Origin: Candidatus Gottesmanbacteria bacterium
GTDB lineage: Bacteria > Patescibacteriota > Microgenomatia > JAMCYU01
DNA length: 64,000 bases
Reading direction: 5' to 3'
NCBI GenBank assembly: GCA_043801155.1
Contig: JAZDMI010000021.1
Location: 2,683 to 66,682 of the forward strand
In this document: in pieces, positions 1 through 64,000 of the stretch
Position numbering within the stretch: the first letter of the stretch is position 1
How the letters are laid out: each line of letters opens with the position of its first letter
The notes under the pieces: generated by a model
Told to the model about the DNA's origin: nothing
The model's input: the letters and a program-made list of their open reading frames with translations, nothing else
Database searches by the model: none
Program-made: the position numbers and the translations under genes

Positions 1-9500: not shown

Positions 9501-9948
9501 CTCAACCGGTCCTTACTCATTAGTAACCCAACAACCCCTAGGTGGAAAAGCGCAAATGGGTGGACAAAGATTGGGAGAAATGGAAGTTTGGGCATTAGAA
9601 TCCCATCGGGCTGCCTATGTATTACAGGAGATGCTGACTATTAAATCCGATGATGTTGTTGGCCGAGCCCGGGCGTTTGAGGCGATTGTTAAAGGTGTTG
9701 ATATTCCAGCTTCAACTGTACCGGAGTCATTTAAAGTTTTAGTTAAAGAATTACAGGCATTGTCTTTAAATATTGAGCTGACTGGTATTGTTACAACCCC
9801 AGCCGGACCGACGGATGAGGAAAAAGAAAAAGCAGCCTTGGGTCCGACGCTGGAAGCCAAAGAATTGGCAGCGGCTGCGGGTGAAAAAATTATCGCCGAA
9901 GAAAATAATCATACCGAAGTCATAAAAGAGGAAACTCAAAATGGATAA
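6544..9948 (+). CDS. rpoB: DNA-directed RNA polymerase subunit beta
   Basis: 1134 aa with unmistakable RpoB blocks (GKLAGRHGNKGV, NLGQ..EAHLGWA, GGQRLGEMEVWALE). Confidence 0.98.
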   Translation: MTKPKITGRIFWGKETPNLPPIDLTAIQRDSYRWFLEKGIAEALAEISPLEDFTGKNWQLEFGQHLFGKSKYSPPEALEKGVTFDIPLKVETMLTNKQTGEKIRQEVFLGDIPAMTEQGTFIINGIERCIVNQLVRSPGVFFTGGPDSVTGRMLYMAELRPMHGSWLEFNVSRNNVLTVRIDRRRKFPATTFLRAADIFTDEDLVSTFASVDNNPNHKFIETTIEHDSTKGQEEAILEIYRKMRPGEPVVLENAKTFLNNMFFNPRRYDLGKVGRYKLNRKLGLTIPVTPENQVLTKEDIIGAIKYLIKLQNGQPDAEIDDIDHLANRRVRCAGELVATNAFRIGILRLERTIREKMSLAQVSQPLTPSAVVNARPVIASINDFFRTSQLSTILDQTNPLSELDNLRRLTVMGTGGISRERASFSIRDINASQYGRICPVRSPEGPNIGLVTYMALYARVNEYGFLETPYRRIIKKDGKMKVTGEIVYLSADDEQKYYITHASINLGQDGMIVDKRVPVRYHGEFLEVPRESVQFIDLTPRQVVGSSAALIPFISHDEANRALMGTHMQCQAVPLVNPAAPIIGTGMESLVSQALGRVVRARHSGKVIFADAEKVVIKLNKKVKPEDEEKKLNETIKLDGDEEIYFIEKFKRSAQSTCYSQRPLVKTGDKVEDDEIIIDGPATKDGELALGQNLVIAYMSFDGLGFEDAIVISDRLVREDVLTSINIEEYEASVVETKLGPEETTRDIPNVGEEALLNLDQDGVVIIGAEVGPNDILVGKIAPKGETELTAEERLLRAIFGEKAREVRDTSLRMPHGERGIVVAIKVLDKEKGDELEPGTIRKIIIKVAQIRKVVVGDKLAGRHGNKGVISKIVRRSDMPYLPDGTPVDMIISPLSVLSRMNLGQLLEAHLGWAANKLNQKIAIPVFEKIPEEKIIEELKKADLPTSGKTVLYDGRTGEQFSREIVVGIAYVMKLIHMVEDKTHARSTGPYSLVTQQPLGGKAQMGGQRLGEMEVWALESHRAAYVLQEMLTIKSDDVVGRARAFEAIVKGVDIPASTVPESFKVLVKELQALSLNIELTGIVTTPAGPTDEEKEKAALGPTLEAKELAAAAGEKIIAEENNHTEVIKEETQNG

Positions 9949-9981
9949 GTCCAAGTATTCCTTTTTCCTTACCTCATTCAG

Positions 9982-10000
9982 GTCAGCATGTAATGCTGAC
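9982..10000 (+). promoter_or_regulatory. intercistronic hairpin between rpoB and rpoC
   Basis: GTCAGCAT-gta-ATGCTGAC, an 8-bp perfect stem with no T-tract. Confidence 0.3.
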
Positions 10001-10022
10001 ATTCTGAGGGGCGGAATAAAGG

Positions 10023-13000
10023 ATGAAAGGAACAAATAACATGGATAAAGGACAAAACTTAAATCATATTGCCGATTTTTCTGGTTTAAAGGTTACCCTA
10101 GCCTCACCAGCGATTATTAAATCCTGGTCATATGGTGAAGTTACCAAACCAGAAACAATAAATTATCGGACGCTAAAGCCAGAAAAGGATGGTCTTTTTG
10201 ACGAGAGAATTTTTGGTCCAACTAAAGATTGGGAATGTTATTGTGGAAAATATAAACGGATAAGATACCGGGGCATTATTTGTGATAAGTGTGGAGTTGA
10301 AGTTACCCAATCGAAGGTCAGACGGGAAAGAATGGGTCATATTATTTTAGCTTCTCCGGTTGCCCATGTGTGGTTCTTTAAAGGTGCGCCATCAAAACTA
10401 TCATTATTATTAGATATTACCCCTCGGGCTTTAGAAAATATTATTTACTTTGCCTCTTATTTAGTTTTAGATGTTGACGAAGAAGAAAAGAAAAAAGCGC
10501 TACGGACCTTAATTGAAGCAGAAGAAGAAAAGAAAAAAGCGCTACGGGATAAGCTGACGGAAAAACAAAAAGATCTTGAAAGTCAAAGAGCTAAAGAGGT
10601 TAAAGGAATTAAGGACAAGATTAAAAGTAAGGAACAGCAAGATTTGACTGTCAATGAATTTTTGCTAAAAAGCAAACAGGAAGAAGCGTTAGCCAGTGAA
10701 GAACAGGTTAAAGAGATTGACCAAGTTGGAGAGATTTACCGTACCCTAGCCGAATTAATCAGAAGCCAGAAAAGACTATCCCTTTTATCCGAAGACGAAT
10801 TTTTAAAACTTAAAGAATATAATGCTGCTTCATTTCTTAAGGTAGGAATGGGTGCCGAAGCCCTTCTTGATGTTATTGAAAAGATTGATTTGGATAAACT
10901 AGCGGCTGATTTAAGACAGGAAGTACAAAAATCAACCGGCCAAAGGCATATAAAGGCGACTAAAAGATTAAGAGTAGTTGAAGGTTTGAAAAAAGCCAGC
11001 CTGTCACCGTCATGGATGATTATGACGATATTGCCGGTGCTTCCTCCGGATCTGCGGCCGATGGTCCAGCTGACTGGCGGTCGATTTGCCACATCAGACC
11101 TTAATGATTTATATCGTCGGGTTATTAACCGCAATAATCGATTAAAACACTTAATGGATTTAGGAGCTCCGGAAATTATTTTACGAAATGAGAAAAGGAT
11201 GCTTCAGGAAGCAGTCGATTCTTTAATTGATGCAACCCAAAGACCAACCACACGGCCAGCGATACAGATTTTAAGATCACTTTCCGATATGCTTCGTGGG
11301 AAACAAGGTCGTTTCCGTCAAAACCTTTTAGGTAAACGAGTTGATTATTCCGGAAGATCAGTTATTGTTGTTGGGCCAGAATTATCCTTAACTCAATGCG
11401 GATTACCGAAAGAAATTGCCCTGGAAATGTTTAAACCGTTTGTTTTAAGAGAACTTATTACCAGGGGATTAGCACCAAATGTAAAATCAGCTAAAAATGT
11501 TTTGGAAAGAAGACTTCCGGAGGTTTTTGATATTTTAGAAGAAATTACTAAAGATCATCCGGTTCTTTTGAACCGAGCGCCGACACTTCATAAACTAGGT
11601 ATCCAAGCTTTTTATCCGGTGCTGATTGAAGGATCAGCTATTAGAATTCATCCATGTGTTTGCGCCGGATATAATGCCGATTTTGATGGTGATCAAATGG
11701 CTGTCCATATTCCTCTTTCGACCGCTGCTTGTAATGAAGCCGTGAACCTAATGTTACCGATCCATAATCTTTTGAAACCAGCCGATGGTTCGCCGATTAC
11801 CTTGCCTAATAAAGAAATGGCACTAGGTTGTTATTGGTTAACTACATTAATAGATAACGTTGATGATGAAAACCTAAAGGTATTTGCTAATGAAGCGACA
11901 GCTATTTTTGCTTATCAGTCTCAATCCTTGGATTTACGTCAAGCTTTTAAAATACAAATCAACGATAAGCTAATTAAAACCTCGGTTGGAAGAATTTTGT
12001 TTAATGAGATTCTACCGGATAAGCTTCGCTATATTAATGATCCTGTAAGAGCGGCAACGATTAAATCGTTAATTACTCAAGCTCTACGGATTTATCCATC
12101 AACAGAAGTAGCTAAATTAGTCGATTCTTTGAAGGATCTGGGATTCTGGGCCGCGACTCTTTCCGGGGGTGTATCAGTATCTGTTTTTGATTGCAAAGTT
12201 ATTCCGGAAAAGCAAAAAATGATTAATGAAGCCGAAGTGCGGATTACTGAAGTAGAAAATAATTTTCGTGAAGGTTTGATTACCAGTGAAGAAAAAAAGA
12301 GATTATCTAATGAAATTTGGTTGGAAGTGACAGAAAAAATTGCCGGGGAAACGTGGGTGAGATTATTACCCGATAATCCGGTAAAAATAATTATTGAATC
12401 AGGTGGAGCGAGAGCGTCAAAAGATCAACTTAAACAATTAGCCGCGATGAGGGGTTTAGTCGTTGATCCGTTAGGAAAAATTGTCGAACTGCCGACTAAA
12501 TCGAATTTTCGTGAAGGATTATCCATTTTTGAATATGTTACCAGTACTCGAGGTTCACGTAAGGGTTTAACCGATTCAGCCCTGAAGACGGCCGACGCTG
12601 GTTATTTAACCAGACGATTAGTTGATGTTTCACACGATGCCATTATCAGACTTGATGATTGTCATACCAAGGATGGCATTGAGATTAGTCGAACTGATAA
12701 ACGGCAAGCCTCTTTTGTCAGTCGAATTTTAGGAAGAATTCTGGTTGAAAACGTAACTGATCCAAAAACTAAAAAAATCCTGATAAAAAGCGGTGATGAA
12801 ATAAATGAAGATAATATTGGTTTAATCGAAGAATACAGTATTGCTAAAGTGTCAGTTCGTTCTCCATTAACCTGTCAAGCTAAGTATGGTTTGTGTGTTA
12901 CTTGTTATGGTCGCGATTTTAGTACGCGAAAAATGGTAGAGATTGGTACACCGGGCGGGGTTTTAGCAGCTCAATCAATTGGTGAACCGGGAACACAATT

Positions 13001-13751
13001 AACTATGCGGGTTAAACACACCGGAGGGATTGTCGGACTAGATGTTACTCAAGGATTACCAAGGGTCGAAGAGCTTTTTGAAGCAAGAACTCCTAAAGTT
13101 TTATCACCAATAAGTGAAATAAGCGGAAAAGCCCGAGTCGAGGAAACAGCTGACGGTTATAAGATCGTCGTGCGTAGTCGCGGTAAACCAGTAGAGGAAC
13201 GGGAATACATGGTTCCCCTGACCATTGAACTTCGGGTAAATGATGGTGATGAAGTTCTGGCGGGCGAACAGTTGGCAACAGGATTTTTAGATATTAAGGA
13301 AGTATTACAGGTTCGCGGACTGCGAGGAGCACAAAGGTATCTTATTGATGAAGTCCAGGCGGTTTATGAATCACAAGGTATTCCTATTAATGATAAACAT
13401 TTTGAAGTTATTGTCAGGAAAATGAGCGATAAGGTTAAGATTGAATCAGCCGGCGATACAGTCTTATTGCCTGGGGAACTAGTTGATAAAATTCGTTTTG
13501 AAAATGAAAACGGAAAAATATTGGCTGAAGGTGGAGAACCGGCAACCGCTCAAACAGTAGTTTTGGGAATTACCAGAGCTGCACTATATACAGAATCTTG
13601 GTTGTCGGCGGCCTCATTCCAAGAAACAACTAATGTTTTAACTGATGCGGCCATTTTAGGTAAAGAAGATAAATTGATAGGCCTTAAGGAAAATGTTATA
13701 ATCGGTCGCCTAATTCCAACGAGTCCGGACCGGGCCAAGATCGAAAGTTAA
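10023..13751 (+). CDS. rpoC: DNA-directed RNA polymerase subunit beta'
   Basis: Zn-finger [20 protein letters not shown] catalytic motif. 1242 aa. An alternative ATG lies at 10041. Confidence 0.98.
10479..10547 (+). repeat. perfect 27-bp direct repeat (period 42 nt) inside rpoC
   Basis: GAAGAAGAAAAGAAAAAAGCGCTACGG occurs at 10479-10505 and at 10521-10547. Both copies encode EEEKKKALR. Confidence 0.9.
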
Positions 13752-13757
13752 CAATAT

Positions 13758-14219
13758 ATGCCAACTATTTCACAATTAGTCAGAAAAGGAAGAAAAAAGA
13801 TTGCCGGCAAAGTAAAGGCAACGGCTTTGCGAAAAATTTTTAATCCACGCTTGCGCCGGATAAAAATTGTTTACGGTCCACAAAAGCGGGGAGTTTGTAC
13901 TGTGGTTAAAACCATGACGCCGAAAAAGCCTAATTCAGCCCTGCGTAAAGTTGCTCGGGTAAGGCTTTCTAATAAACAGGAAGTAACGGCCTATATTCCC
14001 GGTATCGGCCATGAACTGGCCGAACATTCGATTGTTTTAGTCAGAGGTGGACGGGTCAAAGACCTTCCCGGAGTAAAATATCATATCATTAGGGGTAAAT
14101 ATGATACCAGCGGAGTAGCTGGCCGAAAACAAGGACGATCCAAATATGGTGCTAAGCTTAAAAGCATGACCGGTCCGGTGGAAAAACCACCACCAGTAGC
14201 AGCCGCACCAACGAGTTAA
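13758..14219 (+). CDS. rpsL: 30S ribosomal protein S12 (with a ~20-aa Pro/Ala-rich C-terminal extension)
   Basis: [12 protein letters not shown]..., [10 protein letters not shown]. Confidence 0.97.
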
Positions 14220-14225
14220 AAATTT

Positions 14226-14699
14226 ATGAGAGCAGGACACATAAAAAAAAGAATTATTGAAGCAGATCCACTTTACAACTCGGTTTTAGTCAACCGGTTT
14301 ATTAACCGGGTGATGAAAGATGGTAAAAAAGGTATTGCTCAACGATTAGTTTATGGAGCATTAGAAGATATTAAAAGCAAAGGTAAAGATCCGATTAAAA
14401 CTTTAGAAGATGCCATTGCGAATATTTCGCCGAGAATGGAAGTCAGGCCGCGACGGGTTGGTGGTGCTTCATATCAGGTTCCGAGTGAAGTTCGCGGAGA
14501 CAGACGAATTTCTTTGGCAATTCGCTGGATGATAAATGCGGCTAACAACCGTTCTAATAAAGAATTCCACACTTTTGATAAAAAATTATCTACCGAAATA
14601 ATTGATGCCAGTCAGGGTTTAGGGGAAGCGATTAGGAAAAGAGATCAAATGCAAAAAATGGCTGACGCCAACAGAGCCTTCGCCCACTTCAGGTGGTAA
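14226..14699 (+). CDS. rpsG: 30S ribosomal protein S7
   Basis: Typical S7 blocks (VEVRPRRVGGASYQVP, ANRAFAHFRW). Confidence 0.97.
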   Translation: MRAGHIKKRIIEADPLYNSVLVNRFINRVMKDGKKGIAQRLVYGALEDIKSKGKDPIKTLEDAIANISPRMEVRPRRVGGASYQVPSEVRGDRRISLAIRWMINAANNRSNKEFHTFDKKLSTEIIDASQGLGEAIRKRDQMQKMADANRAFAHFRW

Positions 14700-14725
14700 A
14701 TTAGTCTAATTCATCAAATTGGGAT

Positions 14726-14887
14726 TTATTGTGAAGTATCATATTCTGCAGGTTCAATTAGCGGTCTTTTTCCCTGAGGAGACGGAGAAAAAAATAACGT
14801 CAGTATCATCATGATGACACTAAAAGAAATAATCATTAATGATACAACGATAACTATTTTCTTATTGTTCTCAAAAAATTCGTTCAT
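14726..14887 (-). CDS. hypothetical 53-aa single-pass membrane protein
   Basis: Below the ORF-track length cutoff. ATGA overlap with the stop of the pilin-like gene. Hydrophobic core IVIVVSLMIISFSVIMMILTLFF. Confidence 0.4.
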   Translation of the reverse strand: MNEFFENNKKIVIVVSLMIISFSVIMMILTLFFSPSPQGKRPLIEPAEYDTSQ

Positions 14888-15447
14888 AATTGGAATTCAC
14901 CGGTAACCCAGTCGTATTCGTTTTGCCAATTGCGGCCGGAACAACTCCAGCCTGGACTTTGTGGATGGGGTCGGGCAGTTGTTTCCATTTCTCTTATCCC
15001 TAAAACATAAAAAGTACCTCTAGCTGAAGGGCAACCATAACTGCCGGCAACGTAACGATAATAATTAAGATTATAGCATACTGATGTTCCTCCAAATGGA
15101 TCAGAAGCGTTAATTGAGGGATCGGTGATATTTGTTTTAAGATCACCCGAATCTTGAAGCGTCTTGATAAACGAAATTCCACATCCGGCTACTTCCCAAC
15201 CACCGCAAGGACTAGTACAGGTTGAATTGCCTCCGGAATTAGGCGGCGGGAAATTGCCATTAAGGATGCGATAACTACTTAGTGCTAGTCTTATTTGTGC
15301 TGTAAGTGATAATCTTTGAGCATCACGTGCCTTTTTAATTTTGCTGATCGGATTGATGGCCACCATTAATCCCGTAGATAATATACTTATAACCGCTACG
15401 ACTACTAGTAGTTCTATTAACGTAAATCCATTAGATAACTTGGACAT
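14884..15447 (-). CDS. type IV pilin / pseudopilin-like protein (prepilin N-terminal methylation motif)
   Basis: GFTLIELLVVVAVISIL class III signal peptide. Confidence 0.75.
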   Translation of the reverse strand: MSKLSNGFTLIELLVVVAVISILSTGLMVAINPISKIKKARDAQRLSLTAQIRLALSSYRILNGNFPPPNSGGNSTCTSPCGGWEVAGCGISFIKTLQDSGDLKTNITDPSINASDPFGGTSVCYNLNYYRYVAGSYGCPSARGTFYVLGIREMETTARPHPQSPGWSCSGRNWQNEYDWVTGEFQL

Positions 15448-15475
15448 ATTTTCAGTATATACTATAATTTTATTA

Positions 15476-16567
15476 ATGAAAAGATTTTTTTATACATCCA
15501 TTTTTATCCTTATCTGTTTCGATATGCTGATTATTTTTTATTTGATAAGTATTCAACCTAAAGAAAATCAAAAGAAAATAGTTCCATTACAGGTCAATCT
15601 AAAAAAATCTTTAGAAGTAGATATTACTAATAAAAGTATTAACGTTAGTGATATCTTTAAATATCAAGATCCTGATTTTTCAGGTTATAATCCCAATGAA
15701 ATTGTGCTTTTAGCTACCGGTGATGTAATTCTAGCCAGAAGTGTCAATAGCTTAATGGTTTCGAAAAATAATTTTCTTTATCCATTTGAGAAGACCGCTA
15801 ATTTTTTAAAAAATTCTGACATAACTTTTATAAATCTGGAATCGCCCCTAATTCCCAATTGTGCAACCACAGTCGAAGGTATGGTTTTTTGTGGTAGTGA
15901 GAATGCCGTTGCAGGATTAGTTTTTAGTGGCGTTGACGTAGTCAGCATTGCTAATAACCATATGGCTGATCAAGGAGAGGATGGGATAAATAATACAACT
16001 AATATCCTGATGAAAAATAATATTGCCGTAACTGGTAACGGCAATCCGGCAATCTTAACGGCCAAAGGAAAAAAATTTGGATTTTTAGGGTACAACGATA
16101 TCAGTGAAAGATATGACTTATTGCCTAAGCCAGACGATATTCTTTTACAAAAAGATATTTATAAATTAAAACAAAAAGTGAACTATGTGATTGTTGCTTT
16201 TCATTGGGGGGTTGAATATACAGCCAGTCCTTCAGCCAGACAAGTCGAATTAGCCCATATGGCCATTGATAACGGTGCTGATTTGGTCATCGGTAATCAT
16301 CCTCACTGGGTGCAGGGAATTGAACAATACGAAGGGAAATTAATAACCTATGCCCATGGTAATTTTGTTTTTGACCAAATGTGGTCGCCAGAAACCAGGG
16401 AAGGCGTAATCGGTAAATATGTTTTTGGTAACAATGGTTTAAAGTCTGTTAATTTTTACCCAATCATTATTGAAAATTATGCTCAGCCAAGATTTGCCCA
16501 AAAAGAAGAAGCCGTCAAGATCTTGGAAAAAATGAAAGCCACATCGCCCATAGTCAAATCTCCCTAA
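15476..16567 (+). CDS. CapA/PgsA-family metallophosphatase-like protein (capsule synthesis family)
   Basis: CapA-like blocks (SIANNHMADQG, VAFHWGVEY, GNHPHWVQG). ATG 15476 avoids the overlap with the pilin gene. Confidence 0.65.
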   Translation: MKRFFYTSIFILICFDMLIIFYLISIQPKENQKKIVPLQVNLKKSLEVDITNKSINVSDIFKYQDPDFSGYNPNEIVLLATGDVILARSVNSLMVSKNNFLYPFEKTANFLKNSDITFINLESPLIPNCATTVEGMVFCGSENAVAGLVFSGVDVVSIANNHMADQGEDGINNTTNILMKNNIAVTGNGNPAILTAKGKKFGFLGYNDISERYDLLPKPDDILLQKDIYKLKQKVNYVIVAFHWGVEYTASPSARQVELAHMAIDNGADLVIGNHPHWVQGIEQYEGKLITYAHGNFVFDQMWSPETREGVIGKYVFGNNGLKSVNFYPIIIENYAQPRFAQKEEAVKILEKMKATSPIVKSP

Positions 16568-16586
16568 CTTTGTTACACTTAACTGT

Positions 16587-19028
16587 GTGTATAAAGGACT
16601 TTCAGAAAACGAAACAGCTATTTTAAAAAGTAAATTTGGCGAGAATTCTCTTCCGGCAAAAGAGGCCACCAGTCCGTTAACTATTTTTATCTCTCAATTT
16701 AAAAGCCCACTAATTTATATCCTTTTAATTGTTGCCTTAATTTCTTTTCTATTTGCTCAATACTTTGATAGTCTGTTAATTTTTGCCGTGATATTGATTA
16801 ATGTTCTGATGAGTTTTTTCCAGGAATATAATGCCCAAAAAACCTTAGCCGCTCTTCAACAGGTCCTTAAACCTGAAGTCTTAGTAATAAGAGATGGCCT
16901 AAGAAAGCGTATTGAAGCAAAGTATCTATTACCCGGTGATTTAGTTGTTTTGGGAGCTGGTGATCGGATTCCGGCTGATGGGAAGCTGATTGAAGGGACC
17001 AGTTTCTTGGTTAACGAGGCAATTCTAACAGGAGAAGAAGAAGGAGTTAATAAGACAATCGAGGACAAGAGAAATTTACTTTTTATGGGAACAAGTATTC
17101 TTTTTGGTCAGGGAATTATGGAAGTCATAACGATCGGACAAACTACTCAAGTTGGAAAAATAGGTCAAAGTCTAACCGAGATTAAAGAAGAACCAACACC
17201 TCTTCAGAGACGACTAACACAATTTTCCAAATCTCTGGCTAAAGTTATCCTTGGTTTGTGTTTCTTTATTTTAATTATCGGAGTATTAAGTGGAAAAGAT
17301 TTCTGGATGATGCTTAAAACCTCGATTATATTATCGGTGGCCGCCATTCCCGAAGGATTACCGGTGGCGATTACCGTTATTTTGGTATTAGGCATGAGAA
17401 AAATACTAAAAAAACAGGGATTGGTTAAAAAGTTGCTGTCAATCGAAACTTTAGGTTCAACCTCAGTGATTTGCACTGATAAAACCGGGACACTGACCGA
17501 AGGAAAAATGAAGGTGGTTGAAACCGATTTTGTCGATCAGACCAAAGGAGTTTTAGCTTTAATGTTGGCCAATTATCAAAGGACTAATATCGAAATTGCT
17601 TTTTGGGATCATGCCCAAAGTAAAAAACATTTACTTCCCGCAGAAATTTTAACGTCGTTGACTAAGACATACGAGGAACCTTTTGATAGTGAAAAAAAAT
17701 ATACTCTGGTAATAAATAAAATGGCTGATAAAGAAACAGCCTTTATGGTAGGGGCAGCAGAAATTGTCCTAAATTTTTGCCGGCAAGACTCTTCTTCAAC
17801 AAAAAAAATTATCGCCATGATTGAGGATTGGGCTGACCGCGGATTAAAAGTTGTCGGATTGGCTTTTAAAGAAGACGGTAATTTGAAGGAAAAAAATAAT
17901 TTTTCTTGGCTGGGGCTTGTTGGTATTGAGGATCCCCTCCGGCAGGAAGCAAAAGAAGCGATTATCACAGCCCAAAAGGCCGGAATAAAAATAAAAATCG
18001 TTACCGGCGACTTACGGAAAACGGCTGAAAGAATCGCTAAAAATTTAGATTTACAGTTTTCCCCTGATCAAATTTTAGAAGGCAAGGAATTGGAAACGCT
18101 TACAGATTTAGAAATTAATAAAAGGATTAATAATATCGTTTTGTTTACCCGGGTTACTCCTCATCAAAAGTTAAAGATTGTCGAAATTTTACAGGCACGG
18201 GGTGAAGTGGTGGCGATGACCGGCGATGGGGTTAATGATGCGCCGGCTCTTAAAAAGGCCGATATCGGCGTTGTTGTCGGTACCGGATCGGATGTGGCGA
18301 AAGAAGCCGGAGATCTGATACTTCTGGATAATAATTTTAAAACAATCGTCTCTGCTTGTGAGGAAGGCAGATTGATTATTGCTAATCTGAAAAAAGTTAT
18401 CGGCTATGTTTTATCCAATTCGTTTTCCGAGATTATCTTAATTTTTGGGGCTATTATTACTCAACTACCAACACCATTAACCGTGGTTCAAATTCTTTGG
18501 ATTCATCTTATCTGTGACGGACCGCCGGACATTCTTTTGAGTTTTGAACCAAAAGAAAATGGCTTGATGTTACAAAAACCCAAAGACTTGAAAAACGATA
18601 TTATTCTTAGCCGAACAATGAAAGTGTTGATATTAACCGTCAGTTTGATATCCGGTTTAGGTTCACTGCTTGTTTTCAAATATTTTCTGCAAACCGGAAA
18701 TAATTTAACTATAGCCAGAACGATGATTTTTACCTTTTTATCTTTGGTCAGTCTGGTTTACATTTTTTCCTTTAAAAACCTGCATAAATCAGTTATTAAA
18801 ACTGAGAATTTTTTTGCGAATAAATACCTATTTTTGGGGGTATTGTATGGATTAATCCTAATTTTAGCAGCCGTTTATTTACCCTTTTTTAATCTGATAT
18901 TAGGAACAACTCCTCTTAATATTAAACAATGGTTATTAATCATCAGCCTTAGCTTGGCTATAACCGTAACCATTGAACTATTTAAATTGACCAATATTTT
19001 TCAAGAAAAAATAACCAGGACGGGTTAG
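16587..19028 (+). CDS. P-type cation-transporting ATPase (P2-type, Ca2+/Mg2+-like)
   Basis: ICTDKTGTLT, TGDGVNDAPALKKADIG, PEGLP. GTG start. Confidence 0.9.
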   Translation: MYKGLSENETAILKSKFGENSLPAKEATSPLTIFISQFKSPLIYILLIVALISFLFAQYFDSLLIFAVILINVLMSFFQEYNAQKTLAALQQVLKPEVLVIRDGLRKRIEAKYLLPGDLVVLGAGDRIPADGKLIEGTSFLVNEAILTGEEEGVNKTIEDKRNLLFMGTSILFGQGIMEVITIGQTTQVGKIGQSLTEIKEEPTPLQRRLTQFSKSLAKVILGLCFFILIIGVLSGKDFWMMLKTSIILSVAAIPEGLPVAITVILVLGMRKILKKQGLVKKLLSIETLGSTSVICTDKTGTLTEGKMKVVETDFVDQTKGVLALMLANYQRTNIEIAFWDHAQSKKHLLPAEILTSLTKTYEEPFDSEKKYTLVINKMADKETAFMVGAAEIVLNFCRQDSSSTKKIIAMIEDWADRGLKVVGLAFKEDGNLKEKNNFSWLGLVGIEDPLRQEAKEAIITAQKAGIKIKIVTGDLRKTAERIAKNLDLQFSPDQILEGKELETLTDLEINKRINNIVLFTRVTPHQKLKIVEILQARGEVVAMTGDGVNDAPALKKADIGVVVGTGSDVAKEAGDLILLDNNFKTIVSACEEGRLIIANLKKVIGYVLSNSFSEIILIFGAIITQLPTPLTVVQILWIHLICDGPPDILLSFEPKENGLMLQKPKDLKNDIILSRTMKVLILTVSLISGLGSLLVFKYFLQTGNNLTIARTMIFTFLSLVSLVYIFSFKNLHKSVIKTENFFANKYLFLGVLYGLILILAAVYLPFFNLILGTTPLNIKQWLLIISLSLAITVTIELFKLTNIFQEKITRTG

Positions 19029-19043
19029 TCTAATATTAAAACC

Positions 19044-19072
19044 TTGTATTTGGATATTGGTTTTGTTAAAAT
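19044..19072 (+). promoter_or_regulatory. sigma70-like promoter upstream of fusA
   Basis: TTGTAT-N17-TAAAAT. Confidence 0.45.
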
Positions 19073-19084
19073 CTAACTTAGAGC

Positions 19085-19116
19085 AAAACTGCTTTGCCTT
19101 AGGCAGGCAGTTTTTT
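19085..19116 (+). terminator. terminator-like hairpin plus T6, 6 nt before the fusA ATG
   Basis: AAAACTGC(19085-19092)/GCAGTTTT(19107-19114) with inner TGCC/GGCA, then a T-run to 19116. Confidence 0.45.
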
Positions 19117-19121
19117 ATATT

Positions 19122-21263
19122 ATGGCACAACAAGCACCAGAACTAATTGTTACTAAAAAAAGAAACGTTCCTTTAAATATGGTTCGTAATATCGGGATTA
19201 TTGCCCATATTGATGCCGGTAAAACGACCACGACCGAACGTTTTCTCTATTATACCGGCAGAACATATAAAATCGGCGATATTGACGAGGGAACGACAGT
19301 TATGGATTGGATGGATCAGGAACGTGAACGGGGTATTACGATTACTTCAGCCGCGACGACTGCATTTTGGCCGCCGATTGAAAAGGCCAGTAAAGAAGAA
19401 AATCAATATAGAATTAATATTATTGATACTCCGGGTCATGTGGATTTTACCGCCGAAGTTGAAAGAAGCCTGCGGGTTTTAGACGGCGGAGTTGTTGTTC
19501 TGGATGCCGAAGAAGGAGTGCAATCCCAATCGGAAACAGTCTGGCACCAAGCCGATAAATATAACGTGCCGCGGATATGTTTTATTAACAAAATGGATAA
19601 AGTCGGCGCTGACTATCAACGGACCGTTAAAATGATTGAAGATAGATTAGGCGTAAAAACTGCGGTTATGAATTTACCGATCGGCCGCGAATCAAGTTTC
19701 AAAGGTGTAGTTGACCTATTAACAAAACAAACTTATATCTGGGGATCGGATGAAATAGGCGCCAGCTTTGATACCAGTGATGAAATTCCCGCTGACCTAA
19801 AAGACGAGGTGGAAACAGCTCGTTATAAGCTGATTGAAAAGATCAGTGAAACTGATGATATTCTTTTAGATAAGTATCTTAACGGCCAGGAACCAACAAT
19901 TGCAGAATTAAAGGGAGCGTTGCGACGGGCAACTATTGCCTATAAATTGGTACCGATTTATTGCGGTTCATCGCTAAGGAATAAAGGTGTGCAACCGCTT
20001 TTGGATGCCGTGGTTGATTATTTACCTTCGCCGGTTGATTTGCCTGAGGTTGTTGGTTTTAATCCGCAGACTGGAGACAAAGAATTACGCAAGGCTGATA
20101 GTAATTCTCCCTTTGCTGCTTTAGCTTTTAAAATTCAAATTGATCCCCATGTAGGTAAACTGACCTATGCGAGAATCTATTCCGGGACCTTAAAAGCCGG
20201 TTCTTATATTCAAAATTCAGCTAAGGACAATCAGGAACGTGCCGGACGATTACTTTTAATGCATGCCGATCATCGGGAAGAAATTGACCAGGCTTTTGCC
20301 GGAGAAATCGTGGCGATTGTTGGTCTCAAAGATACGACTACCGGTGATACGCTCTGCGACGTTGCTAATCCAATAGTTCTTGAAAAAATTACTTTTCCGG
20401 ATCCGGTTATTTCACTAGCGATTGAACCAAAGACTAAAGCCGATCAGGAAAAAATGAGTTATGCTCTGCAAAGATTAGCTGAAGAAGACCCAACTTTTAA
20501 AATTAAATCTAATTTTGAAACCGGTCAAACAACTATTTGGGGAATGGGTGAGCTTCATTTGGAAATATTAGTTGATCGGATGTTTCGAGAATTTAAGGTG
20601 GGGGCCAATGTCGGAGCACCCCAGGTTGCTTACAAAGAAACAATTAAAGGCCAAGCCCAGGCTGAAGGAAAATATATCCGTCAGTCAGGCGGTCGTGGAC
20701 AATACGGACATTGTTATCTGCGGATTGAACCAAAGAATCGCGGCGAAGGTTATGAGTGGGTTAATGCGATTAAAGGCGCAGCGATTCCGAATGAATTTAT
20801 TCCGGCAGTCCAAAAGGGTGTTAAGGAGGCAATGGATAACGGAGTAATTGCCGGATATCCCCTGGTTGATATGAAAGTTACTTTATATGACGGTAGTTAT
20901 CATGAAGTTGATTCTTCCGAAGTAGCCTTTAAGATTGCTGGTTCAATGGCTCTGCAGTCTGCTGTTAAGCAAGCCCAGCCGACGCTGCTTGAGCCGATTA
21001 TGAAAGTTGAGGTGACGACTCCGGAAGAATTTATGGGTGACATTATCGGCGATATCTCGGCCAAGCGGGGACAAATATCAGGATCAGAGACACGCGGTCC
21101 AGTTAGAATTATTACCTGCTTGGTGCCGTTGGCAGAACTGGCCGGATATGCAACTACGTTACGAAGTATGAGTCAGGGGCGGGCAAATTATTATATGGAA
21201 CCGTCTCACTACGAAGAAGTACCAAAGAACATTCAGGAGAAAATAATATCTTCCCAAAGCTAA
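19122..21263 (+). CDS. fusA: elongation factor G
   Basis: [17 protein letters not shown], 713 aa. Confidence 0.98.
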
Positions 21264-21276
21264 AGCTTTGGGTTTT
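21253..21276 (+). terminator. hairpin with the fusA stop codon in its loop, followed by T4
   Basis: CCCAAAGC-taaa-GCTTTGGG then TTTT. Confidence 0.45.
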
Positions 21277-21354
21277 ACCTTTAAAGGAAGATATTTAAAA
21301 TGCTTCAATTCATCCGCGCAATGAATTGCACGGTATTCTTGAAGCATTATATAA

Positions 21355-21383
21355 TTGCAAAACAAGCCTAATTGTGGTATAAA
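21355..21383 (+). promoter_or_regulatory. sigma70-like promoter upstream of tuf
   Basis: TTGCAA-N17-TATAAA. Confidence 0.45.
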
Positions 21384-21460
21384 CTAAATACTAATAATAA
21401 ATTTTATATTAAAAAACGCCCGCCTTCGCATCAAGCTTCGGCGAGGTAAGAAAGGAATAT

Positions 21461-22654
21461 ATGGCAGATGAAGCCAAGAAAAAATACGAGAGGAGTAAAC
21501 CTCATCTTAATATCGGAACTATTGGACATGTTGACCACGGTAAAACTACTTTAACCGCGGCCATTACTCAAGTTTTGGCAAAAAAAGGTTTTTCCAAAGC
21601 TTTGAAGTATGATGAAATTGATAACGCTCCGGAGGAAAAAGCCCGGGGATTGACGATTGCTATTTCTCATGTTGAGTATGAAACGGAAAAACGCCACTAT
21701 GCTCATATTGATTGTCCGGGACACGCCGATTATGTTAAAAACATGATTACCGGCGCCGCCCAGATGGATGGAGCCATATTAGTTGTCTCCGCTCCGGATG
21801 GACCGATGCCGCAAACCAGAGAACATGTACTTTTAGCCAGACAAGTTAATATTCCGGCGATGGTGGTATTTTTAAATAAAGTTGATATGGTTTCGGATCC
21901 GGAACTTCTTGATCTGGTCGAAATGGAAATCCGCGAGTTGTTAAAGAAATACAAATTTGACGGAGATAAAGTACCCATCATCCGCGGTTCAGCCCTAAAA
22001 GCCCTTGACGGAGACGCCAAGGCTGAAGAAGCAATCATGGAATTGATGAAAGCAGTTGATGAATATATTCCGACACCAACTCGAGACCTCGATAAACCAT
22101 TCTTAATGCCAATTGAAGACGTATTCTCAATCAAAGGCCGAGGAACGGTTGTTACCGGCCGGGTTGACCGGGGAAAGGTCAAAGTCAACGAGGAGCTAGA
22201 GATTGTTGGTATTAAAGCCACGACCAAAACAGTGGTTACCGGTGTTGAAATGTTTAGAAAAACTCTTGATGAGGGACAAGCCGGAGACAATATCGGAGTT
22301 TTGCTTCGGGGTGTTGAAAAAGACGATGTCGAGCGAGGCCAAGTCTTGGCCAAGCCGGGATCAATTACTCCTCATACAGAATTTGAGGCCGAAGTTTATG
22401 TTTTAACCAAGGATGAGGGAGGCCGTCATACGCCTTTCTTTACCGGTTATCGGCCGCAATTTTATCTCAGGACAACTGATGTTACCGGTGAAGTAACCTT
22501 ACCCAAGGGTGTGGAAATGGTTATGCCCGGTGACAATACCAAGATGATGATTAAACTGATTGTACCGGTAGCAATTGAAGAGGGTTTACGATTTGCTATT
22601 CGTGAAGGTGGTCATACCGTCGGCGCCGGAGCAGTTAGTAAGATTATTGCCTAA
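21461..22654 (+). CDS. tuf: elongation factor Tu
   Basis: [25 protein letters not shown]. Confidence 0.99.
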
Positions 22655-22703
22655 TTAGATATTGATATTAGGAATTAGGAATTGGTAATTAAGAATTTAT
22701 TTT

Positions 22704-23012
22704 ATGCCAAAAGGCAGAATCCGTGTACGTTTAAAAGCTTATGACAGTCGGGTTTTAGATGCTTGCTGTCAGCAAATCCTTGATACGGCCGTACGGACCG
22801 GCGCTAAGGTCGTGGGTCCGATACCACTGCCAACAGACAAATCCCGTTATTCTGTTCCCAAATCCCCGTTTACCGACAAAGACAGCCGCGAAGATTTCCA
22901 AATAAGAACACATAAAAGATTAATTGATATCCTTGAGCCAACCGATAAAACCATTGATCAACTGGCCCACCTCGATCTACCTGCAGGAGTTGACATTGAA
23001 ATAAAGATGTAG
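22704..23012 (+). CDS. rpsJ: 30S ribosomal protein S10
   Basis: [10 protein letters not shown]..., 102 aa. Confidence 0.97.
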
Positions 23013-23313
23013 ATCCCCACACTAATTTCCTATGTTTTATGTATACATTTTAAAAAGCAAAAAAGATGGAAATTTATACACAGGATCAACCAATGATTTA
23101 AAACGCCGTATTGAAGAACATAATTCAGGTTTAGTTTATTCGACGAAAAACCGAAAGCCATTTAAGTTAATATACTATGAAGCATATAGTGATGAAAGTG
23201 ATGCTAGAAATAGAGAGCACAATTTAAAGTTAAGAGCAAAAGCCCTAGGTCAATTAAAAAGAAGGATAAAGGAAAGTCTATCTAAATAATATAAATATAA
23301 TTAGTGTGGGGAT
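23013..23313 (+). mobile_element. 301-bp GIY-YIG mini-cassette bounded by perfect 15-bp terminal inverted repeats
   Basis: ATCCCCACACTAATT (23013-23027) and its exact reverse complement AATTAGTGTGGGGAT (23299-23313). It fills the gap between the rpsJ stop and the next ATG. Confidence 0.6.
23032..23289 (+). CDS. GIY-YIG nuclease superfamily protein (YhbQ/UPF0213-like)
   Basis: FYVYILKS...GNLYTGSTNDLKRRIEEHN. 85 aa. Confidence 0.8.
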   Translation: MFYVYILKSKKDGNLYTGSTNDLKRRIEEHNSGLVYSTKNRKPFKLIYYEAYSDESDARNREHNLKLRAKALGQLKRRIKESLSK

Positions 23314-23315
23314 AA

Positions 23316-23663
23316 ATGTCTGATATACAAAAATTAACCCAGCAAATTCTAAAATTTCGCAATAAAAGGGATTGGAAGCATTTCCATTATCCTAAGGACA
23401 TGGCCATTTCTTTGGCACTGGAGGCGGCCGAGGTTCTGGAACATTTTCAATGGAAAACCCAGGAAGAAGTTGAAGCGTATCTGAAGACGCATAAAACTCA
23501 TATCGCTGACGAACTGGCCGATGTTTTGTGGTGGGTGCTATTAATGAATCATGATTTGAATATTGATGTGATGAGGGCTTTCGATAAAAAATTAAAAATC
23601 AACGAAGAAAAATATCCGGTTGATAAAGCCAAGGGTACACATAAAAAATATACCGAGTTGTAA
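23316..23663 (+). CDS. MazG-like nucleotide pyrophosphohydrolase
   Basis: LALEAAEVLEHFQW and ELADVLWWVLLM helices with acidic metal ligands. Confidence 0.7.
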   Translation: MSDIQKLTQQILKFRNKRDWKHFHYPKDMAISLALEAAEVLEHFQWKTQEEVEAYLKTHKTHIADELADVLWWVLLMNHDLNIDVMRAFDKKLKINEEKYPVDKAKGTHKKYTEL

Positions 23664-23761
23664 GATGATATCTTTTATTTCTCAATAAATACTCTGACTT
23701 TAACTTCAATATTTGACCTCGGTGTTAAAATAGTAATTATTAGAATTATTAGGAGGCATAT

Positions 23762-23956
23762 ATGAGATATGAAAATAATTGTATGCATCCTGCCATTGTT
23801 TATATTCCGGATCTTAGGCCAGGGTCATATGATGCTAATGGTTTAATGGTTGGGTCACTGAAACATATTCCAAAAGAAAAAATTCAAAAGACAGATGTTT
23901 CAGCTAAATATAGACGAATAGGGCCTCCGATTCGTATTGTTGCCAAAGGGTATTAA
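23762..23956 (+). CDS. hypothetical protein
   Basis: Strong RBS TAGGAGG 7 nt upstream of the ATG. 64 aa. Confidence 0.45.
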   Translation: MRYENNCMHPAIVYIPDLRPGSYDANGLMVGSLKHIPKEKIQKTDVSAKYRRIGPPIRIVAKGY

Positions 23957-23983
23957 ATTATTAATTTTCAATGTCGGCAACAT

Positions 23984-24358
23984 CTACTCTTTGTTTTTTT
24001 CTAATTCGTCTTTAATTTGCGGAGCGATATTATCCAAGAAAATCTGATCAACAAGTTCTTCGGTTATATGAGCTTCTCTTGGCCCAAAATGCTGCATAAA
24101 AACATGATGTTGCCCTATTTTATCCGGACTTAATTGTATTTGACAATAAGTATTGGGGAAGCTGCGGTGGATAAAATTACAAATGATTGTTCCACTTTTA
24201 AGCATAACTGTTTCCCATACAGAAATTTGATTTGGTTTCAAATCTTTATGTTTTGGAACTGGAATATCCTCTCCGACGAGCAGATAAACATCAGGCCAAT
24301 CTAAAGGATTGTACTCATTAAGAGAAATTGGTTGTCTTTCTTGTTTAGAGTTATTCAT
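23984..24358 (-). CDS. hypothetical protein (placed behind the repeated 5' module)
   Basis: 124-aa ORF. Its ATG lies 2 nt after an 11-codon remnant uORF. Confidence 0.5.
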   Translation of the reverse strand: MNNSKQERQPISLNEYNPLDWPDVYLLVGEDIPVPKHKDLKPNQISVWETVMLKSGTIICNFIHRSFPNTYCQIQLSPDKIGQHHVFMQHFGPREAHITEELVDQIFLDNIAPQIKDELEKNKE

Positions 24359-24360
24359 AT

Positions 24361-24455
24361 TTAAACTTGTTCTCGAGCTTCAGGATTTATTGACATAAGA
24401 AAGATATTCTACACATTCAAGTTATAATATACAAATCCTGACTAATTCCCACATC
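24361..24455 (-). repeat. copy 1 of a ~95-nt promoter plus 5'-coding module (includes remnant uORF 24361-24396, MSINPEAREQV*)
   Basis: About 85% identical by eye to 25943-26041. On the minus strand it reads TTGTAT-N17-TAGAAT-N9-ATG. Confidence 0.7.
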
Positions 24456-24550
24456 GGTATTCTACCGAAACGGCTTTCCATATAAATGTGCCATTTCTGA
24501 GTGAGACACACTATGATAAAATGGGAACAATAACGGAAAGAAATTAACAC

Positions 24551-25057
24551 ATGTCTAAAACAAAAACAAATGAAATTGTTTATGCATTTATAGATAGCCA
24601 GAATCTCAATTTAGGAGTCAGGAGTCAAAATTGGATTTTAGATTTTGACCGTTTTCGTGTTTATTTAAAAGAAAAGTACGGAACAAAGAAAGCATTTTTG
24701 TTTATAGGTTATGTTGAAGGCAATCAAAGCTTATACACATATTTACAAAAATCCGATTATATATGCATATTTAAGCCTACGTTGGAACTTAATAAAAATA
24801 AAAAAGTAAGAATAAAAGGTAATGTTGATGCTGAATTAGTGCTTCATTCGATGATAGAGTATCCCAATTATGATAAGGCTATAGTTGTTTCCGGTGATGG
24901 AGACTTTCATTGTTTGGTGGAGTATTTAAAGGAGAAAAATAAGCTATTGAAAATAATTGTTCCAAATAGAAAATATTCTTCCCTGCTTAGAGAATTTAGT
25001 AACTATATAGTTAATATAGGGTTGATGCGAAGCAAGTTAGAATTGAGAAAGAAATGA
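24551..25057 (+). CDS. NYN domain (LabA-like) putative ribonuclease
   Basis: AFIDSQNL...VVSGDGDFHCLVEYLKE. Confidence 0.7.
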   Translation: MSKTKTNEIVYAFIDSQNLNLGVRSQNWILDFDRFRVYLKEKYGTKKAFLFIGYVEGNQSLYTYLQKSDYICIFKPTLELNKNKKVRIKGNVDAELVLHSMIEYPNYDKAIVVSGDGDFHCLVEYLKEKNKLLKIIVPNRKYSSLLREFSNYIVNIGLMRSKLELRKK

Positions 25058-25198
25058 AAAGAGAGGCATTCCCTCGGGACGAAACCCTTTGGTAGTCCTC
25101 TCATCGTGATAAAAACATTATACTAAATTTACCTCACTACTGTCAAATACTGTATAGTCTCAGAGGGAAAAAGCATTTTTCTACTTAATGTTTAAAGC

Positions 25199-25579
25199 TT
25201 ATAATTTGGGGAAAATTCCCGAGCTCATCACTTCAATAGCTCTAAGAATAGCTTCCCGGGATTCTTTAGTAGGTTGCACGTCGTCAATAATTGAATCATT
25301 TAGTTTGTATTTTGGCAATAATCTTCTGGCCGCGGCAATAAATTGTGTCTCGAATTCCATTGTCATTTCTCTATTAGGAACACTTTCGAAACCCGGAGAA
25401 TTAAGTATTTCCAGATATGTTTTTGCAGTTCTGACATTACCTTTCAGAGCATCTTGATCTAAAAGAAGCGTAGAACTTCCCCAAGGATCCCTTTCTAATA
25501 ACTTTTGGGCGACGACCCGATCATAAACTTCTGCACGTATATTTTTAAATGTTTCACTGGCATTTGACATAAGAGGCAC
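25199..25579 (-). CDS. hypothetical protein, tandem paralog A
   Basis: Shares DP..SS.L.LDQ.AL...EILNS.G.E..P.R...ET..I.A..RL.PKY.L with 25620-25982. Confidence 0.6.
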   Translation of the reverse strand: MPLMSNASETFKNIRAEVYDRVVAQKLLERDPWGSSTLLLDQDALKGNVRTAKTYLEILNSPGFESVPNREMTMEFETQFIAAARRLLPKYKLNDSIIDDVQPTKESREAILRAIEVMSSGIFPKL

Positions 25580-25619
25580 ATTCTACCTTATTTAGGAAAA
25601 AAAGTATTCCCCTTTAAAT

Positions 25620-25982
25620 TTATTTTTGATTATTAGCTATATATAGAAAAACACCTGCCCGGCAAATTTGGTCTGGTTTGATTTTTTCTAAATAATCCGG
25701 CTTAAGTCCGTATTTTGGTATTAATCTCGAAACGGCATCAATTAAAGATGTCTCACGTTTTAAAAAATCTGCCCGATCAGGAAAGTTCTCATAGCCGGAT
25801 GAATTTAAAATTTCGATAATAGCTTTTGATACCATAACGTGTTCGATTAAGGCAAACTGGTCTAGGATAAGAGAACTTCTATTACAAGGATCCGGAACAA
25901 GGACTGATCTCGCCAGGTAAATATCAGTCATGATCTCAGGTGTTAAACCTAGTTGTTCTAGAGTTTCAGGATTTATTGCCAT
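25620..25982 (-). CDS. hypothetical protein, tandem paralog B
   Basis: See paralog A. TAGAAT-N9-ATG upstream. Confidence 0.6.
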   Translation of the reverse strand: MAINPETLEQLGLTPEIMTDIYLARSVLVPDPCNRSSLILDQFALIEHVMVSKAIIEILNSSGYENFPDRADFLKRETSLIDAVSRLIPKYGLKPDYLEKIKPDQICRAGVFLYIANNQK

Positions 25983-26041
25983 AAGAGAGATATTCTACAT
26001 ATTTGAGTTATAATATACAAATTCTGCCAAATTCCCATCTC
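25943..26041 (-). repeat. copy 2 of the ~95-nt promoter plus 5'-coding module
   Basis: Aligns with 24361-24455 (TTCAGGATTTATTG[AC]CATAAGA.AGATATTCTACA...GTTATAATATACAAAT). Confidence 0.7.
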
Positions 26042-26112
26042 TAAATTTATCTATGTCTCGGATAATAACTCATTAAAATGTATAGGCCAGCCACGTACAG
26101 TCGCCGAAATCC

Positions 26113-26198
26113 CGTTAATTAGACCCATATTACGGTTATATTAACGGTATATTGACAAAATATCGTTAATATGTTAACATATTGTGATGAGATTAACG
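26113..26198 (+). promoter_or_regulatory. Fic promoter with candidate operators
   Basis: TTGACA at 26152-26157. Perfect 16-bp palindrome AATATGTTAACATATT at 26168-26183, abutting the GTG start. CGTTAAT/ATTAACG inverted pairs at 26113-26146 and 26164-26198. Confidence 0.5.
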
Positions 26199-27056
26199 CG
26201 GTTACAGGTGATTTCTGAACTGTTTGCCCAGTACCAGACAAAAAAAATAAACAAAGAATCTCTTCTTTCTATGGTCGATGATGTGGAAATTGCAGAGAGG
26301 GTCTACAACTCCAATGCCATAGAAAACTCGACACTCACCTTGCCCGAAACGGAAAAAATCCTGCTTCAGCTTGAAGTGAATAGGCATATATCGCTTAGAG
26401 AAGTTTTTGAGGCAAAAAATTTAGCCCAAGTCTACAACTATATTAAAAATACTGCCCCTCAAAAACCACTTTCCCTAGATATGATTTTATTACTTCATAA
26501 AATCCTGCTTACCAATATCCGTGATGAAGTTGCAGGACAGTTTCGTACGGGAAACGAAATGGTGCGGGTAGGAAATCACATCGGCATACCCTCGGAATTT
26601 ATAAGTCAAAGGATTCAAGAAATGCTCGTTCAATATAATTCAGACATGGAAATTTCCTTTATTCATAAAATTGGCCGTTTACATGCGGAGTTTGAAAGTA
26701 TTCACCCTTTTATTGACGGAAATGGCAGGATCGGACGAGTTCTTAATAACTATTTACTTATCCGTGAAGGATTTCCTCCGATTATCGTTAGAAATAAAGA
26801 TAAAGAAACTTATTATGATGCCCTGCGTTCATATGACACTTCGCATAATTTTAAACCAATGATGCGCATAGTTGAGTTAGCTGTTTTAGAATCTTTTCAT
26901 AAACGTCTGGCTTACCTTGAGGGACAGCGGATAATTCCTCTTACTGAATATGCGGCTACTCAAAAAAGATCTTTCCATACTCTTTTAAATTCAAGCCGTC
27001 GTCAAACTATTCCTGCTTTTCGCGAGAAAGGCGTCTGGAAAATCGGAGTAAAATAG
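26184..27056 (+). CDS. Fic/DOC family protein (canonical AMPylase-type motif, class II inhibitory helix)
   Basis: HPFIDGNGRIGR, N-terminal SNAIEN (S/TxxxE[G/N]). Confidence 0.85.
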   Translation: MMRLTRLQVISELFAQYQTKKINKESLLSMVDDVEIAERVYNSNAIENSTLTLPETEKILLQLEVNRHISLREVFEAKNLAQVYNYIKNTAPQKPLSLDMILLLHKILLTNIRDEVAGQFRTGNEMVRVGNHIGIPSEFISQRIQEMLVQYNSDMEISFIHKIGRLHAEFESIHPFIDGNGRIGRVLNNYLLIREGFPPIIVRNKDKETYYDALRSYDTSHNFKPMMRIVELAVLESFHKRLAYLEGQRIIPLTEYAATQKRSFHTLLNSSRRQTIPAFREKGVWKIGVK

Positions 27057-27060
27057 GAGA

Positions 27061-27109
27061 AAATCAAAAAAGTCAAAAGAGAGGAAAGAGGAGAGAGAAA
27101 AATTTAATG
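27061..27109 (+). repeat. polypurine intergenic linker, copy A
   Basis: AAATCAAAAAAGTCAAAAGAGAGGAAAGAGGAGAGAGAAAAATTTAATG. About 90% identical to 27576-27626. Confidence 0.75.
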
Positions 27110-27577
27110 AAAATAAATAAACAAATAAAAATCGAAAAACTTACCGAGAAGAGGTTTAATGAAGCGGTTAATTTGGTTTTGGTCGCCAACCTTGATACGC
27201 GGGAAGAAATTGAACATCACCTAAAACATCTGGATGCCCATTATATTGCCCTTGATAATGATAAAATTGTCGGAGTTATCGGTTGGTATCAGGATAATGT
27301 TCATTATGCCAATGAGGCTATGGGTGATAAATTTCCCGGAGAAGAGGCCTACTGGGTGGGATTTTTTACCACTGATAAAAATTACCGGAGGCAGGGAATT
27401 GGTTTTGCCCTGCTTCAAAAATTGGAGCAGGTAATAAAAGAAAAAGGAGAGGATAAAATTTGGGTATCCTCGGTGCCGGAAACAAAAGACTATTATCAAA
27501 GACAAGGATTTGAATTAGTTTTAATGGGATATATCAACGGCAACCAAAAATGTTTTATGGTTAAAAAACTTCAGTAA
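27107..27577 (+). CDS. GNAT family N-acetyltransferase
   Basis: RRQGIGFALLQKLE acetyl-CoA binding motif. 156 aa. Confidence 0.75.
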   Translation: MKINKQIKIEKLTEKRFNEAVNLVLVANLDTREEIEHHLKHLDAHYIALDNDKIVGVIGWYQDNVHYANEAMGDKFPGEEAYWVGFFTTDKNYRRQGIGFALLQKLEQVIKEKGEDKIWVSSVPETKDYYQRQGFELVLMGYINGNQKCFMVKKLQ

Positions 27578-27626
27578 AAATTAAAAAAGTCAGAAGAGAG
27601 AGGAAAGAAGAGAGAGGAAAATTATG
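27576..27626 (+). repeat. polypurine intergenic linker, copy B
   Basis: AAAAATTAAAAAAGTCAGAAGAGAGAGGAAAGAAGAGAGAGGAAAATTATG. Confidence 0.75.
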
Positions 27627-29099
27627 TTTGAACAATCATTTAAAAATATTGATGATATTCTTCACCGGGATGCCGGATGCGCCACGGAATTAGATTATAT
27701 AGAACAAACTTCATGGATTCTATTCTTGAAATACCTTGATGATTTAGAGGAAACAAAAAGGAAAGAAGCGGTTTTAAAAAATAGACAATATGAATATATT
27801 ATTGCTCCTGAATTTCGCTGGAGCGCTTGGGCGGAACCAAAAACGAAAGATGGCAAATTAGATATGAATAAGGCGTTAACCGGAGACGATCTAAGAGACT
27901 TTGTAAATTTAAAACTTTTTCCATATCTTAAGAAATTTAAAATCGACAATAACGAGAATCAAACAACTATTGAATATAAAATTGGAGAAATTTTCAGTGA
28001 GCTAAAAAACAGGATTGAAAGCGGATACAGACTTCGTGAAATTCTTAACATTGTAGATACGATGCATTTTCGAACCGATAGCGATAAACACGAACTCTCA
28101 CATCTTTATGAAGCTAAAATTAAGAACATGGGAAATGCCGGACGAAACGGCGGAGAATATTACACTCCTCGTCCGCTTATTAAAACGATAGTTAAGGTGG
28201 TAATCCCAAAGATTGGCGATACTATATATGATGGAGCCTGCGGATCTGCCGGATTTCTAGTAGAGTCTTTTGATTATCTTAAACAAAGTAAAGAATTATC
28301 TACCTCAGAATCCGTAAAGCTACAAAATAATACTTTTTACGGTAAGGAAATAAAATCACTTGCATATATTATCGGTGTTATGAATATGATTCTTCATGGT
28401 ATTGAAGCGCCGAATATTCTCCATACAAATACGCTTGCTCAAAACATCAATGATATCGAGGAAAAAGATCGGGTTGACGTAATCCTTACGAATCCGCCAT
28501 TTGGTGCAGGAATAGGTCGGGAAATTCAGCAAAATTTTCCGATAAAAACCGGCGAGACGGCATATCTTTTCCTCCAACACTTTATCAAAATGCTCAAAGC
28601 CGGAGGAAAAGCCGGAGTGGTGATTAAAAATACTTTTCTTTCTAATACTGATAACGCATCCGCTTCGCTTCGTAAACGTCTTCTTGAGAGTTGTAATCTT
28701 CACACCGTGCTTGATTTGCCTGGCGGCGTCTTTACGGGAGCAGGTGTAAAAACCGTGGTATTGTTTTTTGAAAAAGGCTCGCCAACCAAAAAAGTATGGT
28801 TCTATCAGTTAAACCTTGACCGCAATCTAGGCAAAGGTAATCCCTTAAGCGAAGCGGATCTATCAGAATTCGTCGAACTGCAAAAAACCAAAGCAGGTAG
28901 CAAAAATTCTTGGAGCGTAGACATAAAAGATATTAATCAAACAACATTTGATTTATCGGTAAAGAATCCAAACAAAGGGAGAGAAGTAACCCTACGCGAA
29001 CCGAAAGAGATTTTGGAGGGAATGAGGAAGCTAGACAAGGAAAGTGAAAATACATTTAAGATTATTAAAAACATATTAAATACTGGAATAAATGAATAA
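27624..29099 (+). CDS. hsdM: type I restriction-modification system, DNA methyltransferase subunit M
   Basis: HsdM N-terminal domain, YYTPR, DGACGSAGFL, NPPFG. Confidence 0.9.
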   Translation: MFEQSFKNIDDILHRDAGCATELDYIEQTSWILFLKYLDDLEETKRKEAVLKNRQYEYIIAPEFRWSAWAEPKTKDGKLDMNKALTGDDLRDFVNLKLFPYLKKFKIDNNENQTTIEYKIGEIFSELKNRIESGYRLREILNIVDTMHFRTDSDKHELSHLYEAKIKNMGNAGRNGGEYYTPRPLIKTIVKVVIPKIGDTIYDGACGSAGFLVESFDYLKQSKELSTSESVKLQNNTFYGKEIKSLAYIIGVMNMILHGIEAPNILHTNTLAQNINDIEEKDRVDVILTNPPFGAGIGREIQQNFPIKTGETAYLFLQHFIKMLKAGGKAGVVIKNTFLSNTDNASASLRKRLLESCNLHTVLDLPGGVFTGAGVKTVVLFFEKGSPTKKVWFYQLNLDRNLGKGNPLSEADLSEFVELQKTKAGSKNSWSVDIKDINQTTFDLSVKNPNKGREVTLREPKEILEGMRKLDKESENTFKIIKNILNTGINE

Positions 29100-29730
29100 T
29101 TTATTAGCCTTGTTAGAGAAATATCAGACCCAAAATATTATCGCCGTCATAGCTTTAATATTGGCTTATTTAGCGTACAGAAAATCGGTTATTGATGAGT
29201 ATAGGAGTTGGTTGGATCTGGCAAAATCTTTCCAACACGAATTGAATTACGCAAAATATTGGATAGGAAATAGTTATGAAAAGATGATGAGTATAGATTG
29301 GTCGAATCCCTCCAGATTTGTTTATCCTCTTACCGCCGAAGCCGCGAAAGCGTTAATTTGGAAAGGACATCCGCCAAAGAGAATATTCCCAGATGATTTT
29401 TTTGATAAATTAGCTATATATAACGAACGTATTCAGGCATTTAACCATTTTTTAATGATTCAAGGAATCAATTATGTAGTGGCGGAAGTTGATAATAAAA
29501 ATGAAAAAATTTCAGAAAAAGCAAAGCATATTAATTATATCATCCATAATGATCTTATAGGTAGCCAGGATAATTATCACTTACACAATCTTTATAATTA
29601 TTTTAGTTGTCAATTGAAAATGATTGAAAAAGCAGATCTTTTGCTGATTCCATGGTATTTTAAATATCCTGAACGAATAGTTCTTGCTACTATTTTTATT
29701 TATATTATAGTTGATTATTTTATTCAGTGA
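29092..29730 (+). CDS. hypothetical membrane protein embedded between hsdM and hsdS
   Basis: 8-nt overlap with hsdM and GTGA overlap with hsdS. TM helices at both termini. I recognise no motif. Confidence 0.55.
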   Translation: MNNLLALLEKYQTQNIIAVIALILAYLAYRKSVIDEYRSWLDLAKSFQHELNYAKYWIGNSYEKMMSIDWSNPSRFVYPLTAEAAKALIWKGHPPKRIFPDDFFDKLAIYNERIQAFNHFLMIQGINYVVAEVDNKNEKISEKAKHINYIIHNDLIGSQDNYHLHNLYNYFSCQLKMIEKADLLLIPWYFKYPERIVLATIFIYIIVDYFIQ

Positions 29731-30884
29731 TTATGAAAACCAACTGGCAAACAAAAAAACTCGAAGATGTAGCAAATGTTCATGGTGGTGGTACTCCACC
29801 AACCAGTCACCCAGAATATTTTCAAGGAAATATAAATTGGTATTCTCCAACTGAGATACCTAAATTCGAAGTTACAACGCTCAAAGAAAGTCAGAAAAAA
29901 ATTTCCGATTCTGCAATAAAATTTACTACTATTTCAAGAACAAATTCAGTCCTTTTAACAAGCAGAGCTACAATTGGTACGGTTGGTATTTTGTCAACTG
30001 CTTCCGGATATAGTCAGGGCATAAAAGGAATCGAACCGGGTCCCGAACTAGACTCGTGGTATCTAGCGCATTGGTTGAGATCAAATAAAGATGAGATTAT
30101 TAATAAGGCTTCTGGTACAACCTTTAAGGAAATTAGTACAAGTGAAATAAAAAAGCTAGAAATTCCTATCCCTCCAATTGCTCAGCAAAAGAAAATTGTT
30201 AATTCCATAGAGAATATCTTGGGAAAAATTGAAAAGGCAAAAGAGAATACAGAGAAAAATCTGCAAAACGCCAAAGCTCTTTTTGAATCATATTTACAAA
30301 GTATTTTTGCGAATCCAGGAAAAGATTGGGAAGAGAAAAGATTAGGTGATGTTTGTATGGTCATTGCTGGTCAATCACCGGAAGGAAAATTCTATAACAA
30401 ATCGGGTAGGGGTTTACCTTTCTATCAGGGAAAAAAAGAATTTGAAGAAAGATATCTTGGGAAACCAACAACATGGACAACAGACATTACCAAAGAGGCG
30501 CAAAATGGTGATATTTTAATGTCAGTTCGAGCCCCTGTGGGACCTATTAATTTTGCAACTCAAAAAATTTGCATCGGTCGGGGTCTTACCGCAATTCGAG
30601 CCGGAAAAGATATTGATGAAAACTTTTTATTTTATAATTTACTCTCAAAAGAAAAAGAAATCATTGGTAATGCCGGAGCTGTATTTGCATCAATCAATAA
30701 ATCCGACATTGAGAGTTTAAAATTATTTTTACCATCTCTTCCCGAACAAAAATCTATTGATATAAAACTTGACACAATTTATGCCGAAACAAAAAAACTG
30801 GAAGCAATTTATAAACAAAAATTAGCTGATTTAGAAGAGCTAAAAAAATCGGTTTTGAGAAAAGCATTTAAAGGAGAATTGTAA
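29727..30884 (+). CDS. hsdS: type I restriction-modification system, specificity subunit S
   Basis: Two target-recognition halves separated by coiled-coil spacers (IAQQKKIV..., LPEQKSI...). 385 aa. Confidence 0.85.
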   Translation: MIMKTNWQTKKLEDVANVHGGGTPPTSHPEYFQGNINWYSPTEIPKFEVTTLKESQKKISDSAIKFTTISRTNSVLLTSRATIGTVGILSTASGYSQGIKGIEPGPELDSWYLAHWLRSNKDEIINKASGTTFKEISTSEIKKLEIPIPPIAQQKKIVNSIENILGKIEKAKENTEKNLQNAKALFESYLQSIFANPGKDWEEKRLGDVCMVIAGQSPEGKFYNKSGRGLPFYQGKKEFEERYLGKPTTWTTDITKEAQNGDILMSVRAPVGPINFATQKICIGRGLTAIRAGKDIDENFLFYNLLSKEKEIIGNAGAVFASINKSDIESLKLFLPSLPEQKSIDIKLDTIYAETKKLEAIYKQKLADLEELKKSVLRKAFKGEL

Positions 30885-30886
30885 TT

Positions 30887-31606
30887 ATGAAATATATAAA
30901 AAAGCTTAATATGGTTTGTTTTAACTTACTGGAACTGAAGACGCTATATAAGACTGACAAAGTAATAAAAATTCTTATAGAAGCAAATAAAACAAGGTGT
31001 AATATCGTTAATTCATCTAAAGAACAATCTAAAAAGATCGTAGATTCAGTCGTGAAAGGAGATTTAAAACAAAAGGAGGAAATTGAAATATTCTCGGCGT
31101 TAAGCTTATGTGCCTTATTTTTCGAGAATGATAGTTTTATAGGTTTCGTTTTGAAGGACGGCTATGATGTAGGAAAAAACCCAATACAAACATTAGAAGG
31201 TTTGAAAAAGGCTGCGAAAGAAGATACTCTTACTGATTTTGCAATTATCACCAAAAGTGGAATGCGAGAATTTCAGCTAAAACAATTTTATAGACAAAAA
31301 CTGGAGACGGAAGACCTTTTTAACTTTATAAAAGAAAAAATTGAACATTATGGTGGTAATTTTGGTACCACTGCTTTGTTATTCTCGGTTAGAGGTGATG
31401 GAATAGGACCTTGTCAAAGCAATATTTCTTTTAAAGAAATTCACGAGAGGCTTTGCAAACTTAATTTAGACAGAAATGGATTAATTTTGATTTGGTATAA
31501 TGATGGCAACAAAAAACAGGTGATAATTGAAGTTTATCCTGATTTATCGGCATGCCAAAAAGAAACAGGTATTCACGATCAAACAAAAAATACCCTATAT
31601 AATTAG
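30887..31606 (+). CDS. hypothetical protein embedded between hsdS and hsdR (weak D...QxK nuclease-like pattern)
   Basis: 2-nt gap after hsdS. TDFAIITKSGMREFQLK resembles D-x13-Q-x-K of the Mrr-type PD-(D/E)xK motif. This is speculative. Confidence 0.5.
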   Translation: MKYIKKLNMVCFNLLELKTLYKTDKVIKILIEANKTRCNIVNSSKEQSKKIVDSVVKGDLKQKEEIEIFSALSLCALFFENDSFIGFVLKDGYDVGKNPIQTLEGLKKAAKEDTLTDFAIITKSGMREFQLKQFYRQKLETEDLFNFIKEKIEHYGGNFGTTALLFSVRGDGIGPCQSNISFKEIHERLCKLNLDRNGLILIWYNDGNKKQVIIEVYPDLSACQKETGIHDQTKNTLYN

Positions 31607-31617
31607 ATCTAAAAATT

Positions 31618-33972
31618 ATGAACGAAGCAGAAACACGAGCCGAATATATTGATCCAAAACTGAAAGCTAGCGGTTGGGGAGAAGTTGAGGGATCAAAAGT
31701 ATTACGGGAATATCGTATCACCGAAGGACGGATTTTGGTTGGTGGAATACGTGCTAAACCGGAAATTGCTGATTATATCCTCGTATACAAAAACCAAAAA
31801 CTGGCAATTATTGAAGCAAAGCCGGATGAATCTGCCGTTACAGAGGGTGTCGCTCAAGCAAAAGTCTACGCCCAGAAGATGCAGATTGATTATACCTACT
31901 CAACCAACGGTAAAGAAATTTATCAAATTTCCATGAAATCCGGGAAAGAAGAGATTGTAGATGCGTTTTCGACCCCGGATGAGTTATGGAAAAAAGTGTA
32001 TTCAGATCAAAATGAATGGAAAGAGAAATTTGCTTCAATTCCTCTTGAGGGAGAATTAGGGAAACGATACTACCAGGAATCAGCCATTAATAACGTTATG
32101 AATGCGATTGCTGAAGATAAGAAACGAGTGCTACTTACTATGGCAACAGGAACCGGTAAGACAGCGATTGCATTTCAGACCTCTTGGAAGCTATATCAAA
32201 CGCGTTGGACTTTACAACGTGATGGAAATCGGCGTCCGAGAATTCTTTTTCTTGCCGATAGAAATATTCTTGCGGATCAAGCGTTTAATACCTTCGGTGC
32301 TTTTCCGGAAGATGCATTAGTTCGAATTAATCCTCTTGATATTCGGAGGAAGGGATTAGTTCCGATGAACGGAAGTATCTTTTTCACTATTTTTCAAACA
32401 TTTATGAGCGGACCGCAGGGAACACCTTATTTTGGTGATTATCCTCCTGATTTTTTTGATTTTATTGTCATTGATGAATGTCATCGTGGAGGAGCTAATG
32501 ATGAGGGAAACTGGCGCGGAATTTTAGAGTATTTTTCTCCAGCAGTTCAGCTTGGATTAACGGCCACACCAAAAAGAAGAGATAACGTAGATACATATAG
32601 ATATTTTGGCGATCCGGTATATATTTATTCACTTAAGGAAGGGATTAATGATGGATTTTTGACACCTTTTAAGGTGAAACGTATCCAAACAACCCTTGAT
32701 GAATATGTGTACACATCTGACGACCAAGTAATTGAAGGAGAAGTTGAAGCCGGTAAGGTATATAAAGAGCCTGATTTTAATAAAATCATAGAAATAAAAG
32801 AGCGCGAGGCAAAACGAGTTCAATTGTTGCTTGAGAATATAAACCAGAACGAGAAAACAATTGTTTTTTGTGCAACCCAGGATCATGCCCTAGCGGTACG
32901 GGATCTGGTAAATCAATATAAAAAAAGTAAAGATCCTTTTTACTGCGTCCGGGTAACGGCTAATGACGGAGCGCGTGGCGAGCAATATTTACGAGAATTT
33001 CAGGATAATGAAAAGACGATTCCTACGATATTAACCACTTCACAAAAGCTTTCTACTGGTGTTGATGCCAGAAATATCCGTAATATCGTTCTTATGCGTC
33101 CGGTTAATACCATGATCGAATTTAAACAGATTATTGGGCGTGGAACTCGGTTATTTGACGGAAAAGAATATTTTACAATCATTGATTTTGTTGATGCGTA
33201 TAAACTTTTTTTAGATCCTGAATGGGACGGCGAACCGATAGCGAATATTTGCCCAAAGTGTAACCAGGATCCCTGTATTTGCGAAAAAACTCCGCCGAAA
33301 GTTTGTCCTATTTGCGGGCAAAGACCGTGTATTTGTATTAGAGAACCAAGAATTTGTCCAATATGTGGAAAATTCCCATGTGAATGTGAATCAAAAAAGA
33401 AAATAAAAATAAAACTGCGCGATGGCAAAGAGCGAGAGATTCAACATATGATTTCTACTTCTTTTTGGGGGGCAGATGGTAAACCGATGTCGTCGGAGGA
33501 GTTTATTCAAAGCCTTTATGGAGTATTGCCGGATCTGTTTAAAAACGAAGAGGAACTTCGGAATATATGGTCAAATCCTGTGACAAGGAAACGATTTTTG
33601 GAACGGCTTTTTGATATTGGCATTGATTTAGAACAGATAGAAAATATTACCAAGATTGTTAATGCTGAACAATGTGATTTTTATGATGTGCTCTTGTATC
33701 TTGCATTTAGCAATCCACTCATTACACGTAAACAGCGGGCTGAGAAGAATAAAAATCATATTTTTGAAAATTTGTCTGATAAAGAAGGAGAATTTCTCAA
33801 CTTCGTACTGAAAAAATATGAAGAAACCGGATTTGAAGAACTTGACGAGGAGAAATTACCAATACTTCTGAATCTAAAATACCACGCTATTGCAGACGCA
33901 GAAGAAGCACTAGGAAATGTAGAAAATATTAGAGCAACATTCTTAGGATTTCAGGAAGATCTCTATAGCTAG
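31618..33972 (+). CDS. hsdR: type I restriction enzyme, R subunit (EcoEI/IB-like C-terminal region)
   Basis: HSDR_N-like MNEAETRAEYIDPKL, D..EAK nuclease core, MATGTGKT, DECHRG, C-terminal EcoEI_R_C-like region. Three CPxC-x3-PCxC repeats. Confidence 0.9.
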   Translation: MNEAETRAEYIDPKLKASGWGEVEGSKVLREYRITEGRILVGGIRAKPEIADYILVYKNQKLAIIEAKPDESAVTEGVAQAKVYAQKMQIDYTYSTNGKEIYQISMKSGKEEIVDAFSTPDELWKKVYSDQNEWKEKFASIPLEGELGKRYYQESAINNVMNAIAEDKKRVLLTMATGTGKTAIAFQTSWKLYQTRWTLQRDGNRRPRILFLADRNILADQAFNTFGAFPEDALVRINPLDIRRKGLVPMNGSIFFTIFQTFMSGPQGTPYFGDYPPDFFDFIVIDECHRGGANDEGNWRGILEYFSPAVQLGLTATPKRRDNVDTYRYFGDPVYIYSLKEGINDGFLTPFKVKRIQTTLDEYVYTSDDQVIEGEVEAGKVYKEPDFNKIIEIKEREAKRVQLLLENINQNEKTIVFCATQDHALAVRDLVNQYKKSKDPFYCVRVTANDGARGEQYLREFQDNEKTIPTILTTSQKLSTGVDARNIRNIVLMRPVNTMIEFKQIIGRGTRLFDGKEYFTIIDFVDAYKLFLDPEWDGEPIANICPKCNQDPCICEKTPPKVCPICGQRPCICIREPRICPICGKFPCECESKKKIKIKLRDGKEREIQHMISTSFWGADGKPMSSEEFIQSLYGVLPDLFKNEEELRNIWSNPVTRKRFLERLFDIGIDLEQIENITKIVNAEQCDFYDVLLYLAFSNPLITRKQRAEKNKNHIFENLSDKEGEFLNFVLKKYEETGFEELDEEKLPILLNLKYHAIADAEEALGNVENIRATFLGFQEDLYS

Positions 33973-33976
33973 TTTT

Positions 33977-34005
33977 TTGCATTTTCTGTCCTTCCTAATT
34001 CAATC
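33977..34005 (+). promoter_or_regulatory. promoter-like module J1 (TTGCATTTTCTG class, weak -10)
   Basis: TTGCAT at 33977-33982. No good -10 at N17. Confidence 0.35.
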
Positions 34006-34036
34006 AATTTTTATTATGGCTTTTAATTAGAATTAG

Positions 34037-34110
34037 TGTTATAATAATAGTGGTTTAAGCGGTCTGCGTTTGGCAGACGACTATTGCAGCCTATCAGGGC
34101 TGCTTTTTTT
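34037..34110 (+). ncRNA. candidate small RNA or attenuator leader (extended -10 promoter, two hairpins, terminator)
   Basis: TGtTATAAT at 34037-34045. GTCTGC/GCAGAC hairpin at 34062-34078. GCAGCC-tatcag-GGCTGC plus T7 at 34086-34110. The RBS and ATG of the next ORF follow directly. Confidence 0.4.
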
Positions 34111-34130
34111 ATGGAAGGAGGTGAAAAAAG

Positions 34131-34430
34131 ATGCAAATTGATAAAGATAAATCAACTTATGTTCTTCCGTATCAGGTAATAATTCTTGATGCGACTGATG
34201 CTTATTACTATGCAGATATAATGGATAATATGAAACTCTTTGATGAGACAGATTCATTATCTTTAGCAGAGAAATTGGCCGATGCTCTATTTATTGTATA
34301 TAACTATAAATGGAACAGTCTGGAAGAAATGAATAAGGTTGACGGAGGATATGATATAAGAGTTTATGATCAAAAATATTCTTGTGTCTATGCAGCTCAT
34401 AAGAAATATCTGAATAAATGGATAATCTAA
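34131..34430 (+). CDS. hypothetical protein
   Basis: GGAAGGAGGTG RBS. 99 aa. Confidence 0.55.
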   Translation: MQIDKDKSTYVLPYQVIILDATDAYYYADIMDNMKLFDETDSLSLAEKLADALFIVYNYKWNSLEEMNKVDGGYDIRVYDQKYSCVYAAHKKYLNKWII

Positions 34431-34458
34431 CTGGTAAATAAAAGGATAAAATAAAAAT

Positions 34459-34902
34459 ATGAAAAAAAGTTACAGCGCCGGAGGATTGGTGGTTAATAAA
34501 TATGGTCAGATATTGGTTGTCAACCAATACGGAAACTCATGGTCATTACCTAAAGGGCATATTGAACCCGGAGAAGATATTTTGACTACGGCAAAAAGAG
34601 AAATCACCGAAGAATCCGGGATAACTGATCTAAAGTTAATAAAAGAGTTAGGGTCTTACGAAAGGCCGAGACTCGGATTAGACCCAAGAAATAATGACAT
34701 CTCGAAAGTAAAAAATATAACTCTTTTTCTATTTGTAACAGATCAACTCGAGACAAAACCTCAAGATTTAGACAATCCCGAGGCTATTTGGCTTAAACCA
34801 AGAAAAGCAGTTGGACGTCTGACGAGCAAGAAAGACAAGGAGTTTCTTCAAAAAAGTCTACGTTTGATAGATCTTAAAAAATTAATTAGCTTCACACCTT
34901 AA
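34459..34902 (+). CDS. NUDIX hydrolase
   Basis: Nudix box GHIEPGEDILTTAKREITEESGI. Confidence 0.85.
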   Translation: MKKSYSAGGLVVNKYGQILVVNQYGNSWSLPKGHIEPGEDILTTAKREITEESGITDLKLIKELGSYERPRLGLDPRNNDISKVKNITLFLFVTDQLETKPQDLDNPEAIWLKPRKAVGRLTSKKDKEFLQKSLRLIDLKKLISFTP

Positions 34903-34931
34903 AGGTGGACTAGGTTCACACCTTCTTCCTT

Positions 34932-34960
34932 TTGCCTTTTTGGGACGGCTGATTTAAATC
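34932..34960 (+). promoter_or_regulatory. promoter-like module J2a
   Basis: TTGCCT-TTTTGGGACGGCTGATT-TAAATC. Confidence 0.5.
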
Positions 34961-34966
34961 ACATTT

Positions 34967-34995
34967 TTGCATTTTCGTTTCTTCTGACCTAAACT
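34967..34995 (+). promoter_or_regulatory. promoter-like module J2b
   Basis: TTGCAT-N17-TAAACT, 10 nt before ATG 35006. Confidence 0.6.
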
Positions 34996-35005
34996 TCAAG
35001 TAGAT

Positions 35006-35242
35006 ATGAATAGTCACGTAAGGTTTATAAAGGCAATTAATATCTGCCTTAAATATGACGAAATAAACACCCATTTACTTCAAAGAAAATTAATGATCGG
35101 TTATTCTACCGCACATATAATTTTCAAGAAACTAAAGGAATTAAAAGTTATAACCGGAGAAAAATATATCTATAATCCCTTTGGAAAAGTTAAAGTTGGA
35201 ACAGTTGACAAAAAGACTGCCAGGTTTTATTTAGTCAACTAA
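35006..35242 (+). CDS. stand-alone FtsK-gamma-like winged-helix protein
   Basis: INTHLLQRKLMIGYSTAHIIFKKLKELKVI resembles the FtsK gamma motif (LLQRRLRIGYNRAARLI). Confidence 0.55.
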   Translation: MNSHVRFIKAINICLKYDEINTHLLQRKLMIGYSTAHIIFKKLKELKVITGEKYIYNPFGKVKVGTVDKKTARFYLVN

Positions 35243-35260
35243 TAAATTTTGTAAATTTCT

Positions 35261-35289
35261 TTGCCTTTTTGAGTATGATGATCTAAACT
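35261..35289 (+). promoter_or_regulatory. promoter-like module J3
   Basis: TTGCCT-N17-TAAACT, 9 nt before GTG 35299. Confidence 0.6.
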
Positions 35290-35298
35290 GGGATTAGA

Positions 35299-35814
35299 GT
35301 GGATATTGATATTAGTGGTCTTTTCAGAAAATCTTTCATTGACTCCTTACCCACCTTATTTTATTTATTAATTCCAATAATAATAATTTCAGGTCTGGTT
35401 ATTGCCATAAAAATTGGTTATTATTTTTACCGCCAGCATATCTATAATAAGGCCGGGTTGGATAAAATTGATAAAATGCCCGGTTACGTTTTTGAAGAAT
35501 ACCTTACAAATCTGTTTGCCCGGTTAGGTTACAGAGTAAATCATATTGGTAAGTTTGGAGATTTTGGGGGAGATTTAATTATCGAAAAAGATGGAATGAA
35601 AACATTAGTTCAGGCGAAAAGATCAAGTGATAGAATAAGAGAGAAAGCAATTCAGGAAGCCGTAACTGCAAAAGAGTACTACCATTGTGATAAAGCTATG
35701 GTAGTTACTAATAATTATTTTTATAAACATGCGTGGACGTTGGGCAAGGGAACAAATATAGACTTATGGGCAAGAAATAAATTGGCTGAAGTTATCTCTC
35801 AGAATATAAATTAA
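35299..35814 (+). CDS. membrane-anchored Mrr-like restriction endonuclease domain protein
   Basis: N-terminal TM. FEEYLTNLFARLGY...GDFGGDLIIEKDGMKTLVQAKRS (D-x12-QAK, Mrr_cat-like). Confidence 0.7.
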   Translation: MDIDISGLFRKSFIDSLPTLFYLLIPIIIISGLVIAIKIGYYFYRQHIYNKAGLDKIDKMPGYVFEEYLTNLFARLGYRVNHIGKFGDFGGDLIIEKDGMKTLVQAKRSSDRIREKAIQEAVTAKEYYHCDKAMVVTNNYFYKHAWTLGKGTNIDLWARNKLAEVISQNIN

Positions 35815-35819
35815 TTCTT

Positions 35820-35848
35820 TTGCCTTTTTGGGTCTGCTGATTTAAACT
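35820..35848 (+). promoter_or_regulatory. promoter-like module J4
   Basis: TTGCCT-TTTTGGGTCTGCTGATT-TAAACT. Confidence 0.6.
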
Positions 35849-35867
35849 AATATTATAGGAATATTCA

Positions 35868-36584
35868 ATGATTAAAATTAATACCACATTTATTAATACT
35901 TCTTCTGATAATTCTTCAAAAGGTTCTCCGGGGAATATACAATTTAACTTTAAATCATCATATTCTTTTAACAACAAATTATTATTTCATTTAGATTTTA
36001 AAGATCCTTCTCTCTATTTGCTATTATTTACAAATTTATCAACTATTTATTTTGCCTATATAGAACACTGGAATCTTTTAACAGTGATGTGGATATACTG
36101 GTTCCAGAGTATAATCATTGGTTTATTCACGTTTGTTAGACTAATAAACTTGCGAAATTATAATTCTCGGGCAATCTCTTTTATTATTAGTTATGGAATA
36201 TTTCATATGGGATTTCTGGTTTTTCTATTGTTAGGATTTTTAGGCAATGCTACTAGGGGAATAGTCTCTGAATTTGGTTTTGTTTTGATGTCCGCCTTTT
36301 TATTTTTCGTCAACCACTTATTTTCTTATTTTTATAATAAAGATCGTGATCAGGAAGGATTTATTTTTCACAAAGATGTAGATAGAATAATCTCGATTTC
36401 ATATATGCGTATAATACCCATGCATATAATAATTATTCTCGGGCAAATTATAACTTCAATTTTTTTATCGGAGGCAAGATACACTCTTTTTCTCTTTTTA
36501 TTTTTAAAGACTTATGCTGATTTATATTCCCATACACTTAAGCATACATCTGCTGCTTCGCCAATAGATGTAAAGAATTCTTAA
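35868..36584 (+). CDS. hypothetical multi-pass membrane protein
   Basis: At least 5 hydrophobic helices. 238 aa. Confidence 0.55.
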   Translation: MIKINTTFINTSSDNSSKGSPGNIQFNFKSSYSFNNKLLFHLDFKDPSLYLLLFTNLSTIYFAYIEHWNLLTVMWIYWFQSIIIGLFTFVRLINLRNYNSRAISFIISYGIFHMGFLVFLLLGFLGNATRGIVSEFGFVLMSAFLFFVNHLFSYFYNKDRDQEGFIFHKDVDRIISISYMRIIPMHIIIILGQIITSIFLSEARYTLFLFLFLKTYADLYSHTLKHTSAASPIDVKNS

Positions 36585-36596
36585 ATTTTATAATTT

Positions 36597-36625
36597 TTGC
36601 ATTTTCTGCCATTTTGATCTAGACT
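36597..36625 (+). promoter_or_regulatory. promoter-like module J5
   Basis: TTGCAT-TTTCTGCCATTTTGATC-TAGACT. RBS AAGAGGA before ATG 36647. Confidence 0.6.
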
Positions 36626-36646
36626 TCGTAAACAAGAGGACCATAT

Positions 36647-37519
36647 ATGACTTTTAATCCAAATGCTGTTTTCATTTCTCCTTCATCCATCTCTGATTTT
36701 AAAACATGTCCACAAACTTATTATTATCGGAATGTCTATAGAAATCCGAAGACTGGATTAAAAATACAAATAATTAATCCAAAACTAGCGCTTGGTGCAA
36801 CAGTGCATGATATATTAGCTCAATTCCTACACACCCAGGGAATAGAAAAAACTAAAGATCAATTACTCAATATCCTTCAGAGATATTGGGGACAGATTAC
36901 TGGTGAAAAAGGAGGATTTAAAACAGAAGAGGAAGAAAAACAATACAAAGAAAGGGCATCAAAAATGTTGGATATTTTTTGGGGAAATAACCATTTTAGG
37001 GAGGTACAACCGGTAAAACTACCCGATTTCCCAAAGGTATATTTTGATGACGATTTAATTCTCACTGGAAAACTTGACTGGATTGAGCTAGAGACAGAAA
37101 ATAAATATCACATCATTGACTTTAAAACTGGAGAAAACGAAGAACGAAGCGATTCTATGCAATTACCTATTTATGCCGTTCTTGCTTCAAATATTTTAAA
37201 AACCTCTGAAATAAAAGCAAGCTATTGGTATCTTGATAGAGATGCCGACTTGAAAAAATTCGATCTGCCCGATTTAAAAGAAACAACAGAAAAACTTAAA
37301 AAAATTGGTTATGTAATTAAAAATAGTCGGTTAACAAATTCTTTTAAATGCAGTTCGGGATACGAGTCGTGTTGGTCTTGTAAAGATTTGCTATCCATTA
37401 GCAATGGAAAGGGTAAACTTGTTTCTGTTGATTACAATCGTAAACAAGAAGTTTATATAATTCCTCCAACAGAAGATAAGCCTATATTAGAAAAACCTAT
37501 TGATGACATTCCTTTCTAA
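36647..37519 (+). CDS. PD-(D/E)XK nuclease, Cas4/RecB-like with 4-Cys cluster signature
   Basis: N-terminal FKTCPQ Cys. IIDFKTG core. QLPIYA. C-terminal C-x6-C-x2-C (CSSGYESCWSC). Confidence 0.7.
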   Translation: MTFNPNAVFISPSSISDFKTCPQTYYYRNVYRNPKTGLKIQIINPKLALGATVHDILAQFLHTQGIEKTKDQLLNILQRYWGQITGEKGGFKTEEEEKQYKERASKMLDIFWGNNHFREVQPVKLPDFPKVYFDDDLILTGKLDWIELETENKYHIIDFKTGENEERSDSMQLPIYAVLASNILKTSEIKASYWYLDRDADLKKFDLPDLKETTEKLKKIGYVIKNSRLTNSFKCSSGYESCWSCKDLLSISNGKGKLVSVDYNRKQEVYIIPPTEDKPILEKPIDDIPF

Positions 37520-37547
37520 AGAATATGTTTATATCTTCTTCTTCTTT

Positions 37548-37576
37548 TTGCATTTTCTGACTTTCTGATTTAGACT
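37548..37576 (+). promoter_or_regulatory. promoter-like module J6
   Basis: TTGCAT-TTTCTGACTTTCTGATT-TAGACT. Confidence 0.6.
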
Positions 37577-37612
37577 ATGGGTAACTATAGAAATTTAAAT
37601 TGGTGAGTAAAA

Positions 37613-37828
37613 ATGATAAAAATAAAAATTGCTGATTGGGAGAAAAAGAAATATCCGCTCGAAGATCCTAAAGATATTGAGGTTTTAGGGAAAATTCATG
37701 AATTGGAAAATCTTCCGCTTTCTTCCGAAGACAAGAAGTTGGTTAATTTTATCCGCACCCAACTTGAGGAAGATTGGCAAACTCCCTGTCTTAATTTCCT
37801 CGAAGATATCTTAAAGAAATATAGATAG
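37613..37828 (+). CDS. hypothetical protein
   Basis: 71-aa ORF downstream of module J6. Confidence 0.45.
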   Translation: MIKIKIADWEKKKYPLEDPKDIEVLGKIHELENLPLSSEDKKLVNFIRTQLEEDWQTPCLNFLEDILKKYR

Positions 37829-37837
37829 AACCTAAAA

Positions 37838-37866
37838 TTGCCTTTTTGGGTTTACTTTTTGAAACT
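37838..37866 (+). promoter_or_regulatory. promoter-like module J7, pointing into the 3' end of a minus-strand gene
   Basis: TTGCCT-TTTTGGGTTTACTTTTT-GAAACT. The next gene, 37872-38795, is on the minus strand. Confidence 0.4.
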
Positions 37867-37871
37867 GTTGA

Positions 37872-38795
37872 TTATTCAAACAAGCAGGCGACACCTAGAC
37901 AGTCTTTGCCGGTATAAACAGCCAAAACTTTGCCGGCCTCGCAGTAGTCAATGGCTTTTGGGCTTAGATTATATCTAGCGGCTAATAAATCAGTCATTTC
38001 CTGGGCTCTTCCCTCATTGTTGGTATGAGTAACCAGGGCTCTTTTGAGAACTTTTCCTTTTGCCTTTTCTTTTTCGATTAGTTCAATTATCTTTTCCGGA
38101 ATGCCTTTTTTACCTCGAGATAGAAGTTTAGGAATCAGCTTTGCTTCTTGTAGGTCAACAATAGGATACACTTTAAAAGCCATAGCCAAAGCTGCGACCG
38201 CTGTTCGTACGCCTTCCAGTCCTTCTTTAGAAATTCGCCTGCCCGCACTTTTTAGAAAATAAGCGGCATCGGACACGGCAATAAAAAGTTTAATATTTTG
38301 TGCCTTTAGCTCAAGTTTTCTGGATATTTCCTCAAAAGGTATATCTTGTTTTAAAAGCTCAATTGCTTCAGGAATGAGAATGCCTGCTCCGACAGAAACC
38401 GATTGGGTGTCCAAAACTTGAATTTTCATGTCGGGGTACTTACGTTTTATCGCTTCAGTCGCAGCGGTAGCACTATTAACCCCACAAGTTAAACGTACAT
38501 CCGAGAGGATAGTAAAGATTTCATTAATGCCAAAATGAGTAGCCAAACTTTCATAAGCCTTTTCGAACTGACCAAGATTAGCACCTGACGTATTAAATAA
38601 TTCCGCTGATTTTCCAAGACGATCATAAAAATCTGGTGTTTTAATTATAAAATCGGGTAATGGTTTTTCTTCGATAGTAATCCAGCTAGGAAGAGAAATA
38701 ACTCGTATCCCTGACTCGTTGCGAAAGTCAGCAGCCCGATGAGGGTCTAAAGAAGTAGTACTATCAGTTATCAGGGCTCGTTCCGGAGTAGCCAT
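37872..38795 (-). CDS. DegV family (fatty-acid binding) protein
   Basis: N-terminal ALITDSTTSLDP and overall DegV-like length and pattern. Confidence 0.55.
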   Translation of the reverse strand: MATPERALITDSTTSLDPHRAADFRNESGIRVISLPSWITIEEKPLPDFIIKTPDFYDRLGKSAELFNTSGANLGQFEKAYESLATHFGINEIFTILSDVRLTCGVNSATAATEAIKRKYPDMKIQVLDTQSVSVGAGILIPEAIELLKQDIPFEEISRKLELKAQNIKLFIAVSDAAYFLKSAGRRISKEGLEGVRTAVAALAMAFKVYPIVDLQEAKLIPKLLSRGKKGIPEKIIELIEKEKAKGKVLKRALVTHTNNEGRAQEMTDLLAARYNLSPKAIDYCEAGKVLAVYTGKDCLGVACLFE

Positions 38796-38869
38796 ACTTT
38801 TTTCGGGTAAAAGGTTGGGATCACTGTAACAGAATTGGTTTCGCCAGTCAAATCCTTCTAAGAATTTTT

Positions 38870-38894
38870 ACCCCGTACTAGTCGGTACGGGACT
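38870..38894 (+). repeat. junction repeat with perfect hairpin CCCGTAC-tagtcg-GTACGGG
   Basis: 21 of 24 positions match 43198-43222, where the hairpin is degraded. Confidence 0.6.
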
Positions 38895-38902
38895 TCTTAA
38901 AA

Positions 38903-38931
38903 TTGCCTTTTTGGGTCTTCGATAATAATCA
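38903..38931 (+). promoter_or_regulatory. promoter-like module J8
   Basis: TTGCCT-TTTTGGGTCTTCGATAA-TAATCA. Confidence 0.45.
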
Positions 38932-38971
38932 AAATTTGTTGATTTGACGGGACAATATATAATAATAAGGT

Positions 38972-39277
38972 ATGAGAACACGGGCAGAAATTGAAAATAG
39001 GCCATCTTCCGGATCTAAATTAATAATTTGGAACAATGGACAGGGAAATTATTATGACTTTTTTAATTGTGGTGGAGAAAAAATACCAATAGAGGAGACT
39101 CTTGGGGGAGAACTATGTTTGCTTTGCGGGGTTGTTAGAGAACAACTAAAAAAGAATAACATCACCGGTTGTTTTACAATTTTTTCGTCCGACCTTCTTC
39201 CTGGTTCCAAAATTCAAGCAGCCACTAAAAAAGATTCAAAAGTAGCAGGAGTTCCCCTGATTCTTAAAATCTCCTAA
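38972..39277 (+). CDS. hypothetical protein
   Basis: 101-aa ORF with no motif I recognise. Confidence 0.45.
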   Translation: MRTRAEIENRPSSGSKLIIWNNGQGNYYDFFNCGGEKIPIEETLGGELCLLCGVVREQLKKNNITGCFTIFSSDLLPGSKIQAATKKDSKVAGVPLILKIS

Positions 39278-39349
39278 GATTTAACTTTTTTTACATTAAG
39301 ATTAAGACGGGTGGAATTTTGAACGTGGTAGGTTCATATCTTAGGATTT

Positions 39350-39378
39350 TTGCATTTTATTTTTTCTAGTTTCTATTA
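39350..39378 (+). promoter_or_regulatory. promoter-like module J9, pointing into the 3' end of the 694-aa minus-strand gene
   Basis: TTGCAT at 39350-39355 with a weak -10 (CTATTA). Preceded by GTGGTAGGTTCATATCTT, which is homologous to 34904-34923. Confidence 0.3.
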
Positions 39379-41463
39379 CTAGTAAATTTTTGACCGGTAA
39401 TCAACAATCATTATTTCCAACTTACCCTCATCTCTCATTTTAAGTAAGACCCTTCCGCCGGAATGAATATGAGGTAGGGGAACTCTTAAACGATAAACCC
39501 CATCTGAATCCTCGATTTTAACAAGATGAGGATCTAAAATTTGCTGGCGTTTATTAAAATTAATAATAGCTTGTTGAACAAAACCTCTTTCTTCTGTAGA
39601 AAATCCTTTCATTAAAAGTTCCAGTTCTTCAGACGTCGGTTCGATGATCGTTAGTTTTCCGGTTAAAGCCTGTTCTTCTTCGGTGACTGGTTTTTCTTCA
39701 CCATCTTTTTTAATAGTTTCCCTTGTTTCTTCAACTCTTATCTGCCTTCTTAATTCATAGGTAACATCATGAAAATGCACTTTTGGCAGCGATGACTTGA
39801 GTGGTTCTTGATTACCGTCCTTAAGAGTGTTTTTTAATTTTTGATGTTCCAGATAATCCGCTAAGTGCGTTAAGGTTTTCAGTACAATTTCCTGGCAACC
39901 TTGTTTGTAGATATGGTTATTGGATTCATTGATCGAATCAAGAACCATCCAGTCAAAAGTCTCTTTTGTCGCATCGATGCTTAAGAGAAGAAAAATTTCC
40001 TCATCTTCTTCACTTGTTTTATCTATAAACTCAAATGCCATACCAAATTTACGGGGATGATAAGGATCTGCTATGAGAGAAGCAGCGTCAGGTTTTTTTA
40101 AAAATTGTAAATTATTTGGTAATTGATCAGCATCTAAACTAAATTTTCTTTCCTTGTTAGTCTTAGTAATTCTGTCTATCTGTCTCTTGACCTCTTGCCA
40201 ATTAAAATCATTATCTGTTTCGGATATTTCTTCATTCGCTAAAATGTCTTTTAATTCTTCACCGCTAAGGACTATTTGTGCCAGTCTCATTTTTTTCCGG
40301 TAGTTTTCGATATTTTCAACTAGCTTCTTATAAAAAGGAATACTCGTTTCCTTTTTAACCAAATTTGTAGCTGCACGGTAGAATCCAATCGTTTGTATGG
40401 CAGAATTAAAGCCAAGGAGTAAAAATAAATATCGGCGATGATAAGTATTTTCGTCCTGGAGGTATTTCTCAAAAAGATTGATAAGTTCCATATCAGGTTG
40501 GCCATCTTTAGGAAAAAGACGCCTAAAGACTTCTTTTCTTAGCAGGGACAATTTATCTACCAGCTCTACTGCTTTTTCTACAATTTCAGTTGCTGGCTGA
40601 CTATTGGACCTAACTGCTTCTTGAATGTCTGTTTTAGAGATATCTGCCTTGAGGAATTGTGCTACTCTAACGCTAAATTGTGCAAAATCTCCCTCAATTG
40701 CCAAAGGATAATATTTAAGTAAAGGATTCCGGCTGATTTGTTCAGCAATAATATGTTCAGGTAGTTCTTCAAACGGTTCAATAGCTGATGACTCTACAAA
40801 TAAACGGACAAAAGGTACTAAGGATTCACGATCTTTATTAGAAAAGTTCATAAATTCAATTAATGAAGCTCCTTGAATAGAAAAATTAGTATGAGTTGAA
40901 TATTGATAATCGGAAAGAGTAAAGAAGTCTTCAGCCCCTTGATAAAAATTTCTCGTCTGGGCGAATCGTTTTAGTGAATTAATCTTTCCATGGCAATATA
41001 AAGAGAGCCCGAAATCCAATGCAAACTTGATACCTCTTATTTTACAATTTTTCCAGGATAATTCGGTGTCCTCGTTTAAAGACGAAGCTGGTTCGCCATC
41101 GGGAACTTTTTCCAGAAAACCATAGGCATTTTGCATATCATCTTGGATTTGTATTAGCTTTTTACTCCAGTCTTCAGTTGTTTCCCATCCGAAAGGGTTA
41201 ACTGTATCAGTTAAAGACTTAATATTATTTCCAAATTCATTTTTTTGCTTCATGGCTCGTATCAAATATTCTAGATAAGTAGGAACTTTCTTTTTCATAT
41301 CGTCTGTAAATACCTGATCCATATTTTTAAATAAATCTGATTCTAAAAGTGATTCAACGGTAGGCAAGTTAGTAGAATCCTGGTCTTCCGCCTTATCCAG
41401 GAGGTAGCCTTTAAGTGCGTTATCTGGGCCTTCAATATAATCTATTTCAAACTTAGCTGACAT
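39379..41463 (-). CDS. large orphan protein with a RelE/ParE-like C-terminal domain
   Basis: 694 aa. C-terminus YRLRVPLPHIHSGGRVLLKMRDEGKLEIMIVDYRSKIY matches the RelE/ParE pattern (YRLRV..YRvvY....v.vl.v.hR..iY). I do not recognise the N-terminal ~600 aa. Confidence 0.6.
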   Translation of the reverse strand: MSAKFEIDYIEGPDNALKGYLLDKAEDQDSTNLPTVESLLESDLFKNMDQVFTDDMKKKVPTYLEYLIRAMKQKNEFGNNIKSLTDTVNPFGWETTEDWSKKLIQIQDDMQNAYGFLEKVPDGEPASSLNEDTELSWKNCKIRGIKFALDFGLSLYCHGKINSLKRFAQTRNFYQGAEDFFTLSDYQYSTHTNFSIQGASLIEFMNFSNKDRESLVPFVRLFVESSAIEPFEELPEHIIAEQISRNPLLKYYPLAIEGDFAQFSVRVAQFLKADISKTDIQEAVRSNSQPATEIVEKAVELVDKLSLLRKEVFRRLFPKDGQPDMELINLFEKYLQDENTYHRRYLFLLLGFNSAIQTIGFYRAATNLVKKETSIPFYKKLVENIENYRKKMRLAQIVLSGEELKDILANEEISETDNDFNWQEVKRQIDRITKTNKERKFSLDADQLPNNLQFLKKPDAASLIADPYHPRKFGMAFEFIDKTSEEDEEIFLLLSIDATKETFDWMVLDSINESNNHIYKQGCQEIVLKTLTHLADYLEHQKLKNTLKDGNQEPLKSSLPKVHFHDVTYELRRQIRVEETRETIKKDGEEKPVTEEEQALTGKLTIIEPTSEELELLMKGFSTEERGFVQQAIINFNKRQQILDPHLVKIEDSDGVYRLRVPLPHIHSGGRVLLKMRDEGKLEIMIVDYRSKIY

Positions 41464-41522
41464 TTTTTTATTTTATCATATTTATTTCGTTTTCCTTTAT
41501 AGTAAAGAATAAACCTATACTT

Positions 41523-41551
41523 TTGCATTTTCTTTTCTTCAATATTTCCAA
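41523..41551 (+). promoter_or_regulatory. promoter-like module J10 (weak -10)
   Basis: TTGCATTTTCTTTTC. The ORF-track TTG start at 41523 is this hexamer. Confidence 0.3.
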
Positions 41552-41576
41552 TAATAATGATAAAATAAACAACAAT

Positions 41577-41843
41577 ATGGTGCGGATAGAAAGTAAGTGT
41601 CTGCCCGACGGGAAAATGTTGAATATTCAATATCAGACGTCAGAAGGGCTTACAAATTTTTTTAACATCCTTTTATGTGCTGCCAGTAGAATTCCCAAAG
41701 GGAGTCCAATATATCCTCAAGCACAAATAGTTTTACAACAAATACAAGCTTTTTCTGAAGGTTCGGATGAGCCGTTTGATGGAATTGCCATAGCCAAGGT
41801 TTTAAAATCTGCTAAGTCAATTAGACCCCCAAAACAAAATTAA
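41577..41843 (+). CDS. hypothetical protein
   Basis: First ATG downstream of module J10. 88 aa. Confidence 0.45.
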   Translation: MVRIESKCLPDGKMLNIQYQTSEGLTNFFNILLCAASRIPKGSPIYPQAQIVLQQIQAFSEGSDEPFDGIAIAKVLKSAKSIRPPKQN

Positions 41844-41858
41844 GAATTTGACAAATCC

Positions 41859-41887
41859 TTGCCTTTTTCATATAAAATAGGTAAAAT
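41859..41887 (+). promoter_or_regulatory. promoter-like module J11
   Basis: TTGCCT-N17-TAAAAT. An overlapping TTGACA(41848)-N17-TATAAA is also present. Confidence 0.6.
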
Positions 41888-41909
41888 CCAGGTAAATAAA
41901 GGAGGCTAT

Positions 41910-42107
41910 ATGTGTCAAAAGCAGGAAGCAGATGAAGAATCAGGTGATGGAATGATGTTTGGCGGAATGATAATAGGAAGACTGGATCAAGATACGTCTT
42001 GGTCAAAATACGCCATGGAGAATTTAGAACCTGAGCAAAAAGAACGACTTATTGAATCAGTTAGAATTCAGAAGGTTCGTCCAAAGGTTAATCCCCAAGT
42101 CAAATAA
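41910..42107 (+). CDS. hypothetical protein
   Basis: AGGAGG RBS 6 nt upstream of ATG 41910. The ORF-track start at 41859 is the -35 TTG. Confidence 0.55.
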   Translation: MCQKQEADEESGDGMMFGGMIIGRLDQDTSWSKYAMENLEPEQKERLIESVRIQKVRPKVNPQVK

Positions 42108-42122
42108 GAACCTCGTTATTTT

Positions 42123-42151
42123 TTGCATTTTTACTCATATGATTGAAAATC
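42123..42151 (+). promoter_or_regulatory. promoter-like module J12
   Basis: TTGCATTTTTAC... with a poor -10. It overlaps the candidate ATG at 42139. Confidence 0.3.
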
Positions 42152-42417
42152 TGGGGCAGGCTATTTCTCAAGCACAGGCAGATGGATTTATAACCGAAGA
42201 ATACGGTAGGCTTATCTTAGATACAGCTAAGCTAGAATATCGTGAATGCCGGAATTGCCCTCTCCCTAATTTGTGGCGTGAGTTTTTAGAAGATCAAGGA
42301 CCATACCCGGTTTTAACCCTTGACCTTTTGTTAAAAAATATTGCTGAAAGACGAATATATTTTAGAGAGAAAGGTTGGCTTCCGCCCGATGAACCATCAC
42401 TAATTAATATTAAATAG
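42139..42417 (+). CDS. hypothetical protein (start uncertain)
   Basis: In-frame ATG after the stop of the preceding ORF. The upstream extension to 42052 overlaps the neighbouring gene. Confidence 0.4.
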   Translation: MIENLGQAISQAQADGFITEEYGRLILDTAKLEYRECRNCPLPNLWREFLEDQGPYPVLTLDLLLKNIAERRIYFREKGWLPPDEPSLINIK

Positions 42418-42428
42418 CCATTTAACTT

Positions 42429-42457
42429 TTGCCTTTTTCTGATAAAATAAATAGATG
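42429..42457 (+). promoter_or_regulatory. promoter-like module J13
   Basis: TTGCCTTTTTCTG. The N17 hexamer TAGATG overlaps ATG 42455, so its function is doubtful. Confidence 0.3.
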
Positions 42458-43198
42458 AATAATTCTAAAAAAATTAAGGATATTGTAAAAAATTCTTACG
42501 CAGAAATTGCTAAAGCCTCTGATAGTTGTGGGTGCAGTTGTGGTTGTAGTTCTAACCAGACTGTTCAACGCCAAACACAACAAATAGGTTATTCCCCGGA
42601 AGAAATTAATCAAGCGCCTTCCGGTTCTAATCTTGGGCTTGGATGTGGCAACCCGGTGGCAATTGCTTCATTAAAAGAAGGGGAAATAGTTTTGGATTTA
42701 GGTTCCGGCGCAGGATTTGATGCTTTTTTAGCAGCGCAAAAGGTTGGGACAACGGGTAAAGTCATTGGTGTTGATATGACTGAGGAAATGCTTGTCAAAG
42801 CACGAGCTAACGCTATAAAAGGTGGTTTTACCAACGTTGAGTTCAGAGAAGGAGATATTGAAAATTTGCCCTTAGATGACAACTCGGTTGATGTTGTTAT
42901 TTCTAATTGCGTTATCAACCTTAGCCCGGATAAAGAAAAAGTATTTAAGGGAATTTATCGGGTACTTAAACCAGGTGGAAGACTCATGGTATCTGATACT
43001 GTACTTTCAAAACCATTACCGGATGAACTGCGGGAAAATGAAGAATTATTAACCGGATGTGTAAGTGGAGCTATCCTTAAAAAGGATTACCTGTCATTAC
43101 TCCAAAAAACAGGCTTTTCCAATATAAAAATACAAAAAGAAAGACCGGGGTTTCTTGCAGACTACAGTATAAGTATTACCTACTCAGCAGTCAAATAA
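42455..43198 (+). CDS. arsM: arsenite S-adenosylmethionine methyltransferase-like (ArsM family)
   Basis: [49 protein letters not shown]. Confidence 0.8.
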
Positions 43199-43222
43199 CC
43201 CTGTACTAGTCGATTCGGGACT
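43198..43222 (+). repeat. degraded copy of the junction repeat
   Basis: ACCCTGTACTAGTCGATTCGGGACT versus ACCCCGTACTAGTCGGTACGGGACT. Confidence 0.6.
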
Positions 43223-43251
43223 TTGCATTTTTTCAGGTTTTAGTTTAATCT
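43222..43251 (+). promoter_or_regulatory. promoter-like module J14
   Basis: TTGCAT-N18-TAATCT. Confidence 0.45.
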
Positions 43252-43270
43252 GAAAATAGGACTTAAATTT

Positions 43271-43606
43271 ATGACCGAAATAATATATAAAACAAAATTT
43301 TTTTGTAACCTTTGCAAAAAAGATATTCCCCTGGAATTATATGGTAATAAAAACACTGAATTTACACGTGATCAGGAGCCGGAAATAATTACTCCAGGGA
43401 AGCATTACCACTGGGTTGATTTTCACCGTGTTTGTGCAATTTGCGGTCAACCAATCAAAGCGCAGGATTTAACCGTGGCGATGAATGACGGGATGATCAA
43501 AATTAATGAAAATTATACTGATGAATATAATATGATTGAACAAGGAAATAAATTCGGTGTTTTTCTCATTGTCCACAAAGAATGCGTCAAAAATATTAAG
43601 TTTTAA
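43271..43606 (+). CDS. hypothetical Cys-pair (zinc-ribbon-like) protein
   Basis: CNLCKK...CAICGQ. 111 aa. Confidence 0.45.
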   Translation: MTEIIYKTKFFCNLCKKDIPLELYGNKNTEFTRDQEPEIITPGKHYHWVDFHRVCAICGQPIKAQDLTVAMNDGMIKINENYTDEYNMIEQGNKFGVFLIVHKECVKNIKF

Positions 43607-43686
43607 TAAAATGTTGGCATAACTTCATATCCTTCCTTTTTATCTTTTTGTTTCTTCCAATATTAGTTTTTTGCCGATGAGTTATA

Positions 43687-44274
43687 ATGAATTCAATGAA
43701 TATTACCGCGAAATTTATTAAAGGTATTATTGGGACTGATGATATTTTATATGACGGGAAATTTCAGGTTTGCTTCATGGGCCGTTCCAATGTTGGCAAA
43801 TCAACCCTGATTAACACTCTCACCCAAATTAAAGATCTTGCCCGTTCAAGTTCCGATCCCGGGAAAACCATCCGCATGGATTTTTTTCTCATCAATGATA
43901 AATACTATTTTGTTGATTTTCCCGGCTATGGTTATGCCAAGCGTTCACAGGAAAAAAGGGAAAAGCTGGCCAAAATGATCCTTTGGTATCTTATGTATTC
44001 GCAAGTCAAAAAGAGACTGGTGATCCTGATAATTGATGCTCAAGTGGGGATGACTCCTTATGATCTAGACATGTTAAAAACCCTGCATGAAGAAAAAGTT
44101 GATTATTTTATCGTTGCCAACAAGATCGATAAACTAAAAATGAATGAAAAGGCAAAACAACTGGCAAAAATAAAAAGTGATTGTGGAAATTCAAATGTTA
44201 TTCCTTTTTCTTCAAAAGATAAAAGAGAGAGAGTAAACCTTCTTTCGCAAATTTCCTCCCACCCTAGCTACTAA
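43687..44274 (+). CDS. engB: ribosome biogenesis GTPase YihA/EngB
   Basis: GRSNVGKSTLIN, DFPGYGYA, NKID. Confidence 0.85.
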   Translation: MNSMNITAKFIKGIIGTDDILYDGKFQVCFMGRSNVGKSTLINTLTQIKDLARSSSDPGKTIRMDFFLINDKYYFVDFPGYGYAKRSQEKREKLAKMILWYLMYSQVKKRLVILIIDAQVGMTPYDLDMLKTLHEEKVDYFIVANKIDKLKMNEKAKQLAKIKSDCGNSNVIPFSSKDKRERVNLLSQISSHPSY

Positions 44275-44582
44275 TGGGAATAATCAAGGGCTACCTTTTC
44301 GCTGATCTTAATTCCTTTTTCCTTTATTGTTCCCGGGGGTAATTCAAGAACGTCTTTGTATTGGGGAGGCCAAAAGAAAAGGCGGCTAGCTGGAAGGGAA
44401 TGAATCATCTTTACTACTTGTTTATTACTATCCAGAATTAGTACATCAATCGGAGATTTCATTCCAAAAGTATGGATACCGAAGCGGGTCGTAAAATAAA
44501 TTGGATAAATGTTTTTTTGTCCGATTAGTCCGACCGATTTTTCTATAAAGCTATGTAATGCCTTGACTTTAAGAAGAATCAT
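44271..44582 (-). CDS. DUF192 (COG1430) family protein
   Basis: GLIG...IHTFGMKSPIDVLILD pattern. Confidence 0.6.
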   Translation of the reverse strand: MILLKVKALHSFIEKSVGLIGQKNIYPIYFTTRFGIHTFGMKSPIDVLILDSNKQVVKMIHSLPASRLFFWPPQYKDVLELPPGTIKEKGIKISEKVALDYSH

Positions 44583-45520
44583 GAGGTTAACAACTCTTTT
44601 AATTTTTTTATACTTTTATCATCAAGGATAGAAATCGGCAGAACCTGGCCGAATTTTTGTAACATCTTTCGTTTTTCTTTTAACTCTTCTTTGGCGACTA
44701 AATCAGATTTGGTTAATAAAATTATTTCCGATTTTTGGATTAAAAGGGGATTGAATTTTTGCAGTTCCTGACGGACGGTTTGGTAATCATTTAAAACATT
44801 TTTTGATTCTACCGATACACAATGCAGAATTAAGTTTACCTTTTCAATATGTTTAAGAAAACTTATTCCTAAACCTTTTCCTAAAGAAGCACCTTCAATA
44901 AGACCGGGGATATCGGCAATAATTTTTTTAGCCATGACTCCCAGATTGGGTTCGATCGTCGTAAATGGGTAGTCGGCGACTTTAACATTGGCGCAGGTGA
45001 GTTCATTTAAAAGGCTGCTTTTGCCGGCGTTTGGCAGACCGATTAAGCCATAGTCAGCGATTAATTTTAAGACTATTTTAAGATTTTTTTGTTGTCCGGG
45101 TTCTCCGGCTTCGGCTTTTAAAGGAGTGGTATTAGTCGGTGAAGTCAGATCATGAGTGCCTTGGCCGCCCTTTCCACCTTTACAGATTAAAACCTTCTGT
45201 TCGATATTGCTTAATTCAATGGCTTCGTTAGTTTCCTGATCAGTAATAATACTTCCCTGAGGCAAGGCAATGGTAATATCTTTTCCGTTTCTACCTGTTT
45301 TATTAAATTTTCCGCCATTTTGTCCGTCTTCGGCTCTTCTGGTTTTTTTGCCCATAAATTGATTAAGAGATGTCAAATCAGAAGTGACTGTCAGATAAAT
45401 ATTCCCGCCTTTTCCGCCGTTGCCGCCGTCAGGACCGGTTCTTTCTCCGGGGTAAAATGAGACTTTACCCGCGCCGCCACTGCCGGCCGTAAAAATTACT
45501 TCGACTTCATCAACAAACAT
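44579..45520 (-). CDS. obg: GTPase Obg (short form lacking a C-terminal domain)
   Basis: MFVDEVEV..GGAGKVSF, Gly-rich Obg fold, GLPNAGKSSLL, DIPGLIEGA. Confidence 0.9.
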   Translation of the reverse strand: MFVDEVEVIFTAGSGGAGKVSFYPGERTGPDGGNGGKGGNIYLTVTSDLTSLNQFMGKKTRRAEDGQNGGKFNKTGRNGKDITIALPQGSIITDQETNEAIELSNIEQKVLICKGGKGGQGTHDLTSPTNTTPLKAEAGEPGQQKNLKIVLKLIADYGLIGLPNAGKSSLLNELTCANVKVADYPFTTIEPNLGVMAKKIIADIPGLIEGASLGKGLGISFLKHIEKVNLILHCVSVESKNVLNDYQTVRQELQKFNPLLIQKSEIILLTKSDLVAKEELKEKRKMLQKFGQVLPISILDDKSIKKLKELLTS

Positions 45521-45548
45521 AAAATCATTATATCATCTAGACAAATTT

Positions 45549-45577
45549 TTGCTTTATTTAACCATTAATGATATAAT
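45549..45577 (+). promoter_or_regulatory. sigma70-like promoter ~265 nt upstream of the DEAD-box helicase
   Basis: TTGCTT-N17-TATAAT, followed by the 5' hairpin CAATCTA/TAGATTG (45579-45598). Confidence 0.45.
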
Positions 45578-45841
45578 ACAATCTAACTTGGTAGATTGAA
45601 TTTATCAATCTGCTTAAATTAAAGGTTATTTTAAGTTAATAAGATATATAAATCCTCACTTACTACGTATTTAATGATTTTTATGTCTTCGCAATTTATA
45701 ATGCGTAATTATAAAGACGGGAATAAATAAAAGATATTCCAAATTCTATTTATTTTAGCAATATCTTTTCTCCGCTATTTAAAACAAATCTTTTTTTATT
45801 TAGGCAGCTTCATTATTTTAATCCAGCCAATTTTTAAATCT

Positions 45842-47029
45842 ATGTATAGACAGTTTAATCAAAGAAACCGGGGAAGGAATAATTTTAACCGCGTTAGTAG
45901 CGGTCGTTCCCGTTTTGGGAAAAAAATTGTTTCTTTTGACCCCACAAATTTCATTAATACTGTCCCTGTGGAAAATAAAATCGAGGAATTTACCGTTACC
46001 CATACTTTTGCTGATTTTAAAATCAGGGAGGAAATAAAAGTCAATATTGACCAAAGGGGATATAAAATTCCTACTCCCATTCAGGACAAAGCAATTCCGG
46101 TAATTCTTGAGGGCCGGGATTTAATCGGTATTGCCAATACCGGCACCGGCAAAACCGCCGCTTTTTTAATCCCGCTTATCAATAAAATATTAAATGACCG
46201 CAGTCAGAGAGTTTTAATAATCACTCCGACCCGCGAGCTGGCCGCCCAAATAAGGGACGAGTTGTTCGCTTTTGCCAGAGGTTTGAACGTTTTTGGCGCT
46301 CTTTGCATTGGCGGGGCCAATATAAATAGGCAAATAAACGATATCAGAAGAAATCCCCAGTTTGTCATCGGTACTCCGGGAAGAATTCAGGATCTTATTA
46401 ATTCCCGGAATCTAAATCTGTCTAATTTTAATTCGGTGGTGCTTGATGAGGCAGACCGGATGGTCGATATCGGTTTTCTACCAAATATCAGGTATATTAT
46501 TGGTTTTCTTCCTAAAAATCGTCAGTCACTTTTTTTCTCGGCCACCATTGACGGAAAAGTCAAAGAAGTACTCAATAATTTTGTGCAAAATCCGGTTACT
46601 GTTTCGGTTAAAACCGGCGAAACCACCCAAAATATTAAACAAGATATTATTAAAATAGGCAATTCCACCAAAATTGACGAGCTCCATAATCTACTTATAC
46701 AAGATGAGTATGAGAAGGTCCTTATTTTTGCCAGGACAAAACGAGGGGTGCAAAAACTTTATGAAGAACTGCTGGAGCGTGGTTTTAAGGTCGACGCCAT
46801 TCATGGTAATAAGAGACAGGGCCAAAGGATAAAAGCTTTGGAGAAATTTAAAACCAGCTCAATTCAAATTCTTATTGCGACTGATCTTGCCTCAAGGGGT
46901 TTGGACATACCCGATGTTACACATGTTATCAACTACGACTTACCGGAATGTTTAGATGCCTATATTCACCGAATCGGTAGAACCGGAAGGATGGATAAAA
47001 AAGGTATTGCCTTAACTTTTGTTTCTTAA
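45842..47029 (+). CDS. DEAD-box ATP-dependent RNA helicase
   Basis: Q motif PTPIQ, ANTGTGKTAAF, VLDEADRM, SAT, HRIGRTGR. Confidence 0.9.
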   Translation: MYRQFNQRNRGRNNFNRVSSGRSRFGKKIVSFDPTNFINTVPVENKIEEFTVTHTFADFKIREEIKVNIDQRGYKIPTPIQDKAIPVILEGRDLIGIANTGTGKTAAFLIPLINKILNDRSQRVLIITPTRELAAQIRDELFAFARGLNVFGALCIGGANINRQINDIRRNPQFVIGTPGRIQDLINSRNLNLSNFNSVVLDEADRMVDIGFLPNIRYIIGFLPKNRQSLFFSATIDGKVKEVLNNFVQNPVTVSVKTGETTQNIKQDIIKIGNSTKIDELHNLLIQDEYEKVLIFARTKRGVQKLYEELLERGFKVDAIHGNKRQGQRIKALEKFKTSSIQILIATDLASRGLDIPDVTHVINYDLPECLDAYIHRIGRTGRMDKKGIALTFVS

Positions 47030-47121
47030 GCTTCTTCTCAGCTTTCTTTATTATGATTAATTAAAACCGCAACCCGCAATACGCCTAAATTAAACTGTAA
47101 TTATCTACCCTGATACATTTA

Positions 47122-47147
47122 TATATGATATATTAATATATCATATA
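47122..47147. repeat. perfect 26-bp palindrome
   Basis: TATATGATATATTAATATATCATATA is its own reverse complement. Confidence 0.9.
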
Positions 47148-47278
47148 GATCTGGAACAACCGCGTACGTTAGACTATATCTGGCAAGATTCGGCAGGATA
47201 TGGTAGTATCTGCTAGTCTATGACTAATCCCGTCGGTTACCGAATTACTACAAAACCAGATAACCTTCCTGCTGAAAA

Positions 47279-48886
47279 TTGATGCCAAAAGAATTAGATA
47301 AGAAATCCCTAATTAAAGTTAAATTTGTTACTATCGAAGACTCAATCGTCAGCATTGGTTTTCGGCGGGTTGCCGCGGTAGCCAGAAAATTAAACCCTGA
47401 TACCGAAATCTATTTTATAACTCCGGGAAATGTGTATTCACTGCTGACTTATCTTTTTCCACTGCGAAAAACCAGTATTACCGACAAAGATTGTCAAAGA
47501 ATTGCCCGAGAACTAGCCAAGGCTGATCTTCTTTGTTTTTCCTCAATGACACCGTCATATCCTTATGTTGAAAAAATTACCCATCTGGTAAAAAAAATTA
47601 ATCCAAAAATATTTATTCTCTGCGGAGGAACCCATTGTATTCTTTATCCCGAGGAAGCGATTTGTCATGTAGATGCTATCTGTACTTGGGAAGGCGAGAA
47701 ATCTTTTAGAGAATTTTATCAAGCTTTTGCACATAACAAATCTTATCTGCGGACAAAAAATATGTGGTTTAACGTCAACGGTAAAATAATTAAAAATCCA
47801 TACCGGCCTCTTAATAGTTCCCGGGAATTAGATAATTTTCCTCATTTATTTAATGATTATGATTGCCAAATTTATGATTTTAAACCGGCGAAGTTTCGCC
47901 GATTCACCCAAAATGATTTCTTCAAATATAATGGGCTGGCTTATAAAATAATTTGGACAATCGGTTGTCCATTTTCCTGTTTTTACTGCGCTAATGATAA
48001 GTTTATCAGTATCGATAAAAATTATCGCTTAATAAGACATTCTTCAGTTGAATTTATTATTAAAGAAATCGAGGAAGCCATAAAAATATTTCCTTTTATC
48101 TCAACGATAGTTTTTTATGATGATAGTTTTATGGCTGTTGATCAAGATTCCTTAATAGCTTTTGCTAAAGAATATAAAAAAAGAATTAATCTGCCGTTTG
48201 TGGTTTTCGGCATGCATCCGAATACGATTACCCGGGAAAAAATTGCCATATTAGCCGAAGCCGGGATGAACCGGACGAGAATGGGGATCCAAAGCGGCAG
48301 CGAAAAAATACTCTCTTTTTATCGCCGGCCGACGTCTCTTAGTAATATAATCAAATCAGCTAAAATTTTAGCCAGGGCAGCGAAAAAATACAAAATGATT
48401 CCTCCTTCATATGATATTATTTCTGACAATCCAATGGCGACGAGAAAAGACATTGTTAATTCACTTAAATTGATCTACCGTTTAGAGCGGCCCTATACCC
48501 TTAATGTTTTTGCCTTGCGGATTATTCGCAATACCCCGCTTTATAATTATTTTCACCAGCATCTTTCGTTGGATATTGAGGCTTTATCGGCTTATCAACT
48601 GGAATTAAAAAAGACCATTGATAATATCCTTTTATACATATTGGCAATTTTTAAGCCGCCAAAACTGATTTTTAATTGGTTTTTAAAATATGTTAAAGGT
48701 TATCATGAAAAGCAAACTTCTTACCCGGTTATTTACTGGATGATTAAATCGATATATCTTTTCTCTCGCGGTTTATCACACTTGAAACACCTGGATTTTT
48801 CCAATATCGGTGGTTCCGAAGGCTATTATCTCTGGAAATTAGGTTTAATTAGATCCAAGTTTCGGACTCAAGCAAAACTAGGGTAA
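47279..48886 (+). CDS. B12-binding domain-containing radical SAM protein
   Basis: N-terminal B12-binding-like domain and GCPFSCFYC (CxxxCxxC). Confidence 0.7.
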   Translation: MMPKELDKKSLIKVKFVTIEDSIVSIGFRRVAAVARKLNPDTEIYFITPGNVYSLLTYLFPLRKTSITDKDCQRIARELAKADLLCFSSMTPSYPYVEKITHLVKKINPKIFILCGGTHCILYPEEAICHVDAICTWEGEKSFREFYQAFAHNKSYLRTKNMWFNVNGKIIKNPYRPLNSSRELDNFPHLFNDYDCQIYDFKPAKFRRFTQNDFFKYNGLAYKIIWTIGCPFSCFYCANDKFISIDKNYRLIRHSSVEFIIKEIEEAIKIFPFISTIVFYDDSFMAVDQDSLIAFAKEYKKRINLPFVVFGMHPNTITREKIAILAEAGMNRTRMGIQSGSEKILSFYRRPTSLSNIIKSAKILARAAKKYKMIPPSYDIISDNPMATRKDIVNSLKLIYRLERPYTLNVFALRIIRNTPLYNYFHQHLSLDIEALSAYQLELKKTIDNILLYILAIFKPPKLIFNWFLKYVKGYHEKQTSYPVIYWMIKSIYLFSRGLSHLKHLDFSNIGGSEGYYLWKLGLIRSKFRTQAKLG

Positions 48887-48919
48887 TATAACATTTTTTG
48901 ATAAAATACTTATATAATT

Positions 48920-50308
48920 ATGTTTAGAATATTTCTTTTTATCCTTGGATCAATTTTTGCCATTACTGTTTTTACCCTTATCCAAAAGTCAGCTTTTGAA
49001 CCAATTATTCCTAAAGAAATTATGAATAGAGTTAACAGTAATCAGTCAAAAACCATTGTCTTTGGGGTGGGAGTTATGATCCAGCAAGGAAAATTATTAT
49101 GTAATCCAGCTCAAGAATATGGATCACATTTTAATTGGTTAACCCTTTCTTGGCAAAGAATTCAGCCACGACAGGATAAATGGTCTTGGACTCAATTTGA
49201 CAGTTGGGTTGATGGATACCGCAATTGTGGTCAGGAAGTAGCGGTGCATATTTTATCTGATGCTTCCTGGGCAGTTGGTCAATTACCGGAAAATATCCGG
49301 GCGATGCCGCCGAAAGACTTAAATCAATATTATACTTTTGTTTACGAAGTAGCCAAACATTATCAAGGCAAAATTAGCCGTTATGCCATCGAAAATGAAG
49401 CCCATGCCCCGGAAAATTGGGGAGGAACGGCTGAACAATACATTGCCGAGCTGCAAACTGCATATAAAGCTATTCATGCGGCTGATCCCAATGCTATCGT
49501 TACCGATGCCGGTATGTCCCATATGGGGTTGGGTTATCTAACGGCAAACTGGTTAATCTCACAAGGGAAAAGCCAACAGGCTCTGAATTTTGCTAACTCA
49601 TATGCGGCTCATCTTTATCGGGGTAATAAACCACCGTATTTGAATAGTGTTGATGAGGTAAAACAGCTTTTAAGCACCCCTGGTGTACAAAAAACAATTA
49701 GCTGGTATAACTTGATCTTAGAAAACCATCAGTATTATGACCACTTACAAATTCATAATGGTGCCCCCTGGCAGGATTTACAGCTAGTATTAGATTATGT
49801 ACATACTAACCTTCAAGCTCAGGGTGATGACAAACCTTTAGAATTATGGGAAACATGGTATAGCTGGACGGGTGCTCCCGGTAATGGTTTTAATGAGACA
49901 GAACAAGCAAAAGAAATTATAAGGTTTATGGTTACTGCTTTTTCAGGCCAAACGATAGTCTATAATTATTGGTTATTTACTGATTATGCAATTGGCGAAG
50001 GCCATCCGGGATTGGTGGATAACCAAGGAAATCCGCGGCCAGCAGCTATTGCTTATAAAATAGCGTCAGAGAAACTAAATGGTTCTTCTTTTGTGTCCAG
50101 ACTAGATTTGGGGGGGAATATAAATGCTTACAAATTTATTAACCAAACCAAGGAAGTCTTTGTCGTTTGGTCTACCAATTCTTCCCCGGTAAATGTAAGA
50201 CTACCTATAAGTCAAGTAAAAATTACTGATATTCAAGGAAACGTAACCACCGCAGATAATAACCAGATTTTGATTAGTGATTCTCCTATATTTGTTGAAC
50301 GAAGATAA
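48920..50308 (+). CDS. secreted or anchored TIM-barrel glycoside-hydrolase-like protein (clan GH-A-like)
   Basis: N-terminal TM. IENEAHAPENW (acid/base NE) and LWETWYSW (nucleophile-like E). Confidence 0.4.
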   Translation: MFRIFLFILGSIFAITVFTLIQKSAFEPIIPKEIMNRVNSNQSKTIVFGVGVMIQQGKLLCNPAQEYGSHFNWLTLSWQRIQPRQDKWSWTQFDSWVDGYRNCGQEVAVHILSDASWAVGQLPENIRAMPPKDLNQYYTFVYEVAKHYQGKISRYAIENEAHAPENWGGTAEQYIAELQTAYKAIHAADPNAIVTDAGMSHMGLGYLTANWLISQGKSQQALNFANSYAAHLYRGNKPPYLNSVDEVKQLLSTPGVQKTISWYNLILENHQYYDHLQIHNGAPWQDLQLVLDYVHTNLQAQGDDKPLELWETWYSWTGAPGNGFNETEQAKEIIRFMVTAFSGQTIVYNYWLFTDYAIGEGHPGLVDNQGNPRPAAIAYKIASEKLNGSSFVSRLDLGGNINAYKFINQTKEVFVVWSTNSSPVNVRLPISQVKITDIQGNVTTADNNQILISDSPIFVERR

Positions 50309-50344
50309 AAACGCTGCTTAAGATATTTTTAATTTATAAAATAG

Positions 50345-50878
50345 TTACGAGGTTGGTTCGGGGGGTAAAAATTCCTCACCACTGGAATCTGAAGATGTAA
50401 CATATTCTCCCGGTTTAAGCCATTGGATATAAGTACAACCGGTAGCAACTCTTTTAGCGCTATCCCAACCGGCCGTCTCACACTTTTTCATTTTCTTGCC
50501 GTTAGCAGTAGTATAAAGAACTAATTTTTGCCCGCACTTTGGGCAATCCTCATCAAGTTTCTCGGTGGTACCATTTATCCACTCAATATAGTCGCAACCC
50601 TCGGCTTTTCTAGTTTCCTTATTCCAAACATTAGTTGAGCATTTTTTCATTTTCTTGCCAAACCGGGTAACTACCAAAAGAAGTGGAGAACCGCACTTCG
50701 GACATTTTTCCTCAAGAGTTTGCGGTTCTACCGCCAGCCACTTAACAAAAGTACACCCTTCATTTTGATGGGTTTCCTTATTCCAGCTGCCCTTTGAGCA
50801 ACGCTGAAGTTTTCTGCCGGTTGGTGTTTCAATAATATCGGTTAATTTGGCTCCGCATTTCGGGCATACATCATCCAT
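50345..50878 (-). CDS. protein made of three topoisomerase-type C4 zinc-ribbon repeats
   Basis: Three copies of CPKCG..L.......GKK(M/L)..C.....W.......GC.(Y/F)(I/V).W(L/I). Confidence 0.65.
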   Translation of the reverse strand: MDDVCPKCGAKLTDIIETPTGRKLQRCSKGSWNKETHQNEGCTFVKWLAVEPQTLEEKCPKCGSPLLLVVTRFGKKMKKCSTNVWNKETRKAEGCDYIEWINGTTEKLDEDCPKCGQKLVLYTTANGKKMKKCETAGWDSAKRVATGCTYIQWLKPGEYVTSSDSSGEEFLPPEPTS

Positions 50879-50973
50879 ATAGAAAATAGTATATCAGAAA
50901 AATTAAAAATAATCTTGAGCTATTTTGGAAAATTTTGCTTTTTATATTAAAACTTTACTATAATAAAGTTAAT

Positions 50974-51390
50974 ATGGTCGAAGGTGACAGAGATGTCCTT
51001 TCGAAAATAAAGACCAGAGTTAAACATATTGGTCAGGCTTTTTTACCTGATAAAGAGGAATTCATACCCTTATCTGATATTAATGCCGATACCGTATGCA
51101 AGACAATCCGGAAGTGTCTAGGCACGCCAATTCAAAAAAGGTTTATCGGAAATGCTTGGGCAAATCCTTTCTCGGTGGTTGATGTCCTTGTCCATATGGG
51201 TTATTTAGATCCCTGGGTGGAGTCTGATTATTTAGAGAAGTTTCCCGAAGAATATCGGGCAACCCGTAAAGCTCTGAATGACCTGGTTGCGAATAAGATA
51301 TTAAAGCCTGTACAATTAGAAGATAAAGATAGTCATCGCGAGGATTTATATTATCAAGTAGTAAATAGTCAAGATCTGCAAAATAATTAA
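50974..51390 (+). CDS. hypothetical protein
   Basis: TTGCTT-N18-TATAAT-N9-ATG. The ORF-track TTG start at 50935 is the -35 hexamer. Confidence 0.5.
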   Translation: MVEGDRDVLSKIKTRVKHIGQAFLPDKEEFIPLSDINADTVCKTIRKCLGTPIQKRFIGNAWANPFSVVDVLVHMGYLDPWVESDYLEKFPEEYRATRKALNDLVANKILKPVQLEDKDSHREDLYYQVVNSQDLQNN

Positions 51391-51404
51391 TCTATTAAAA
51401 ATTT

Positions 51405-52292
51405 ATGGATCAAGAAAACCAGACAACTATTAATTCTCAACCAGTACCAGTCGCCCCCCAACAAAAAACTAATTTATGGATGATTGTTTCGCTAGTTTTG
51501 ATTACCGCCATACTTGTTGGCGGAGGCGTATTTTTTTTGATGAACTCAACTAAAAAAGAACCAACCGGTTCTTTAAGCCAGGCTGAACCAAAAGCAACAT
51601 CCCTGCCAATTGTTTCTACTCAACCTACATTAACGCCGGTTGCGATTCCCAGTCTAATATCAATTGATAATACCTGGAATAAATATACCAATTCTGTCTT
51701 GGGTTTTTCTCATAAGGTTTTAAAAAATATGATTGAACCATACGGTCTTTGCCCCTTTAGCGATACTAATGGTGATCATTCATATCGGCCAAAACCAAGT
51801 AGCGTCCCGGTTAAGATTTTTGAAGAAGGAATAAATGTTTATATCGCCAGCGAATATTTTTATAAATTGACAGGAGAAACCAATGAAAATGGCAGGTCAT
51901 TTTTTTCTGGTTGCGATAAAATCACCAACTCGGTTAGTCTGATTAAAGATATGAAAAACTATTTTTCACCGGCCTGGAGAATCGTGGTTAAAAATATAGC
52001 CAATGATAGTGAGTTAGATCAATTTCTGAAAGACAGGTATGGTGTAGGTTGCAGCTTGGGCGAAAAAAAACCGGCTAAACAAAATGGGGTTTTTGATATT
52101 CATATCAAAGGAGATGGATTAGATTTAGGGGAAACCAAATGCCCGATAAATTATATAACTGTCGTTAAATACTATCCGGAAAAGCAAAAAGTGGCTGCTT
52201 GGGATATTGGTCAAAGTTGCAGTTTTACCACTGACTTAAATTATCAAAACTGTCTTGATCAGGAAATGACTGATAGTTTTACCTTCGAATAA
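51405..52292 (+). CDS. hypothetical membrane-anchored extracytoplasmic protein
   Basis: N-terminal TM (LWMIVSLVLITAILVGGGVFFL). 295 aa. Confidence 0.5.
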   Translation: MDQENQTTINSQPVPVAPQQKTNLWMIVSLVLITAILVGGGVFFLMNSTKKEPTGSLSQAEPKATSLPIVSTQPTLTPVAIPSLISIDNTWNKYTNSVLGFSHKVLKNMIEPYGLCPFSDTNGDHSYRPKPSSVPVKIFEEGINVYIASEYFYKLTGETNENGRSFFSGCDKITNSVSLIKDMKNYFSPAWRIVVKNIANDSELDQFLKDRYGVGCSLGEKKPAKQNGVFDIHIKGDGLDLGETKCPINYITVVKYYPEKQKVAAWDIGQSCSFTTDLNYQNCLDQEMTDSFTFE

Positions 52293-52318
52293 GGTATTTT
52301 TAAAGTAAAATCTTTAGA

Positions 52319-52696
52319 TTAATCTTCAAATTCTTCAGATTCTGGAGATTCTGAAAAGTGAAGTATCTGATTACATACCCTGACAAAATTAAGTTGCTCG
52401 TTTAGTTCTTCTTTATCATAACCATTACCAATACCGGTATGAATTTTGTGGATAAGATTCCATACCGAGGATTTTTGATAACCTCGTTGCAATAATTCAA
52501 GGTCATCTGATTTTGCTGTTCTACATAATACCCTAGATAGTGCATGCTCTACAGCTGTACTCGTATCAGGAATAACCCGCGAGCCTATAGCTTTTTGTTC
52601 TTTGGTAATAAATCGTTGAACAAATCCTTCGGCTTTTTCCCTTGAAAAATACGGGGTTCGATAATCAATTCCAAACTCTGCGCCCTTATTATTCAT
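52319..52696 (-). CDS. hypothetical protein
   Basis: 125-aa ORF with an acidic C-terminus. Confidence 0.45.
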   Translation of the reverse strand: MNNKGAEFGIDYRTPYFSREKAEGFVQRFITKEQKAIGSRVIPDTSTAVEHALSRVLCRTAKSDDLELLQRGYQKSSVWNLIHKIHTGIGNGYDKEELNEQLNFVRVCNQILHFSESPESEEFED

Positions 52697-52731
52697 ATAA
52701 ATATATATCCTATAATATTATGGTTAGATTG

Positions 52732-53760
52732 TCAAGAGGCGCTGATTTGCTCCTTAATGAAGTTACGTAGTTCCTGCCAGTCGTCGGATTTGGGAACAAG
52801 GATAAACTGGCCTTGGGAATTTTTCCCGGACTTTAAAATATTGGCATCTGACGGAACTATTTGGCTGATCTTATATTCACTTGGGTTAACAATTAAAGAA
52901 ATAATTGTCTTGGTAGTAGCTAAGTCCAAATCGGTTTTAACGAATTTAACTAAACTGTTAAAAATCTTATCCACGTTTTTTAGGGCATTTAATGTTAACA
53001 ACTTATCTTTAATACCGATTAAAATTGTTTGTTGTCTGGCTCCCCGGCCAAAATCCGAGCCATCCTGAGCCGAATGACGCGAGCGGGCATATTTTAAAGC
53101 CATAATTCCGTCAATATGCGTTTTACCGGTATCAAAGTGAAGATGTTCGTAGCGGCAGGTAAATTGTTTTTCCAATTCAAATCCGCTTAGGGTGGCCGAA
53201 AGATTAGCGACTTCTTCCGGTGATTTTCCACAGGTTTCCAGTTCCTTGCCGGCCACCGGATAAAAATAATCGTCAAACGTCTTGGCAATATTTATATCAA
53301 TTCCGCCCAGAGAGTCAATCAGGCGGATAAAGTTTGGGAAATCAACAACTATAGCTTGCCCGATTGATAATCCGGTAATTGAGCCAACCGTTTCTTTGGC
53401 TAACGCAAATCCGCCCTTAGAGTAGGCTTCATTAATTTTCATATTATTGACATACATATCGCGGGGAATAAAAATAAGCGCGGCTTTTTTATTAATAGTA
53501 TTTATATGAACAATCATCTCAGAATCAGCTAAGATACCACCTTCATGTCCGGCTCCGCCCTGACCTAAAAGCAAGATATTATATTCTCCTTGATTTGCAG
53601 GTTTGGGGGTTATATTAGAAACTGAATTAATGGTGGTAGTTTGCTCAAGCGGGCTGATTATCTTATTGGTTTTTCTTGAGAGTAAAAAGTATGTCAAAAC
53701 ACTAATAACTATTAGTACTAGGACTATTATCGGAATGATAATTAAAACTGGTTTCTTCAT
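52732..53760 (-). CDS. LytR-CpsA-Psr (LCP) family protein
   Basis: N-terminal TM. NILLLGQGGAGHEGG..ADSEMIVHIN. RSRH...DFGRGARQQ. Confidence 0.8.
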   Translation of the reverse strand: MKKPVLIIIPIIVLVLIVISVLTYFLLSRKTNKIISPLEQTTTINSVSNITPKPANQGEYNILLLGQGGAGHEGGILADSEMIVHINTINKKAALIFIPRDMYVNNMKINEAYSKGGFALAKETVGSITGLSIGQAIVVDFPNFIRLIDSLGGIDINIAKTFDDYFYPVAGKELETCGKSPEEVANLSATLSGFELEKQFTCRYEHLHFDTGKTHIDGIMALKYARSRHSAQDGSDFGRGARQQTILIGIKDKLLTLNALKNVDKIFNSLVKFVKTDLDLATTKTIISLIVNPSEYKISQIVPSDANILKSGKNSQGQFILVPKSDDWQELRNFIKEQISAS

Positions 53761-53843
53761 TTTAATATTATCGCATTATTATGATAAACTGCCAAGTGAA
53801 TAAATTATTGACTTAATATACATAAATCATTAAGATATTGCTG

Positions 53844-54440
53844 ATGAAAAAATATTCAATTTTTATAATTCTCGTTATTTTATTATTTGCTATAATACTA
53901 ATTAAGATGCAAAATTCAAATAATCAAAATAACCAACCTCCCATAGTAACACCAACCTCCGCACCGGAAAGCCTAAGCCCGACGAGTTCTGCGTCAGTCT
54001 CAGCATCTGCGGTGACAACTACGGAAACTCAAGCATTAATTAAAACCTCAAAAGGCGATATCAATCTAAGTTTATATCCGGACGCAGCGCCAAAAACAGT
54101 AGCCAATTTTATTAATAAAGCCAACAGCGGTGACTATAAAAATCTAACTTTCCACCGGGTTGAAGATTGGGTTATCCAGGGAGGCGATCCTTTAGGAAAT
54201 GGTACCGGCGGCGGAGAAATTGCTACCGAAATTAGTAATAAACCATTTGTCATTGGTTCTTTGGGAGTTGCCCGAGGGCAAGATATCAAAATCTCCAACG
54301 ACAGCCAGTTTTTTATTACCAAAACCGAGGCTTCGTGGCTAAACGGCCAATATACCAACTTCGGGCTGGTGATATCAGGAATGGAAGTAGTTAATCAAAT
54401 TCAAGTCGGCGACAAAATTTTAGACATTATTATTAAATAA
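53844..54440 (+). CDS. ppiB: cyclophilin-type peptidyl-prolyl cis-trans isomerase, membrane-anchored
   Basis: FHRVEDWVIQGGDPLGNGTGG, SQFFIT. Confidence 0.85.
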   Translation: MKKYSIFIILVILLFAIILIKMQNSNNQNNQPPIVTPTSAPESLSPTSSASVSASAVTTTETQALIKTSKGDINLSLYPDAAPKTVANFINKANSGDYKNLTFHRVEDWVIQGGDPLGNGTGGGEIATEISNKPFVIGSLGVARGQDIKISNDSQFFITKTEASWLNGQYTNFGLVISGMEVVNQIQVGDKILDIIIK

Positions 54441-54482
54441 GAAAAATCTTTTTTCTTACCTCATTGTAGTATAATCTAGTGC

Positions 54483-64000: not shown

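What the first reader, a model, noticed from the sequence alone, without database searches (positions are those of the whole stretch)
23013..23313. 301-bp GIY-YIG mini-element with perfect 15-bp terminal inverted repeats, wedged between rpsJ and a MazG-like gene
Seen in sequence: ATCCCCACACTAATT starts 1 nt after the rpsJ stop, and its exact reverse complement ends 2 nt before the next ATG. Between them is only an 85-aa GIY-YIG ORF. A 15-bp perfect inverted repeat separated by 271 nt is not a terminator. It looks like the ends of a minimal mobile or homing cassette, or a recombination-delimited module. I saw no clean target-site duplication.
Basis: seen in the sequence. Interest (0 to 1): 0.6.

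Follow-up and report, generated by a model that had tools for sequence, protein, structure and literature searches.

The report
Palindrome-bounded GIY-YIG nuclease mini-element
A 300-bp cassette holding only an 85-residue GIY-YIG nuclease gene, bounded by a conserved inverted repeat, was inserted exactly between rpsJ and the next gene, and it belongs to a widespread family, apparently undescribed, that looks like the smallest self-contained mobile element in bacteria.

Summary
ATCCCCACACTAATT (23013-23027) and its exact reverse complement (23299-23313) bracket an intact 85-aa GIY-YIG ORF (23032-23289) between rpsJ and a MazG-like gene.

Within the window alone the repeat is weak evidence: 20% of simulated windows hold a 15-bp inverted repeat at this spacing. 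Comparison with other genomes settles it.

- **Conserved ends.** In about 52 of 80 homologous loci from many phyla, the ORF is bracketed by the same core, CCCCCACACC...GGTGTGGGGG. The inner arm bases differ between loci but stay Watson-Crick complementary.
- **Flanking direct repeat.** Just outside the cores lies a 4-nt direct repeat, TNNA or CNNG. It is perfect in 31 of 78 pairs, against 5.9 expected. In the window it is TAGA/TAAA.
- **Gene-less versions.** The same ends occur as bare hairpins and as 60-140-bp MITE-like elements.
- **Empty site.** Related genomes with the same fusA-tuf-rpsJ-mazG order have either an empty site (TAGATTATG) or only a left-arm remnant.
- **Neighbours.** They are unrelated between loci and mostly co-oriented with the ORF.

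The closest known system is Ssn/NTS (small GIY-YIG ssDNA nucleases flanked by hairpin repeats). This family is a separate clade, has a different motif, and places the gene inside the palindrome.

Best reading: a selfish palindrome-bounded nuclease cassette. How it moves is inferred, not shown.

The parts
22704..23012 (+). rpsJ (ribosomal protein S10), the upstream host gene. Its stop codon TAG (23010-23012) lies inside the left flanking 4-mer.
   Evidence: Pfam PF00338, E = 2.1e-34. Same gene order fusA-tuf-rpsJ in L088 and L090.
23010..23013 (+). Left flanking 4-mer TAGA. It is the TSD-like direct repeat (family pattern TNNA) and comprises the rpsJ stop codon plus A.
   Evidence: Family analysis. 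The left 4-mer equals the right 4-mer in 31 of 78 pairs, against 5.9 expected. In the window the match is 3 of 4.
23013..23027 (+). Left arm of the terminal inverted repeat, ATCCCCACACTAATT. The conserved family core is 23014-23023 (TCCCCACACT; consensus CCCCCACACC).
   Evidence: The core is conserved in about 55 of 80 homologous loci. Covariation with the right arm is shown.
23032..23289 (+). 85-aa single-domain GIY-YIG nuclease ORF, the only cargo. There are only 4 nt between the left arm and the ATG, so there is no room for its own promoter.
   Evidence: Pfam PF01541, E = 1.5e-18. 1555 homologues at E <= 1e-5, the best 70-82% identical. 30 columns are invariant across the 25 aligned family members. 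Codon-position entropy is 0.85/0.62/1.47, which indicates purifying selection.
23299..23313 (-). Right arm of the terminal inverted repeat (AATTAGTGTGGGGAT on the + strand). The conserved core is 23303-23312.
23313..23316 (+). Right flanking 4-mer TAAA, the TSD-like direct repeat. Its last A is the A of the MazG-like start codon.
23316..23663 (+). MazG-like nucleotide pyrophosphohydrolase, the downstream host gene. It is not a functional partner of the element.
   Evidence: Pfam PF12643, E = 4.2e-19. Orthologues 77-78% identical follow rpsJ directly, without the GIY-YIG gene, in L088-L093.

Best explanation
The 301 bp at 23013-23313 are one copy of a family of very small selfish DNA cassettes. 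Each consists of a terminal palindrome, CCCCCACACC...GGTGTGGGGG plus variable inner arm bases, enclosing a promoterless 85-aa GIY-YIG nuclease gene. This copy was inserted at the TAGA that ends rpsJ, in the sense orientation of the operon, so it is transcribed by read-through.

**Shown:**
- The ends are conserved across phyla.
- The two arms co-vary.
- A 4-nt direct repeat flanks the ends.
- Gene-less hairpin and MITE-like versions with the same ends and the same flanking repeats exist.
- The orthologous site is empty in one relative and holds a half-remnant in another.
- The neighbours are unrelated between loci.
- The protein is under purifying selection.

**Inferred, by analogy with Ssn/NTS and RAYT/REP:**
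- The nuclease recognises the stem that its own two ends form in single-stranded or extruded DNA. It cuts at the stem base (TNNA|CCCCC and GGGGG|TNNA).
- Host repair or ligation then completes excision or insertion and produces the 4-bp duplication.
- In the read-through mRNA the same 15-23-bp stem loops out the inserted ORF and covers or abuts its start codon. This would keep nuclease translation low and bring the upstream stop and the downstream start together, limiting polar damage to the host operon.
For: - **Observation and domain:**
- **Family-wide ends:** 80 loci with homologues 60-78% identical. A perfect bracketing inverted repeat of 11-23 nt is present in 56 of 78 loci. The core lies upstream on the + strand and downstream on the - strand in about 55 of 80 loci.
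- **Covariation:** 24 pairs, 84% paired. 186 cells changed on both sides against 78 in shuffles (0 of 500 shuffles reach it); slid controls gave 51-83.
- **Flanking direct repeat:** perfect 4 of 4 in 31 of 78 pairs, against 5.9 expected and a maximum of 13 in re-pairings. Only the 4-nt register works. The middle NN is identical in 35 of 78 against 8.7 expected, and reverse-complementary in only 4. Fourteen different 4-mers occur. Different 4-mers flank different copies within the same locus (L040, L045, L062, L022).
- **Gene-less versions:** solo hairpins and 60-140-bp versions carry the same ends and flanking repeats. A related small element is nested inside a GIY-YIG ORF in L044.
- **Orthologous site:** L088 and L089 are empty ('ATGTAGATTATG'). 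L090-L093 carry 'ATGTAA ACCCCCACACCCAA ATG'. tuf is 81% identical at nucleotide level.
- **Context independence:** 105 Pfam families among 56 neighbours, none seen more than twice. An identical protein is always wedged between wzm and wzt in one population.
- **Orientation and placement:** 45 of 52 upstream and 43 of 47 downstream neighbours are co-oriented with the ORF. Eleven elements start 0-1 nt after the upstream stop codon.
- **Folding:** the terminal stem is part of the predicted minimum-energy fold as both DNA and RNA.
- **Precedent:** Ssn proteins are about 94-aa single-domain GIY-YIG nucleases. They bind a hairpin repeat in ssDNA and cut beside it, even when the hairpin halves are on two separate strands, and their genes are flanked by those repeats (PMC11893778).
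Against: - No biochemical or in vivo evidence of nuclease activity or transposition exists for this clade.
- GIY-YIG enzymes hydrolyse DNA and are not known to carry out strand transfer. The joining step is unexplained.
- Copies are old. The highest nucleotide identity between any two elements is 80%, and two copies in one MAG are 74% identical. There is no sign of recent bursts.
- The window holds a single copy and no other motif copy in 64 kb.
- The window's own flanking 4-mers match only 3 of 4. Base-level reconstruction against the L088 empty site does not discriminate between a 4-bp duplication and none.
- The interiors of the short versions are not recognisably derived from the gene. An unlinked enzyme could therefore be moving the ends.
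- With three roughly equidistant relatives, gain versus loss at the rpsJ site cannot be polarised.
Confidence: 0.6

Rival explanations
1. Domesticated, Ssn-like host system. The nuclease is kept for a host function, such as restricting or processing single-stranded DNA during natural transformation or replication. The flanking arms are simply copies of its recognition palindrome. The cassette arrived by an ancient insertion and is no longer mobile.
For: - The Ssn precedent: the nuclease modulates transformation, and its gene is flanked by its own target repeats.
- The protein is under purifying selection, and the copies are old and diverged.
- The copy number seen here is low.
- RAYT/REPIN systems show that single-copy, vertically inherited 'transposases' with palindromic repeats exist (abstracts listed).
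Against: - The orthologous site shows presence, remnant and absence among genus-level relatives.
- The neighbours are completely unrelated between loci.
- Closely similar proteins occur in very different phyla.
- Flanking direct repeats surround the gene-bearing copies themselves, perfect in 17 of 52.
- These points show repeated insertion, though they do not exclude a host benefit on top of it.
Confidence: 0.2
2. Non-autonomous cargo. The palindromic ends are moved by an unlinked transposase or recombinase encoded elsewhere, as for MITEs. The GIY-YIG gene is a frequent passenger, for example a toxin or a defence nuclease.
For: - The same ends occur with no cargo or with unrelated 30-120-nt interiors.
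- 4-bp duplications are typical of some DDE transposase families (own knowledge of IS families, not tested here).
- GIY-YIG enzymes are not known to transpose DNA.
Against: - About 52 of the 80 best homologues of this one small protein carry these ends, and the element has room for nothing else.
- The protein's conserved residues are maintained across phyla.
- There is no PADLOC match for a defence role.
- No transposase gene recurs among the neighbours.
Confidence: 0.12
3. Purely RNA-level element. The two arms are a long-range mRNA helix that regulates translation of the nuclease or acts as an RNase III processing site. They have no role as DNA ends.
For: - The stem is predicted in the RNA fold with z = -3.55.
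- In several loci the left arm includes the ATG and first codons, and the right arm includes the stop codon.
- The arms covary strongly.
Against: - Flanking 4-nt direct repeats and an empty orthologous site are DNA-level signatures.
- The same palindromes occur without any ORF.
- Pairs that differ from the commonest pair on one side only, the class that includes G-U, are far rarer than pairs changed on both sides.
- No Rfam family matches.
- An RNA role may well coexist with the DNA role.
Confidence: 0.05
4. Chance inverted repeat next to an ordinary small gene.
For: 20% of simulated 64-kb sequences contain a 15-bp perfect inverted repeat at 50-1000 nt spacing.
Against: The same core sequence brackets homologous ORFs in dozens of unrelated genomes.
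Confidence: 0.01

Closest known systems
Ssn nucleases with NTS/SRM hairpin repeats (Chenal et al. 2025, Nat Commun, PMC11893778)
   Same: Both are single-domain GIY-YIG proteins of about 85-97 aa. In both, the gene is bracketed by inverted copies of a conserved palindromic DNA motif that also occurs elsewhere in the genome. Both are wedged into host operons: the Azospirillum copy sits between sufB and sufC with SRM hairpins on both sides. The authors themselves note that NTS-ssnA-NTS looks like an insertion sequence.
   Different: - **Motif.** CCCCCACACC here, against CGTCAT-CCCGCG...; the published SRM pattern has 0 hits in the window and about 0 in L001-L080.
- **Architecture.** Here a single palindrome is split by the gene, so the gene sits in the 'loop'. 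In Ssn loci, complete hairpins lie on each side.
- **Protein clade.** This family lacks the C-terminal W..W..NP.W extension. It scores 47.5 bits on an Ssn-type HMM against 56.9 bits on a UPF0213 HMM, and it forms a separate branch in the NJ tree.
- **Evidence of insertion.** 4-nt flanking direct repeats and an empty orthologous site are shown here. They were not found in the parts of the Ssn paper read here.
- **Activity.** Untested here.
REP/REPIN elements with RAYT (REP-associated tyrosine transposases)
   Same: A single small gene is flanked by inverted copies of a short palindromic repeat that also exists as gene-less copies and doublets. Copy number of the gene is low, persistence is long, and the enzyme is presumed to act on DNA hairpins (abstracts listed).
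   Different: The enzyme is a GIY-YIG hydrolase, not an HUH/Y1 transposase. REPs carry a conserved GTAG or CGTC tag and no target duplication. Here the ends are CCCCC/GGGGG with a 4-nt direct repeat. No high-copy expansion was seen in the sequence examined.
UPF0213 proteins (YazA / YhbQ / BH0048, PDB 1zg2, 1ywl)
   Same: These are the closest solved structures and the closest HMM: 1zg2 E = 3e-9, UPF0213 HMM 56.9 bits. They share the 'YTK.RRP..L' region.
   Different: The YazA type sits in a conserved trmN6-yazA-rsmI housekeeping context with overlapping genes. No palindromic ends were looked for there. The family studied here has no conserved neighbours and has the terminal palindrome.
Free-standing and intron-encoded GIY-YIG homing endonucleases (I-TevI, Seg proteins)
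   Same: They share a GIY-YIG catalytic domain, a selfish lifestyle and insertion between genes.
   Different: Homing enzymes are 200 aa or more and carry a C-terminal DNA-binding domain. This protein is 85 aa with one domain. TIGR01453 scores 22.7 bits against a cut-off of 56. Homing elements have no terminal inverted repeats or target duplications.
Bacterial MITEs and insertion sequences
   Same: They share terminal inverted repeats, short flanking direct repeats, gene-less derivatives, nested insertion and presence/absence at orthologous sites.
   Different: No DDE, HUH, serine or tyrosine transposase is encoded. At 281-329 bp the whole element is shorter than any insertion sequence I know of (own knowledge). 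The arms are perfectly complementary and covary, unlike typical imperfect IS ends.

Membership tests
GIY-YIG superfamily (Pfam PF01541) | GIY-YIG catalytic domain scoring above the curated cut-off, with conserved Tyr/Tyr/Arg/Glu/Asn positions | tested here: met
   67.3 bits against a cut-off of 22.6. The columns invariant across 25 family members include Y5, Y16, G18, R26, H30, E62 and N64.
Ssn family (CDD cd10448; PMC11893778) | Small single-domain GIY-YIG protein of about 90-100 aa | tested here: met
   85 aa, one domain covering residues 1-70.
Ssn family (CDD cd10448; PMC11893778) | Belongs to the cd10448 clade | tested here: inconclusive
   CDD is not available here. As a proxy, an HMM of four alphaproteobacterial Ssn-like proteins (two of them shown to be SRM-flanked) gives a mean of 47.5 bits on the family. 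A UPF0213 HMM gives 56.9 bits. The NJ tree places the family as its own clade beside UPF0213. This leans against membership, but it rests on few sequences of about 90 aa.
Ssn family (CDD cd10448; PMC11893778) | Gene flanked by SRM hairpins matching HGTCWYN(0-2)YYVSBRHN(0-5)WNVSBRGN(0-2)RNCYNB | tested here: not met
   0 matches in the 64-kb window and 6 in 422 kb of L001-L080. The positive controls L081 and L083 have 4 each around the gene.
Ssn family (CDD cd10448; PMC11893778) | Site-specific cleavage of single-stranded DNA next to the hairpin, with no activity on dsDNA or RNA | not testable with these tools
   Needs purified protein and oligonucleotide substrates.
UPF0213 (YazA/YhbQ) | Sequence membership, and in Bacillota the conserved trmN6-yazA-rsmI context | tested here: inconclusive
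   The best PDB matches are 1zg2 (E = 3e-9) and 1ywl (E = 1.2e-5). However, the family forms a separate clade and has no conserved neighbours, whereas the YazA context is conserved.
GIY-YIG homing endonucleases | N-terminal GIY-YIG domain plus a C-terminal DNA-binding domain; NCBIfam TIGR01453 | tested here: not met
   85 aa with no second domain. TIGR01453 scores 22.7 bits against a cut-off of 56.05.
Insertion sequence / MITE (operational definition) | Terminal inverted repeats | tested here: met
   15 of 15 bp in the window. The repeats are conserved in the family.
Insertion sequence / MITE (operational definition) | Target-site duplication | tested here: met
   At family level the 4-nt direct repeat is perfect in 31 of 78 pairs against 5.9 expected. 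The window copy matches only 3 of 4 (TAGA/TAAA).
Insertion sequence / MITE (operational definition) | Empty orthologous site | tested here: met
   L088 and L089 are empty. L090-L093 hold only the left arm.
Insertion sequence / MITE (operational definition) | Encodes a transposase of a known class (DDE, HUH, serine or tyrosine) | tested here: not met
   The only ORF is a GIY-YIG domain.
Insertion sequence / MITE (operational definition) | Multiple near-identical copies within a genome | tested here: not met
   One copy in the window. Two copies in one MAG (L022, L072) are 74% identical, and the tandem copies in L023 are 62% identical. Whole genomes could not be searched.
Integron gene cassette | Promoterless ORF followed by one attC site with both halves on the 3' side, GTTRRRY core sites, and tandem arrays next to intI | tested here: not met
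   The two arms lie on opposite sides of the ORF and have no GTTRRRY core. The copies are single and scattered among unrelated genes. A search for intI was not run.

The most novel reading that the evidence does not exclude
These are autonomous DNA transposons whose only protein is an 85-aa GIY-YIG nuclease acting on the hairpin or cruciform formed by the element's own ends. That would be a new mechanistic class of prokaryotic mobile element, and at about 290 bp the smallest self-contained one. It would have 4-bp target duplications at TNNA/CNNG sites and the ability to insert into tRNA 5' ends while rebuilding them.
Probability: 0.3. Interest if true: 0.9.

Novelty: new variant of a known kind. 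Interest (0 to 1): 0.72.

Why it matters
- **A second nuclease-plus-palindrome system.** If the nuclease acts on its own terminal palindrome, this is a second, independent GIY-YIG clade that has paired with a cognate DNA hairpin, after Ssn/NTS. It is the first such case with direct genomic evidence of insertion: flanking duplications, an empty site, a remnant and gene-less derivatives.
- **A possible new transposition chemistry.** It would test whether a bare hydrolytic nuclease of 85 residues can sustain a mobile element. It would also supply many new sequence- or structure-specific small nucleases, which the Ssn authors argue are useful ssDNA tools.
- **Genome annotation.** It explains hundreds to thousands of 'GIY-YIG nuclease family protein' ORFs that interrupt operons and abut tRNA genes in Patescibacteria and other uncultured phyla.
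- **Insertion with little damage.** The element sits with almost no spare bases between the upstream stop codon and the downstream start codon. A stem can loop it out of the transcript.

Tried and rejected
- **Exact-protein look-ups.** The window's GIY-YIG and rpsJ proteins are not on record. The source genome beyond the window could not be searched for further copies.
- **Rfam.** A search of 22600-23800 at a permissive threshold gave only chance-level hits.
- **Published Ssn motif (SRM).** It is absent from the window and from the family loci.
- **Viral contigs (IMG/VR).** No close relatives, only partial N-terminal GIY-YIG matches. Phage carriage is not supported.
- **PADLOC.** No defence-system model matches the GIY-YIG or MazG-like proteins.
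- **Functional link to the MazG-like neighbour.** Rejected, because the MazG-like gene follows rpsJ without the cassette in relatives.
- **Short elements as deletion derivatives of the gene-bearing ones.** Not supported. Only L053 gives a marginal match.
- **Recent intragenomic transposition.** Not found. The highest identity between any two elements is 80%.
- **Context diversity of one identical protein (P0112).** All 24 contigs read show the same wzm/wzt context, so this gives no evidence of recent movement.
- **Palindrome extension as the explanation for the flanking 4-mers.** Rejected, because the middle NN is reverse-complementary in only 4 of 78 pairs.
- **Literature.** Searches for this motif and family (GIY-YIG with inverted repeats, MITE, REP/RAYT, CPR) found only the Ssn paper as relevant.

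Full report
**1. The observation**

The window reads ...AAG ATG TAG A|TCCCCACACTAATT TCCT ATG...(85 codons)...TAA TATAAATAT AATTAGTGTGGGGA|T AA ATG TCT....
- ATCCCCACACTAATT occupies 23013-23027 and its exact reverse complement occupies 23299-23313.
- The arms are 271 nt apart.
- The + strand between them holds one ORF, 23032-23289, an 85-aa GIY-YIG domain protein (PF01541, E = 1.5e-18).
- Upstream is rpsJ (22704-23012). Downstream is a MazG-like pyrophosphohydrolase (23316-23663).

It is the only perfect 15-bp inverted repeat at 50-1000 nt spacing in the window. That alone is weak. 20% of Markov-simulated windows contain one, and the 15-mer has no other copy in the 64 kb. G+C drops from about 0.44 in rpsJ to about 0.29-0.32 across the cassette.

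**2. The repeat is a conserved feature of a gene family**

The protein is 100% identical to a 'Candidatus Gottesmanbacteria' MAG protein. It has 1555 homologues at E <= 1e-5, and the best are 70-82% identical and 83-86 aa long. Thirty columns are invariant among 25 members.

A scan of one genome per species returned more than 585 loci, and the best 80 were kept. They come from Patescibacteria of many classes. They also come from MAGs labelled Omnitrophota, Margulisiibacteriota, Elusimicrobia, Phycisphaerae, Bdellovibrionales, Thermodesulfobacteriota and Gammaproteobacteria.
- In 56 of 78 testable loci a perfect inverted repeat of 11-23 nt brackets the ORF, nearly always with the core (A)CCCCCACACC(A/T)A....
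- The arrangement 'core on + upstream, core on - downstream' is seen in about 55 of 80 loci. Most of the rest carry a variant core.
- The right arm often begins at the stop codon (TAG-GTGTGGGGGT). In several loci the left arm includes ATG TTT.
- The elements are 281-329 bp.

On an ungapped alignment of the ends of 52 gene-bearing elements, the 24-pair stem is 84% paired. 186 cells are changed on both sides, against 78 in column shuffles (0 of 500 shuffles reach it) and 51-83 when the partner column is slid. Pairs that differ from the commonest pair on one side only are rare. So the outer 10-11 bp are conserved in sequence, while the inner 5-12 bp vary but stay Watson-Crick complementary.

**3. 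Signatures of insertion**

*Flanking direct repeat.* Immediately outside CCCCC...GGGGG there is a 4-nt direct repeat.
- The left and right 4-mers are identical in 31 of 78 pairs, and 23 more match 3 of 4. Random re-pairing gives a mean of 5.9 and a maximum of 13.
- Other registers give almost nothing.
- The pattern is TNNA (for example TAAA, TTTA, TTGA, TAGA) or CNNG (CGTG, CCTG, CAAG...).
- The two middle bases are identical in 35 of 78 pairs (8.7 expected) and reverse-complementary in only 4. This is a direct duplication, not an extension of the palindrome.
- Different copies in one locus have different 4-mers.
- In the window the 4-mers are TAGA (the rpsJ stop plus A) and TAAA (whose last A begins the next ATG).

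*Gene-less copies.* The same ends, with the same flanking repeats, occur without the gene. Some are bare hairpins (for example L041 2574-2602, L045 2408-2435, L070 1727-1758). Others are 60-140-bp MITE-like elements (L004 301-441, L014, L040, L062, L022, L053). In L044 a related small element interrupts a GIY-YIG ORF.

*Empty orthologous site.* The MazG-like protein has 77-78% identical orthologues in MAGs with the same fusA-tuf-rpsJ-mazG order. tuf is 81% identical at nucleotide level and 93-96% at protein level.
- L088 and L089 read AAG ATG TAG ATT ATG TCC, with no element and no motif.
- L090-L093 read AAA ATG TAA ACCCCCACACCCAA ATG GCA, with a left arm only.

So one orthologous junction exists in three states: full, remnant and empty. 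The three lineages are about equidistant, so gain and loss cannot be polarised. Base-level reconstruction does not decide whether this particular copy made a 4-bp duplication.

*No conserved neighbours.* Fifty-six neighbouring ORFs hit 105 Pfam families, none more than twice. Yet 45 of 52 upstream and 43 of 47 downstream neighbours are co-oriented with the nuclease gene. Eleven elements begin 0-1 nt after the upstream stop codon. In one well-sampled population, an identical copy always sits between wzm and wzt.

**4. What the protein is**

It is a bare GIY-YIG catalytic domain. The best solved relatives are the UPF0213 proteins BH0048 (1zg2, E = 3e-9) and EF2693 (1ywl). The NCBIfam intron-endonuclease model scores below its cut-off, and there is no PADLOC match. 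Codon-position entropies of 0.85, 0.62 and 1.47 bits show purifying selection.

The literature search found one directly relevant system: Ssn (PMC11893778).
- These are about 94-aa single-domain GIY-YIG proteins (CDD cd10448) that bind a hairpin repeat (NTS/SRM) in ssDNA and cut beside it.
- They do this even when the hairpin halves are on two separate oligonucleotides.
- Their genes are flanked by those repeats. The authors remark that this architecture resembles an insertion sequence.

I retrieved genuine SRM-flanked examples as controls: Azospirillum (L081, between sufB and sufC) and Shinella (L083).

The present family differs from them in three ways.
- It is about 40% identical to those proteins over three quarters of its length.
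- It lacks their C-terminal W-rich extension and forms its own clade. It scores slightly better on a UPF0213 HMM (56.9 bits) than on an Ssn-type HMM (47.5 bits).
- The published SRM pattern is absent from the window and from the family loci.

UPF0213/YazA genes, in contrast, sit in a conserved trmN6-yazA-rsmI context.

**5. How it most likely works**

*Shown.* This is a discrete about 300-bp unit with conserved, mutually complementary ends. It has been inserted (or precisely lost) at many unrelated sites, usually in the sense orientation inside operons. It is flanked by a 4-nt duplication and carries a nuclease gene kept under selection.

*Inferred.* The nuclease recognises the stem formed by its own ends in single-stranded or extruded DNA. 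It cuts at the stem base, as Ssn does beside NTS and RAYT does at REP. Host functions then finish the joining. The near-absence of one-sided changes relative to two-sided ones fits a constraint acting on DNA, possibly on both strands, rather than on RNA only.

There are only 4 nt between the left arm and the ATG, and in other copies the arm overlaps the ATG. Transcription must therefore come from the host operon. In that transcript the same stem is predicted to form. It should hold nuclease translation down and bring the rpsJ stop and the mazG start together. This RNA role is plausible and untested.

*Weak points.* No known GIY-YIG enzyme joins DNA. All copies are old, at most 80% identical to one another. 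The short versions are not recognisably derived from the gene, so an unlinked enzyme cannot be excluded.

**6. Comparison and novelty**

The element works like Ssn/NTS and RAYT/REP: a small nuclease nested among its cognate palindromes. It has the operational hallmarks of an IS/MITE family. It fails the tested membership features of Ssn (the SRM motif, and probably the clade), of homing endonucleases (size and domains) and of classical IS elements (the transposase class).

Five full-text searches found no description of this motif or family. I file it as a new variant of a known kind. The untested possibility remains that it is a new class of transposon.

**7. Verdict**

- Interest is 0.72.
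- Confidence in the selfish-cassette reading is about 0.6.
- Confidence that the GIY-YIG protein itself is the mobilising enzyme is about 0.3.

Noticed in passing
L022:1998, L027:3275, L052:3277, L061:3274, L072:3269 (tRNA starts), against element right ends at L022:2000, L027:3279, L052:3279, L061:3276, L072:3270: In five loci a tRNA gene (Ile, Ser, Ala, Tyr, Tyr) starts 2-5 nt inside the element's terminal G-run. The left flank carries GGG(G) plus the same 4-mer (for example GGGGCGTG|CCCCC...GGGGG|CGTG TGGCTGAG). The element seems to have inserted into the 5' acceptor end of the tRNA and rebuilt it with its own Gs.
   Followed up: partly
L090:2987-3000 (also L091-L093): Only a left-arm copy, ACCCCCACACCCAA, lies between the rpsJ stop and the mazG start in a related lineage. 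It is either an excision or deletion footprint or a half-site. The annotated mazG start there is two codons longer (MANSD...).
   Followed up: partly
L044:2876-3282: A GIY-YIG ORF is interrupted after ATGTTTTACGTGT by a roughly 110-bp element with related ends (ACCCGCCCACCAAT...ATTGGTGGGTGA). GTGT is present on both sides. This looks like a nested insertion with its own short duplication.
   Followed up: no
L012, L017, L018, L031, L042, L043, L057, L069, L078 (arms CCATAACGAGTTT / AAACTCGTTTGG): A subfamily of elements shares a conserved single-base bulge in the left arm (CCATAACG paired against CGTTTGG). This suggests that a structural feature of the stem is maintained, not just its sequence.
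   Followed up: no
L050:~380-440; L023:2983-3269 and 3344-3629; L010:39-250; L013:2910-2994; L009 upstream of 3001: Elements and bare hairpins tend to cluster or lie in tandem. Examples are the end of one gene-bearing copy abutting the start of the next in L050, two diverged gene-bearing copies 75 nt apart in L023, and tandem MITE-like copies in L010. GGGGGTAAACCCC junctions recur.
   Followed up: no
window 23013-57436: rpsJ is separated from rplC-rplD-rplW-rplB-rpsS-rplV-rpsC-rplP (from 57437) by about 34 kb of other genes. The relatives L088 and L090 also have mazG, not rplC, after rpsJ. The S10 operon is therefore split in this lineage. The first few kb after rpsJ are low in G+C and hold MazG-like, NYN, Fic and GNAT genes.
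   Followed up: partly
window 14884-19028: Three ORFs (187 aa on the minus strand, then 408 aa and 813 aa) lie between rpsG and fusA. They interrupt the usual rpsL-rpsG-fusA-tuf order. They were not characterised.
   Followed up: no
window 26184-27056 and 24551-25057: The Fic-domain protein matches the PADLOC candidate defence models PDC-S04 and SoFic (E = 3.7e-36 and 2.1e-29). The NYN protein matches the PADLOC NYN model (E = 3.7e-10).
   Followed up: no
window 23668-23693 and 24382-24407: A 26-nt, 81%-complementary inverted repeat brackets two small unannotated ORFs (23762-23956 on the + strand, 23984-24358 on the - strand) just downstream of the MazG-like gene. It is AT-rich and may be chance.
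   Followed up: no
L081:1379-1887 (Azospirillum lipoferum plasmid AZO_p3): An Ssn-type GIY-YIG gene sits between sufB and sufC. Two oppositely oriented SRM hairpins (CGTCATCCCCGCGAAGGCGGGGATCCAG) lie on each side. This is the same 'wedged into an operon' habit as the family studied here.
   Followed up: partly

What the first reader, a model, noticed from the sequence alone, without database searches (positions are those of the whole stretch)
23984..26041. Repeated promoter plus 5'-coding module heading three minus-strand genes, including a decapitated remnant uORF
Seen in sequence: 24361-24455 and 25943-26041 are about 85% identical. On the minus strand each reads TTGTAT-N17-TAGAAT-N9-ATG followed by M(S/A)INPE... 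In copy 2 this opens the 120-aa gene 25620-25982. In copy 1 the frame stops after 11 codons (MSINPEAREQV*, 24396-24361), and an unrelated 124-aa ORF starts 2 nt later. A third, more diverged copy (TAGAAT-N9-ATG) heads 25199-25579, which is a protein paralog of 25620-25982. Inference: a conserved expression module has had different gene bodies swapped in behind it. This resembles variable immunity or effector cassette loci.
Basis: seen in the sequence. Interest (0 to 1): 0.5.

Follow-up and report, generated by a model that had tools for sequence, protein, structure and literature searches.

The report
Gene stump left before surviving gene
The repeated 95-base block is the promoter and first ten codons of a small, fast-evolving orphan gene family, and one copy is most likely the stump of a family member deleted from a two-gene operon, which makes this tidy but ordinary genome decay.

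Summary
On the minus strand, 24451-24361 and 26037-25943 align at 81 of 95 columns (85%), or 88% over 85 ungapped bases. A 41-base pattern taken from the two copies matched none of 100 shuffles.

Both copies read TTGTAT-N17-TAGAAT-N9-ATG. A third, weaker copy (GTAGAAT..CTCTTATG) heads the paralog at 25199-25570.

The interpretation needs correcting. Related Gottesmanbacteria contigs show that family "A" (the 120/123-aa paralogs) and family "C" (the 124-aa protein) form an A-C operon with a 4-nt gap (L004). That operon has decayed differently in each genome:
- L001: A is gone, and A's promoter sits directly on C's ATG.
- L005: C is gone, except for its last ~17 bases.
- The window: A's body is gone, leaving the promoter plus an 11-codon stump that stops 2 nt before C.

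So deletion explains this better than cassette swapping.

The -10 box lies 7-9 nt from each ATG and there is no Shine-Dalgarno sequence. This points to leaderless mRNAs, which look common in this genome. C is probably translated by reinitiation after the stump; that step is inferred.

A and C match no known family by sequence, and A's structure model matches nothing known either. They sit at the edge of a variable defence island. A toxin-antitoxin-like function is only a guess. Interest is modest.

The parts
25943..26037 (-). Module copy 2: -35-like TTGTAT (26020-26015), 17-nt spacer, -10 TAGAAT (25997-25992), 9-nt spacer ending CTCTT, ATG (25982-25980) and the first ~13 codons of gene A2.
25620..25982 (-). 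Gene A2, 120 aa (NCBI: hypothetical protein V1858_02805). Divergent member of the orphan A family. The model is mostly helical with one small hairpin.
   Evidence: AlphaFold pLDDT 86.5. No family or fold match.
25568..25586 (-). Module copy 3 (core only): GTAGAAT-gtgc-CTCTTATG. The -10 TAGAAT is at 25585-25580 and the ATG at 25570-25568. There is no convincing -35.
25199..25570 (-). Gene B, 123 aa from ATG 25570. A-family paralog: 38% identical to A2 over 96 aligned aa, and 39-40% identical to the members in other genomes (P0005, P0006).
24361..24451 (-). Module copy 1: TTGTAT (24434-24429), TAGAAT (24411-24406), then the stump of an A2-like gene.
24361..24396 (-). Stump ORF, 11 codons plus stop (MSINPEAREQV*). 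Relative to A2 a 4-nt gap puts TAA in frame. Homology to A2 ends at this TAA, which lies 2 nt before C's ATG.
23984..24358 (-). Gene C, 124 aa (V1858_02790). Orphan family, full length relative to its homologs. No Shine-Dalgarno sequence is visible upstream.
   Evidence: dN/dS about 0.2 between two homologs.

Best explanation
The repeat is the native promoter and translation start of a small orphan gene family (A), present three times because the family has three starts in this genome. Genes A2 (25620-25982) and B (25199-25570) are intact. The third start (copy 1) is the stump of an A2-like gene that once stood upstream of gene C in a two-gene A-C operon. A deletion removed its body, leaving the promoter, ten A-type codons and a stop.

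Shown:
- the repeat itself
- the paralogy of A2 and B
- the A-C operon in a relative, and independent loss of A or of C in other relatives.

Inferred:
- Transcription starts a few bases after the TAGAAT box, so the mRNAs have almost no leader (0-3 nt) and the ribosome starts at the 5'-terminal AUG without a Shine-Dalgarno sequence.
- In copy 1 the ribosome translates the 11-codon stump, stops at TAA and restarts 2 nt later at C's AUG. The stump would then be what keeps C expressed.

Speculative: A-C is a two-component cassette of the neighbouring defence island. A would be a fast-evolving neutraliser or regulator and C the conserved effector. The intact A2 and B copies could cover in trans for the lost A.
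For: Repeat and anatomy.

A-C operon:
- L004 carries A homolog P0005 (209-580), then TAA-TTTT-ATG, then a C homolog (585-971) that is 55% identical to window C, E = 6e-51.
- L004 differs by about 10% from both L001 and L005 over the stretches they share, so it is not an assembly chimera of those two.

Independent decay:
- In L001, TTTATCTGTGcTATAAT-N7-ATG heads C directly. That promoter core matches L004's A promoter at 88% over 26 nt.
- In L005/L009, A (P0006) is followed by AGCCAGGCGAAATTAA, the last codons of C, and then by the same downstream DNA as in L001.

Same site in every genome: all loci lie just beyond fusA-tuf-rpsJ-MazG.

C in the window is full length. C is under purifying selection in its relatives: dN 0.06, dS 0.31.

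Leaderless reading:
- Every A-family start has a -10 box, 9 nt ending CTCTT, then ATG.
- A -10-like hexamer lies 5-10 nt before the first ATG in 14 of 63 long ORFs, against 6% of other ATGs, p = 1.7e-5.
- The neighbouring ORF 23762-23956 has a clear AGGAGG, so missing Shine-Dalgarno sequences are not universal in this genome.

[quoted passage not shown] The gaps here are 2 nt (window) and 4 nt (L004).
Against: - The A-C arrangement rests on a single 1-kb contig (L004) plus remnants. No strain with an intact A1-C was found for the window's own lineage.
- The stump is A2-like, whereas the A next to C in L004 is closer to B. The history therefore needs an extra duplication or exchange.
- TTGTAT matches only 3 of 6 positions of the -35 consensus, and the promoter scan did not call these promoters.
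- There are no transcript or ribosome data, so the leaderless start and the reinitiation are inference.
- L001 keeps C with no A within 10 kb either side. This argues against a simple toxin-antitoxin function unless an A lies elsewhere in that genome.
- Two copies cannot separate functional constraint on the 95 nt from a recent duplication.
Confidence: 0.68

Rival explanations
1. Cassette swapping: a conserved promoter plus 5' module serves as a landing site behind which unrelated gene bodies are exchanged by recombination. C was placed behind it in that way.
For: C is unrelated to A yet sits behind an A-type head. Between L004 and L005 the upstream DNA is 90.6% identical, while the A bodies share 43% of residues with dS about 1.6. 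This looks like allele exchange downstream of a conserved promoter.
Against: C is A's ordinary downstream neighbour (L004). The other variants are explained by simple deletions with visible remnants. No recombinase, attC-like site or flanking repeat was seen. The module occurs only twice in 64 kb and not at all in viral contigs.
Confidence: 0.14
2. Promoter capture: a ~95-nt piece of A2's 5' region was copied to a spot in front of an already independent C gene. In that case copy 1 was never a complete gene at this site.
For: The stump is 85-88% identical to A2, far closer than A2 is to B. Homology stops sharply at both ends.
Against: It requires an ectopic copy to land precisely so that a stop lies 2 nt before C's ATG. 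The comparative data already place an A gene upstream of C. No trace of a previous C promoter is seen next to the junction.
Confidence: 0.12
3. The 11-codon ORF is a selected regulatory leader peptide (attenuation or ribosome stalling) rather than a remnant.
For: It sits at the 5' end of the transcript and ends 2 nt before C.
Against: Its sequence is simply the A2 N-terminus, with 27 of 30 nt identical. The C homologs in L001 and L004 have no such ORF. No terminator or alternative hairpin lies nearby.
Confidence: 0.04
4. The similarity is chance among AT-rich promoter hexamers.
For: For the third copy only, the shared core is short (19-23 nt).
Against: Copies 1 and 2 share 81 of 95 positions, including 30 nt of coding sequence. 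A 41-nt pattern made from the two copies matched none of 100 shuffles.
Confidence: 0.01

Closest known systems
Leaderless bacterial genes (the -10 box a few bases before a 5'-terminal AUG), as mapped in mycobacteria (Cortes et al. 2013 and Shell et al. 2015, as cited in PMC12641261 and PMC12548453)
   Same: A -10 hexamer lies 7-9 nt before the ATG. No Shine-Dalgarno sequence is visible. The same layout is enriched among this genome's gene starts.
   Different: The spacing here (9 nt) implies a 2-3 nt leader rather than none. The organism is a CPR bacterium (Gottesmanbacteria), and two full-text searches found no paper describing leaderless mRNAs in this group. No transcript data exist.
Translational coupling by termination-reinitiation in tightly spaced gene pairs (PMC6728339; review PMC12548453)
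   Same: The stop-to-start distance is 2 nt in the window and 4 nt in L004, and the downstream gene has no visible ribosome-binding site of its own.
   Different: In the window the upstream 'gene' is only an 11-codon remnant. Coupling has not been tested.
Type II toxin-antitoxin pairs with orphan antitoxin copies
   Same: Two small co-directional genes sit in one operon. The upstream partner evolves much faster than the downstream one, and extra solo copies of the upstream partner exist. The setting is a defence island.
   Different: There is no similarity to any toxin or antitoxin family, and no DNA-binding domain was recognised in A. C occurs without an A within 10 kb in L001.
Gene remnants left by operon decay (pseudogene stumps)
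   Same: The head of a gene is retained after an internal or 3' deletion. Relatives carry other deletion states.
   Different: Here the stump may still matter, because it carries the only promoter and translation entry point for the surviving downstream gene.

Membership tests
Leaderless mRNA gene start | -10 promoter element placed so that transcription starts at, or within about 5 nt of, the start codon | tested here: met
   TAGAAT-N9-ATG in all three window copies. TATAAT-N9-ATG in L004 and L005, and TATAAT-N7-ATG in L001.
Leaderless mRNA gene start | No Shine-Dalgarno sequence before the start codon | tested here: met
   The motif scan found no GGAG/GAGG/AGGA/AAGG 3-12 nt upstream of the A2, B (ATG 25570) or C starts.
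Leaderless mRNA gene start | Mapped transcript 5' end at the start codon | not testable with these tools
   No transcriptome data are available for this uncultured organism.
Translational coupling (termination-reinitiation) | Overlap or very short gap between the upstream stop and the downstream start | tested here: met
   TAA-AT-ATG in the window. TAA-TTTT-ATG in L004.
Translational coupling (termination-reinitiation) | Downstream translation depends on upstream translation | not testable with these tools
   This needs reporter constructs.
Type II toxin-antitoxin system | Two small adjacent co-directional genes in one operon | tested here: met
   L004 carries A (123 aa) and C (128 aa) 4 nt apart.
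Type II toxin-antitoxin system | Either partner belongs to a known toxin or antitoxin family or fold | tested here: not met
Type II toxin-antitoxin system | The toxin gene is not kept without a cognate antitoxin | tested here: inconclusive
   L001 has an intact C and no A within 10 kb either side. The rest of that genome was not searched. The window has A2 and B nearby.
Type II toxin-antitoxin system | Growth inhibition by one partner, relieved by the other | not testable with these tools
   Experiment required.
Mobile promoter, MITE or integron-type cassette | Many dispersed copies, terminal inverted repeats or attC sites, and an associated recombinase | tested here: not met
   Only 2 copies in 64 kb and none in viral contigs. 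No flanking inverted repeat. No integrase among the neighbours scanned against Pfam.
Small antitoxin of Fic proteins (inhibitory [S/T]xxxE[G/N] helix; from my own knowledge of Engel et al. 2012) | Conserved inhibitory motif on a helix, partnered with a Fic protein that lacks its own | tested here: not met
   The motif is present in A2 (SSGYEN) and P0005 (SPDFEG) but not in B or P0006. In the model it lies in a loop. The adjacent Fic carries its own SNAIEN motif. L005 has A but no Fic.

The most novel reading that the evidence does not exclude
A-C is an undescribed two-protein defence or toxin-antitoxin-like system private to a clade of Gottesmanbacteria. Its A component circulates as anciently diverged alleles behind a conserved leaderless promoter. 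The solo A2 and B copies act in trans, which is why the A next to C could be deleted. The 11-codon stump is kept by selection as the ribosome entry point for C.
Probability: 0.2. Interest if true: 0.5.

Novelty: new member of a known kind. Interest (0 to 1): 0.3.

Why it matters
This is a clean natural example of how an operon decays while its surviving gene stays expressed. Two independent losses of the upstream gene (the window and L001) both left the downstream gene with a usable start. In L001 the promoter was fused to its ATG at leaderless distance. In the window a mini-ORF was kept that ends 2 nt before it.

It also adds sequence-level evidence that leaderless gene starts are frequent in a CPR bacterium, for which two full-text searches found no description. 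And it flags two orphan protein families at the edge of a defence island as candidates for a small two-component system. None of this overturns current understanding.

Tried and rejected
- **Family searches.** Pfam, NCBIfam, PADLOC, PHROGs and PDB-sequence searches of A2, B and C gave nothing.
- **Family size.** A word-indexed search of 5.8 billion proteins found only A2 itself. For C it found itself plus P0003. An exhaustive profile search of 1.84 billion representatives found four A-family members in all.
- **Wider collections.** Scans of JGI metagenome contigs, GTDB species genomes and viral contigs with A and C profiles found no relatives. tblastn against phage records found none. The four-sequence A alignment was too variable for a locus scan.
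- **Structure.** The A model is confident but has no informative neighbour. The afdb50 library was unavailable. The C model has pLDDT 50 and was not searched.
- **RNA.** Rfam found nothing in 22.5-27.5 kb.
- **A second C remnant after gene B.** A 20-nt match at 80% has p about 0.03, which is not enough.
- **A as a Fic antitoxin.** Rejected; see the membership test.
- **Mobile-element reading.** Rejected: two copies and no inverted repeats.
- **Literature.** Full-text searches found no paper describing leaderless mRNAs in CPR/Patescibacteria, and no useful paper on Gottesmanbacteria defence.

Full report
**1.

Read on the minus strand, 24451-24361 and 26037-25943 align at 81 of 95 columns (85.3%). 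There is one 4-nt gap. The ungapped core is 85 nt at 88% identity. A 41-nt pattern made from the two copies occurs twice in the window and never in 100 shuffles.

- Both copies read TTGTAT-N17-TAGAAT-N9-ATG, followed by M(S/A)INPE.
- Copy 2 opens the 120-aa ORF 25620-25982, called A2 here.
- Copy 1's frame ends after 11 codons (24396-24361). The 124-aa ORF, called C here (23984-24358), starts 2 nt later.
- The third copy is only a 19-23-nt core, GTAGAAT..CTCTTATG, at 25586-25568. It heads a paralog, called B here, that is 38% identical to A2, E = 5e-21.
- B most likely starts at ATG 25570 (123 aa). The GTG at 25579 given by the ORF lister lies against the -10 box.

**2. Where the window comes from**

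The window comes from a Candidatus Gottesmanbacteria (CPR) metagenome-assembled genome. The two proteins are annotated as hypothetical proteins V1858_02805 and V1858_02790.

The genes lie just after fusA-tuf-rpsJ, a GIY-YIG gene and a MazG-like gene. The following stretch holds:
- a NYN-domain gene, a Fic gene and a GNAT gene
- a type I restriction-modification system
- NUDIX, Mrr and PD-(D/E)XK genes.

Conserved genes (Obg, a DEAD-box helicase) resume near 44.5 kb, and rplC/rplD appear only at 57.4 kb. The finding therefore sits at the rpsJ-proximal edge of a variable defence island.

**3. Both protein families are tiny orphans**

- An exhaustive profile search of 1.84 billion representative proteins found four A-family members: A2, B, P0005 and P0006.
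- C has one other cluster, P0003, at 57% identity.
- No match was found in Pfam, NCBIfam, PADLOC, PHROGs or PDB sequences.
- No relatives were found in JGI metagenome contigs, GTDB species genomes, viral contigs or phage records.
- C's model is poor (pLDDT 50) and was not used.

**4. The relatives explain the stump**

All homologs come from one set of samples. Where enough flanking DNA was assembled (L001, L005-L010), they lie at the same site beyond rpsJ-MazG. The flanking proteins are well conserved: MazG-like is 77% and GNAT 82% identical at the protein level.

| Locus | State | Evidence |
|---|---|---|
| L004 | A homolog P0005 (209-580), then TAA-TTTT-ATG, then a C homolog (585-971; 55% identical to window C, E = 6e-51): a two-gene A-C operon | |
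| L001 | C alone, directly behind TTTATCTGTGcTATAAT-N7-ATG; this promoter core matches L004's A promoter at 88% over 26 nt | |
| L005/L009 | A (P0006) alone, followed by AGCCAGGCGAAATTAA (the last codons of C) and the same downstream DNA as L001 | |
| Window | Promoter plus 11-codon stump of A, then C | |

L004 differs by about 10% from both L001 and L005 over the parts they share, so it is not a chimera of those two assemblies.

The simplest history is an ancestral A-C operon that lost A in L001, lost C in L005, and lost the body of A in the window. The L001 and window junctions differ, so A was lost at least twice.

Homology between the stump and A2 runs to GTTTAA. The 4-nt gap puts TAA in frame, and C's ATG follows after AT. 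C in the window is full length relative to its homologs.

**5. How it probably works (inferred)**

Every A-family start has a -10 box, then 9 nt ending in CTCTT, then ATG, with no Shine-Dalgarno motif. A transcript starting about 7 nt after the -10 box would have a leader of only 2-3 nt, so it would be effectively leaderless.

This layout is common in the genome. In 14 of 63 long ORFs a -10-like hexamer lies 5-10 nt before the first ATG, against 6% of other ATGs (p = 1.7e-5). The neighbouring ORF 23762-23956 has a clear AGGAGG, so the genome uses both modes.

C has no ribosome-binding site of its own, either in the window or in L004. The stop-to-start gaps are 2 and 4 nt. Translational coupling is most efficient at such short distances (PMC12548453; PMC6728339).

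I therefore propose that the stump is translated from the 5' end of the transcript and hands ribosomes on to C. In L001 the same need was met differently, by placing C's ATG at leaderless distance from the promoter. Both outcomes keep C expressed. This fits the purifying selection on C (dN 0.06, dS 0.31 between L001 and L004).

**6. What A-C does is unknown**

A evolves much faster than its surroundings. A-family identities are at most 43%, while C is 57% and the flanking proteins 77-82% identical.

Between L004 and L005 the upstream DNA is 90.6% identical. The A bodies nevertheless share only 43% of residues, with dS about 1.6.

A fast-evolving upstream partner, a conserved downstream partner, spare solo copies of the former and a defence-island setting all resemble toxin-antitoxin or effector-immunity pairs. 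Against that, no family membership could be shown, and L001 keeps C with no A within 10 kb. I give that functional reading about 0.2-0.25.

**7. Rivals**

- Cassette swapping behind a fixed module: 0.14.
- Ectopic promoter capture: 0.12.
- A selected leader peptide: 0.04.
- Chance similarity: 0.01.

These are weighed in the Rival explanations section. The mobile-element and Fic-antitoxin readings were tested and rejected.

**8. Verdict**

The repeat is real and the anatomy was read correctly. It reflects paralogous gene starts plus a deletion remnant in a decaying two-gene operon, not a cassette-exchange site. The leaderless and reinitiation mechanism is plausible but untested. Novelty is limited to two orphan families and a neat evolutionary example. 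Interest is 0.3.

Noticed in passing
window 25052-25146 (-): A perfect consensus promoter (TTGACA-18-TATAAT, 25146-25117) is followed by a hairpin (25075-25061) and a T-run. This would give a ~55-60-nt transcript ending opposite the last few bases of the NYN gene (24551-25057, +). It also holds a 33-codon ORF from ATG 25104, read by eye. The fold is not better than shuffles (z = -1.15) and there is no Rfam match.
   Followed up: partly
window 26138-26172: A 17-nt-arm palindrome (88% complementary, 1-nt gap) overlaps the -35 TTGACA (26152) of the promoter-like site before the Fic gene (26184-27056), so it looks like an operator. The Fic protein has HPFIDGNGRIGR and its own N-terminal SNAIEN motif.
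   Followed up: no
window 22704-57904: rpsJ (22704-23012) lies ~34 kb from rplC/rplD (57437, 57912). The first ~21 kb after rpsJ, up to Obg (44579-45520) and the DEAD-box helicase (45842-47029), is a defence island whose content differs completely between relatives. The window has a type I restriction-modification system, Mrr, Fic and NYN. L005 has an EcoRI-like methylase plus GmrSD/HNH. L001 has a PvuII-like endonuclease (faint Pfam hit), methylases, a LexA-like gene and an E1/E2-like pair.
   Followed up: partly
whole window: Leaderless-type gene starts are enriched. A -10-like hexamer lies 5-10 nt before the first ATG in 14 of 63 long ORFs, against 6% of other ATGs (p = 1.7e-5). Several look like TGnTAnAAT-N6-ATG, for example 44579-45520 (-), 42455-43198 (+) and 39379-41463 (-).
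   Followed up: partly
window 25176-25195 vs 23996-24015: The 20 nt just after gene B's stop are 80% identical to the 3' coding end of C. This could be a second C remnant, but the match is weak: p about 0.03 by shuffling and by comparison with other stretches of the window.
   Followed up: yes
window 27107-27577 vs L005 9149-9610: The GNAT gene is 85.5% identical in DNA between the window and L005. That is more than tuf-rpsJ (80%) or fusA (76%) in the same pair, which hints at recent exchange within the island.
   Followed up: no
window 29092-29730 and 30887-31606: Two ORFs with no Pfam match (212 aa and 239 aa) are interleaved in the type I restriction-modification operon, one between hsdM and hsdS and one between hsdS and hsdR.
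   Followed up: no
L004 140-175; L005 9943-9966: A perfect inverted repeat, CCCTGTACC-AGA-CGGTACAGGG in L004, lies just upstream of the A promoter in the relatives. It could be an operator or an upstream terminator. The window's module has no equivalent.
   Followed up: no

What the first reader, a model, noticed from the sequence alone, without database searches (positions are those of the whole stretch)
26184..33972. Type I R-M operon expanded to seven co-oriented genes: Fic, GNAT, HsdM, orf212(TM), HsdS, orf239, HsdR
Seen in sequence: all seven genes are on one strand with gaps of 50, 46, -8, -4, 2 and 11 nt, and I saw no terminator until 34086-34110. Two unknown ORFs are translationally coupled inside the hsdM-hsdS-hsdR core. 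The first is a 212-aa protein with TM helices at both ends. The second is a 239-aa protein with a weak D-x13-QxK nuclease-like pattern. Fic (canonical HPFIDGNGRIGR with an SNAIEN inhibitory helix) and a GNAT precede hsdM. Established knowledge: genes embedded in type I R-M loci (for example the PrrC anticodon nuclease) are often back-up abortive-infection effectors guarded by the R-M complex, and Fic and GNAT enzymes both occur as toxins. Inference: orf212 and orf239, and perhaps Fic and GNAT, may form an undescribed R-M-linked second-line defence module.
Basis: partly seen in the sequence, partly recalled or inferred. Interest (0 to 1): 0.65.

Follow-up and report, generated by a model that had tools for sequence, protein, structure and literature searches.

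The report
Restriction operon carrying two embedded cargo genes
A DNA-restriction (type I R-M) operon in an uncultured candidate-phyla bacterium carries two extra genes from undescribed families, a likely nuclease and a membrane-anchored helical protein, in two slots where related operons carry other defence genes, which is a new example of a known pattern and not a new kind of system.

Summary
Seven co-oriented ORFs lie at the stated coordinates with the stated gaps. The Fic motifs, GNAT and an EcoAI-family (type IB) hsdM/S/R are all present, and orf212 and orf239 match no family in Pfam, PADLOC, NCBIfam, PHROGs or PDB sequences. The same R-M backbone (HsdM 71-79% and HsdR 72-82% identical) occurs in five metagenomic versions with two variable cargo slots, M|S and S|R. 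orf212 and orf239 are independent cargo that co-occur only here. Fic and GNAT are not conserved neighbours, and the Fic matches the already catalogued PADLOC candidate PDC-S04. orf239 belongs to an unannotated family of at least 185 clusters with invariant E...D-x12-(Q/E)xK, so it is a probable Mrr-like PD-(D/E)xK nuclease. It occupies the S|R slot in 4 of 5 backbones and elsewhere sits beside GmrSD-like, HEPN, M78/DUF4411 and caspase genes. A patch of 82-92% nucleotide identity over orf239 inside 45-78% flanks suggests recent cassette exchange. orf212 is a small family, whose named sources are all candidate-phyla bacteria, of four-helix-bundle proteins anchored by both termini. It sits next to a DNA methyltransferase or hsdS gene in 7 of 11 contexts, across unrelated R-M types. 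Any abortive-infection or guard function is untested. Verdict: a new member of a known kind ("defence genes embedded in R-M"), of moderate interest.

The parts
26152..26180 (+). Best sigma-70-like promoter match of the region (TTGACA-17-TAACAT, with TG). It ends 3 nt before the Fic GTG and 6 nt before ATG 26187.
   Evidence: 10 of 12 matches, top of the list; sequence. This is a consensus match only, and the total number of promoter-like hits is below the shuffle expectation.
26184..27056 (+). Class II-type Fic protein (290 aa) with an N-terminal SNAIEN inhibitory motif and an HPFIDGNGRIGR active site. It is a neighbour of the R-M operon and not a conserved part of it.
   Evidence: PADLOC PDC-S04 3.7e-36 and SoFic 2.1e-29. 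The NCBIfam SoFic equivalog cut-off is not reached (41 against 550 bits).
27107..27577 (+). GNAT acetyltransferase (156 aa), flanked on both sides by the same purine-rich leader (27075-27104 and 27594-27623).
   Evidence: PF00583, 4.5e-14; no PADLOC hit; repeat D9, 90% identity.
27624..29099 (+). hsdM, the type I methyltransferase subunit (491 aa, complete).
   Evidence: PADLOC MTase_I model positions 2-490 of 491, 1.4e-158.
29092..29730 (+). orf212, the cargo in the M|S slot. It is a four-helix bundle with hydrophobic helices at both ends. It overlaps the hsdM stop by 8 nt and the hsdS start by 4 nt.
   Evidence: (pLDDT 83.7). No hit in Pfam, PADLOC, NCBIfam, PHROGs or PDB sequences.
29727..30884 (+). 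hsdS, the specificity subunit (385 aa, two target-recognition domains). The real start may be ATG 29733.
30887..31606 (+). orf239, the cargo in the S|R slot. It is a predicted Mrr-like PD-(D/E)xK nuclease with E67, D117, Q130 and K132, and has an AAAGGAGAA ribosome-binding site upstream.
30780..31680 (+). Patch of 82-92% nucleotide identity to locus L010 covering orf239, inside flanks of 45-78% identity. Interpreted as a recently exchanged cassette.
   Evidence: sliding identity; orf239 dS 0.37 while flanking hsdM and hsdR are saturated at synonymous sites.
31618..33972 (+). hsdR, an EcoAI/EcoEI-family (type IB) restriction subunit (784 aa) with an intact D-x13-ExK nuclease motif.
   Evidence: NF046051, 809.6 bits against a cut-off of 550; ResIII, Helicase_C, EcoEI_R_C; ADYILVYKNQKLAIIEAK.
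34086..34110 (+). Intrinsic-terminator-like hairpin (7 pairs, 5 of them G-C) followed by T7.

Best explanation
This is an EcoAI-family (type IB) restriction-modification operon whose conserved backbone has two insertion slots, one between hsdM and hsdS and one between hsdS and hsdR. In different lineages these slots hold different, unrelated cargo genes. Here the M|S slot holds orf212 and the S|R slot holds orf239, and the two are independent of each other. orf239 most likely encodes a stand-alone Mg-dependent PD-(D/E)xK (Mrr-like, D-x12-QxK) endonuclease. It would be co-expressed with HsdR and add a second nuclease-based defence activity, comparable to the embedded type IV system TgvAB or, by position only, to PrrC. 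It is exchanged between R-M loci as a cassette. orf212 most likely encodes a protein held in the membrane by both termini, with its four-helix bundle in the cytoplasm. Its function depends on a DNA methyltransferase/specificity module. My best guess is a membrane-acting effector or a membrane tether for the R-M complex. Fic (PDC-S04-like) and GNAT are adjacent island genes, possibly co-transcribed, and are not part of the conserved unit. What is shown: gene order, the family assignments of the five known genes, the conserved embedding, the residue conservation and the identity patch. What is inferred: nuclease activity, membrane topology, defence function and co-transcription.
For: The backbone is shared. 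HsdM is 71-80% and HsdR 72-82% identical in L003-6, L010, L029/30 and L034/35. Slot contents differ: orf212 or orf212h, OLD+DUF2130+orf173, orf448 or nothing in M|S, and orf239 or orf239h (84, 37 and 36% identical), orf87, or orf208 plus orf239h in S|R. The orf239 family has 185 representatives at 50% identity. E67 and D117 are 100% conserved, K132 is 99%, and position 130 is Q in 90% and E in 10%. In the AF2 model E67 lies in the helix before beta-1, D117 at the start of beta-2, QxK in beta-3, and a helix and beta-4 follow, with pLDDT 70-81 in that core. The spacing is the same as in the window's own Pfam-verified Mrr_cat protein (GGDLIIEKDGMKTLVQAKR against LTDFAIITKSGMREFQLKQ). The top Foldseek hits, though not significant, are XPF/ERCC4, Mus81 and AF1548 folds. 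Other orf239h contexts are GmrSD_N/AlbA_2 - 239h - HEPN_Cthe2314, M78 plus DUF4411/PIN, and caspase. Cassette exchange is supported. orf212 has a confident helical-bundle model and terminal hydrophobic helices with K/R on the bundle side. Its TM1 and juxtamembrane segment (A21, A25, A28, Y29, R30) stay conserved even at 27-31% identity. Seven of 11 distinct contexts are directly next to hsdM, hsdS or an N6_N4 methyltransferase, spanning type IB, a HindI-like type I family, a fused R-M enzyme and a stand-alone N6_N4 methyltransferase. orf212h stays 47-50% identical where the partner HsdM is only 25-31% identical. Embedded defence genes are an established phenomenon (Payne et al. 2024; TgvAB; PrrC).
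Confidence: 0.6

Rival explanations
1. One reading: all seven genes form one integrated system, in which Fic, GNAT, orf212 and orf239 act as toxins or effectors held in check by the HsdMSR complex and released when restriction is blocked.
For: All seven genes share one strand with short or negative gaps, a single strong promoter-like site upstream and one strong terminator downstream. Fic matches a PADLOC defence candidate. orf239 occupies the same hsdS-X-hsdR position as prrC.
Against: The four extra genes co-occur only in this window. Sister loci with the same backbone have different upstream genes and different slot contents. GNAT has no defence-model hit and no antitoxin-like partner. The orf239 block has a different evolutionary history from its flanks.
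Confidence: 0.07
2. orf212, orf239 or both are accessory subunits or regulators of the R-M enzyme itself, not separate defence effectors. Examples would be a membrane tether that places the methyltransferase/restriction complex at the site of DNA entry, or a factor that modulates restriction activity during establishment of the system.
For: orf212 is translationally coupled to hsdM and hsdS by overlaps in several lineages. It diverges no faster than its R-M partners: 67% identity against 72-79% for HsdR and HsdM in L003-6, and 47-50% where HsdM is only 25-31% identical. It sits next to hsdS or a methyltransferase in most contexts. orf239h is present in 4 of 5 versions of one backbone.
Against: The same backbone functions without orf212 (L010, L029, L034) and without orf239 (L003-6). 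orf239h also occurs far from any R-M system. orf212h partners with R-M enzymes that are only 25-31% identical or of a different class, which argues against a specific subunit interface.
Confidence: 0.2
3. orf239 is a selfish mobile nuclease gene, similar to a homing endonuclease, that invades the hsdS-hsdR junction. Its presence would reflect its own spread and not a benefit to host defence.
For: A sharply bounded patch of high nucleotide identity covers just the gene, with low dS relative to the flanks. The gene sits at the same junction in divergent forms of 36-84% identity. PD-(D/E)xK homing endonucleases exist (general knowledge).
Against: The family also sits in other tightly packed defence cassettes. 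There are no relatives in phage or plasmid records. It lacks intron or intein features and has its own ribosome-binding site. dN/dS of 0.21 indicates purifying selection.
Confidence: 0.1

Closest known systems
Defence genes embedded in type I R-M, BREX, DISARM and Hma systems ('guilt-by-embedding', Payne et al. 2024, bioRxiv 10.1101/2024.01.29.577857)
   Same: The extra genes are same-strand genes nested between hsd genes. That study reports 3,231 embedded protein families, more than half of them without an assigned function, with embedded genes co-oriented with the host system in 96.7% of cases. The window Fic matches PDC-S04, a PADLOC phage-defence-candidate (PDC) model; Payne et al. added their PDC set to PADLOC.
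   Different: orf212 and orf239 match none of the 5,027 PADLOC v2.0.0 models, even through diverse family members. That survey used RefSeq genomes, whereas these families come from metagenome assemblies, and those with a named source are all candidate-phyla bacteria.
PrrC anticodon nuclease in the EcoprrI type IC locus
   Same: A single gene embedded in a type I R-M locus and found almost exclusively in that context. By general knowledge prrC lies between hsdS and hsdR, the same slot as orf239.
   Different: By general knowledge PrrC is an ABC-ATPase fused to a tRNA anticodon nuclease. orf239 has no PrrC or P-loop-family hit, carries a PD-(D/E)xK-type motif, sits in a type IB and not a type IC locus, and also occurs outside R-M loci.
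TgvAB, the type I-embedded GmrSD-like type IV restriction system of Vibrio cholerae VPI-2 (PMC11411939)
   Same: It is a nuclease-based second system nested in a type I R-M operon and proposed to complement it. GmrSD-family genes lie beside orf239 homologs in L031-33 and L034/35.
   Different: TgvAB consists of two DUF262/DUF1524-type proteins. orf239 is a single protein of about 235 aa with no GmrSD domains.
Mrr_cat (PF04471) type IV restriction-endonuclease catalytic domain
   Same: orf239 shares the D-x12-QxK catalytic-motif spacing and the local hydrophobic pattern of the window's own Mrr_cat protein at 35299-35814, and has an upstream conserved acidic residue in a helix.
   Different: There is no HMM or profile-profile support. 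The N-terminal ~80 residues (one strand plus three helices) are unrelated to Mrr.
Four-helix-bundle sensor modules flanked by two TM helices (chemoreceptor and histidine-kinase ligand-binding domains)
   Different: orf212 has no signalling domain after TM2. The charge distribution suggests the bundle is cytoplasmic and not periplasmic. The matches are generic helical bundles, and designed proteins score equally well.

Membership tests
Type IB (EcoAI/EcoEI-family) restriction-modification system | HsdR reaches the curated equivalog score of the EcoAI/FtnUII model and has the EcoEI_R_C domain. | tested here: met
   NF046051, 809.6 bits against a cut-off of 550, model positions 1-768 of 768. PF08463, 1.6e-22.
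Type IB (EcoAI/EcoEI-family) restriction-modification system | Complete HsdM (N6_Mtase plus HsdM_N) and an HsdS with two target-recognition domains in the same operon. | tested here: met
   HsdM matches the MTase_I model end to end, and HsdS has two Methylase_S stretches.
Type IB (EcoAI/EcoEI-family) restriction-modification system | Sequence-specific methylation and ATP-dependent restriction activity. | not testable with these tools
   This needs methylome or restriction assays. The HsdR nuclease motif D-x13-ExK and the helicase domains are intact.
PD-(D/E)xK / Mrr_cat nuclease superfamily (orf239) | Conserved catalytic D...(D/E/Q)xK with an upstream acidic residue. | tested here: met
   E67 100%, D117 100%, position 130 Q 90% / E 10%, and K132 99% in 119 representatives. 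Confirmed on 111 sequences.
PD-(D/E)xK / Mrr_cat nuclease superfamily (orf239) | An alpha-beta-beta-beta-alpha-beta core fold supported by a significant structural match. | tested here: inconclusive
PD-(D/E)xK / Mrr_cat nuclease superfamily (orf239) | A sequence-profile match to a curated family model. | tested here: not met
   No Pfam hit for the protein, for 111 members or for the consensus sequences. hhalign to Mrr_cat, PDDEXK_1, NucS and HsdR-N gives probability below 1%.
PrrC / RloC anticodon nucleases (orf239 or orf212) | An N-terminal ABC-ATPase domain plus a C-terminal anticodon-nuclease domain, and a match to the PrrC models. | tested here: not met
   Neither ORF gives any PADLOC, Pfam or NCBIfam hit. 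The proteins are 212 and 239 aa and match no P-loop NTPase family.
HEPN RNases (orf212) | An Rx4-6H motif conserved across the family within an all-alpha bundle. | tested here: not met
   R113 is invariant, but H119 is replaced by Q, S or A in the four distant homologs. No HEPN family hit was found.
Fic AMP-transferases, class II (autoinhibited) | The HxFx(D/E)GNGRxxR active-site motif and an (S/T)xxxE(G/N) inhibitory motif N-terminal to the core. | tested here: met
   HPFIDGNGRIGR is at residues 174-185 and SNAIEN at 43-48. PF02661, 1.5e-19.
SoFic / PDC-S04 defence candidates (Fic) | A match to the PADLOC models and to NCBI's SoFic equivalog. | tested here: inconclusive
   PADLOC PDC-S04 3.7e-36 and SoFic 2.1e-29, but the NCBIfam SoFic equivalog scores only 41 bits against a cut-off of 550. 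Anti-phage activity is untested.
GNAT toxins of type II toxin-antitoxin systems (TacT/AtaT type) | An adjacent small antitoxin gene and similarity to the toxin families. | tested here: not met
   There is no ORF in the 50-nt and 46-nt gaps flanking the gene, no PADLOC hit, and only generic GNAT matches.

The most novel reading that the evidence does not exclude
orf212 defines a new class of R-M partner. It would be a protein anchored in the membrane by both ends whose cytoplasmic four-helix bundle couples DNA methyltransferase/specificity modules of several unrelated R-M types to the membrane in candidate-phyla bacteria. It would act either as an obligate R-M-dependent membrane-disrupting suicide effector (a membrane analogue of PrrC) or as a tether that positions restriction at the site of DNA entry. 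In parallel, orf239 would define a new stand-alone Mrr-like nuclease defence family that moves as a cassette into the hsdS-hsdR junction.
Probability: 0.2. Interest if true: 0.7.

Novelty: new member of a known kind. Interest (0 to 1): 0.45.

Why it matters
Genes nested in R-M operons have repeatedly turned out to be working defence systems, for example PrrC, TgvAB, and the seven embedded systems that Payne et al. confirmed experimentally. This locus adds two families that the current catalogues (PADLOC 2.0, Pfam, NCBIfam, PHROGs) do not contain, and the members with a named source come from candidate-phyla bacteria, whose immunity is poorly known. The five-way comparison of one backbone gives a clean natural experiment. 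It shows two defined cargo slots, cargo swapped while the backbone is kept, and a recombination patch that marks the unit of exchange. orf212 is the more unusual of the two, because it stays with methyltransferase/specificity genes across unrelated R-M types and is better conserved than those partners. Both genes are short and could be tested by expression in a standard host.

Tried and rejected
1. HEPN RNase for orf212 was rejected. I noticed R113-x5-H119, but H119 is not conserved in distant homologs.
2. orf212 as a split-off piece of HsdM or HsdS was rejected, because both subunits are full length against their models.
3. orf208 of L029 as an orf212 relative was rejected (hmmsearch score 2 bits).
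4. A recurrent small partner ORF for orf212 was rejected. orf150/154 occur in one lineage only, 'orf105' of L007 is a split hsdS N-terminus, and orf87 is unrelated.
5. orf239h supplying a missing nuclease to the GmrSD_N/AlbA_2 protein of L031 was dropped, because that protein has its own borderline HNH_4 match.
6. Searches that led nowhere:
   - PDB sequence profile searches for both families.
   - A member-wise Pfam scan of 111 orf239 relatives and consensus-sequence Pfam scans.
   - The viral-contig scan for orf212. For orf239 the alignments were too diverse for that tool.
   - Phage and plasmid tblastn for orf239.
   - The first hhalign run, which was invalid because of a wrong flag and was redone.
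   - The afdb50 fold library, which was unavailable.
   - A search for solved relatives of the window Mrr_cat protein to build a template profile, which found none.
   - Rfam and tRNA scans of the whole window, which found nothing.
   - The purine-rich leader, which is not shared by sister loci.

Full report
OBSERVATION. Family scans identify a Fic protein (PF02661, 1.5e-19), a generic GNAT (PF00583), HsdM (PADLOC MTase_I, 1.4e-158, end to end), HsdS (two Methylase_S stretches) and HsdR. The HsdR reaches NCBI's EcoAI/FtnUII equivalog model at 809.6 bits against a cut-off of 550, so the system is type IB. The Fic motifs SNAIEN (residues 43-48) and HPFIDGNGRIGR (174-185) are present. The best promoter-like site of the region lies at 26152-26180, directly upstream of Fic. 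The only convincing terminator-like hairpin is at 34086-34103 plus a T-run. These are consensus matches, so a single transcription unit is plausible but not shown. The window comes from a Candidatus Gottesmanbacteria metagenome-assembled genome, where the two unknown genes carry locus tags V1858_02825 and V1858_02835. Neither orf212 nor orf239 hits anything in Pfam, PADLOC 2.0, NCBIfam or PHROGs. Both are real genes, with conserved homologs and dN/dS of 0.10 and 0.21.

ONE BACKBONE, TWO CARGO SLOTS. Context look-ups recovered four other versions of the same R-M backbone, with HsdM 71-80% and HsdR 72-82% identical to the window's.
- L003-6 read NucS-like - M - orf212h (67%) - S - orf87 - R.
- L010 reads RadC - M - orf173 + DUF2130 + OLD-family nuclease - S - orf239h (84%) - R.
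- L029/30 read M - orf448 - S - orf208 + orf239h (37%) - R.
- L034/35 read HTH-M78 - M - S - orf239h (36%) - R - GmrSD.
The M|S and S|R junctions are therefore variable slots. orf212 and orf239 co-occur only in the window. The genes upstream of hsdM differ in every version, so Fic and GNAT are not conserved partners of the R-M system. Between the window and L010, nucleotide identity is 45-70% in hsdS and about 67-83% in hsdR, but 82-92% across about 30780-31680, which is orf239 plus its junctions. In agreement, orf239 has dS 0.37 while the flanking genes are saturated at synonymous sites. This points to recent exchange of the cargo cassette by recombination through the conserved hsdS 3' end and hsdR 5' end.

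orf239. An exhaustive profile search found 185 representatives at 50% identity, nearly all single-domain proteins of 220-250 aa. In 119 full-length members E67 and D117 are invariant, K132 is 99% conserved, and position 130 is Q in 90% and E in 10%. Y155, N205 and P218 are also nearly invariant. The AlphaFold model is weak overall (pLDDT 60). Its core, at pLDDT 70-81, has the order helix(63-78) - strand(84-89) - strand(118-122) - strand(125-132) - helix(141-155) - strand(164-169). That order places E67, D117 and Q130-x-K132 where a PD-(D/E)xK nuclease has its catalytic residues. The D-x12-QxK spacing and the local pattern match the window's own Pfam-verified Mrr_cat protein at 35299-35814.

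- Four are the S|R slot of this type IB backbone (the window, L010, L029/30 and L034/35).
- One is a tight HTH - orf90 - GmrSD_N/HNH/AlbA_2 - 239h - HEPN_Cthe2314 cassette, in an island that also holds HsdM and AAA_15/AAA_13 ATPases.
- One is followed by an HTH-M78 peptidase and a DUF4411/PIN gene.
- One follows a caspase-like gene.
- One shows nothing defence-like.
There are no relatives in phage or plasmid records. The best reading is a stand-alone Mrr-like endonuclease that serves as an embedded second defence activity. Its target, whether modified DNA or self or phage nucleic acid during abortive infection, is unknown.

The orf212 contexts fall into 11 distinct lineages.
- M - 212 - S in the window and in L003-6.
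- S - 212 after a fused HSDR_N_2/N6_Mtase enzyme in a Saccharibacteria genome (L001).
- 212 directly upstream of a split hsdS, after R - M (L007/8).
- M - 212 - orf150 - S - R in a HindI-like type I family (L018-20).
- S - 257-aa homolog (L022).
- N6_N4 methyltransferase - 256-aa homolog, after a TnsA-like endonuclease-domain protein (L024).
- A 269-aa homolog 2 kb from another N6_N4 methyltransferase (L025/26).
- Reverse transcriptase - PDDEXK_1 - 260-aa homolog (L021).
- Two short contigs with no R-M gene visible (L014, L017).
Seven of the 11 are directly beside a DNA methyltransferase or specificity gene, which is far beyond chance for genes that make up well under 1% of a genome (my inference, not a computed statistic). 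orf212h stays 47-50% identical where the partner HsdM is only 25-31% identical. It therefore moves between, or outlasts, different R-M systems, which argues against a lineage-specific subunit interface. The mechanism remains open. I favour a membrane-acting effector or a membrane tether that depends on a methyltransferase/specificity module, with low confidence.

Fic AND GNAT. The Fic has the class II layout, with the inhibitory motif N-terminal to the active site, and matches PADLOC PDC-S04 (3.7e-36) and SoFic (2.1e-29). It does not reach NCBI's SoFic equivalog cut-off. PDC-S04 belongs to the PADLOC phage-defence-candidate set; Payne et al. derived their candidates by the embedding criterion and added them to PADLOC, so a Fic next to type I R-M is a catalogued pattern. 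The GNAT is generic, has no defence-model hit and no antitoxin-like neighbour. Both sit in a small island of about 14 kb (about 23-37.5 kb, GC 0.32-0.36 against about 0.38-0.42 on the flanks). The island also holds GIY-YIG, MazG-like, NYN, NUDIX, a TM-Mrr_cat protein and a Cas4-like PDDEXK_1 protein.

COMPARISON WITH WHAT IS KNOWN. Nesting of defence genes inside type I R-M operons is well established. Examples are PrrC in EcoprrI, TgvAB in Vibrio cholerae VPI-2 and RloF in Campylobacter, and the systematic 'guilt-by-embedding' survey of Payne et al. That survey reports 3,231 embedded families, more than half unassigned, and 145 candidates added to PADLOC. This locus works like those cases. 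It is not a member of the PrrC, GmrSD, HEPN or any PADLOC family, because those membership tests failed. The new elements are the two protein families themselves, the five-way comparison that defines two cargo slots on one backbone, the recombination patch, and the near-obligate link of orf212 to methyltransferase/specificity genes.

VERDICT. This is a new member of a known kind. Interest is 0.45. It is solid and testable, and orf212 is unusual, but it is one of thousands of unassigned embedded families and nothing here has been shown functionally.

Noticed in passing
window 27060-27106 and 27578-27623: Both intergenic gaps flanking the GNAT gene consist of nearly the same purine-rich element, AAAAAAGTCA(A/G)AAGAGAG(AG)GAAAGA(G/A)GAGAGAG(A/G)AAAAT; the 30-nt core is 90% identical. 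GNAT is therefore bracketed by direct repeats of a leader or RBS-like sequence. Sister loci lack this leader upstream of hsdM, so it may mark a cassette insertion or leader duplication.
   Followed up: partly
window 33974-33994, 34929-34958, 34964-34995, 35258-35289, 35817-35846, 36594-36625, 37545-37576, 37835-37864, 38050-38072, 38893-38915: An intergenic motif of about 30 nt recurs ten times downstream of hsdR: TTTTTGC(A/C)TTTT...CTGAT(C/T)TA(A/G)ACT. Most copies lie upstream of + strand genes. It looks like a shared promoter (-35 TTGCAT/TTGCCT, -10 TAAACT/TAGACT) or a regulator-binding site.
   Followed up: no
window 23984-24358(-), 25199-25579(-), 25620-25982(-); repeats 24367-24451 and 25953-26037: Three small minus-strand genes of 120-126 aa with no family hit lie just upstream of Fic. 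Two are clear paralogs. They share an 85-nt upstream and 5' region (88% identical) and a 23-nt box present in three copies.
   Followed up: no
window 23013-23313: A stand-alone GIY-YIG gene (23032-23289) lies immediately after the ribosomal protein S10 gene. It is bracketed by a 31-nt inverted repeat (23013-23043 and 23283-23313, 77% complementary) and may be a small mobile element.
   Followed up: no
window 26175-26189: The -10 box of the best promoter-like site ends at 26180. A start about 7 nt downstream would fall on ATG 26187, so the Fic mRNA may be leaderless and the protein may start at the second codon of the listed ORF.
   Followed up: no
window 35299-35814 and 36647-37519: A 171-aa protein with an N-terminal TM helix fused to an Mrr_cat restriction-endonuclease domain, and a Cas4-like PDDEXK_1 protein, lie downstream of the R-M operon in the same low-GC island, together with MazG-like, NYN and NUDIX genes.
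   Followed up: partly
L010 2151-5157: In a sister locus the hsdM|hsdS slot holds a three-gene cassette: a zinc-ribbon coiled-coil protein (173 aa), DUF2130 (236 aa) and an OLD-family AAA_15 + TOPRIM nuclease (574 aa).
   Followed up: no
L031 5344-9534 (same arrangement in L032 and L033): A tightly packed cassette reads HTH - orf90 - GmrSD_N/HNH_4(weak)/AlbA_2 (711 aa) - orf239 homolog - HEPN_Cthe2314 (274 aa), with 8-nt gaps. It may be a multi-gene system in which the orf239 family takes part.
   Followed up: partly
L021 2-2639: A reverse transcriptase (RVT_1), a PDDEXK_1 nuclease and a distant 260-aa orf212 homolog lie in a row on one strand. This is the only orf212-family context that is defence-like but lacks a methyltransferase.
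   Followed up: no
L020 4318-7253: The hsdR of this HindI-like type I system is split into two overlapping ORFs (441 and 586 aa). This could be a frameshift, a pseudogene or an assembly error.
   Followed up: no
protein P0165: One 546-aa representative matches the orf239 profile in six separate stretches (best stretch at profile positions 67-135). This suggests a protein with tandem copies of the putative nuclease core.
   Followed up: no
L034 (contig GC 0.44, SLH-domain proteins nearby) against the window (GC about 0.35): The same type IB backbone (HsdM 79% and HsdR 72% identical) occurs in a genome that does not look like a candidate-phyla bacterium, which implies horizontal spread of this R-M lineage across distant hosts.
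   Followed up: no

Follow-up and report, generated by a model that had tools for sequence, protein, structure and literature searches.

A promoter-like module probably marks the gene joints of an accessory array between rpsJ and rplC in a Gottesmanbacteria genome

The window analysed in this work is a 64-kb stretch of DNA from an uncultured member of the Gottesmanbacteria (CPR), and corresponding loci of relatives (L096, L104, L106, L107 and L109) were compared with it. It contains an island of about 9 kb (positions 33977-43251) with small accessory genes, and the same promoter-like module of about 30 bases is found in almost all gaps between them. The gene content described in an earlier note is confirmed, with Nudix, wHTH, Mrr, Cas4-like PD-(D/E)XK and ArsM-like methyltransferase genes and small orphans. 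Deposited NCBI proteins are identical to all 15 island gene calls and to EngB adjoining the island, and the start codons are consistent with the deposited annotation. The array would belong to a zone of gene accretion between rpsJ and rplC. The length of this interval is 34 kb in the window and, in two relatives, 15.7 and 4.7 kb. The island proteins are all singletons at 90% identity, and no strain-level relative of this genome was found.

The box TTGC[AC]TTTT occurs 22 times in the 64 kb, compared with 5.0 +/- 2.3 expected matches and at most 10 in any of 100 shuffles. Sixteen of the 22 exact matches are located on the + strand between 33977 and 43231. All 15 island copies listed in the earlier note exist and are intergenic and plus-stranded; only the last coordinate is corrected, from 43222 to 43223. 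A further exact match (38060) falls within the DegV gene on the minus strand and is best regarded as fortuitous. Plus-oriented boxes are present in 14 of the 15 island gaps and in 1 of 34 gaps outside, which is the rplC promoter (Fisher p = 3e-10). No minus-oriented intergenic box is found in the window. The longer pattern TTGCMTTTT-N9-TGAYYTARA has 6 copies (0.01 expected). The similarity extends beyond the hexamers, as had been claimed: the 20 nt after the box show a mean pairwise identity of 0.405, against 0.294 +/- 0.016 for random intergenic 20-mers, whose null maximum is 0.361. The two proposed subfamilies, A (TTGCCTTTTTGGG...) and B (TTGCATTTTCTG...), are also recovered. A matrix built from 8 modules of other genomes gives 9 window matches above the top shuffle score of 14.0 bits, all on the + strand, with 7 in island gaps, one at rplC and one inside a coding region. 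Its top match is the module at 34967 (34.8 bits).

All modules are on the + strand. The leftmost one (33977-34005) is B-like, starts 5 nt past the hsdR stop codon and has a poor -10 sequence, TCAATC. An A-type module (TTGCCTTTTTGGGACGGCTGATTTAAATC, 34932-34960) is the first of a tandem pair, with the next module 35 nt on. This second member (34967-34995) is of the B-type TTGCAT-N17-TAAACT, and the ATG of the 78-aa wHTH gene is 10 nt past its -10 hexamer, which leaves a leader near zero. Two A-type modules with TTGCCT-N17-TAAACT follow, one (35261-35289) before the Mrr-like nuclease gene, with a GTG start 9 nt past the -10 hexamer, and one (35820-35848) before the DUF6498 gene, with a Shine-Dalgarno-like AGGA after the module. 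The B-type TTGCAT-N17-TAGACT is found upstream of the PD-(D/E)XK (Cas4-like) gene (36597-36625) and of a 71-aa orphan (37548-37576). In a convergent gap, an A-type module with GAAACT at the -10 position (37838-37866) lies 5 nt before the stop of the minus-strand DegV gene. Another convergent gap holds a B-like module (39350-39378) ending 1 base before the stop of a minus-strand 694-aa gene. Both face 3' ends of minus-strand genes and thus promote no plus-strand gene. Between them, an A-type module with a poor -10 sequence (38903-38931) lies in a divergent gap upstream of a 101-aa gene, and a second promoter-like site, TTGATT-N16-AATAAT (38939-38966), is located between module and gene.

A B-like module (TTGCATTTTCTTTTCTTC, 41523-41551) with a poor -10 sequence at 17 bp is found in another divergent gap, with an 88-aa gene next. 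It is followed by TTGCCT-N17-TAAAAT (41859-41887), AAGGAGG and the ATG of a 65-aa gene. At 42123-42151 only the box is recognised; it cannot be the -35 hexamer of the 92-aa gene, since the ATG is 16 nt from the box start. At 42429-42457 the box is followed by 8 nt, the extended -10 sequence TGATAAAAT, 6 nt and the ATG of the ArsM-like methyltransferase gene, a geometry that is leaderless-compatible, puts the box (26 nt from the start codon) off the -35 position and has the same layout as L107 9970. The last island module, TTGCAT-N17-TAATCT (43223-43251), is upstream of a 111-aa zinc-finger-like gene. Beyond the island, a degenerate box TTGCCG has TATAAT 6 nt on (43671-43688), 7 nt before the annotated engB ATG at 43696. 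The DEAD-box helicase gene promoter is a variant module, TTGCTT-N17-TATAAT (45549-45577), orthologous to L106 12324 (TTGCCT-N17-TATAAT) and to a site just downstream of L107 12292. The extra copy reported at 57313 is indeed a good promoter, TTGCAT-N17-TATAAT (57313-57341), 7 nt past the upstream gene's stop codon and 150 nt upstream of rplC. It is kept at orthologous sites in L104 (9860), L107 (5089) and L109 (9923). No other member of the family is conserved as widely as this promoter of the rplC operon, which lies at the right edge of the rpsJ-rplC interval.

Some junctions share more than the module. A 44-nt element with TTCACACCTT twice (34885-34928, +) covers the final codons of the Nudix ORF and directly adjoins the 34932 module. 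With 95% identity it is found again in L107 (9344-9301), at a non-orthologous junction between unrelated genes. The upstream sequence said to be common to 34904-34940 and 39324-39358 does occur at both junctions, with about 70% identity. A 26-nt hairpin element (CCCGTAC/GTACGGG; 38870-38895, +) is found just upstream of the 38903 module, and a degenerate second copy (43198-43223, +), 88% identical, begins with the final base of the ArsM-like gene's stop codon. The identical stretches common to modules are only about 15-16 nt, which is short for RecA-dependent recombination.

The module has the geometry of a sigma-70 promoter, with TTGCAT or TTGCCT in a T-tract followed by a TAnnnT hexamer. The hexamer is exactly 17 bp away in 8 of the 16 window copies (binomial p = 5e-9). 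Across genomes 17 bp accounts for 16 of 33 copies; the next commonest spacing has 5 and all others 1-3. This sharp peak bears out the promoter-like character proposed before. About half of the boxes are without a good -10 hexamer at 17 bp. Nor are these modules the generic host promoter: other promoters in the window and L104 are of TTGACA or extended -10 types, and the module type is found in a single gap outside the island. In most gaps between same-strand genes of the window the module begins 5-30 nt past the previous stop codon, and thus each short gene would have its own transcription start. The -10 hexamer is 6-7 nt from the ATG in L096 2472, L096 6182 and L106 14990 and 9-10 nt from the start codon at 34967, 35261 and L106 13821. 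Such distances of 6-10 nt imply leaderless mRNAs. Wherever the distance is at least 19 nt, a Shine-Dalgarno sequence is present. Transcription starts at the modules are predicted. The view of individually promoted cassettes holds in that each gene has its own promoter; it fails at 37838 and 39350, which have no plus-strand gene, and at 42123 and 42429, where the box is too near the start codon for a -35 role. No C-type box of L106 or L107 has a -10 hexamer at the 17-bp spacing, and these boxes are located upstream of another promoter. In L106, an A-type box is found at the junction between a 41-aa and a 76-aa gene; at the orthologous L107 junction it is mostly missing and the downstream promoter TTGATT-N16-TATAAT is kept. 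Therefore the box is not always a -35 element.

Relatives with an Obg that is 75-81% identical also have the A and B subtypes, there beside unrelated genes. In L106, 7 exact boxes and 1 variant with A, B and C subtypes are found within 3.6 kb adjoining the same obg/DEAD/Zn-ribbon block, and the window's island contains no homologue of any gene of this array. At the DNA level, the island resembles the relatives' loci only in the modules, the junction elements and the coding sequence of the PD-(D/E)XK gene. This gene has 686 homologues, those with a named source being all from CPR bacteria, and the closest is in L096, also with an upstream box (L096 2730); not all cassette genes are thus mobile orphans. 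The best matches over spacer and -10 hexamer are between genomes (20/23 for 37548 and L106 14990, 19/23 for 34967 and L096 2472). The module family is therefore old and conserved and not a product of recent local duplication. Modules were not found in more distant relatives. One indel can be resolved. In L106, a 3.29-kb block of five genes (15612-12327) separates a C-type box from the box of the DEAD promoter; in L107 the block is absent and these two boxes are only 2 nt apart. The locus is thus not static, in line with the earlier note: its modules are found around unrelated genes in relatives, and one block indel is bounded exactly by two modules. The indel left two boxes side by side and no single chimeric box, and its appearance is not that of a simple crossover between boxes. 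Tandem 'empty' module pairs are seen at 34932/34967 and at L106 15022/14990. The proposed assembly of the array by duplication or recombination at modules does not hold for recent local duplication; recombination at the modules may have contributed.

Some of these observations would also be compatible with a mere promoter class, whose strong-promoter flavour is kept by selection for RNA polymerase binding and has no role in gene gain or loss, the array look arising only from the packing of short, separately transcribed genes. The same type is indeed found on housekeeping genes (rplC in four genomes, the DEAD-box helicase, and yceG in L096), and the conserved 'spacer' positions adjoin the hexamers (TTTT after -35, CTGAT before -10), so that polymerase contacts are plausible. 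Modules of different genomes resemble each other as much as those of one genome do, which is expected under selection and not under copying, and the L106/L107 indel is not a clean crossover. Yet this indel has modules at both ends, several junctions carry 26-44 nt of extra homology outside the promoter elements (95% between genomes, at non-orthologous junctions), and complete modules exist with nothing to transcribe, in three convergent gaps (37838, 39350 and L106 12939), besides the tandem pairs. Moreover, the type is nearly confined to the island among the window's gaps, and the minus-strand genes of the arrays are without it. We consider this reading rather unlikely, though it deserves serious weight. 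It is improbable that the box or spacer is an operator by which a shared factor, the 78-aa wHTH protein or one encoded elsewhere, switches the island genes together. Conservation is indeed not limited to the two hexamers, a direct repeat (TTTCTGA-C-TTTCTGA at 37548) is seen in B-type spacers, the box-to--10 distance varies (6, 8, 17, 25 and 38 nt) as that of an activator site could, and a wHTH gene lies inside the array. However, no regulator gene is common to the arrays of the window, L106, L096 and L107, the rplC promoter with the same box is an unlikely partner of a defence/accessory regulon, and the strict 17-bp peak fits a -35 role.

The U-rich box (UUUUGCMUUUU) could also be read at the RNA level, as a termination or processing site of the upstream transcript, which we hold to be very unlikely. 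It does lie 5-30 nt past the stop in most gaps after a same-strand gene, convergent gaps included, and no intrinsic terminators or terminator hairpins were found between the island genes. But boxes in divergent gaps (38903, 41523, L106 12324 and L096 2472) have no same-strand upstream gene, the junctions are mostly unstructured (MFE z-scores mostly above -2) with no consistent hairpins ahead of the T-tracts, and the 17-bp link to TAnnnT and the 6-7 nt distance to the ATG would be left unexplained. An array that runs in one direction, has a repeated element at the joints of its mostly single-gene units and a minority of inverted genes, and varies in content between relatives recalls integrons or other sites of site-specific recombination, or else the early genes of an integrated phage. 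Integrons, however, need IntI, attI and attC (55-141-bp imperfect inverted repeats), and most of their cassettes have no promoter and are transcribed from Pc, whereas the units here have their own promoter. No integrase, recombinase or transposase domain was found among the 59 window ORFs scanned against Pfam or in the precomputed Pfam lists for genes called in the relatives' loci, and the modules show no attC-like or inverted-repeat architecture, in agreement with the earlier note. None of the 10 island proteins tested has a PHROG match, phage genes were not found, and viral contigs contain the extended motif only as single, chance-level matches. We give this origin hardly any credence.

The closest known systems are the promoter-early stem-loop (PeSL) cassettes of T4-type phages (Arbiol et al. 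2010, PMC2839356; Comeau et al. 2014, PMC4122927). In both systems the units have subtypes and are dense in hyperplastic regions of small orphan genes, related genomes differ by gene insertion, deletion or replacement beside the units, and there is no dedicated recombinase. In contrast to our array, on a bacterial chromosome and not in a T4-like phage, the PeSL stem-loop terminates transcription and PeSL conservation covers about 100 bp; here terminators are absent between genes, the core has about 30 nt, and an additional hairpin or element is seen at only a few junctions. Mini-circles and within-unit crossovers were shown experimentally for PeSLs; the only indel seen here left two modules adjacent. 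Putative mobile promoters (PMPs, 'promoter propagation in prokaryotes'; Matus-Garcia et al. 2012, PMC3488235) likewise place homologous upstream sequences before non-homologous genes, within one genome and between genera. They are defined by alignments > 50 nt at >= 80% identity, which modules of about 30 nt fail, and are usually scattered, unlike this clustered one-directional array in a conserved chromosomal zone. Phage 'morons' (PMC2839356) are also single accessory genes with their own promoter between other genes, but they have unrelated promoters and terminators and no conserved flanks, whereas here the flanking module is the conserved part.

Taken together, we favour as the probable explanation a hyperplastic, PeSL-like array in the expanded rpsJ-rplC interval, with its joints marked by a lineage-specific promoter module. 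The repeats would be short, lineage-restricted promoter modules for the housekeeping (sigma-70-type) RNA polymerase, with a putative consensus of -35 TTGCAT/TTGCCT in a T-tract, a 17-bp spacer usually ending in CTGAT and -10 TAAACT, TAGACT or TATAAT. The array would be terminator-free and one-directional, with mRNAs often leaderless or with a very short leader. Across related Gottesmanbacteria, modules and subtypes appear to persist as the genes between them are replaced and gene blocks come and go between adjacent modules, and thus the modules would act as fixed joints of the hyperplastic region. The motif statistics, the promoter geometry, the conservation with unrelated flanking genes and the module-bounded indel are direct observations; transcription starts at the modules and a part of the modules in recombination are inferred, and that they cause the exchanges is unproven. 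Such an arrangement of modules and swappable genes has so far been described in T4-type phages, and we found no case on a bacterial chromosome in the literature. In these bacteria, the modules would guarantee the expression of any gene landing behind them and probably also serve as short homology patches, biasing where gene gain and loss succeed.

The island comprises 15 short genes spanning window positions 34131 to 43606. Its left neighbour is hsdR, the last gene of a type I restriction-modification operon, which ends at 33972, and on its right follow engB, a DUF192 gene, obg and a DEAD-box helicase gene. The 15 island proteins and the adjacent EngB match the deposited MFH0863998-MFH0864013 exactly, start codons included. 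In order, the genes encode a 99-aa orphan, a Nudix protein, a 78-aa FtsK-gamma-like wHTH protein, an Mrr-type nuclease with an N-terminal membrane helix, a DUF6498 protein, a PD-(D/E)XK Cas4-like nuclease (36647-37519), a 71-aa orphan, DegV (minus strand), a 101-aa orphan, a 694-aa protein without Pfam family (minus strand), three orphans of 88, 65 and 92 aa, an ArsM-like methyltransferase and a 111-aa zinc-finger-like protein. No significant Pfam family is found for eight of the 15, one of which has a sub-threshold zinc-finger match only, and all 15 proteins are singletons at 90% identity. Their genes are slightly lower in G+C than backbone genes. A Pfam scan of 59 window ORFs, reaching as far as L2, found no integrase, recombinase or transposase domain. 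PADLOC found no complete defence system; its matches are at domain level only (a ZorD-type Mrr nuclease domain and the Cas4-like domain). The window is a chromosomal segment, containing rpoBC, tuf and the ribosomal-protein operons. Near its start, in a single 757-aa ORF (1428-3701), both RuBisCO large-chain domains are joined to an IF-2B/e2b2-like domain (ribose-1,5-bisphosphate isomerase type), and a Glycos_transf_3 gene (AMP/nucleoside phosphorylase-like, 3689-4957) lies downstream. Together they look like the CPR nucleotide-salvage RuBisCO pathway with two enzymes fused.

A module of about 30 nt that begins with the box TTGC[AC]TTTT recurs in the gaps between the island genes. The recurrence of this box, described in the earlier note, is confirmed, with 22 occurrences in the window against 5.0 ± 2.3 expected. 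That note had counted 15 intergenic plus-strand copies, and all of them were recovered at their positions, except that the last begins at 43223 and not at 43222. There are 16 plus-strand matches between 33977 and 43231, and the one that is not intergenic (38060) falls within the DegV gene. The box is present in 14 of 15 island gaps against one of 34 other window gaps (Fisher p = 3e-10), no intergenic box in the window is minus-oriented, and a box pointing the same way lies in the gap ahead of 12 of the 13 plus-strand island genes. The longer pattern TTGCMTTTT-N9-TGAYYTARA occurs six times against 0.01 expected. Similarity had also been said to extend past the hexamers and to divide into two subfamilies. 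Indeed, the 20 nt after the box have a mean pairwise identity of 0.405 compared with 0.294 ± 0.016 for random intergenic 20-mers, and the two subfamilies are clear, A being TTGCCTTTTTGGG and B being TTGCATTTTCTG. The modules are asymmetric and without inverted repeat. Their longest alignment is 30 nt at 93% (family D1), and the identical stretches common to them measure about 15-16 nt.

Four related genomes were reached via homologues of three window proteins. These are R1 (JBFOMW010000021.1, loci L104 and L106; Obg, DEAD and L3 81% identical to the window), R2 (metagenome contigs L096-L099; PD-(D/E)XK 83%, DEAD 62%, YceG 56%), R3 (JBFOMZ010000187.1, locus L107; Obg 75%) and R5 (JBFOMW010000009.1, locus L109; L3 about 70%). 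An array is found in R1 (L106) as well, with seven exact boxes and one variant on a single strand within 3.6 kb, adjoining the same obg/DEAD/Zn-ribbon block as the window's island. Its modules are of types A and B and of a third subtype (C); two stand in tandem, and one box lies in a convergent gap. No homologue of its genes (41 aa, 76 aa, a 158-aa hydrolase, a 192-aa M23 peptidase, 127 aa and 269 aa) occurs among the genes of the window's island. In R2, three B-type modules precede an orphan, the closest PD-(D/E)XK homologue and yceG. Over spacer plus -10 hexamer, the best matches of all are those between genomes, at 20/23 (window 37548 and L106 14990) and 19/23 (window 34967 and L096 2472). 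A position matrix built only from eight modules of R1, R2 and R5 was run on both window strands. It gives nine matches above 14.0 bits, the highest score in shuffled sequence, and all nine are on the plus strand: seven in island gaps, one at rplC and one at 38060, inside a coding region. A sensitive search for DNA similarity between the island and the loci of the relatives recovers only modules and junction elements, the PD-(D/E)XK coding sequence excepted. The intergenic joints are kept and the genes are not, contrary to what is usually seen. We conclude that the feature exists, is not a product of chance and is conserved in several genomes.

No modules are found in more distant relatives. 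Scans of GTDB and JGI gave no close synteny, and the nearest loci reached through EngB in GTDB species genomes (58-68% identical) have neither synteny nor modules. A metagenome scan with the A-type pattern returned three unrelated single matches. The four contigs L096-L099 belong to the same strain, being 99.9% identical without indels. We found no description of such modules, nor of any promoter consensus, in the literature searched on Gottesmanbacteria or Microgenomates. Between window 36647-37519 and L096 2843-3727 the identity of the PD-(D/E)XK protein is 83%, the neighbouring DEAD and YceG proteins standing at 62% and 56%. Its homologues number 686 above the cut-off, and the closer relatives R1 and R5 are absent among the best 120 of these 686, all of at least 52% identity. 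This patchy distribution suggests inter-lineage transfer of the gene. Modules are absent from its more distant contexts (L100, L102 and L103). As to the assemblies, GCA_040960625.1 has two large contigs (602 kb and 788 kb), home of L104/L106 and of L109. Each carries its own complete S10/spc operon and a different L3, and therefore the bin appears to mix two related genomes.

The geometry of the modules is that of a promoter. In 8 of the 16 window copies, a spacer of exactly 17 bp separates TTGCMT from TAnnnT (p = 5e-9). Pooled over the genomes, 16 of 33 modules have a 17-bp spacer and two an 18-bp spacer; the next commonest spacing has five and the rest one to three each. This is the sigma-70-type arrangement, with -35-like and -10-like (TAnnnT) hexamers 17 ± 1 bp apart. 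With the exception of window 37838, 39350, 42123 and 42429, the modules also precede a gene in the right orientation, at distances that would suit either a leader or a leaderless start. Where the -10 hexamer is at least 19 nt from the start codon, a Shine-Dalgarno sequence lies between them (window 35820, 36597, 37548 and 41859). No Shine-Dalgarno sequence is present at closer range, with the start codon 6-7 nt (L096 2472, L096 6182 and L106 14990) or 9-10 nt (window 34967, window 35261 and L106 13821) past the hexamer. Such distances of 6-10 nt are a signature from which leaderless or near-leaderless mRNAs are predicted. We consider it very probable that the modules function as promoters. Two other readings of TTGCA were dropped. 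A sigma-54 promoter calls for a GG element 12 nt upstream, which is missing, and a T4 MotA box for a spacing of about 12 nt to the -10 hexamer, which is 17 nt here. A compilation of transcription start sites across phyla includes Nanosynbacter lyticus as its sole CPR organism (PMC12641261).

Between the island genes no terminator-like site is found. The single plus-strand site of this kind in 10.5 kb (34086-34103 plus T7) lies outside any module. Junction folding z-scores are mostly above -2, and a clear hairpin is seen at 38870-38895 only. No Rfam match in the window reaches the gathering level, and a single weak match lies near the first junction. The gap from the first module to the 99-aa gene (34037-34110) holds an extended -10 (TGTTATAAT), two hairpins and the terminator-like site, with a folding z-score of -4.7. 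It matches no Rfam family and may encode a small RNA or act as the leader of an attenuator.

The module is not the generic promoter of the host. Other window gaps carry canonical TTGACA-N17-TATAAT or extended -10 promoters, including those before rpoB, tuf and both minus-strand island genes, and the flanks of the closest relative (L104) also have TTGACA-type or extended -10 promoters. A scan of the window with the generic TTGACA/TATAAT consensus was uninformative, with 38 sites against 39.5 expected. Outside the island, the family supplies only two window promoters, that of the rplC operon (57313, TTGCAT-N17-TATAAT) and, as a variant, that of the DEAD-box helicase (45549, TTGCTT-N17-TATAAT). 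The rplC copy is kept at the orthologous site in L104, L107 and L109, and no other member of the family is as widely conserved. The L3 protein of this operon (57464-57904) has 145 aa. The closest relatives share this short form, at 139-145 aa, with a variant of 169 aa in P0126, and more distant Gottesmanbacteria have 190-230 aa. A typical L3 has about 210 aa.

As the cassette reading of the earlier note supposes, the locus is not static: an indel between two modules distinguishes R1 from R3, and the window and L106 arrays share modules and no genes. Homology between R1 and R3 covers the 41-aa and 76-aa genes, enters a C-type box and ends at L106 15613. It restarts at L106 12326, two bases before the box of the DEAD promoter. 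In R3 both homologous blocks are 2 nt apart (L107 12278 and 12275), and in R1 they are split by 3.29 kb (L106 15612-12327) with five genes and more boxes. This is the one event in which a difference between related genomes ends at the units themselves. Since it left two adjacent boxes and no chimera, it represents an insertion or deletion between modules and not a crossover within modules. Tandem 'empty' module pairs are found at window 34932/34967 and L106 15022/14990, and two window junction pairs share at least 26 nt upstream of the box. In addition, a 44-nt element (window 34885-34928) is 95% identical to L107 9344-9301, while the Obg proteins of these genomes are 75% identical. Its two junctions are not orthologous: the window copy overlaps the final codons of the Nudix gene, and the L107 copy lies between a membrane-protein gene and yceG. 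The element contains TTCACRCCTT twice, 14 nt apart. It has no significant RNA fold and may therefore be a protein-binding site.

Several boxes do not fit a plain promoter. The caution of the earlier note about poor -10 hexamers was well placed, as about half of the boxes have none at 17 bp. Window 37838, window 39350 and L106 12939 lie just before the 3' ends of minus-strand genes. At window 42123 and 42429 the start codon is only 16 and 26 nt from the box, and at window 42429 and L107 9970 an extended -10 begins 8 nt after it. C-type boxes are always upstream of another promoter. At one orthologous junction, the A-type box of R1 is mostly absent from R3 and the downstream promoter is retained in both. 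For these reasons the TTGCM box with its T flanks may serve some purpose other than, or on top of, acting as a -35 hexamer, perhaps as an upstream or activator site or as a remnant of former joints.

Among known systems, the closest analogue is provided by the promoter-early stem-loop cassettes (PeSLs) of T4-type phages, a family to which the modules do not belong. PeSLs are conserved intergenic units that run from one stop codon to the next start codon and bear a strong sigma-70-like promoter. They abound in hyperplastic regions, where orphan genes are inserted, deleted and replaced through them with no dedicated recombinase (PMC2839356, PMC4122927). The modules likewise place a predicted sigma-70-like promoter in the stop-to-ATG gap, are concentrated in a hyperplastic region of small genes of unknown function, and form arrays with the same pattern of insertion, deletion and replacement. 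However, they have no terminator stem-loop, lack the PeSL's extent of about 100 bp and reside in a bacterial chromosome, not in a T4-like phage genome. A phage origin was considered and rejected: IMG/VR gave 75 single chance-level matches to the extended motif and no arrays, and PHROGs gave nothing for 10 island proteins. Putative mobile promoters (PMPs) are recognised when genes without homology have upstream regions alignable for more than 50 nt with an identity of at least 80% (PMC3488235). The modules fall short of this, with 30 nt at 93% as the longest alignment within the window and the 44-nt, 95% element between genomes. The earlier note had set the array apart from integrons, and rightly so. 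No IntI tyrosine recombinase stands beside the array among the 59 ORFs scanned against Pfam. The attC sites are imperfect inverted repeats of 55-141 bp with a GTTRRRY core, and the modules measure about 30 nt and are asymmetric. Integron cassettes are promoterless and share a common promoter, whereas each island gene has its own promoter-like module. Overall, we regard the array as a variant form of promoter-bearing shuffling cassettes or of propagated promoters, in a lineage from which no such form was known.

How far the modules act in the turnover is a separate matter. They are probably the conserved joints of a hyperplastic array. A causal part in recombination is possible but doubtful; identity over 15-16 nt is short for RecA-dependent exchange. 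That they are the exchange sites of a CPR cassette system, either recombinase-free or served by a recombinase not yet recognised, seems unlikely. In such a system, recombination at the promoter modules would let genomes take up, lose and exchange genes, and every captured gene would be expressed on arrival.

The surroundings of the array are themselves variable. The genes rpsJ and rplC are normally adjacent. Here their distance is 4.7 kb in R5 (L109), 15.7 kb in R3 (L107) and 34.4 kb in the window (22704-57464), on a common backbone of S10, MazG, LytR, a protein of about 470 aa and L3. The interval is an accretion zone in this clade, collecting restriction-modification, GmrSD, Fic, NYN and similar genes. 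The neighbouring accessory region has a second, different repeated joint, the purine-rich AAAAAGTCArAAGAGAGGAAAGArGAGAGAG, with two copies (27057-27106 and 27578-27623) directly before a GNAT gene and hsdM. A repeat of about 55 nt (AGATATTCTACAyATTyrAGTTATAATATACAAATyCTG...) is found in two divergent gaps (24359-24550 and 25983-26183), adjoining small minus-strand genes of 124 and 120 aa. These genes may be paralogues with the promoter duplicated along.

The genomes of CPR bacteria are tiny, few mobile elements are known from them, and to our knowledge there is almost no information on transcription and gene acquisition in these bacteria. Our analysis provides a testable promoter consensus for one Gottesmanbacteria clade, with signs of leaderless mRNAs, and points to the rpsJ-rplC interval as a chromosomal zone in which genes of accessory and defence type gather behind a conserved expression module. 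The module can serve as a search key for such arrays in other metagenome-assembled genomes. If the modules guide exchanges, a mechanism so far known only from T4-type phages would extend to cellular genomes, and it would help to explain the flexible gene pool of reduced organisms without integrons or transposons. If the reading as a cassette system is true, cells would possess an equivalent of phage PeSL shuffling that could take the place of integrons in function, fixed at the border of the main ribosomal-protein operon.

Follow-up and report, generated by a model that had tools for sequence, protein, structure and literature searches.

A probable stand-alone, membrane-anchored Mrr-type nuclease in a row of apparently separately promoted genes beside a Type I restriction-modification island of Candidatus Gottesmanbacteria

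The locus lies in a 64-kb stretch of DNA (the window) from a metagenome-assembled genome of Candidatus Gottesmanbacteria, a CPR bacterium. Calling of open reading frames (ORFs) yields five consecutive plus-strand genes, and the NCBI annotation of the source genome carries the identical five proteins (MFH0863999.1 to MFH0864003.1). The preliminary description had read in them a Nudix box, an FtsK-gamma-like winged helix (wHTH), a transmembrane (TM) helix followed by an Mrr_cat core, a polytopic membrane protein and a four-cysteine nuclease, and these domains prove real when searched against Pfam, the wHTH scoring just below threshold. The five genes and the features around them are:

26184..27056, + strand: Fic-domain protein, SoFic/PDC-S04-like, in the upstream island (Pfam Fic 1.5e-19; PADLOC PDC-S04 3.7e-36, SoFic 2.1e-29)
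27624..33972, + strand: Type I restriction-modification (R-M) operon, hsdM - unk212 - hsdS - unk239 - hsdR (Pfam, PADLOC)
34046..34110, + strand: double-hairpin intrinsic terminator with a T-run, closing the R-M operon (terminator scan, DNA fold)
34131..34430, + strand: 99-aa ORF, a singleton cluster, MFH0863998.1 (NCBI call)
34459..34902, + strand: generic Nudix hydrolase (PF00293, E=1.3e-17)
34929..34995, + strand: two tandem copies of a 32-nt element ahead of the wHTH gene (PWM 39.6 and 41.5 bits)
35006..35242, + strand: FtsK-gamma-like winged-helix protein, 78 aa (PF09397, BLASTP)
35258..35289, + strand: element, ending 9 nt before the start codon of the next gene (PWM 39.9 bits)
35299..35814, + strand: single-pass TM + Mrr_cat (PD-(D/E)XK) nuclease, TM-Mrr, a candidate stand-alone defence nuclease (PF04471)
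35817..35848, + strand: element ahead of the DUF6498 gene (PWM 46.8 bits)
35868..36584, + strand: DUF6498 polytopic membrane protein (PF20108, E=4.8e-31)
36594..36625, + strand: element ahead of the Cas4-like nuclease gene (PWM 40.4 bits)
36647..37519, + strand: Cas4-family/RecB-type four-Cys nuclease, first gene of the conserved backbone (PF12705, PDDEXK_1, E=2.3e-25)
37545..37576, + strand: element ahead of the 71-aa ORF (PWM 40.7 bits)
37613..37828, + strand: 71-aa ORF, MFH0864004.1 (NCBI call)

Judged by its predicted gene content, the region directly upstream is a true defence island, with a complete Type I R-M system, a SoFic/PDC-S04-like Fic gene and an NYN nuclease gene. The R-M genes are tightly packed (gaps of -8, -4, +2 and +11 nt, in order) and match N6_Mtase (1.5e-65), Methylase_S (1.5e-44) and ResIII/EcoEI_R_C in Pfam, HsdR also matching PADLOC REase_I (2.8e-130). 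The terminator that closes the operon folds as DNA at -15.5 kcal/mol (z=-4.5; 0 of 200 shuffles equally stable). As in other defence islands beside Type I R-M systems, genes of this kind are gathered here: MazG-like, NYN, SoFic-like Fic and GNAT genes, the R-M operon and TM-Mrr occupy the stretch from the end of tuf to about 36.6 kb. The difference is that most of the flagged genes, three or four out of five, are bystanders or backbone rather than defence genes; DUF6498 and the Cas4-like nuclease are such genes, and the Nudix and wHTH genes probably are. The defence setting proposed in the preliminary description is supported by the upstream island and by the restriction and defence genes near members of the TM-Mrr family; the joining of five genes into one system is not supported. 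The 99-aa and 71-aa ORFs at either end have no match in Pfam, PADLOC, NCBIfam or PHROGs, and an Rfam search of the window gave none. In line with the absence of cas1/cas2 and of a CRISPR array noted earlier, there is no CRISPR-like or tandem array within the 64-kb window and no cas family among the family-scanned ORFs between 23 and 50 kb.

The 32-nt element has the consensus TTTTTGCmTTTT-N-cTGAyyTArACT, in which a -35-like TTGCmT and a -10-like TArACT are separated by 18 nt. Its six copies, all intergenic, score 39.6-46.8 bits by PWM versus a shuffle maximum of 16.3, and within the window the full-length element is found only in this cluster. Every gene from the wHTH onward has its own copy, the Nudix gene a degenerate one only. 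Outside the window the element occurs only in a close relative, where it stands before YceG and before an unrelated ORF of 70 aa. At 57313 its first half is combined with a canonical TATAAT. These features suggest a lineage-typical, promoter-like element. A terminator scan and DNA folding of the spacers found no terminator or hairpin between the five genes; since the element is also concentrated in the cluster, with two copies before the wHTH gene, some co-transcription or co-regulation is possible. An integron gene-cassette array, in which attC sites (imperfect hairpins with inverted core sites) separate the cassettes, was rejected as an account of the repeats: the five spacers fold no better than shuffles (z -1.3 to +1.1), and the element is a direct bipartite repeat that also precedes YceG in the relative.

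Neither the Nudix nor the FtsK-gamma-like protein has a demonstrable link to the other genes; both come from small genes of a generic type. The Nudix protein matches PF00293 well above its Pfam cutoff (64.5 versus 21.1 bits), and its translation contains a perfect Nudix box, GX5EX7REUXEEXGU (G33-HIEPG-E-DILTTAK-RE-I-T-EE-S-G-I). It falls under all NCBIfam equivalog cutoffs and so receives no equivalog-level assignment, matches PADLOC PDC-S07 at only 5e-7 and has no relative among the viral contigs searched. The wHTH protein scores 28.7 bits against FtsK_gamma (PF09397), just under the gathering score of 30.6 bits, and 0.0049 against phrog_13700 (PHROGs). Its likeness to the FtsK gamma domain is backed by a BLASTP E value of 8e-5 with E. 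coli FtsK gamma over an alignment spanning the QRxxxIGYxxAxxI helix; unlike in FtsK, the domain stands alone here, without the motor.

Co-occurrence of the five genes was assessed around DUF6498, TM-Mrr and Cas4-like nuclease loci by single-sequence phmmer searches (E<=1e-3) of naively called ORFs, which could leave very divergent partners out of the counts that follow. The 80 DUF6498 genome loci (+-10 kb) hold no TM-Mrr, Cas4-like nuclease or FtsK-gamma relative, and four generic Nudix relatives. None of the other four genes accompanies TM-Mrr in 80 metagenomic loci, many metagenomic loci spanning only 1-5 kb, or in 63 viral loci, and the ten nuclease loci contain none of the others save one weak FtsK_gamma fusion. 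The five genes do not co-occur elsewhere in the loci examined and are not a conserved cluster, at odds with the five-gene anti-phage cluster first proposed. PADLOC likewise finds no system in them, returning domain-level matches to single genes and no two adjacent full-length components.

Among the five flagged genes, only TM-Mrr looks like a defence gene. Its Mrr_cat domain (residues 57-165; PF04471, 88.8 bits versus a cutoff of 21, E=3.6e-25) follows a 56-residue N-terminal segment with a single hydrophobic helix at residues 19-37; in Pfam only Mrr_cat and NA-iREase1 are matched, and PADLOC mREase_IV is matched at only 0.0084. The catalytic residues E66, D92 and Q105-A-K107 are invariant in 14 homologs. 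Five K/R residues after the TM helix versus two before it suggest, by the positive-inside rule, that the nuclease domain faces the cytoplasm. The family, with members of ~170-280 aa that have one N-terminal TM helix and a predicted intact Mrr_cat domain, comprises 4,559 clusters (50% identity) at E<=1e-30 and is found in CPR bacteria and many further phyla as well as in prophages; 58 of 63 viral and 65 of 80 metagenomic homologs retain the TM helix. Family members are enriched beside restriction and defence genes and in prophage accessory regions. PADLOC searches of the neighbouring genes hit 97 families, among them mREase_IV (4 members, best 1.7e-216), REase_I (4), PbeA (5), AbiLi, ZacA and SoFic, and Pfam searches hit, among others, ResIII, GmrSD_N, MTES_1575, Mrr_cat and Fic. 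Prophage copies have an integrase nearby in 13 loci and a ParB-methylase in 7, and in Roseburia phage Jekyll the gene adjoins a toxin-antitoxin (TA) pair and an integrase. The position of the gene differs between close relatives, and it has no fixed partner (the commonest neighbour is found in at most 4 of ~61 loci).

TM-Mrr shares its catalytic domain, with an intact E...D...QxK motif, and R-M genes alongside, with Mrr and Type IV restriction enzymes (PF04471). Canonical Mrr reads modified DNA through an N-terminal winged-helix DNA-binding domain; in TM-Mrr a TM helix takes the place of that domain, and its specificity must therefore have a different source. A PADLOC match to ZorD of Zorya, which joins a SWI2/SNF2 helicase to an Mrr-like nuclease, was rejected because it covers only the C-terminal nuclease part (940-1063 of 1071); neither ZorA nor ZorB is found among the scanned neighbour ORFs. 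Compared by architecture and not by sequence, TM-Mrr resembles Epona, an anti-phage system encoded by one cassette gene in the Vibrio cholerae superintegron, with activity shown in E. coli (bioRxiv 10.1101/2024.07.02.601686). Both are small proteins with N-terminal TM segment(s) and a C-terminal Mrr_cat domain, and both are encoded by single genes, TM-Mrr lacking a conserved partner. They differ in that Epona is described with a holin-like domain of two TM helices where TM-Mrr has one hydrophobic segment, and in that Epona is an integron cassette almost confined to V. cholerae (bioRxiv 10.1101/2024.07.02.601686) whereas no attC-like structure is present at the TM-Mrr locus. A functional analogy, and no closer one, can be drawn with SNIPE (PD-lambda-1), in which a single-pass N-terminal TM anchor precedes a cytoplasmic nuclease; the tether holds this non-specific enzyme off the chromosome, and phage DNA is cleaved at injection (Saxton et al., Nature 2026, PMC13190303). 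SNIPE combines a DUF4041 DNA/TMP-binding domain with a GIY-YIG nuclease (PMC13190303), whereas TM-Mrr is a ~170-aa protein with a PD-(D/E)XK Mrr_cat domain and, according to Pfam, neither of these. Guilt by association and the architectural parallel to Epona suggest that TM-Mrr probably works alone as a membrane-tethered defence nuclease. The membrane tether would hold the enzyme clear of the chromosome; it may cut incoming DNA at the membrane or else be released or activated upon infection.

The DUF6498 protein (108.1 bits versus a Pfam gathering cutoff of 23.7) is modelled by AlphaFold (AF2) as an 8-helix membrane bundle (pLDDT 81.9) with a disordered N-terminal extension of 46 residues. It is a widespread, solitary, non-defence membrane protein unrelated to the nucleases. 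Its 454 loci are spread across phyla. Its neighbours are housekeeping genes (PNPase, queuosine synthesis, GDH, tRNA synthetase, DnaB) and match 16 PADLOC families with one member each, and none is conserved (the commonest occurs in at most 5 of ~76 loci).

The last of the five genes encodes a predicted nuclease of the Cas4/AddB/AdnAB superfamily, with a RecB-like core, a QxxxY motif and four putative cluster-ligand cysteines, one N-terminal and three C-terminal. This 1+3 pattern, read correctly in the preliminary description, is formed by C21, C235, C242 and C245, which are invariant in 25 homologs together with D144, D158-x-K160, Q172 and Y176. The D...DxK...QxxxY core and the cysteines are shared with ACE1, AdnAB/AddB and Cas4, and the best fold matches are Cas4-family ACE1 (E=1e-9, TM 0.61-0.66) and the AdnAB nuclease domains (E=3e-8). 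However, the cysteine spacing is C...Cx6CxxC, as opposed to the CxxCx5C of Cas4/AddB, the AdnAB/AddB domains are fused to helicases whereas this nuclease stands alone, and unlike ACE1 and Cas4 it adjoins neither Argonaute nor cas genes; no Piwi/Argonaute family is found among the flanking ORFs, so the genomic association of ACE1 is missing here. CRISPR-associated Cas4 was rejected on its scores (TIGR00372, 35.9 versus a cutoff of 65; PF01930, 17.9 versus 22.7) and on the lack of an array in the window and of cas families among the ORFs scanned. The 694-aa neighbour has no match in any library searched. The nuclease has 686 homologs across Microgenomates (54-83% identity), mostly in housekeeping contexts. 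The closest relative has the gene order nuclease, DEAD helicase, YceG as well, and the breakpoint of DNA homology and synteny with it lies at 36643, 4 nt ahead of the nuclease ATG; an HsdS-like gene likewise lies upstream of the nuclease in that relative. The C terminus ends in an invariant SSB-tip-like D-L-P-F (D-[LI]-P-F), to our knowledge not a feature of the ACE1, AdnAB/AddB or Cas4 families, and because of this tail the conserved, lineage-core gene probably serves DNA repair. As a predicted iron-sulfur RecB/Cas4-family enzyme, the protein may process or repair DNA ends and may be recruited through its flexible tail. The preliminary description had placed it, as a solo nuclease, in a possible defence gene cluster; a core gene in mostly housekeeping contexts is the kind of outcome which that description had itself named as a refutation.

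Taking these data together, the five genes are very likely not one system. The best explanation is a series of neighbouring genes, acquired independently and each under a promoter of its own, between the Type I R-M island and conserved chromosomal backbone; they encode a lineage-core Cas4-like nuclease, a probable stand-alone TM-Mrr defence nuclease, a non-defence DUF6498 protein and generic Nudix and FtsK-gamma-like proteins. A co-regulated module, with the wHTH protein binding the element as an operator and switching on nucleases, Nudix and membrane protein together, would agree with the confinement of six full copies to the cluster, the tandem pair ahead of the wHTH gene and the lack of terminators. 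It is very unlikely, given that the genes co-occur nowhere else examined, that the close relative carries the element before an unrelated ORF and the housekeeping gene YceG, that the halves of the element resemble promoter boxes at promoter spacing and the first recurs with TATAAT, that the nuclease is a core gene and that the Nudix gene has a degenerate copy only. A two-gene membrane defence module in which TM-Mrr docks on the polytopic DUF6498 protein, as the preliminary description had imagined for a tethered nuclease and its partner, is extremely improbable. The two genes adjoin on one strand with a gap of 53 nt, and each encodes a membrane protein, but an Mrr relative is found in 0 of 80 DUF6498 loci and a DUF6498 relative in 0 of 143 TM-Mrr loci. 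The module is contradicted by these neighbourhood data and largely refuted; the housekeeping surroundings of DUF6498, with few PADLOC matches, and the separate promoter-like element of each gene also argue against it.

It is highly unlikely that the Cas4-like gene is a defence component, either an ACE1-like Argonaute partner or the remnant of a CRISPR adaptation module. The ACE1 fold match and the PADLOC matches to Aga_Cas4-like_Nuc (3.3e-7) and Cas4 (1.6e-9) would fit such a role, but the nuclease domains of the repair enzyme AdnAB fit nearly as well, the curated Cas4 cutoffs are missed, the flanking ORFs scanned include neither an Argonaute nor a cas gene, the window has no CRISPR array, and both the conservation of the gene in housekeeping contexts and its SSB-tip-like tail speak for another function. 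For TM-Mrr the alternative is a housekeeping membrane nuclease, for instance one that processes imported DNA to feed nucleotide salvage, a route on which CPR bacteria presumably rely. A membrane-anchored, predicted intact and non-specific nuclease domain lacking a DNA-recognition domain would suit this task. Such a role is unlikely, as the domain should face the cytoplasm, the family ranges over many phyla and is often carried by prophages, next to integrases and TA pairs, its neighbours are restriction and defence genes, and close relatives do not share its position.

Under the preferred reading, in which TM-Mrr is a stand-alone defence nuclease, a broader and tentative possibility is that this ~170-aa protein stands for a very large and so far hardly characterised family of minimal immune nucleases, each encoded by one gene. 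Its members might discriminate self from non-self by position, in the manner of SNIPE, a non-specific PD-(D/E)XK domain on the cytoplasmic side of the membrane cutting DNA as it is injected. If this is true, the TM-Mrr family would provide immunity by position, without readout of sequence or modification.

The window comes from a Candidatus Gottesmanbacteria MAG (CPR/Patescibacteria, Microgenomates), on a contig of 272,544 bp whose proteins in this region are deposited at NCBI as MFH0863998.1 to MFH0864007.1 (locus tags V1858_02845 to V1858_02890). The five plus-strand ORFs that the preliminary description had proposed as a possible anti-phage gene cluster are all present with the domains claimed for them, and Pfam supports each, with the FtsK_gamma match lying slightly under its cutoff:

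34459-34902, plus strand: Nudix protein (Pfam 1.3e-17)
35006-35242, plus strand: FtsK_gamma-like winged-helix (wHTH) protein (Pfam 28.7 bits, cutoff 30.6)
35299-35814, plus strand: Mrr_cat nuclease with a transmembrane (TM) helix, TM-Mrr (Pfam 3.6e-25)
35868-36584, plus strand: DUF6498 membrane protein (Pfam 4.8e-31)
36647-37519, plus strand: PDDEXK_1, Cas4-like nuclease (Pfam 2.3e-25)

Consistent with that description, the window contains no CRISPR-like array; an Rfam scan of it gave no matches. Since the domains, the TM helix, the invariant residues, the fold and the absence of an array all agree with what had been reported, the observation is confirmed. Its interpretation stands in part: the defence-island setting and a defensive role for the Mrr nuclease gain support, whereas it is mistaken on the five-gene cluster, the pairing of TM-Mrr with the membrane protein and the assignment of the Cas4-like gene to defence.

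The region upstream of the five genes is a real defence island. Between tuf and the five genes lie MazG-like, NYN, Fic and GNAT genes together with a complete Type I restriction–modification (R-M) operon, and it is this operon, the Fic gene and the other upstream genes that bear out the proposed setting. HsdR matches REase_I in PADLOC (2.8e-130), and the Fic protein matches PDC-S04 (3.7e-36) and SoFic (2.1e-29). The main features upstream are as follows:

21461-22654: tuf, upstream of the defence island
27624-33972: Type I R-M operon, hsdM–unk212–hsdS–unk239–hsdR
29092-29730: unk212 (212 aa), between hsdM and hsdS
30887-31606: unk239 (239 aa), between hsdS and hsdR
34046-34110: strong double-hairpin terminator with a T-run, after hsdR, closing the R-M operon (-15.5 kcal/mol, z=-4.5)

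The SoFic/PDC-S04-like Fic gene is followed 50 nt on by the GNAT acetyltransferase gene, directly upstream of hsdM (26184-27577); Fic and GNAT proteins also adjoin TM-Mrr homologs elsewhere (two loci each). Within the operon, unk212 and unk239 overlap or abut their R-M neighbours (gaps of -8, -4, +2 and +11 nt) and have no match in Pfam, NCBIfam, PADLOC, PHROGs or plasmids. Unk239 holds the position of PrrC in the prr locus, so both ORFs may be accessory or defence genes linked to the R-M system. The five genes are followed by a 71-aa ORF, DegV and a 694-aa ORF, then housekeeping genes (SAM methyltransferase, EngB-type and Obg GTPases, DEAD helicase, radical SAM enzyme). The 694-aa ORF (MFH0864007.1; 39379-41463, minus strand) is a singleton at 90% identity, with no match in Pfam, NCBIfam, PADLOC or PHROGs. 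Per-gene GC and GC3 do not distinguish island genes from backbone genes.

Co-occurrence of the five genes was assessed at loci anchored on DUF6498, TM-Mrr and the Cas4-like nuclease, neighbourhoods being compared by single-sequence phmmer on naive ORF calls, with many of the metagenomic loci short. A DUF6498 profile scan of one genome per species yielded 454 loci, in Patescibacteria, DPANN and other archaea, Gammaproteobacteria, Planctomycetota and others. Within ±10 kb of the best 80 of these, phmmer picked up relatives of neither TM-Mrr nor the Cas4-like nuclease nor the wHTH protein; only four of the loci held generic Nudix proteins. TM-Mrr loci numbered more than 412 in metagenomes and 64 in IMG/VR; of these, 80 metagenomic and 63 viral loci were analysed and held no DUF6498, Cas4-like, Nudix or FtsK-gamma relatives, and no relatives of the Nudix protein were found in viral contigs. 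Ten loci of nuclease relatives (54-83% identity) likewise lacked the other four genes, with one partial exception at L233, another Microgenomates relative locus, where a T5orf172–FtsK_gamma fusion protein matches the wHTH protein weakly (E=3e-4). Neighbour clustering revealed no conserved partner for TM-Mrr (largest family, an HsdR-like helicase, 4 of ~61 loci) or for DUF6498 (largest family, 5 of ~76 loci). The five-gene cluster therefore does not recur at loci anchored on these three genes, the outcome that the preliminary description had itself named as refuting it. The suggested partnership of TM-Mrr with the membrane protein goes the same way, TM-Mrr being found at 0/80 DUF6498 loci and DUF6498 at 0/80 metagenomic and 0/63 viral TM-Mrr loci. 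Of the five, between two and four are bystanders or belong to the backbone, and nuclease and hydrolase domains lined up beside an R-M system are by themselves no proof of a defence system.

The spacers of the cluster share a repeated sequence. The 64-kb window contains exactly five instances of the motif GAYYTARACT, all on the plus strand and all within these spacers. The motif makes up the 3' half of a bipartite element of 32 nt, TTTTTGCmTTTT-N-cTGAyyTArACT, of which the window holds six full copies (39.6-46.8 bits, where shuffled sequence reached at most 16.3):

34929 and 34964: tandem pair, ahead of the wHTH gene
35258: ahead of TM-Mrr
35817: ahead of DUF6498
36594: ahead of the nuclease gene
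37545: ahead of the 71-aa ORF
33974, 37835 and 57310: degenerate copies

The two halves contain a -35-like TTGCmT and a -10-like TArACT, 18 nt apart, and the 3' ends of the elements lie 9-36 nt ahead of start codons, short distances that imply near-leaderless mRNAs for wHTH and TM-Mrr. The first half alone precedes many other plus-strand genes, and at 57313 it is accompanied by a canonical TATAAT. In 1.68 Mb of other loci the full element was found only in L085, the closest Gottesmanbacteria relative locus, where its copies (2469 and 6179) precede an unrelated ORF of 70 aa and YceG.

These features are best read as those of a lineage-typical, promoter-like element, as judged from its sequence; if it is a promoter, each gene would be its own transcription unit. 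An integron-cassette origin is rejected: the five spacers downstream of the R-M terminator are unstructured, and are therefore neither attC sites nor terminators, and the repeat is a direct, bipartite one that is also found ahead of YceG in L085. A general genome-wide promoter, considered for the exact 10-mer, was dropped, since within the window the complete 32-nt element is limited to this cluster. The element could instead be an operator for the wHTH protein, whose own gene follows the tandem pair, but this has a low probability, the L085 ORF behind the element bearing no relation to that protein. Read-through and some co-regulation among the genes are possible, because no terminators separate them.

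Among the five genes, TM-Mrr is the one plausible defence gene, and the balance tips slightly towards its being a defence gene at all. The protein has a single hydrophobic helix (residues 19-37) with positive charge mostly after it, which predicts a cytoplasmic nuclease domain, and E66, D92 and Q105-x-K107 are invariant among homologs. The family is very large and defence-associated, with 4,559 clusters (50% identity) at E<=1e-30 and 19,138 at E<=1e-10. Top matches are mostly 160-280 aa long and align from the TM region across the nuclease domain; the N-terminal hydrophobic helix is retained in 58 of 63 viral and 65 of 80 metagenomic homologs. Neighbouring genes (140 ORFs, compared with 148 in the DUF6498 set) match 97 PADLOC families, including Type IV mREase (four members, best 1.7e-216), Type I REase (four), PbeA (five), AbiLi, ZacA, HEC-05 and SoFic, and Pfam identifies ResIII, SWI2/SNF2, GmrSD_N, MTES_1575, a second Mrr_cat, Fic and GNAT among them. 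Prophage copies lie near an integrase in 13 loci and near a ParB-methylase in 7. Roseburia phage Jekyll (LR596902.1, 42230-43072) encodes a 280-aa Mrr_cat relative, annotated 'putative restriction endonuclease', between an Xre-like antitoxin/toxin pair and an HslV-like protease, with the integrase ~1 kb away, in a typical prophage accessory region. Neighbours rich in restriction and defence families and this accessory placement in prophages both favour the proposed defensive role of the Mrr nuclease.

A sequence search against solved structures returned nothing significant for TM-Mrr or the Cas4-like nuclease. As far as could be found, the only architecturally similar tested protein is Epona, a single-gene cassette from the V. 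cholerae superintegron with validated anti-phage activity, described as Mrr_cat fused to a two-TM holin-like domain (10.1101/2024.07.02.601686). Likened by description, the two architectures are alike in outline, although TM-Mrr has one TM helix and Epona two. With SNIPE, a TM–DUF4041–GIY-YIG protein held at the membrane, which avoids self-cleavage, and cutting phage DNA during injection (PMC13190303), TM-Mrr has the logic alone in common. Unlike canonical Mrr, TM-Mrr lacks an N-terminal DNA-reading domain. Because of this absence, the Epona-like outline and the SNIPE logic, we propose that TM-Mrr may be a stand-alone membrane-tethered nuclease, which would act on incoming DNA or be activated on infection.

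The Cas4-like nuclease is a backbone gene. Its invariant residues are C21, C235, C242, C245, D144, D158-x-K160 and Q172...Y176, and its AlphaFold model is confident (pLDDT 89.2), with the Argonaute-associated Cas4-family ACE1 as top fold match (E=1e-9, TM 0.61-0.66), followed by AdnAB nuclease domains (E=3e-8); canonical Cas4 matches weakly. In all, 686 homologs were detected, called 'RecB family exonuclease' by some sources; they match over their full length with 54-83% identity and come from Gottesmanbacteria, Shapirobacteria, WWE3 and other Microgenomates. In L085, where the nuclease is 83% (aa) and 85% (nt) identical, the genes for nuclease, DEAD helicase and YceG (2843, 4936, 6217) lie within 3.5 kb; the window keeps the identical order (36647, 45842, 54904) with ~8 kb inserted per pair. 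Nucleotide homology starts at 36643, 4 bases ahead of the nuclease ATG. Because L085 too has an HsdS-like gene upstream, the site preceding the nuclease appears to be a variable, R-M-collecting spot, and the Type I R-M genes there in both genomes suggest recurrent integration. Elsewhere the nuclease gene mostly has housekeeping neighbours (Dus, RecA/RecX, ribosomal proteins, NTP-transferase, glycosyltransferases, RecO, tRNA synthetase, MraZ). At L233 (6791-13888) the nuclease gene lies 6 nt after a PIF1-type helicase and is followed by an SbcC/Rad50-like AAA_23 protein and DUF2130, a group that may be a split helicase–nuclease end-processing module; the T5orf172 (GIY-YIG)–FtsK_gamma fusion gene is immediately upstream. 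The many Microgenomates homologs, their mostly housekeeping contexts and the backbone order common to L085 all argue against the defence function first attributed to this gene.

A trait that the preliminary description had not mentioned is the C-terminus: the nuclease ends in -PF in 118 of 120 homologs and in -DLPF in 97, the window protein in -DDIPF. The linker ahead of the almost invariant D-[LI]-P-F tip is variable in sequence and length and disordered in the model (C-terminal residues 276-290 of the window protein, 37475-37519). The acidic C-terminal tip of bacterial SSB (DDDIPF) is a protein-recruitment motif, and by analogy the resemblance suggests recruitment into the SSB interactome. 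The protein would thus be a stand-alone, predicted iron–sulfur Cas4-family nuclease, apparently near-universal in Microgenomates, and probably a DNA-end-processing or repair enzyme recruited via its SSB-tip-like tail.

DUF6498 is a bystander. Across 76 genomes, the genes directly beside it have ordinary functions (PNPase, queuosine synthesis, glutamate dehydrogenase, transglycosylase, tRNA synthetase, DnaB) and match only 16 PADLOC families, with one member each. The protein is modelled with confidence as a bundle of eight helices, preceded by a disordered 46-residue extension at the N-terminus; no solved structural relatives were found, nor any mention of the family in the literature searched. 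Within the helices, conserved His, Asp, Arg and Lys residues point tentatively to an enzyme or a transporter.

TM-anchored Mrr nucleases and Cas4-family repair nucleases are already known as kinds, and the novelty here is modest; two side leads are the TM-Mrr family, for its size and its association with defence genes, and the Microgenomates nuclease, for its SSB-tip-like tail. TM-Mrr would be a cheap single-gene candidate for phage challenge and a possible second, independent case of SNIPE-style spatial self/non-self discrimination, and the Microgenomates nuclease may serve as the end-processing nuclease of these reduced genomes.
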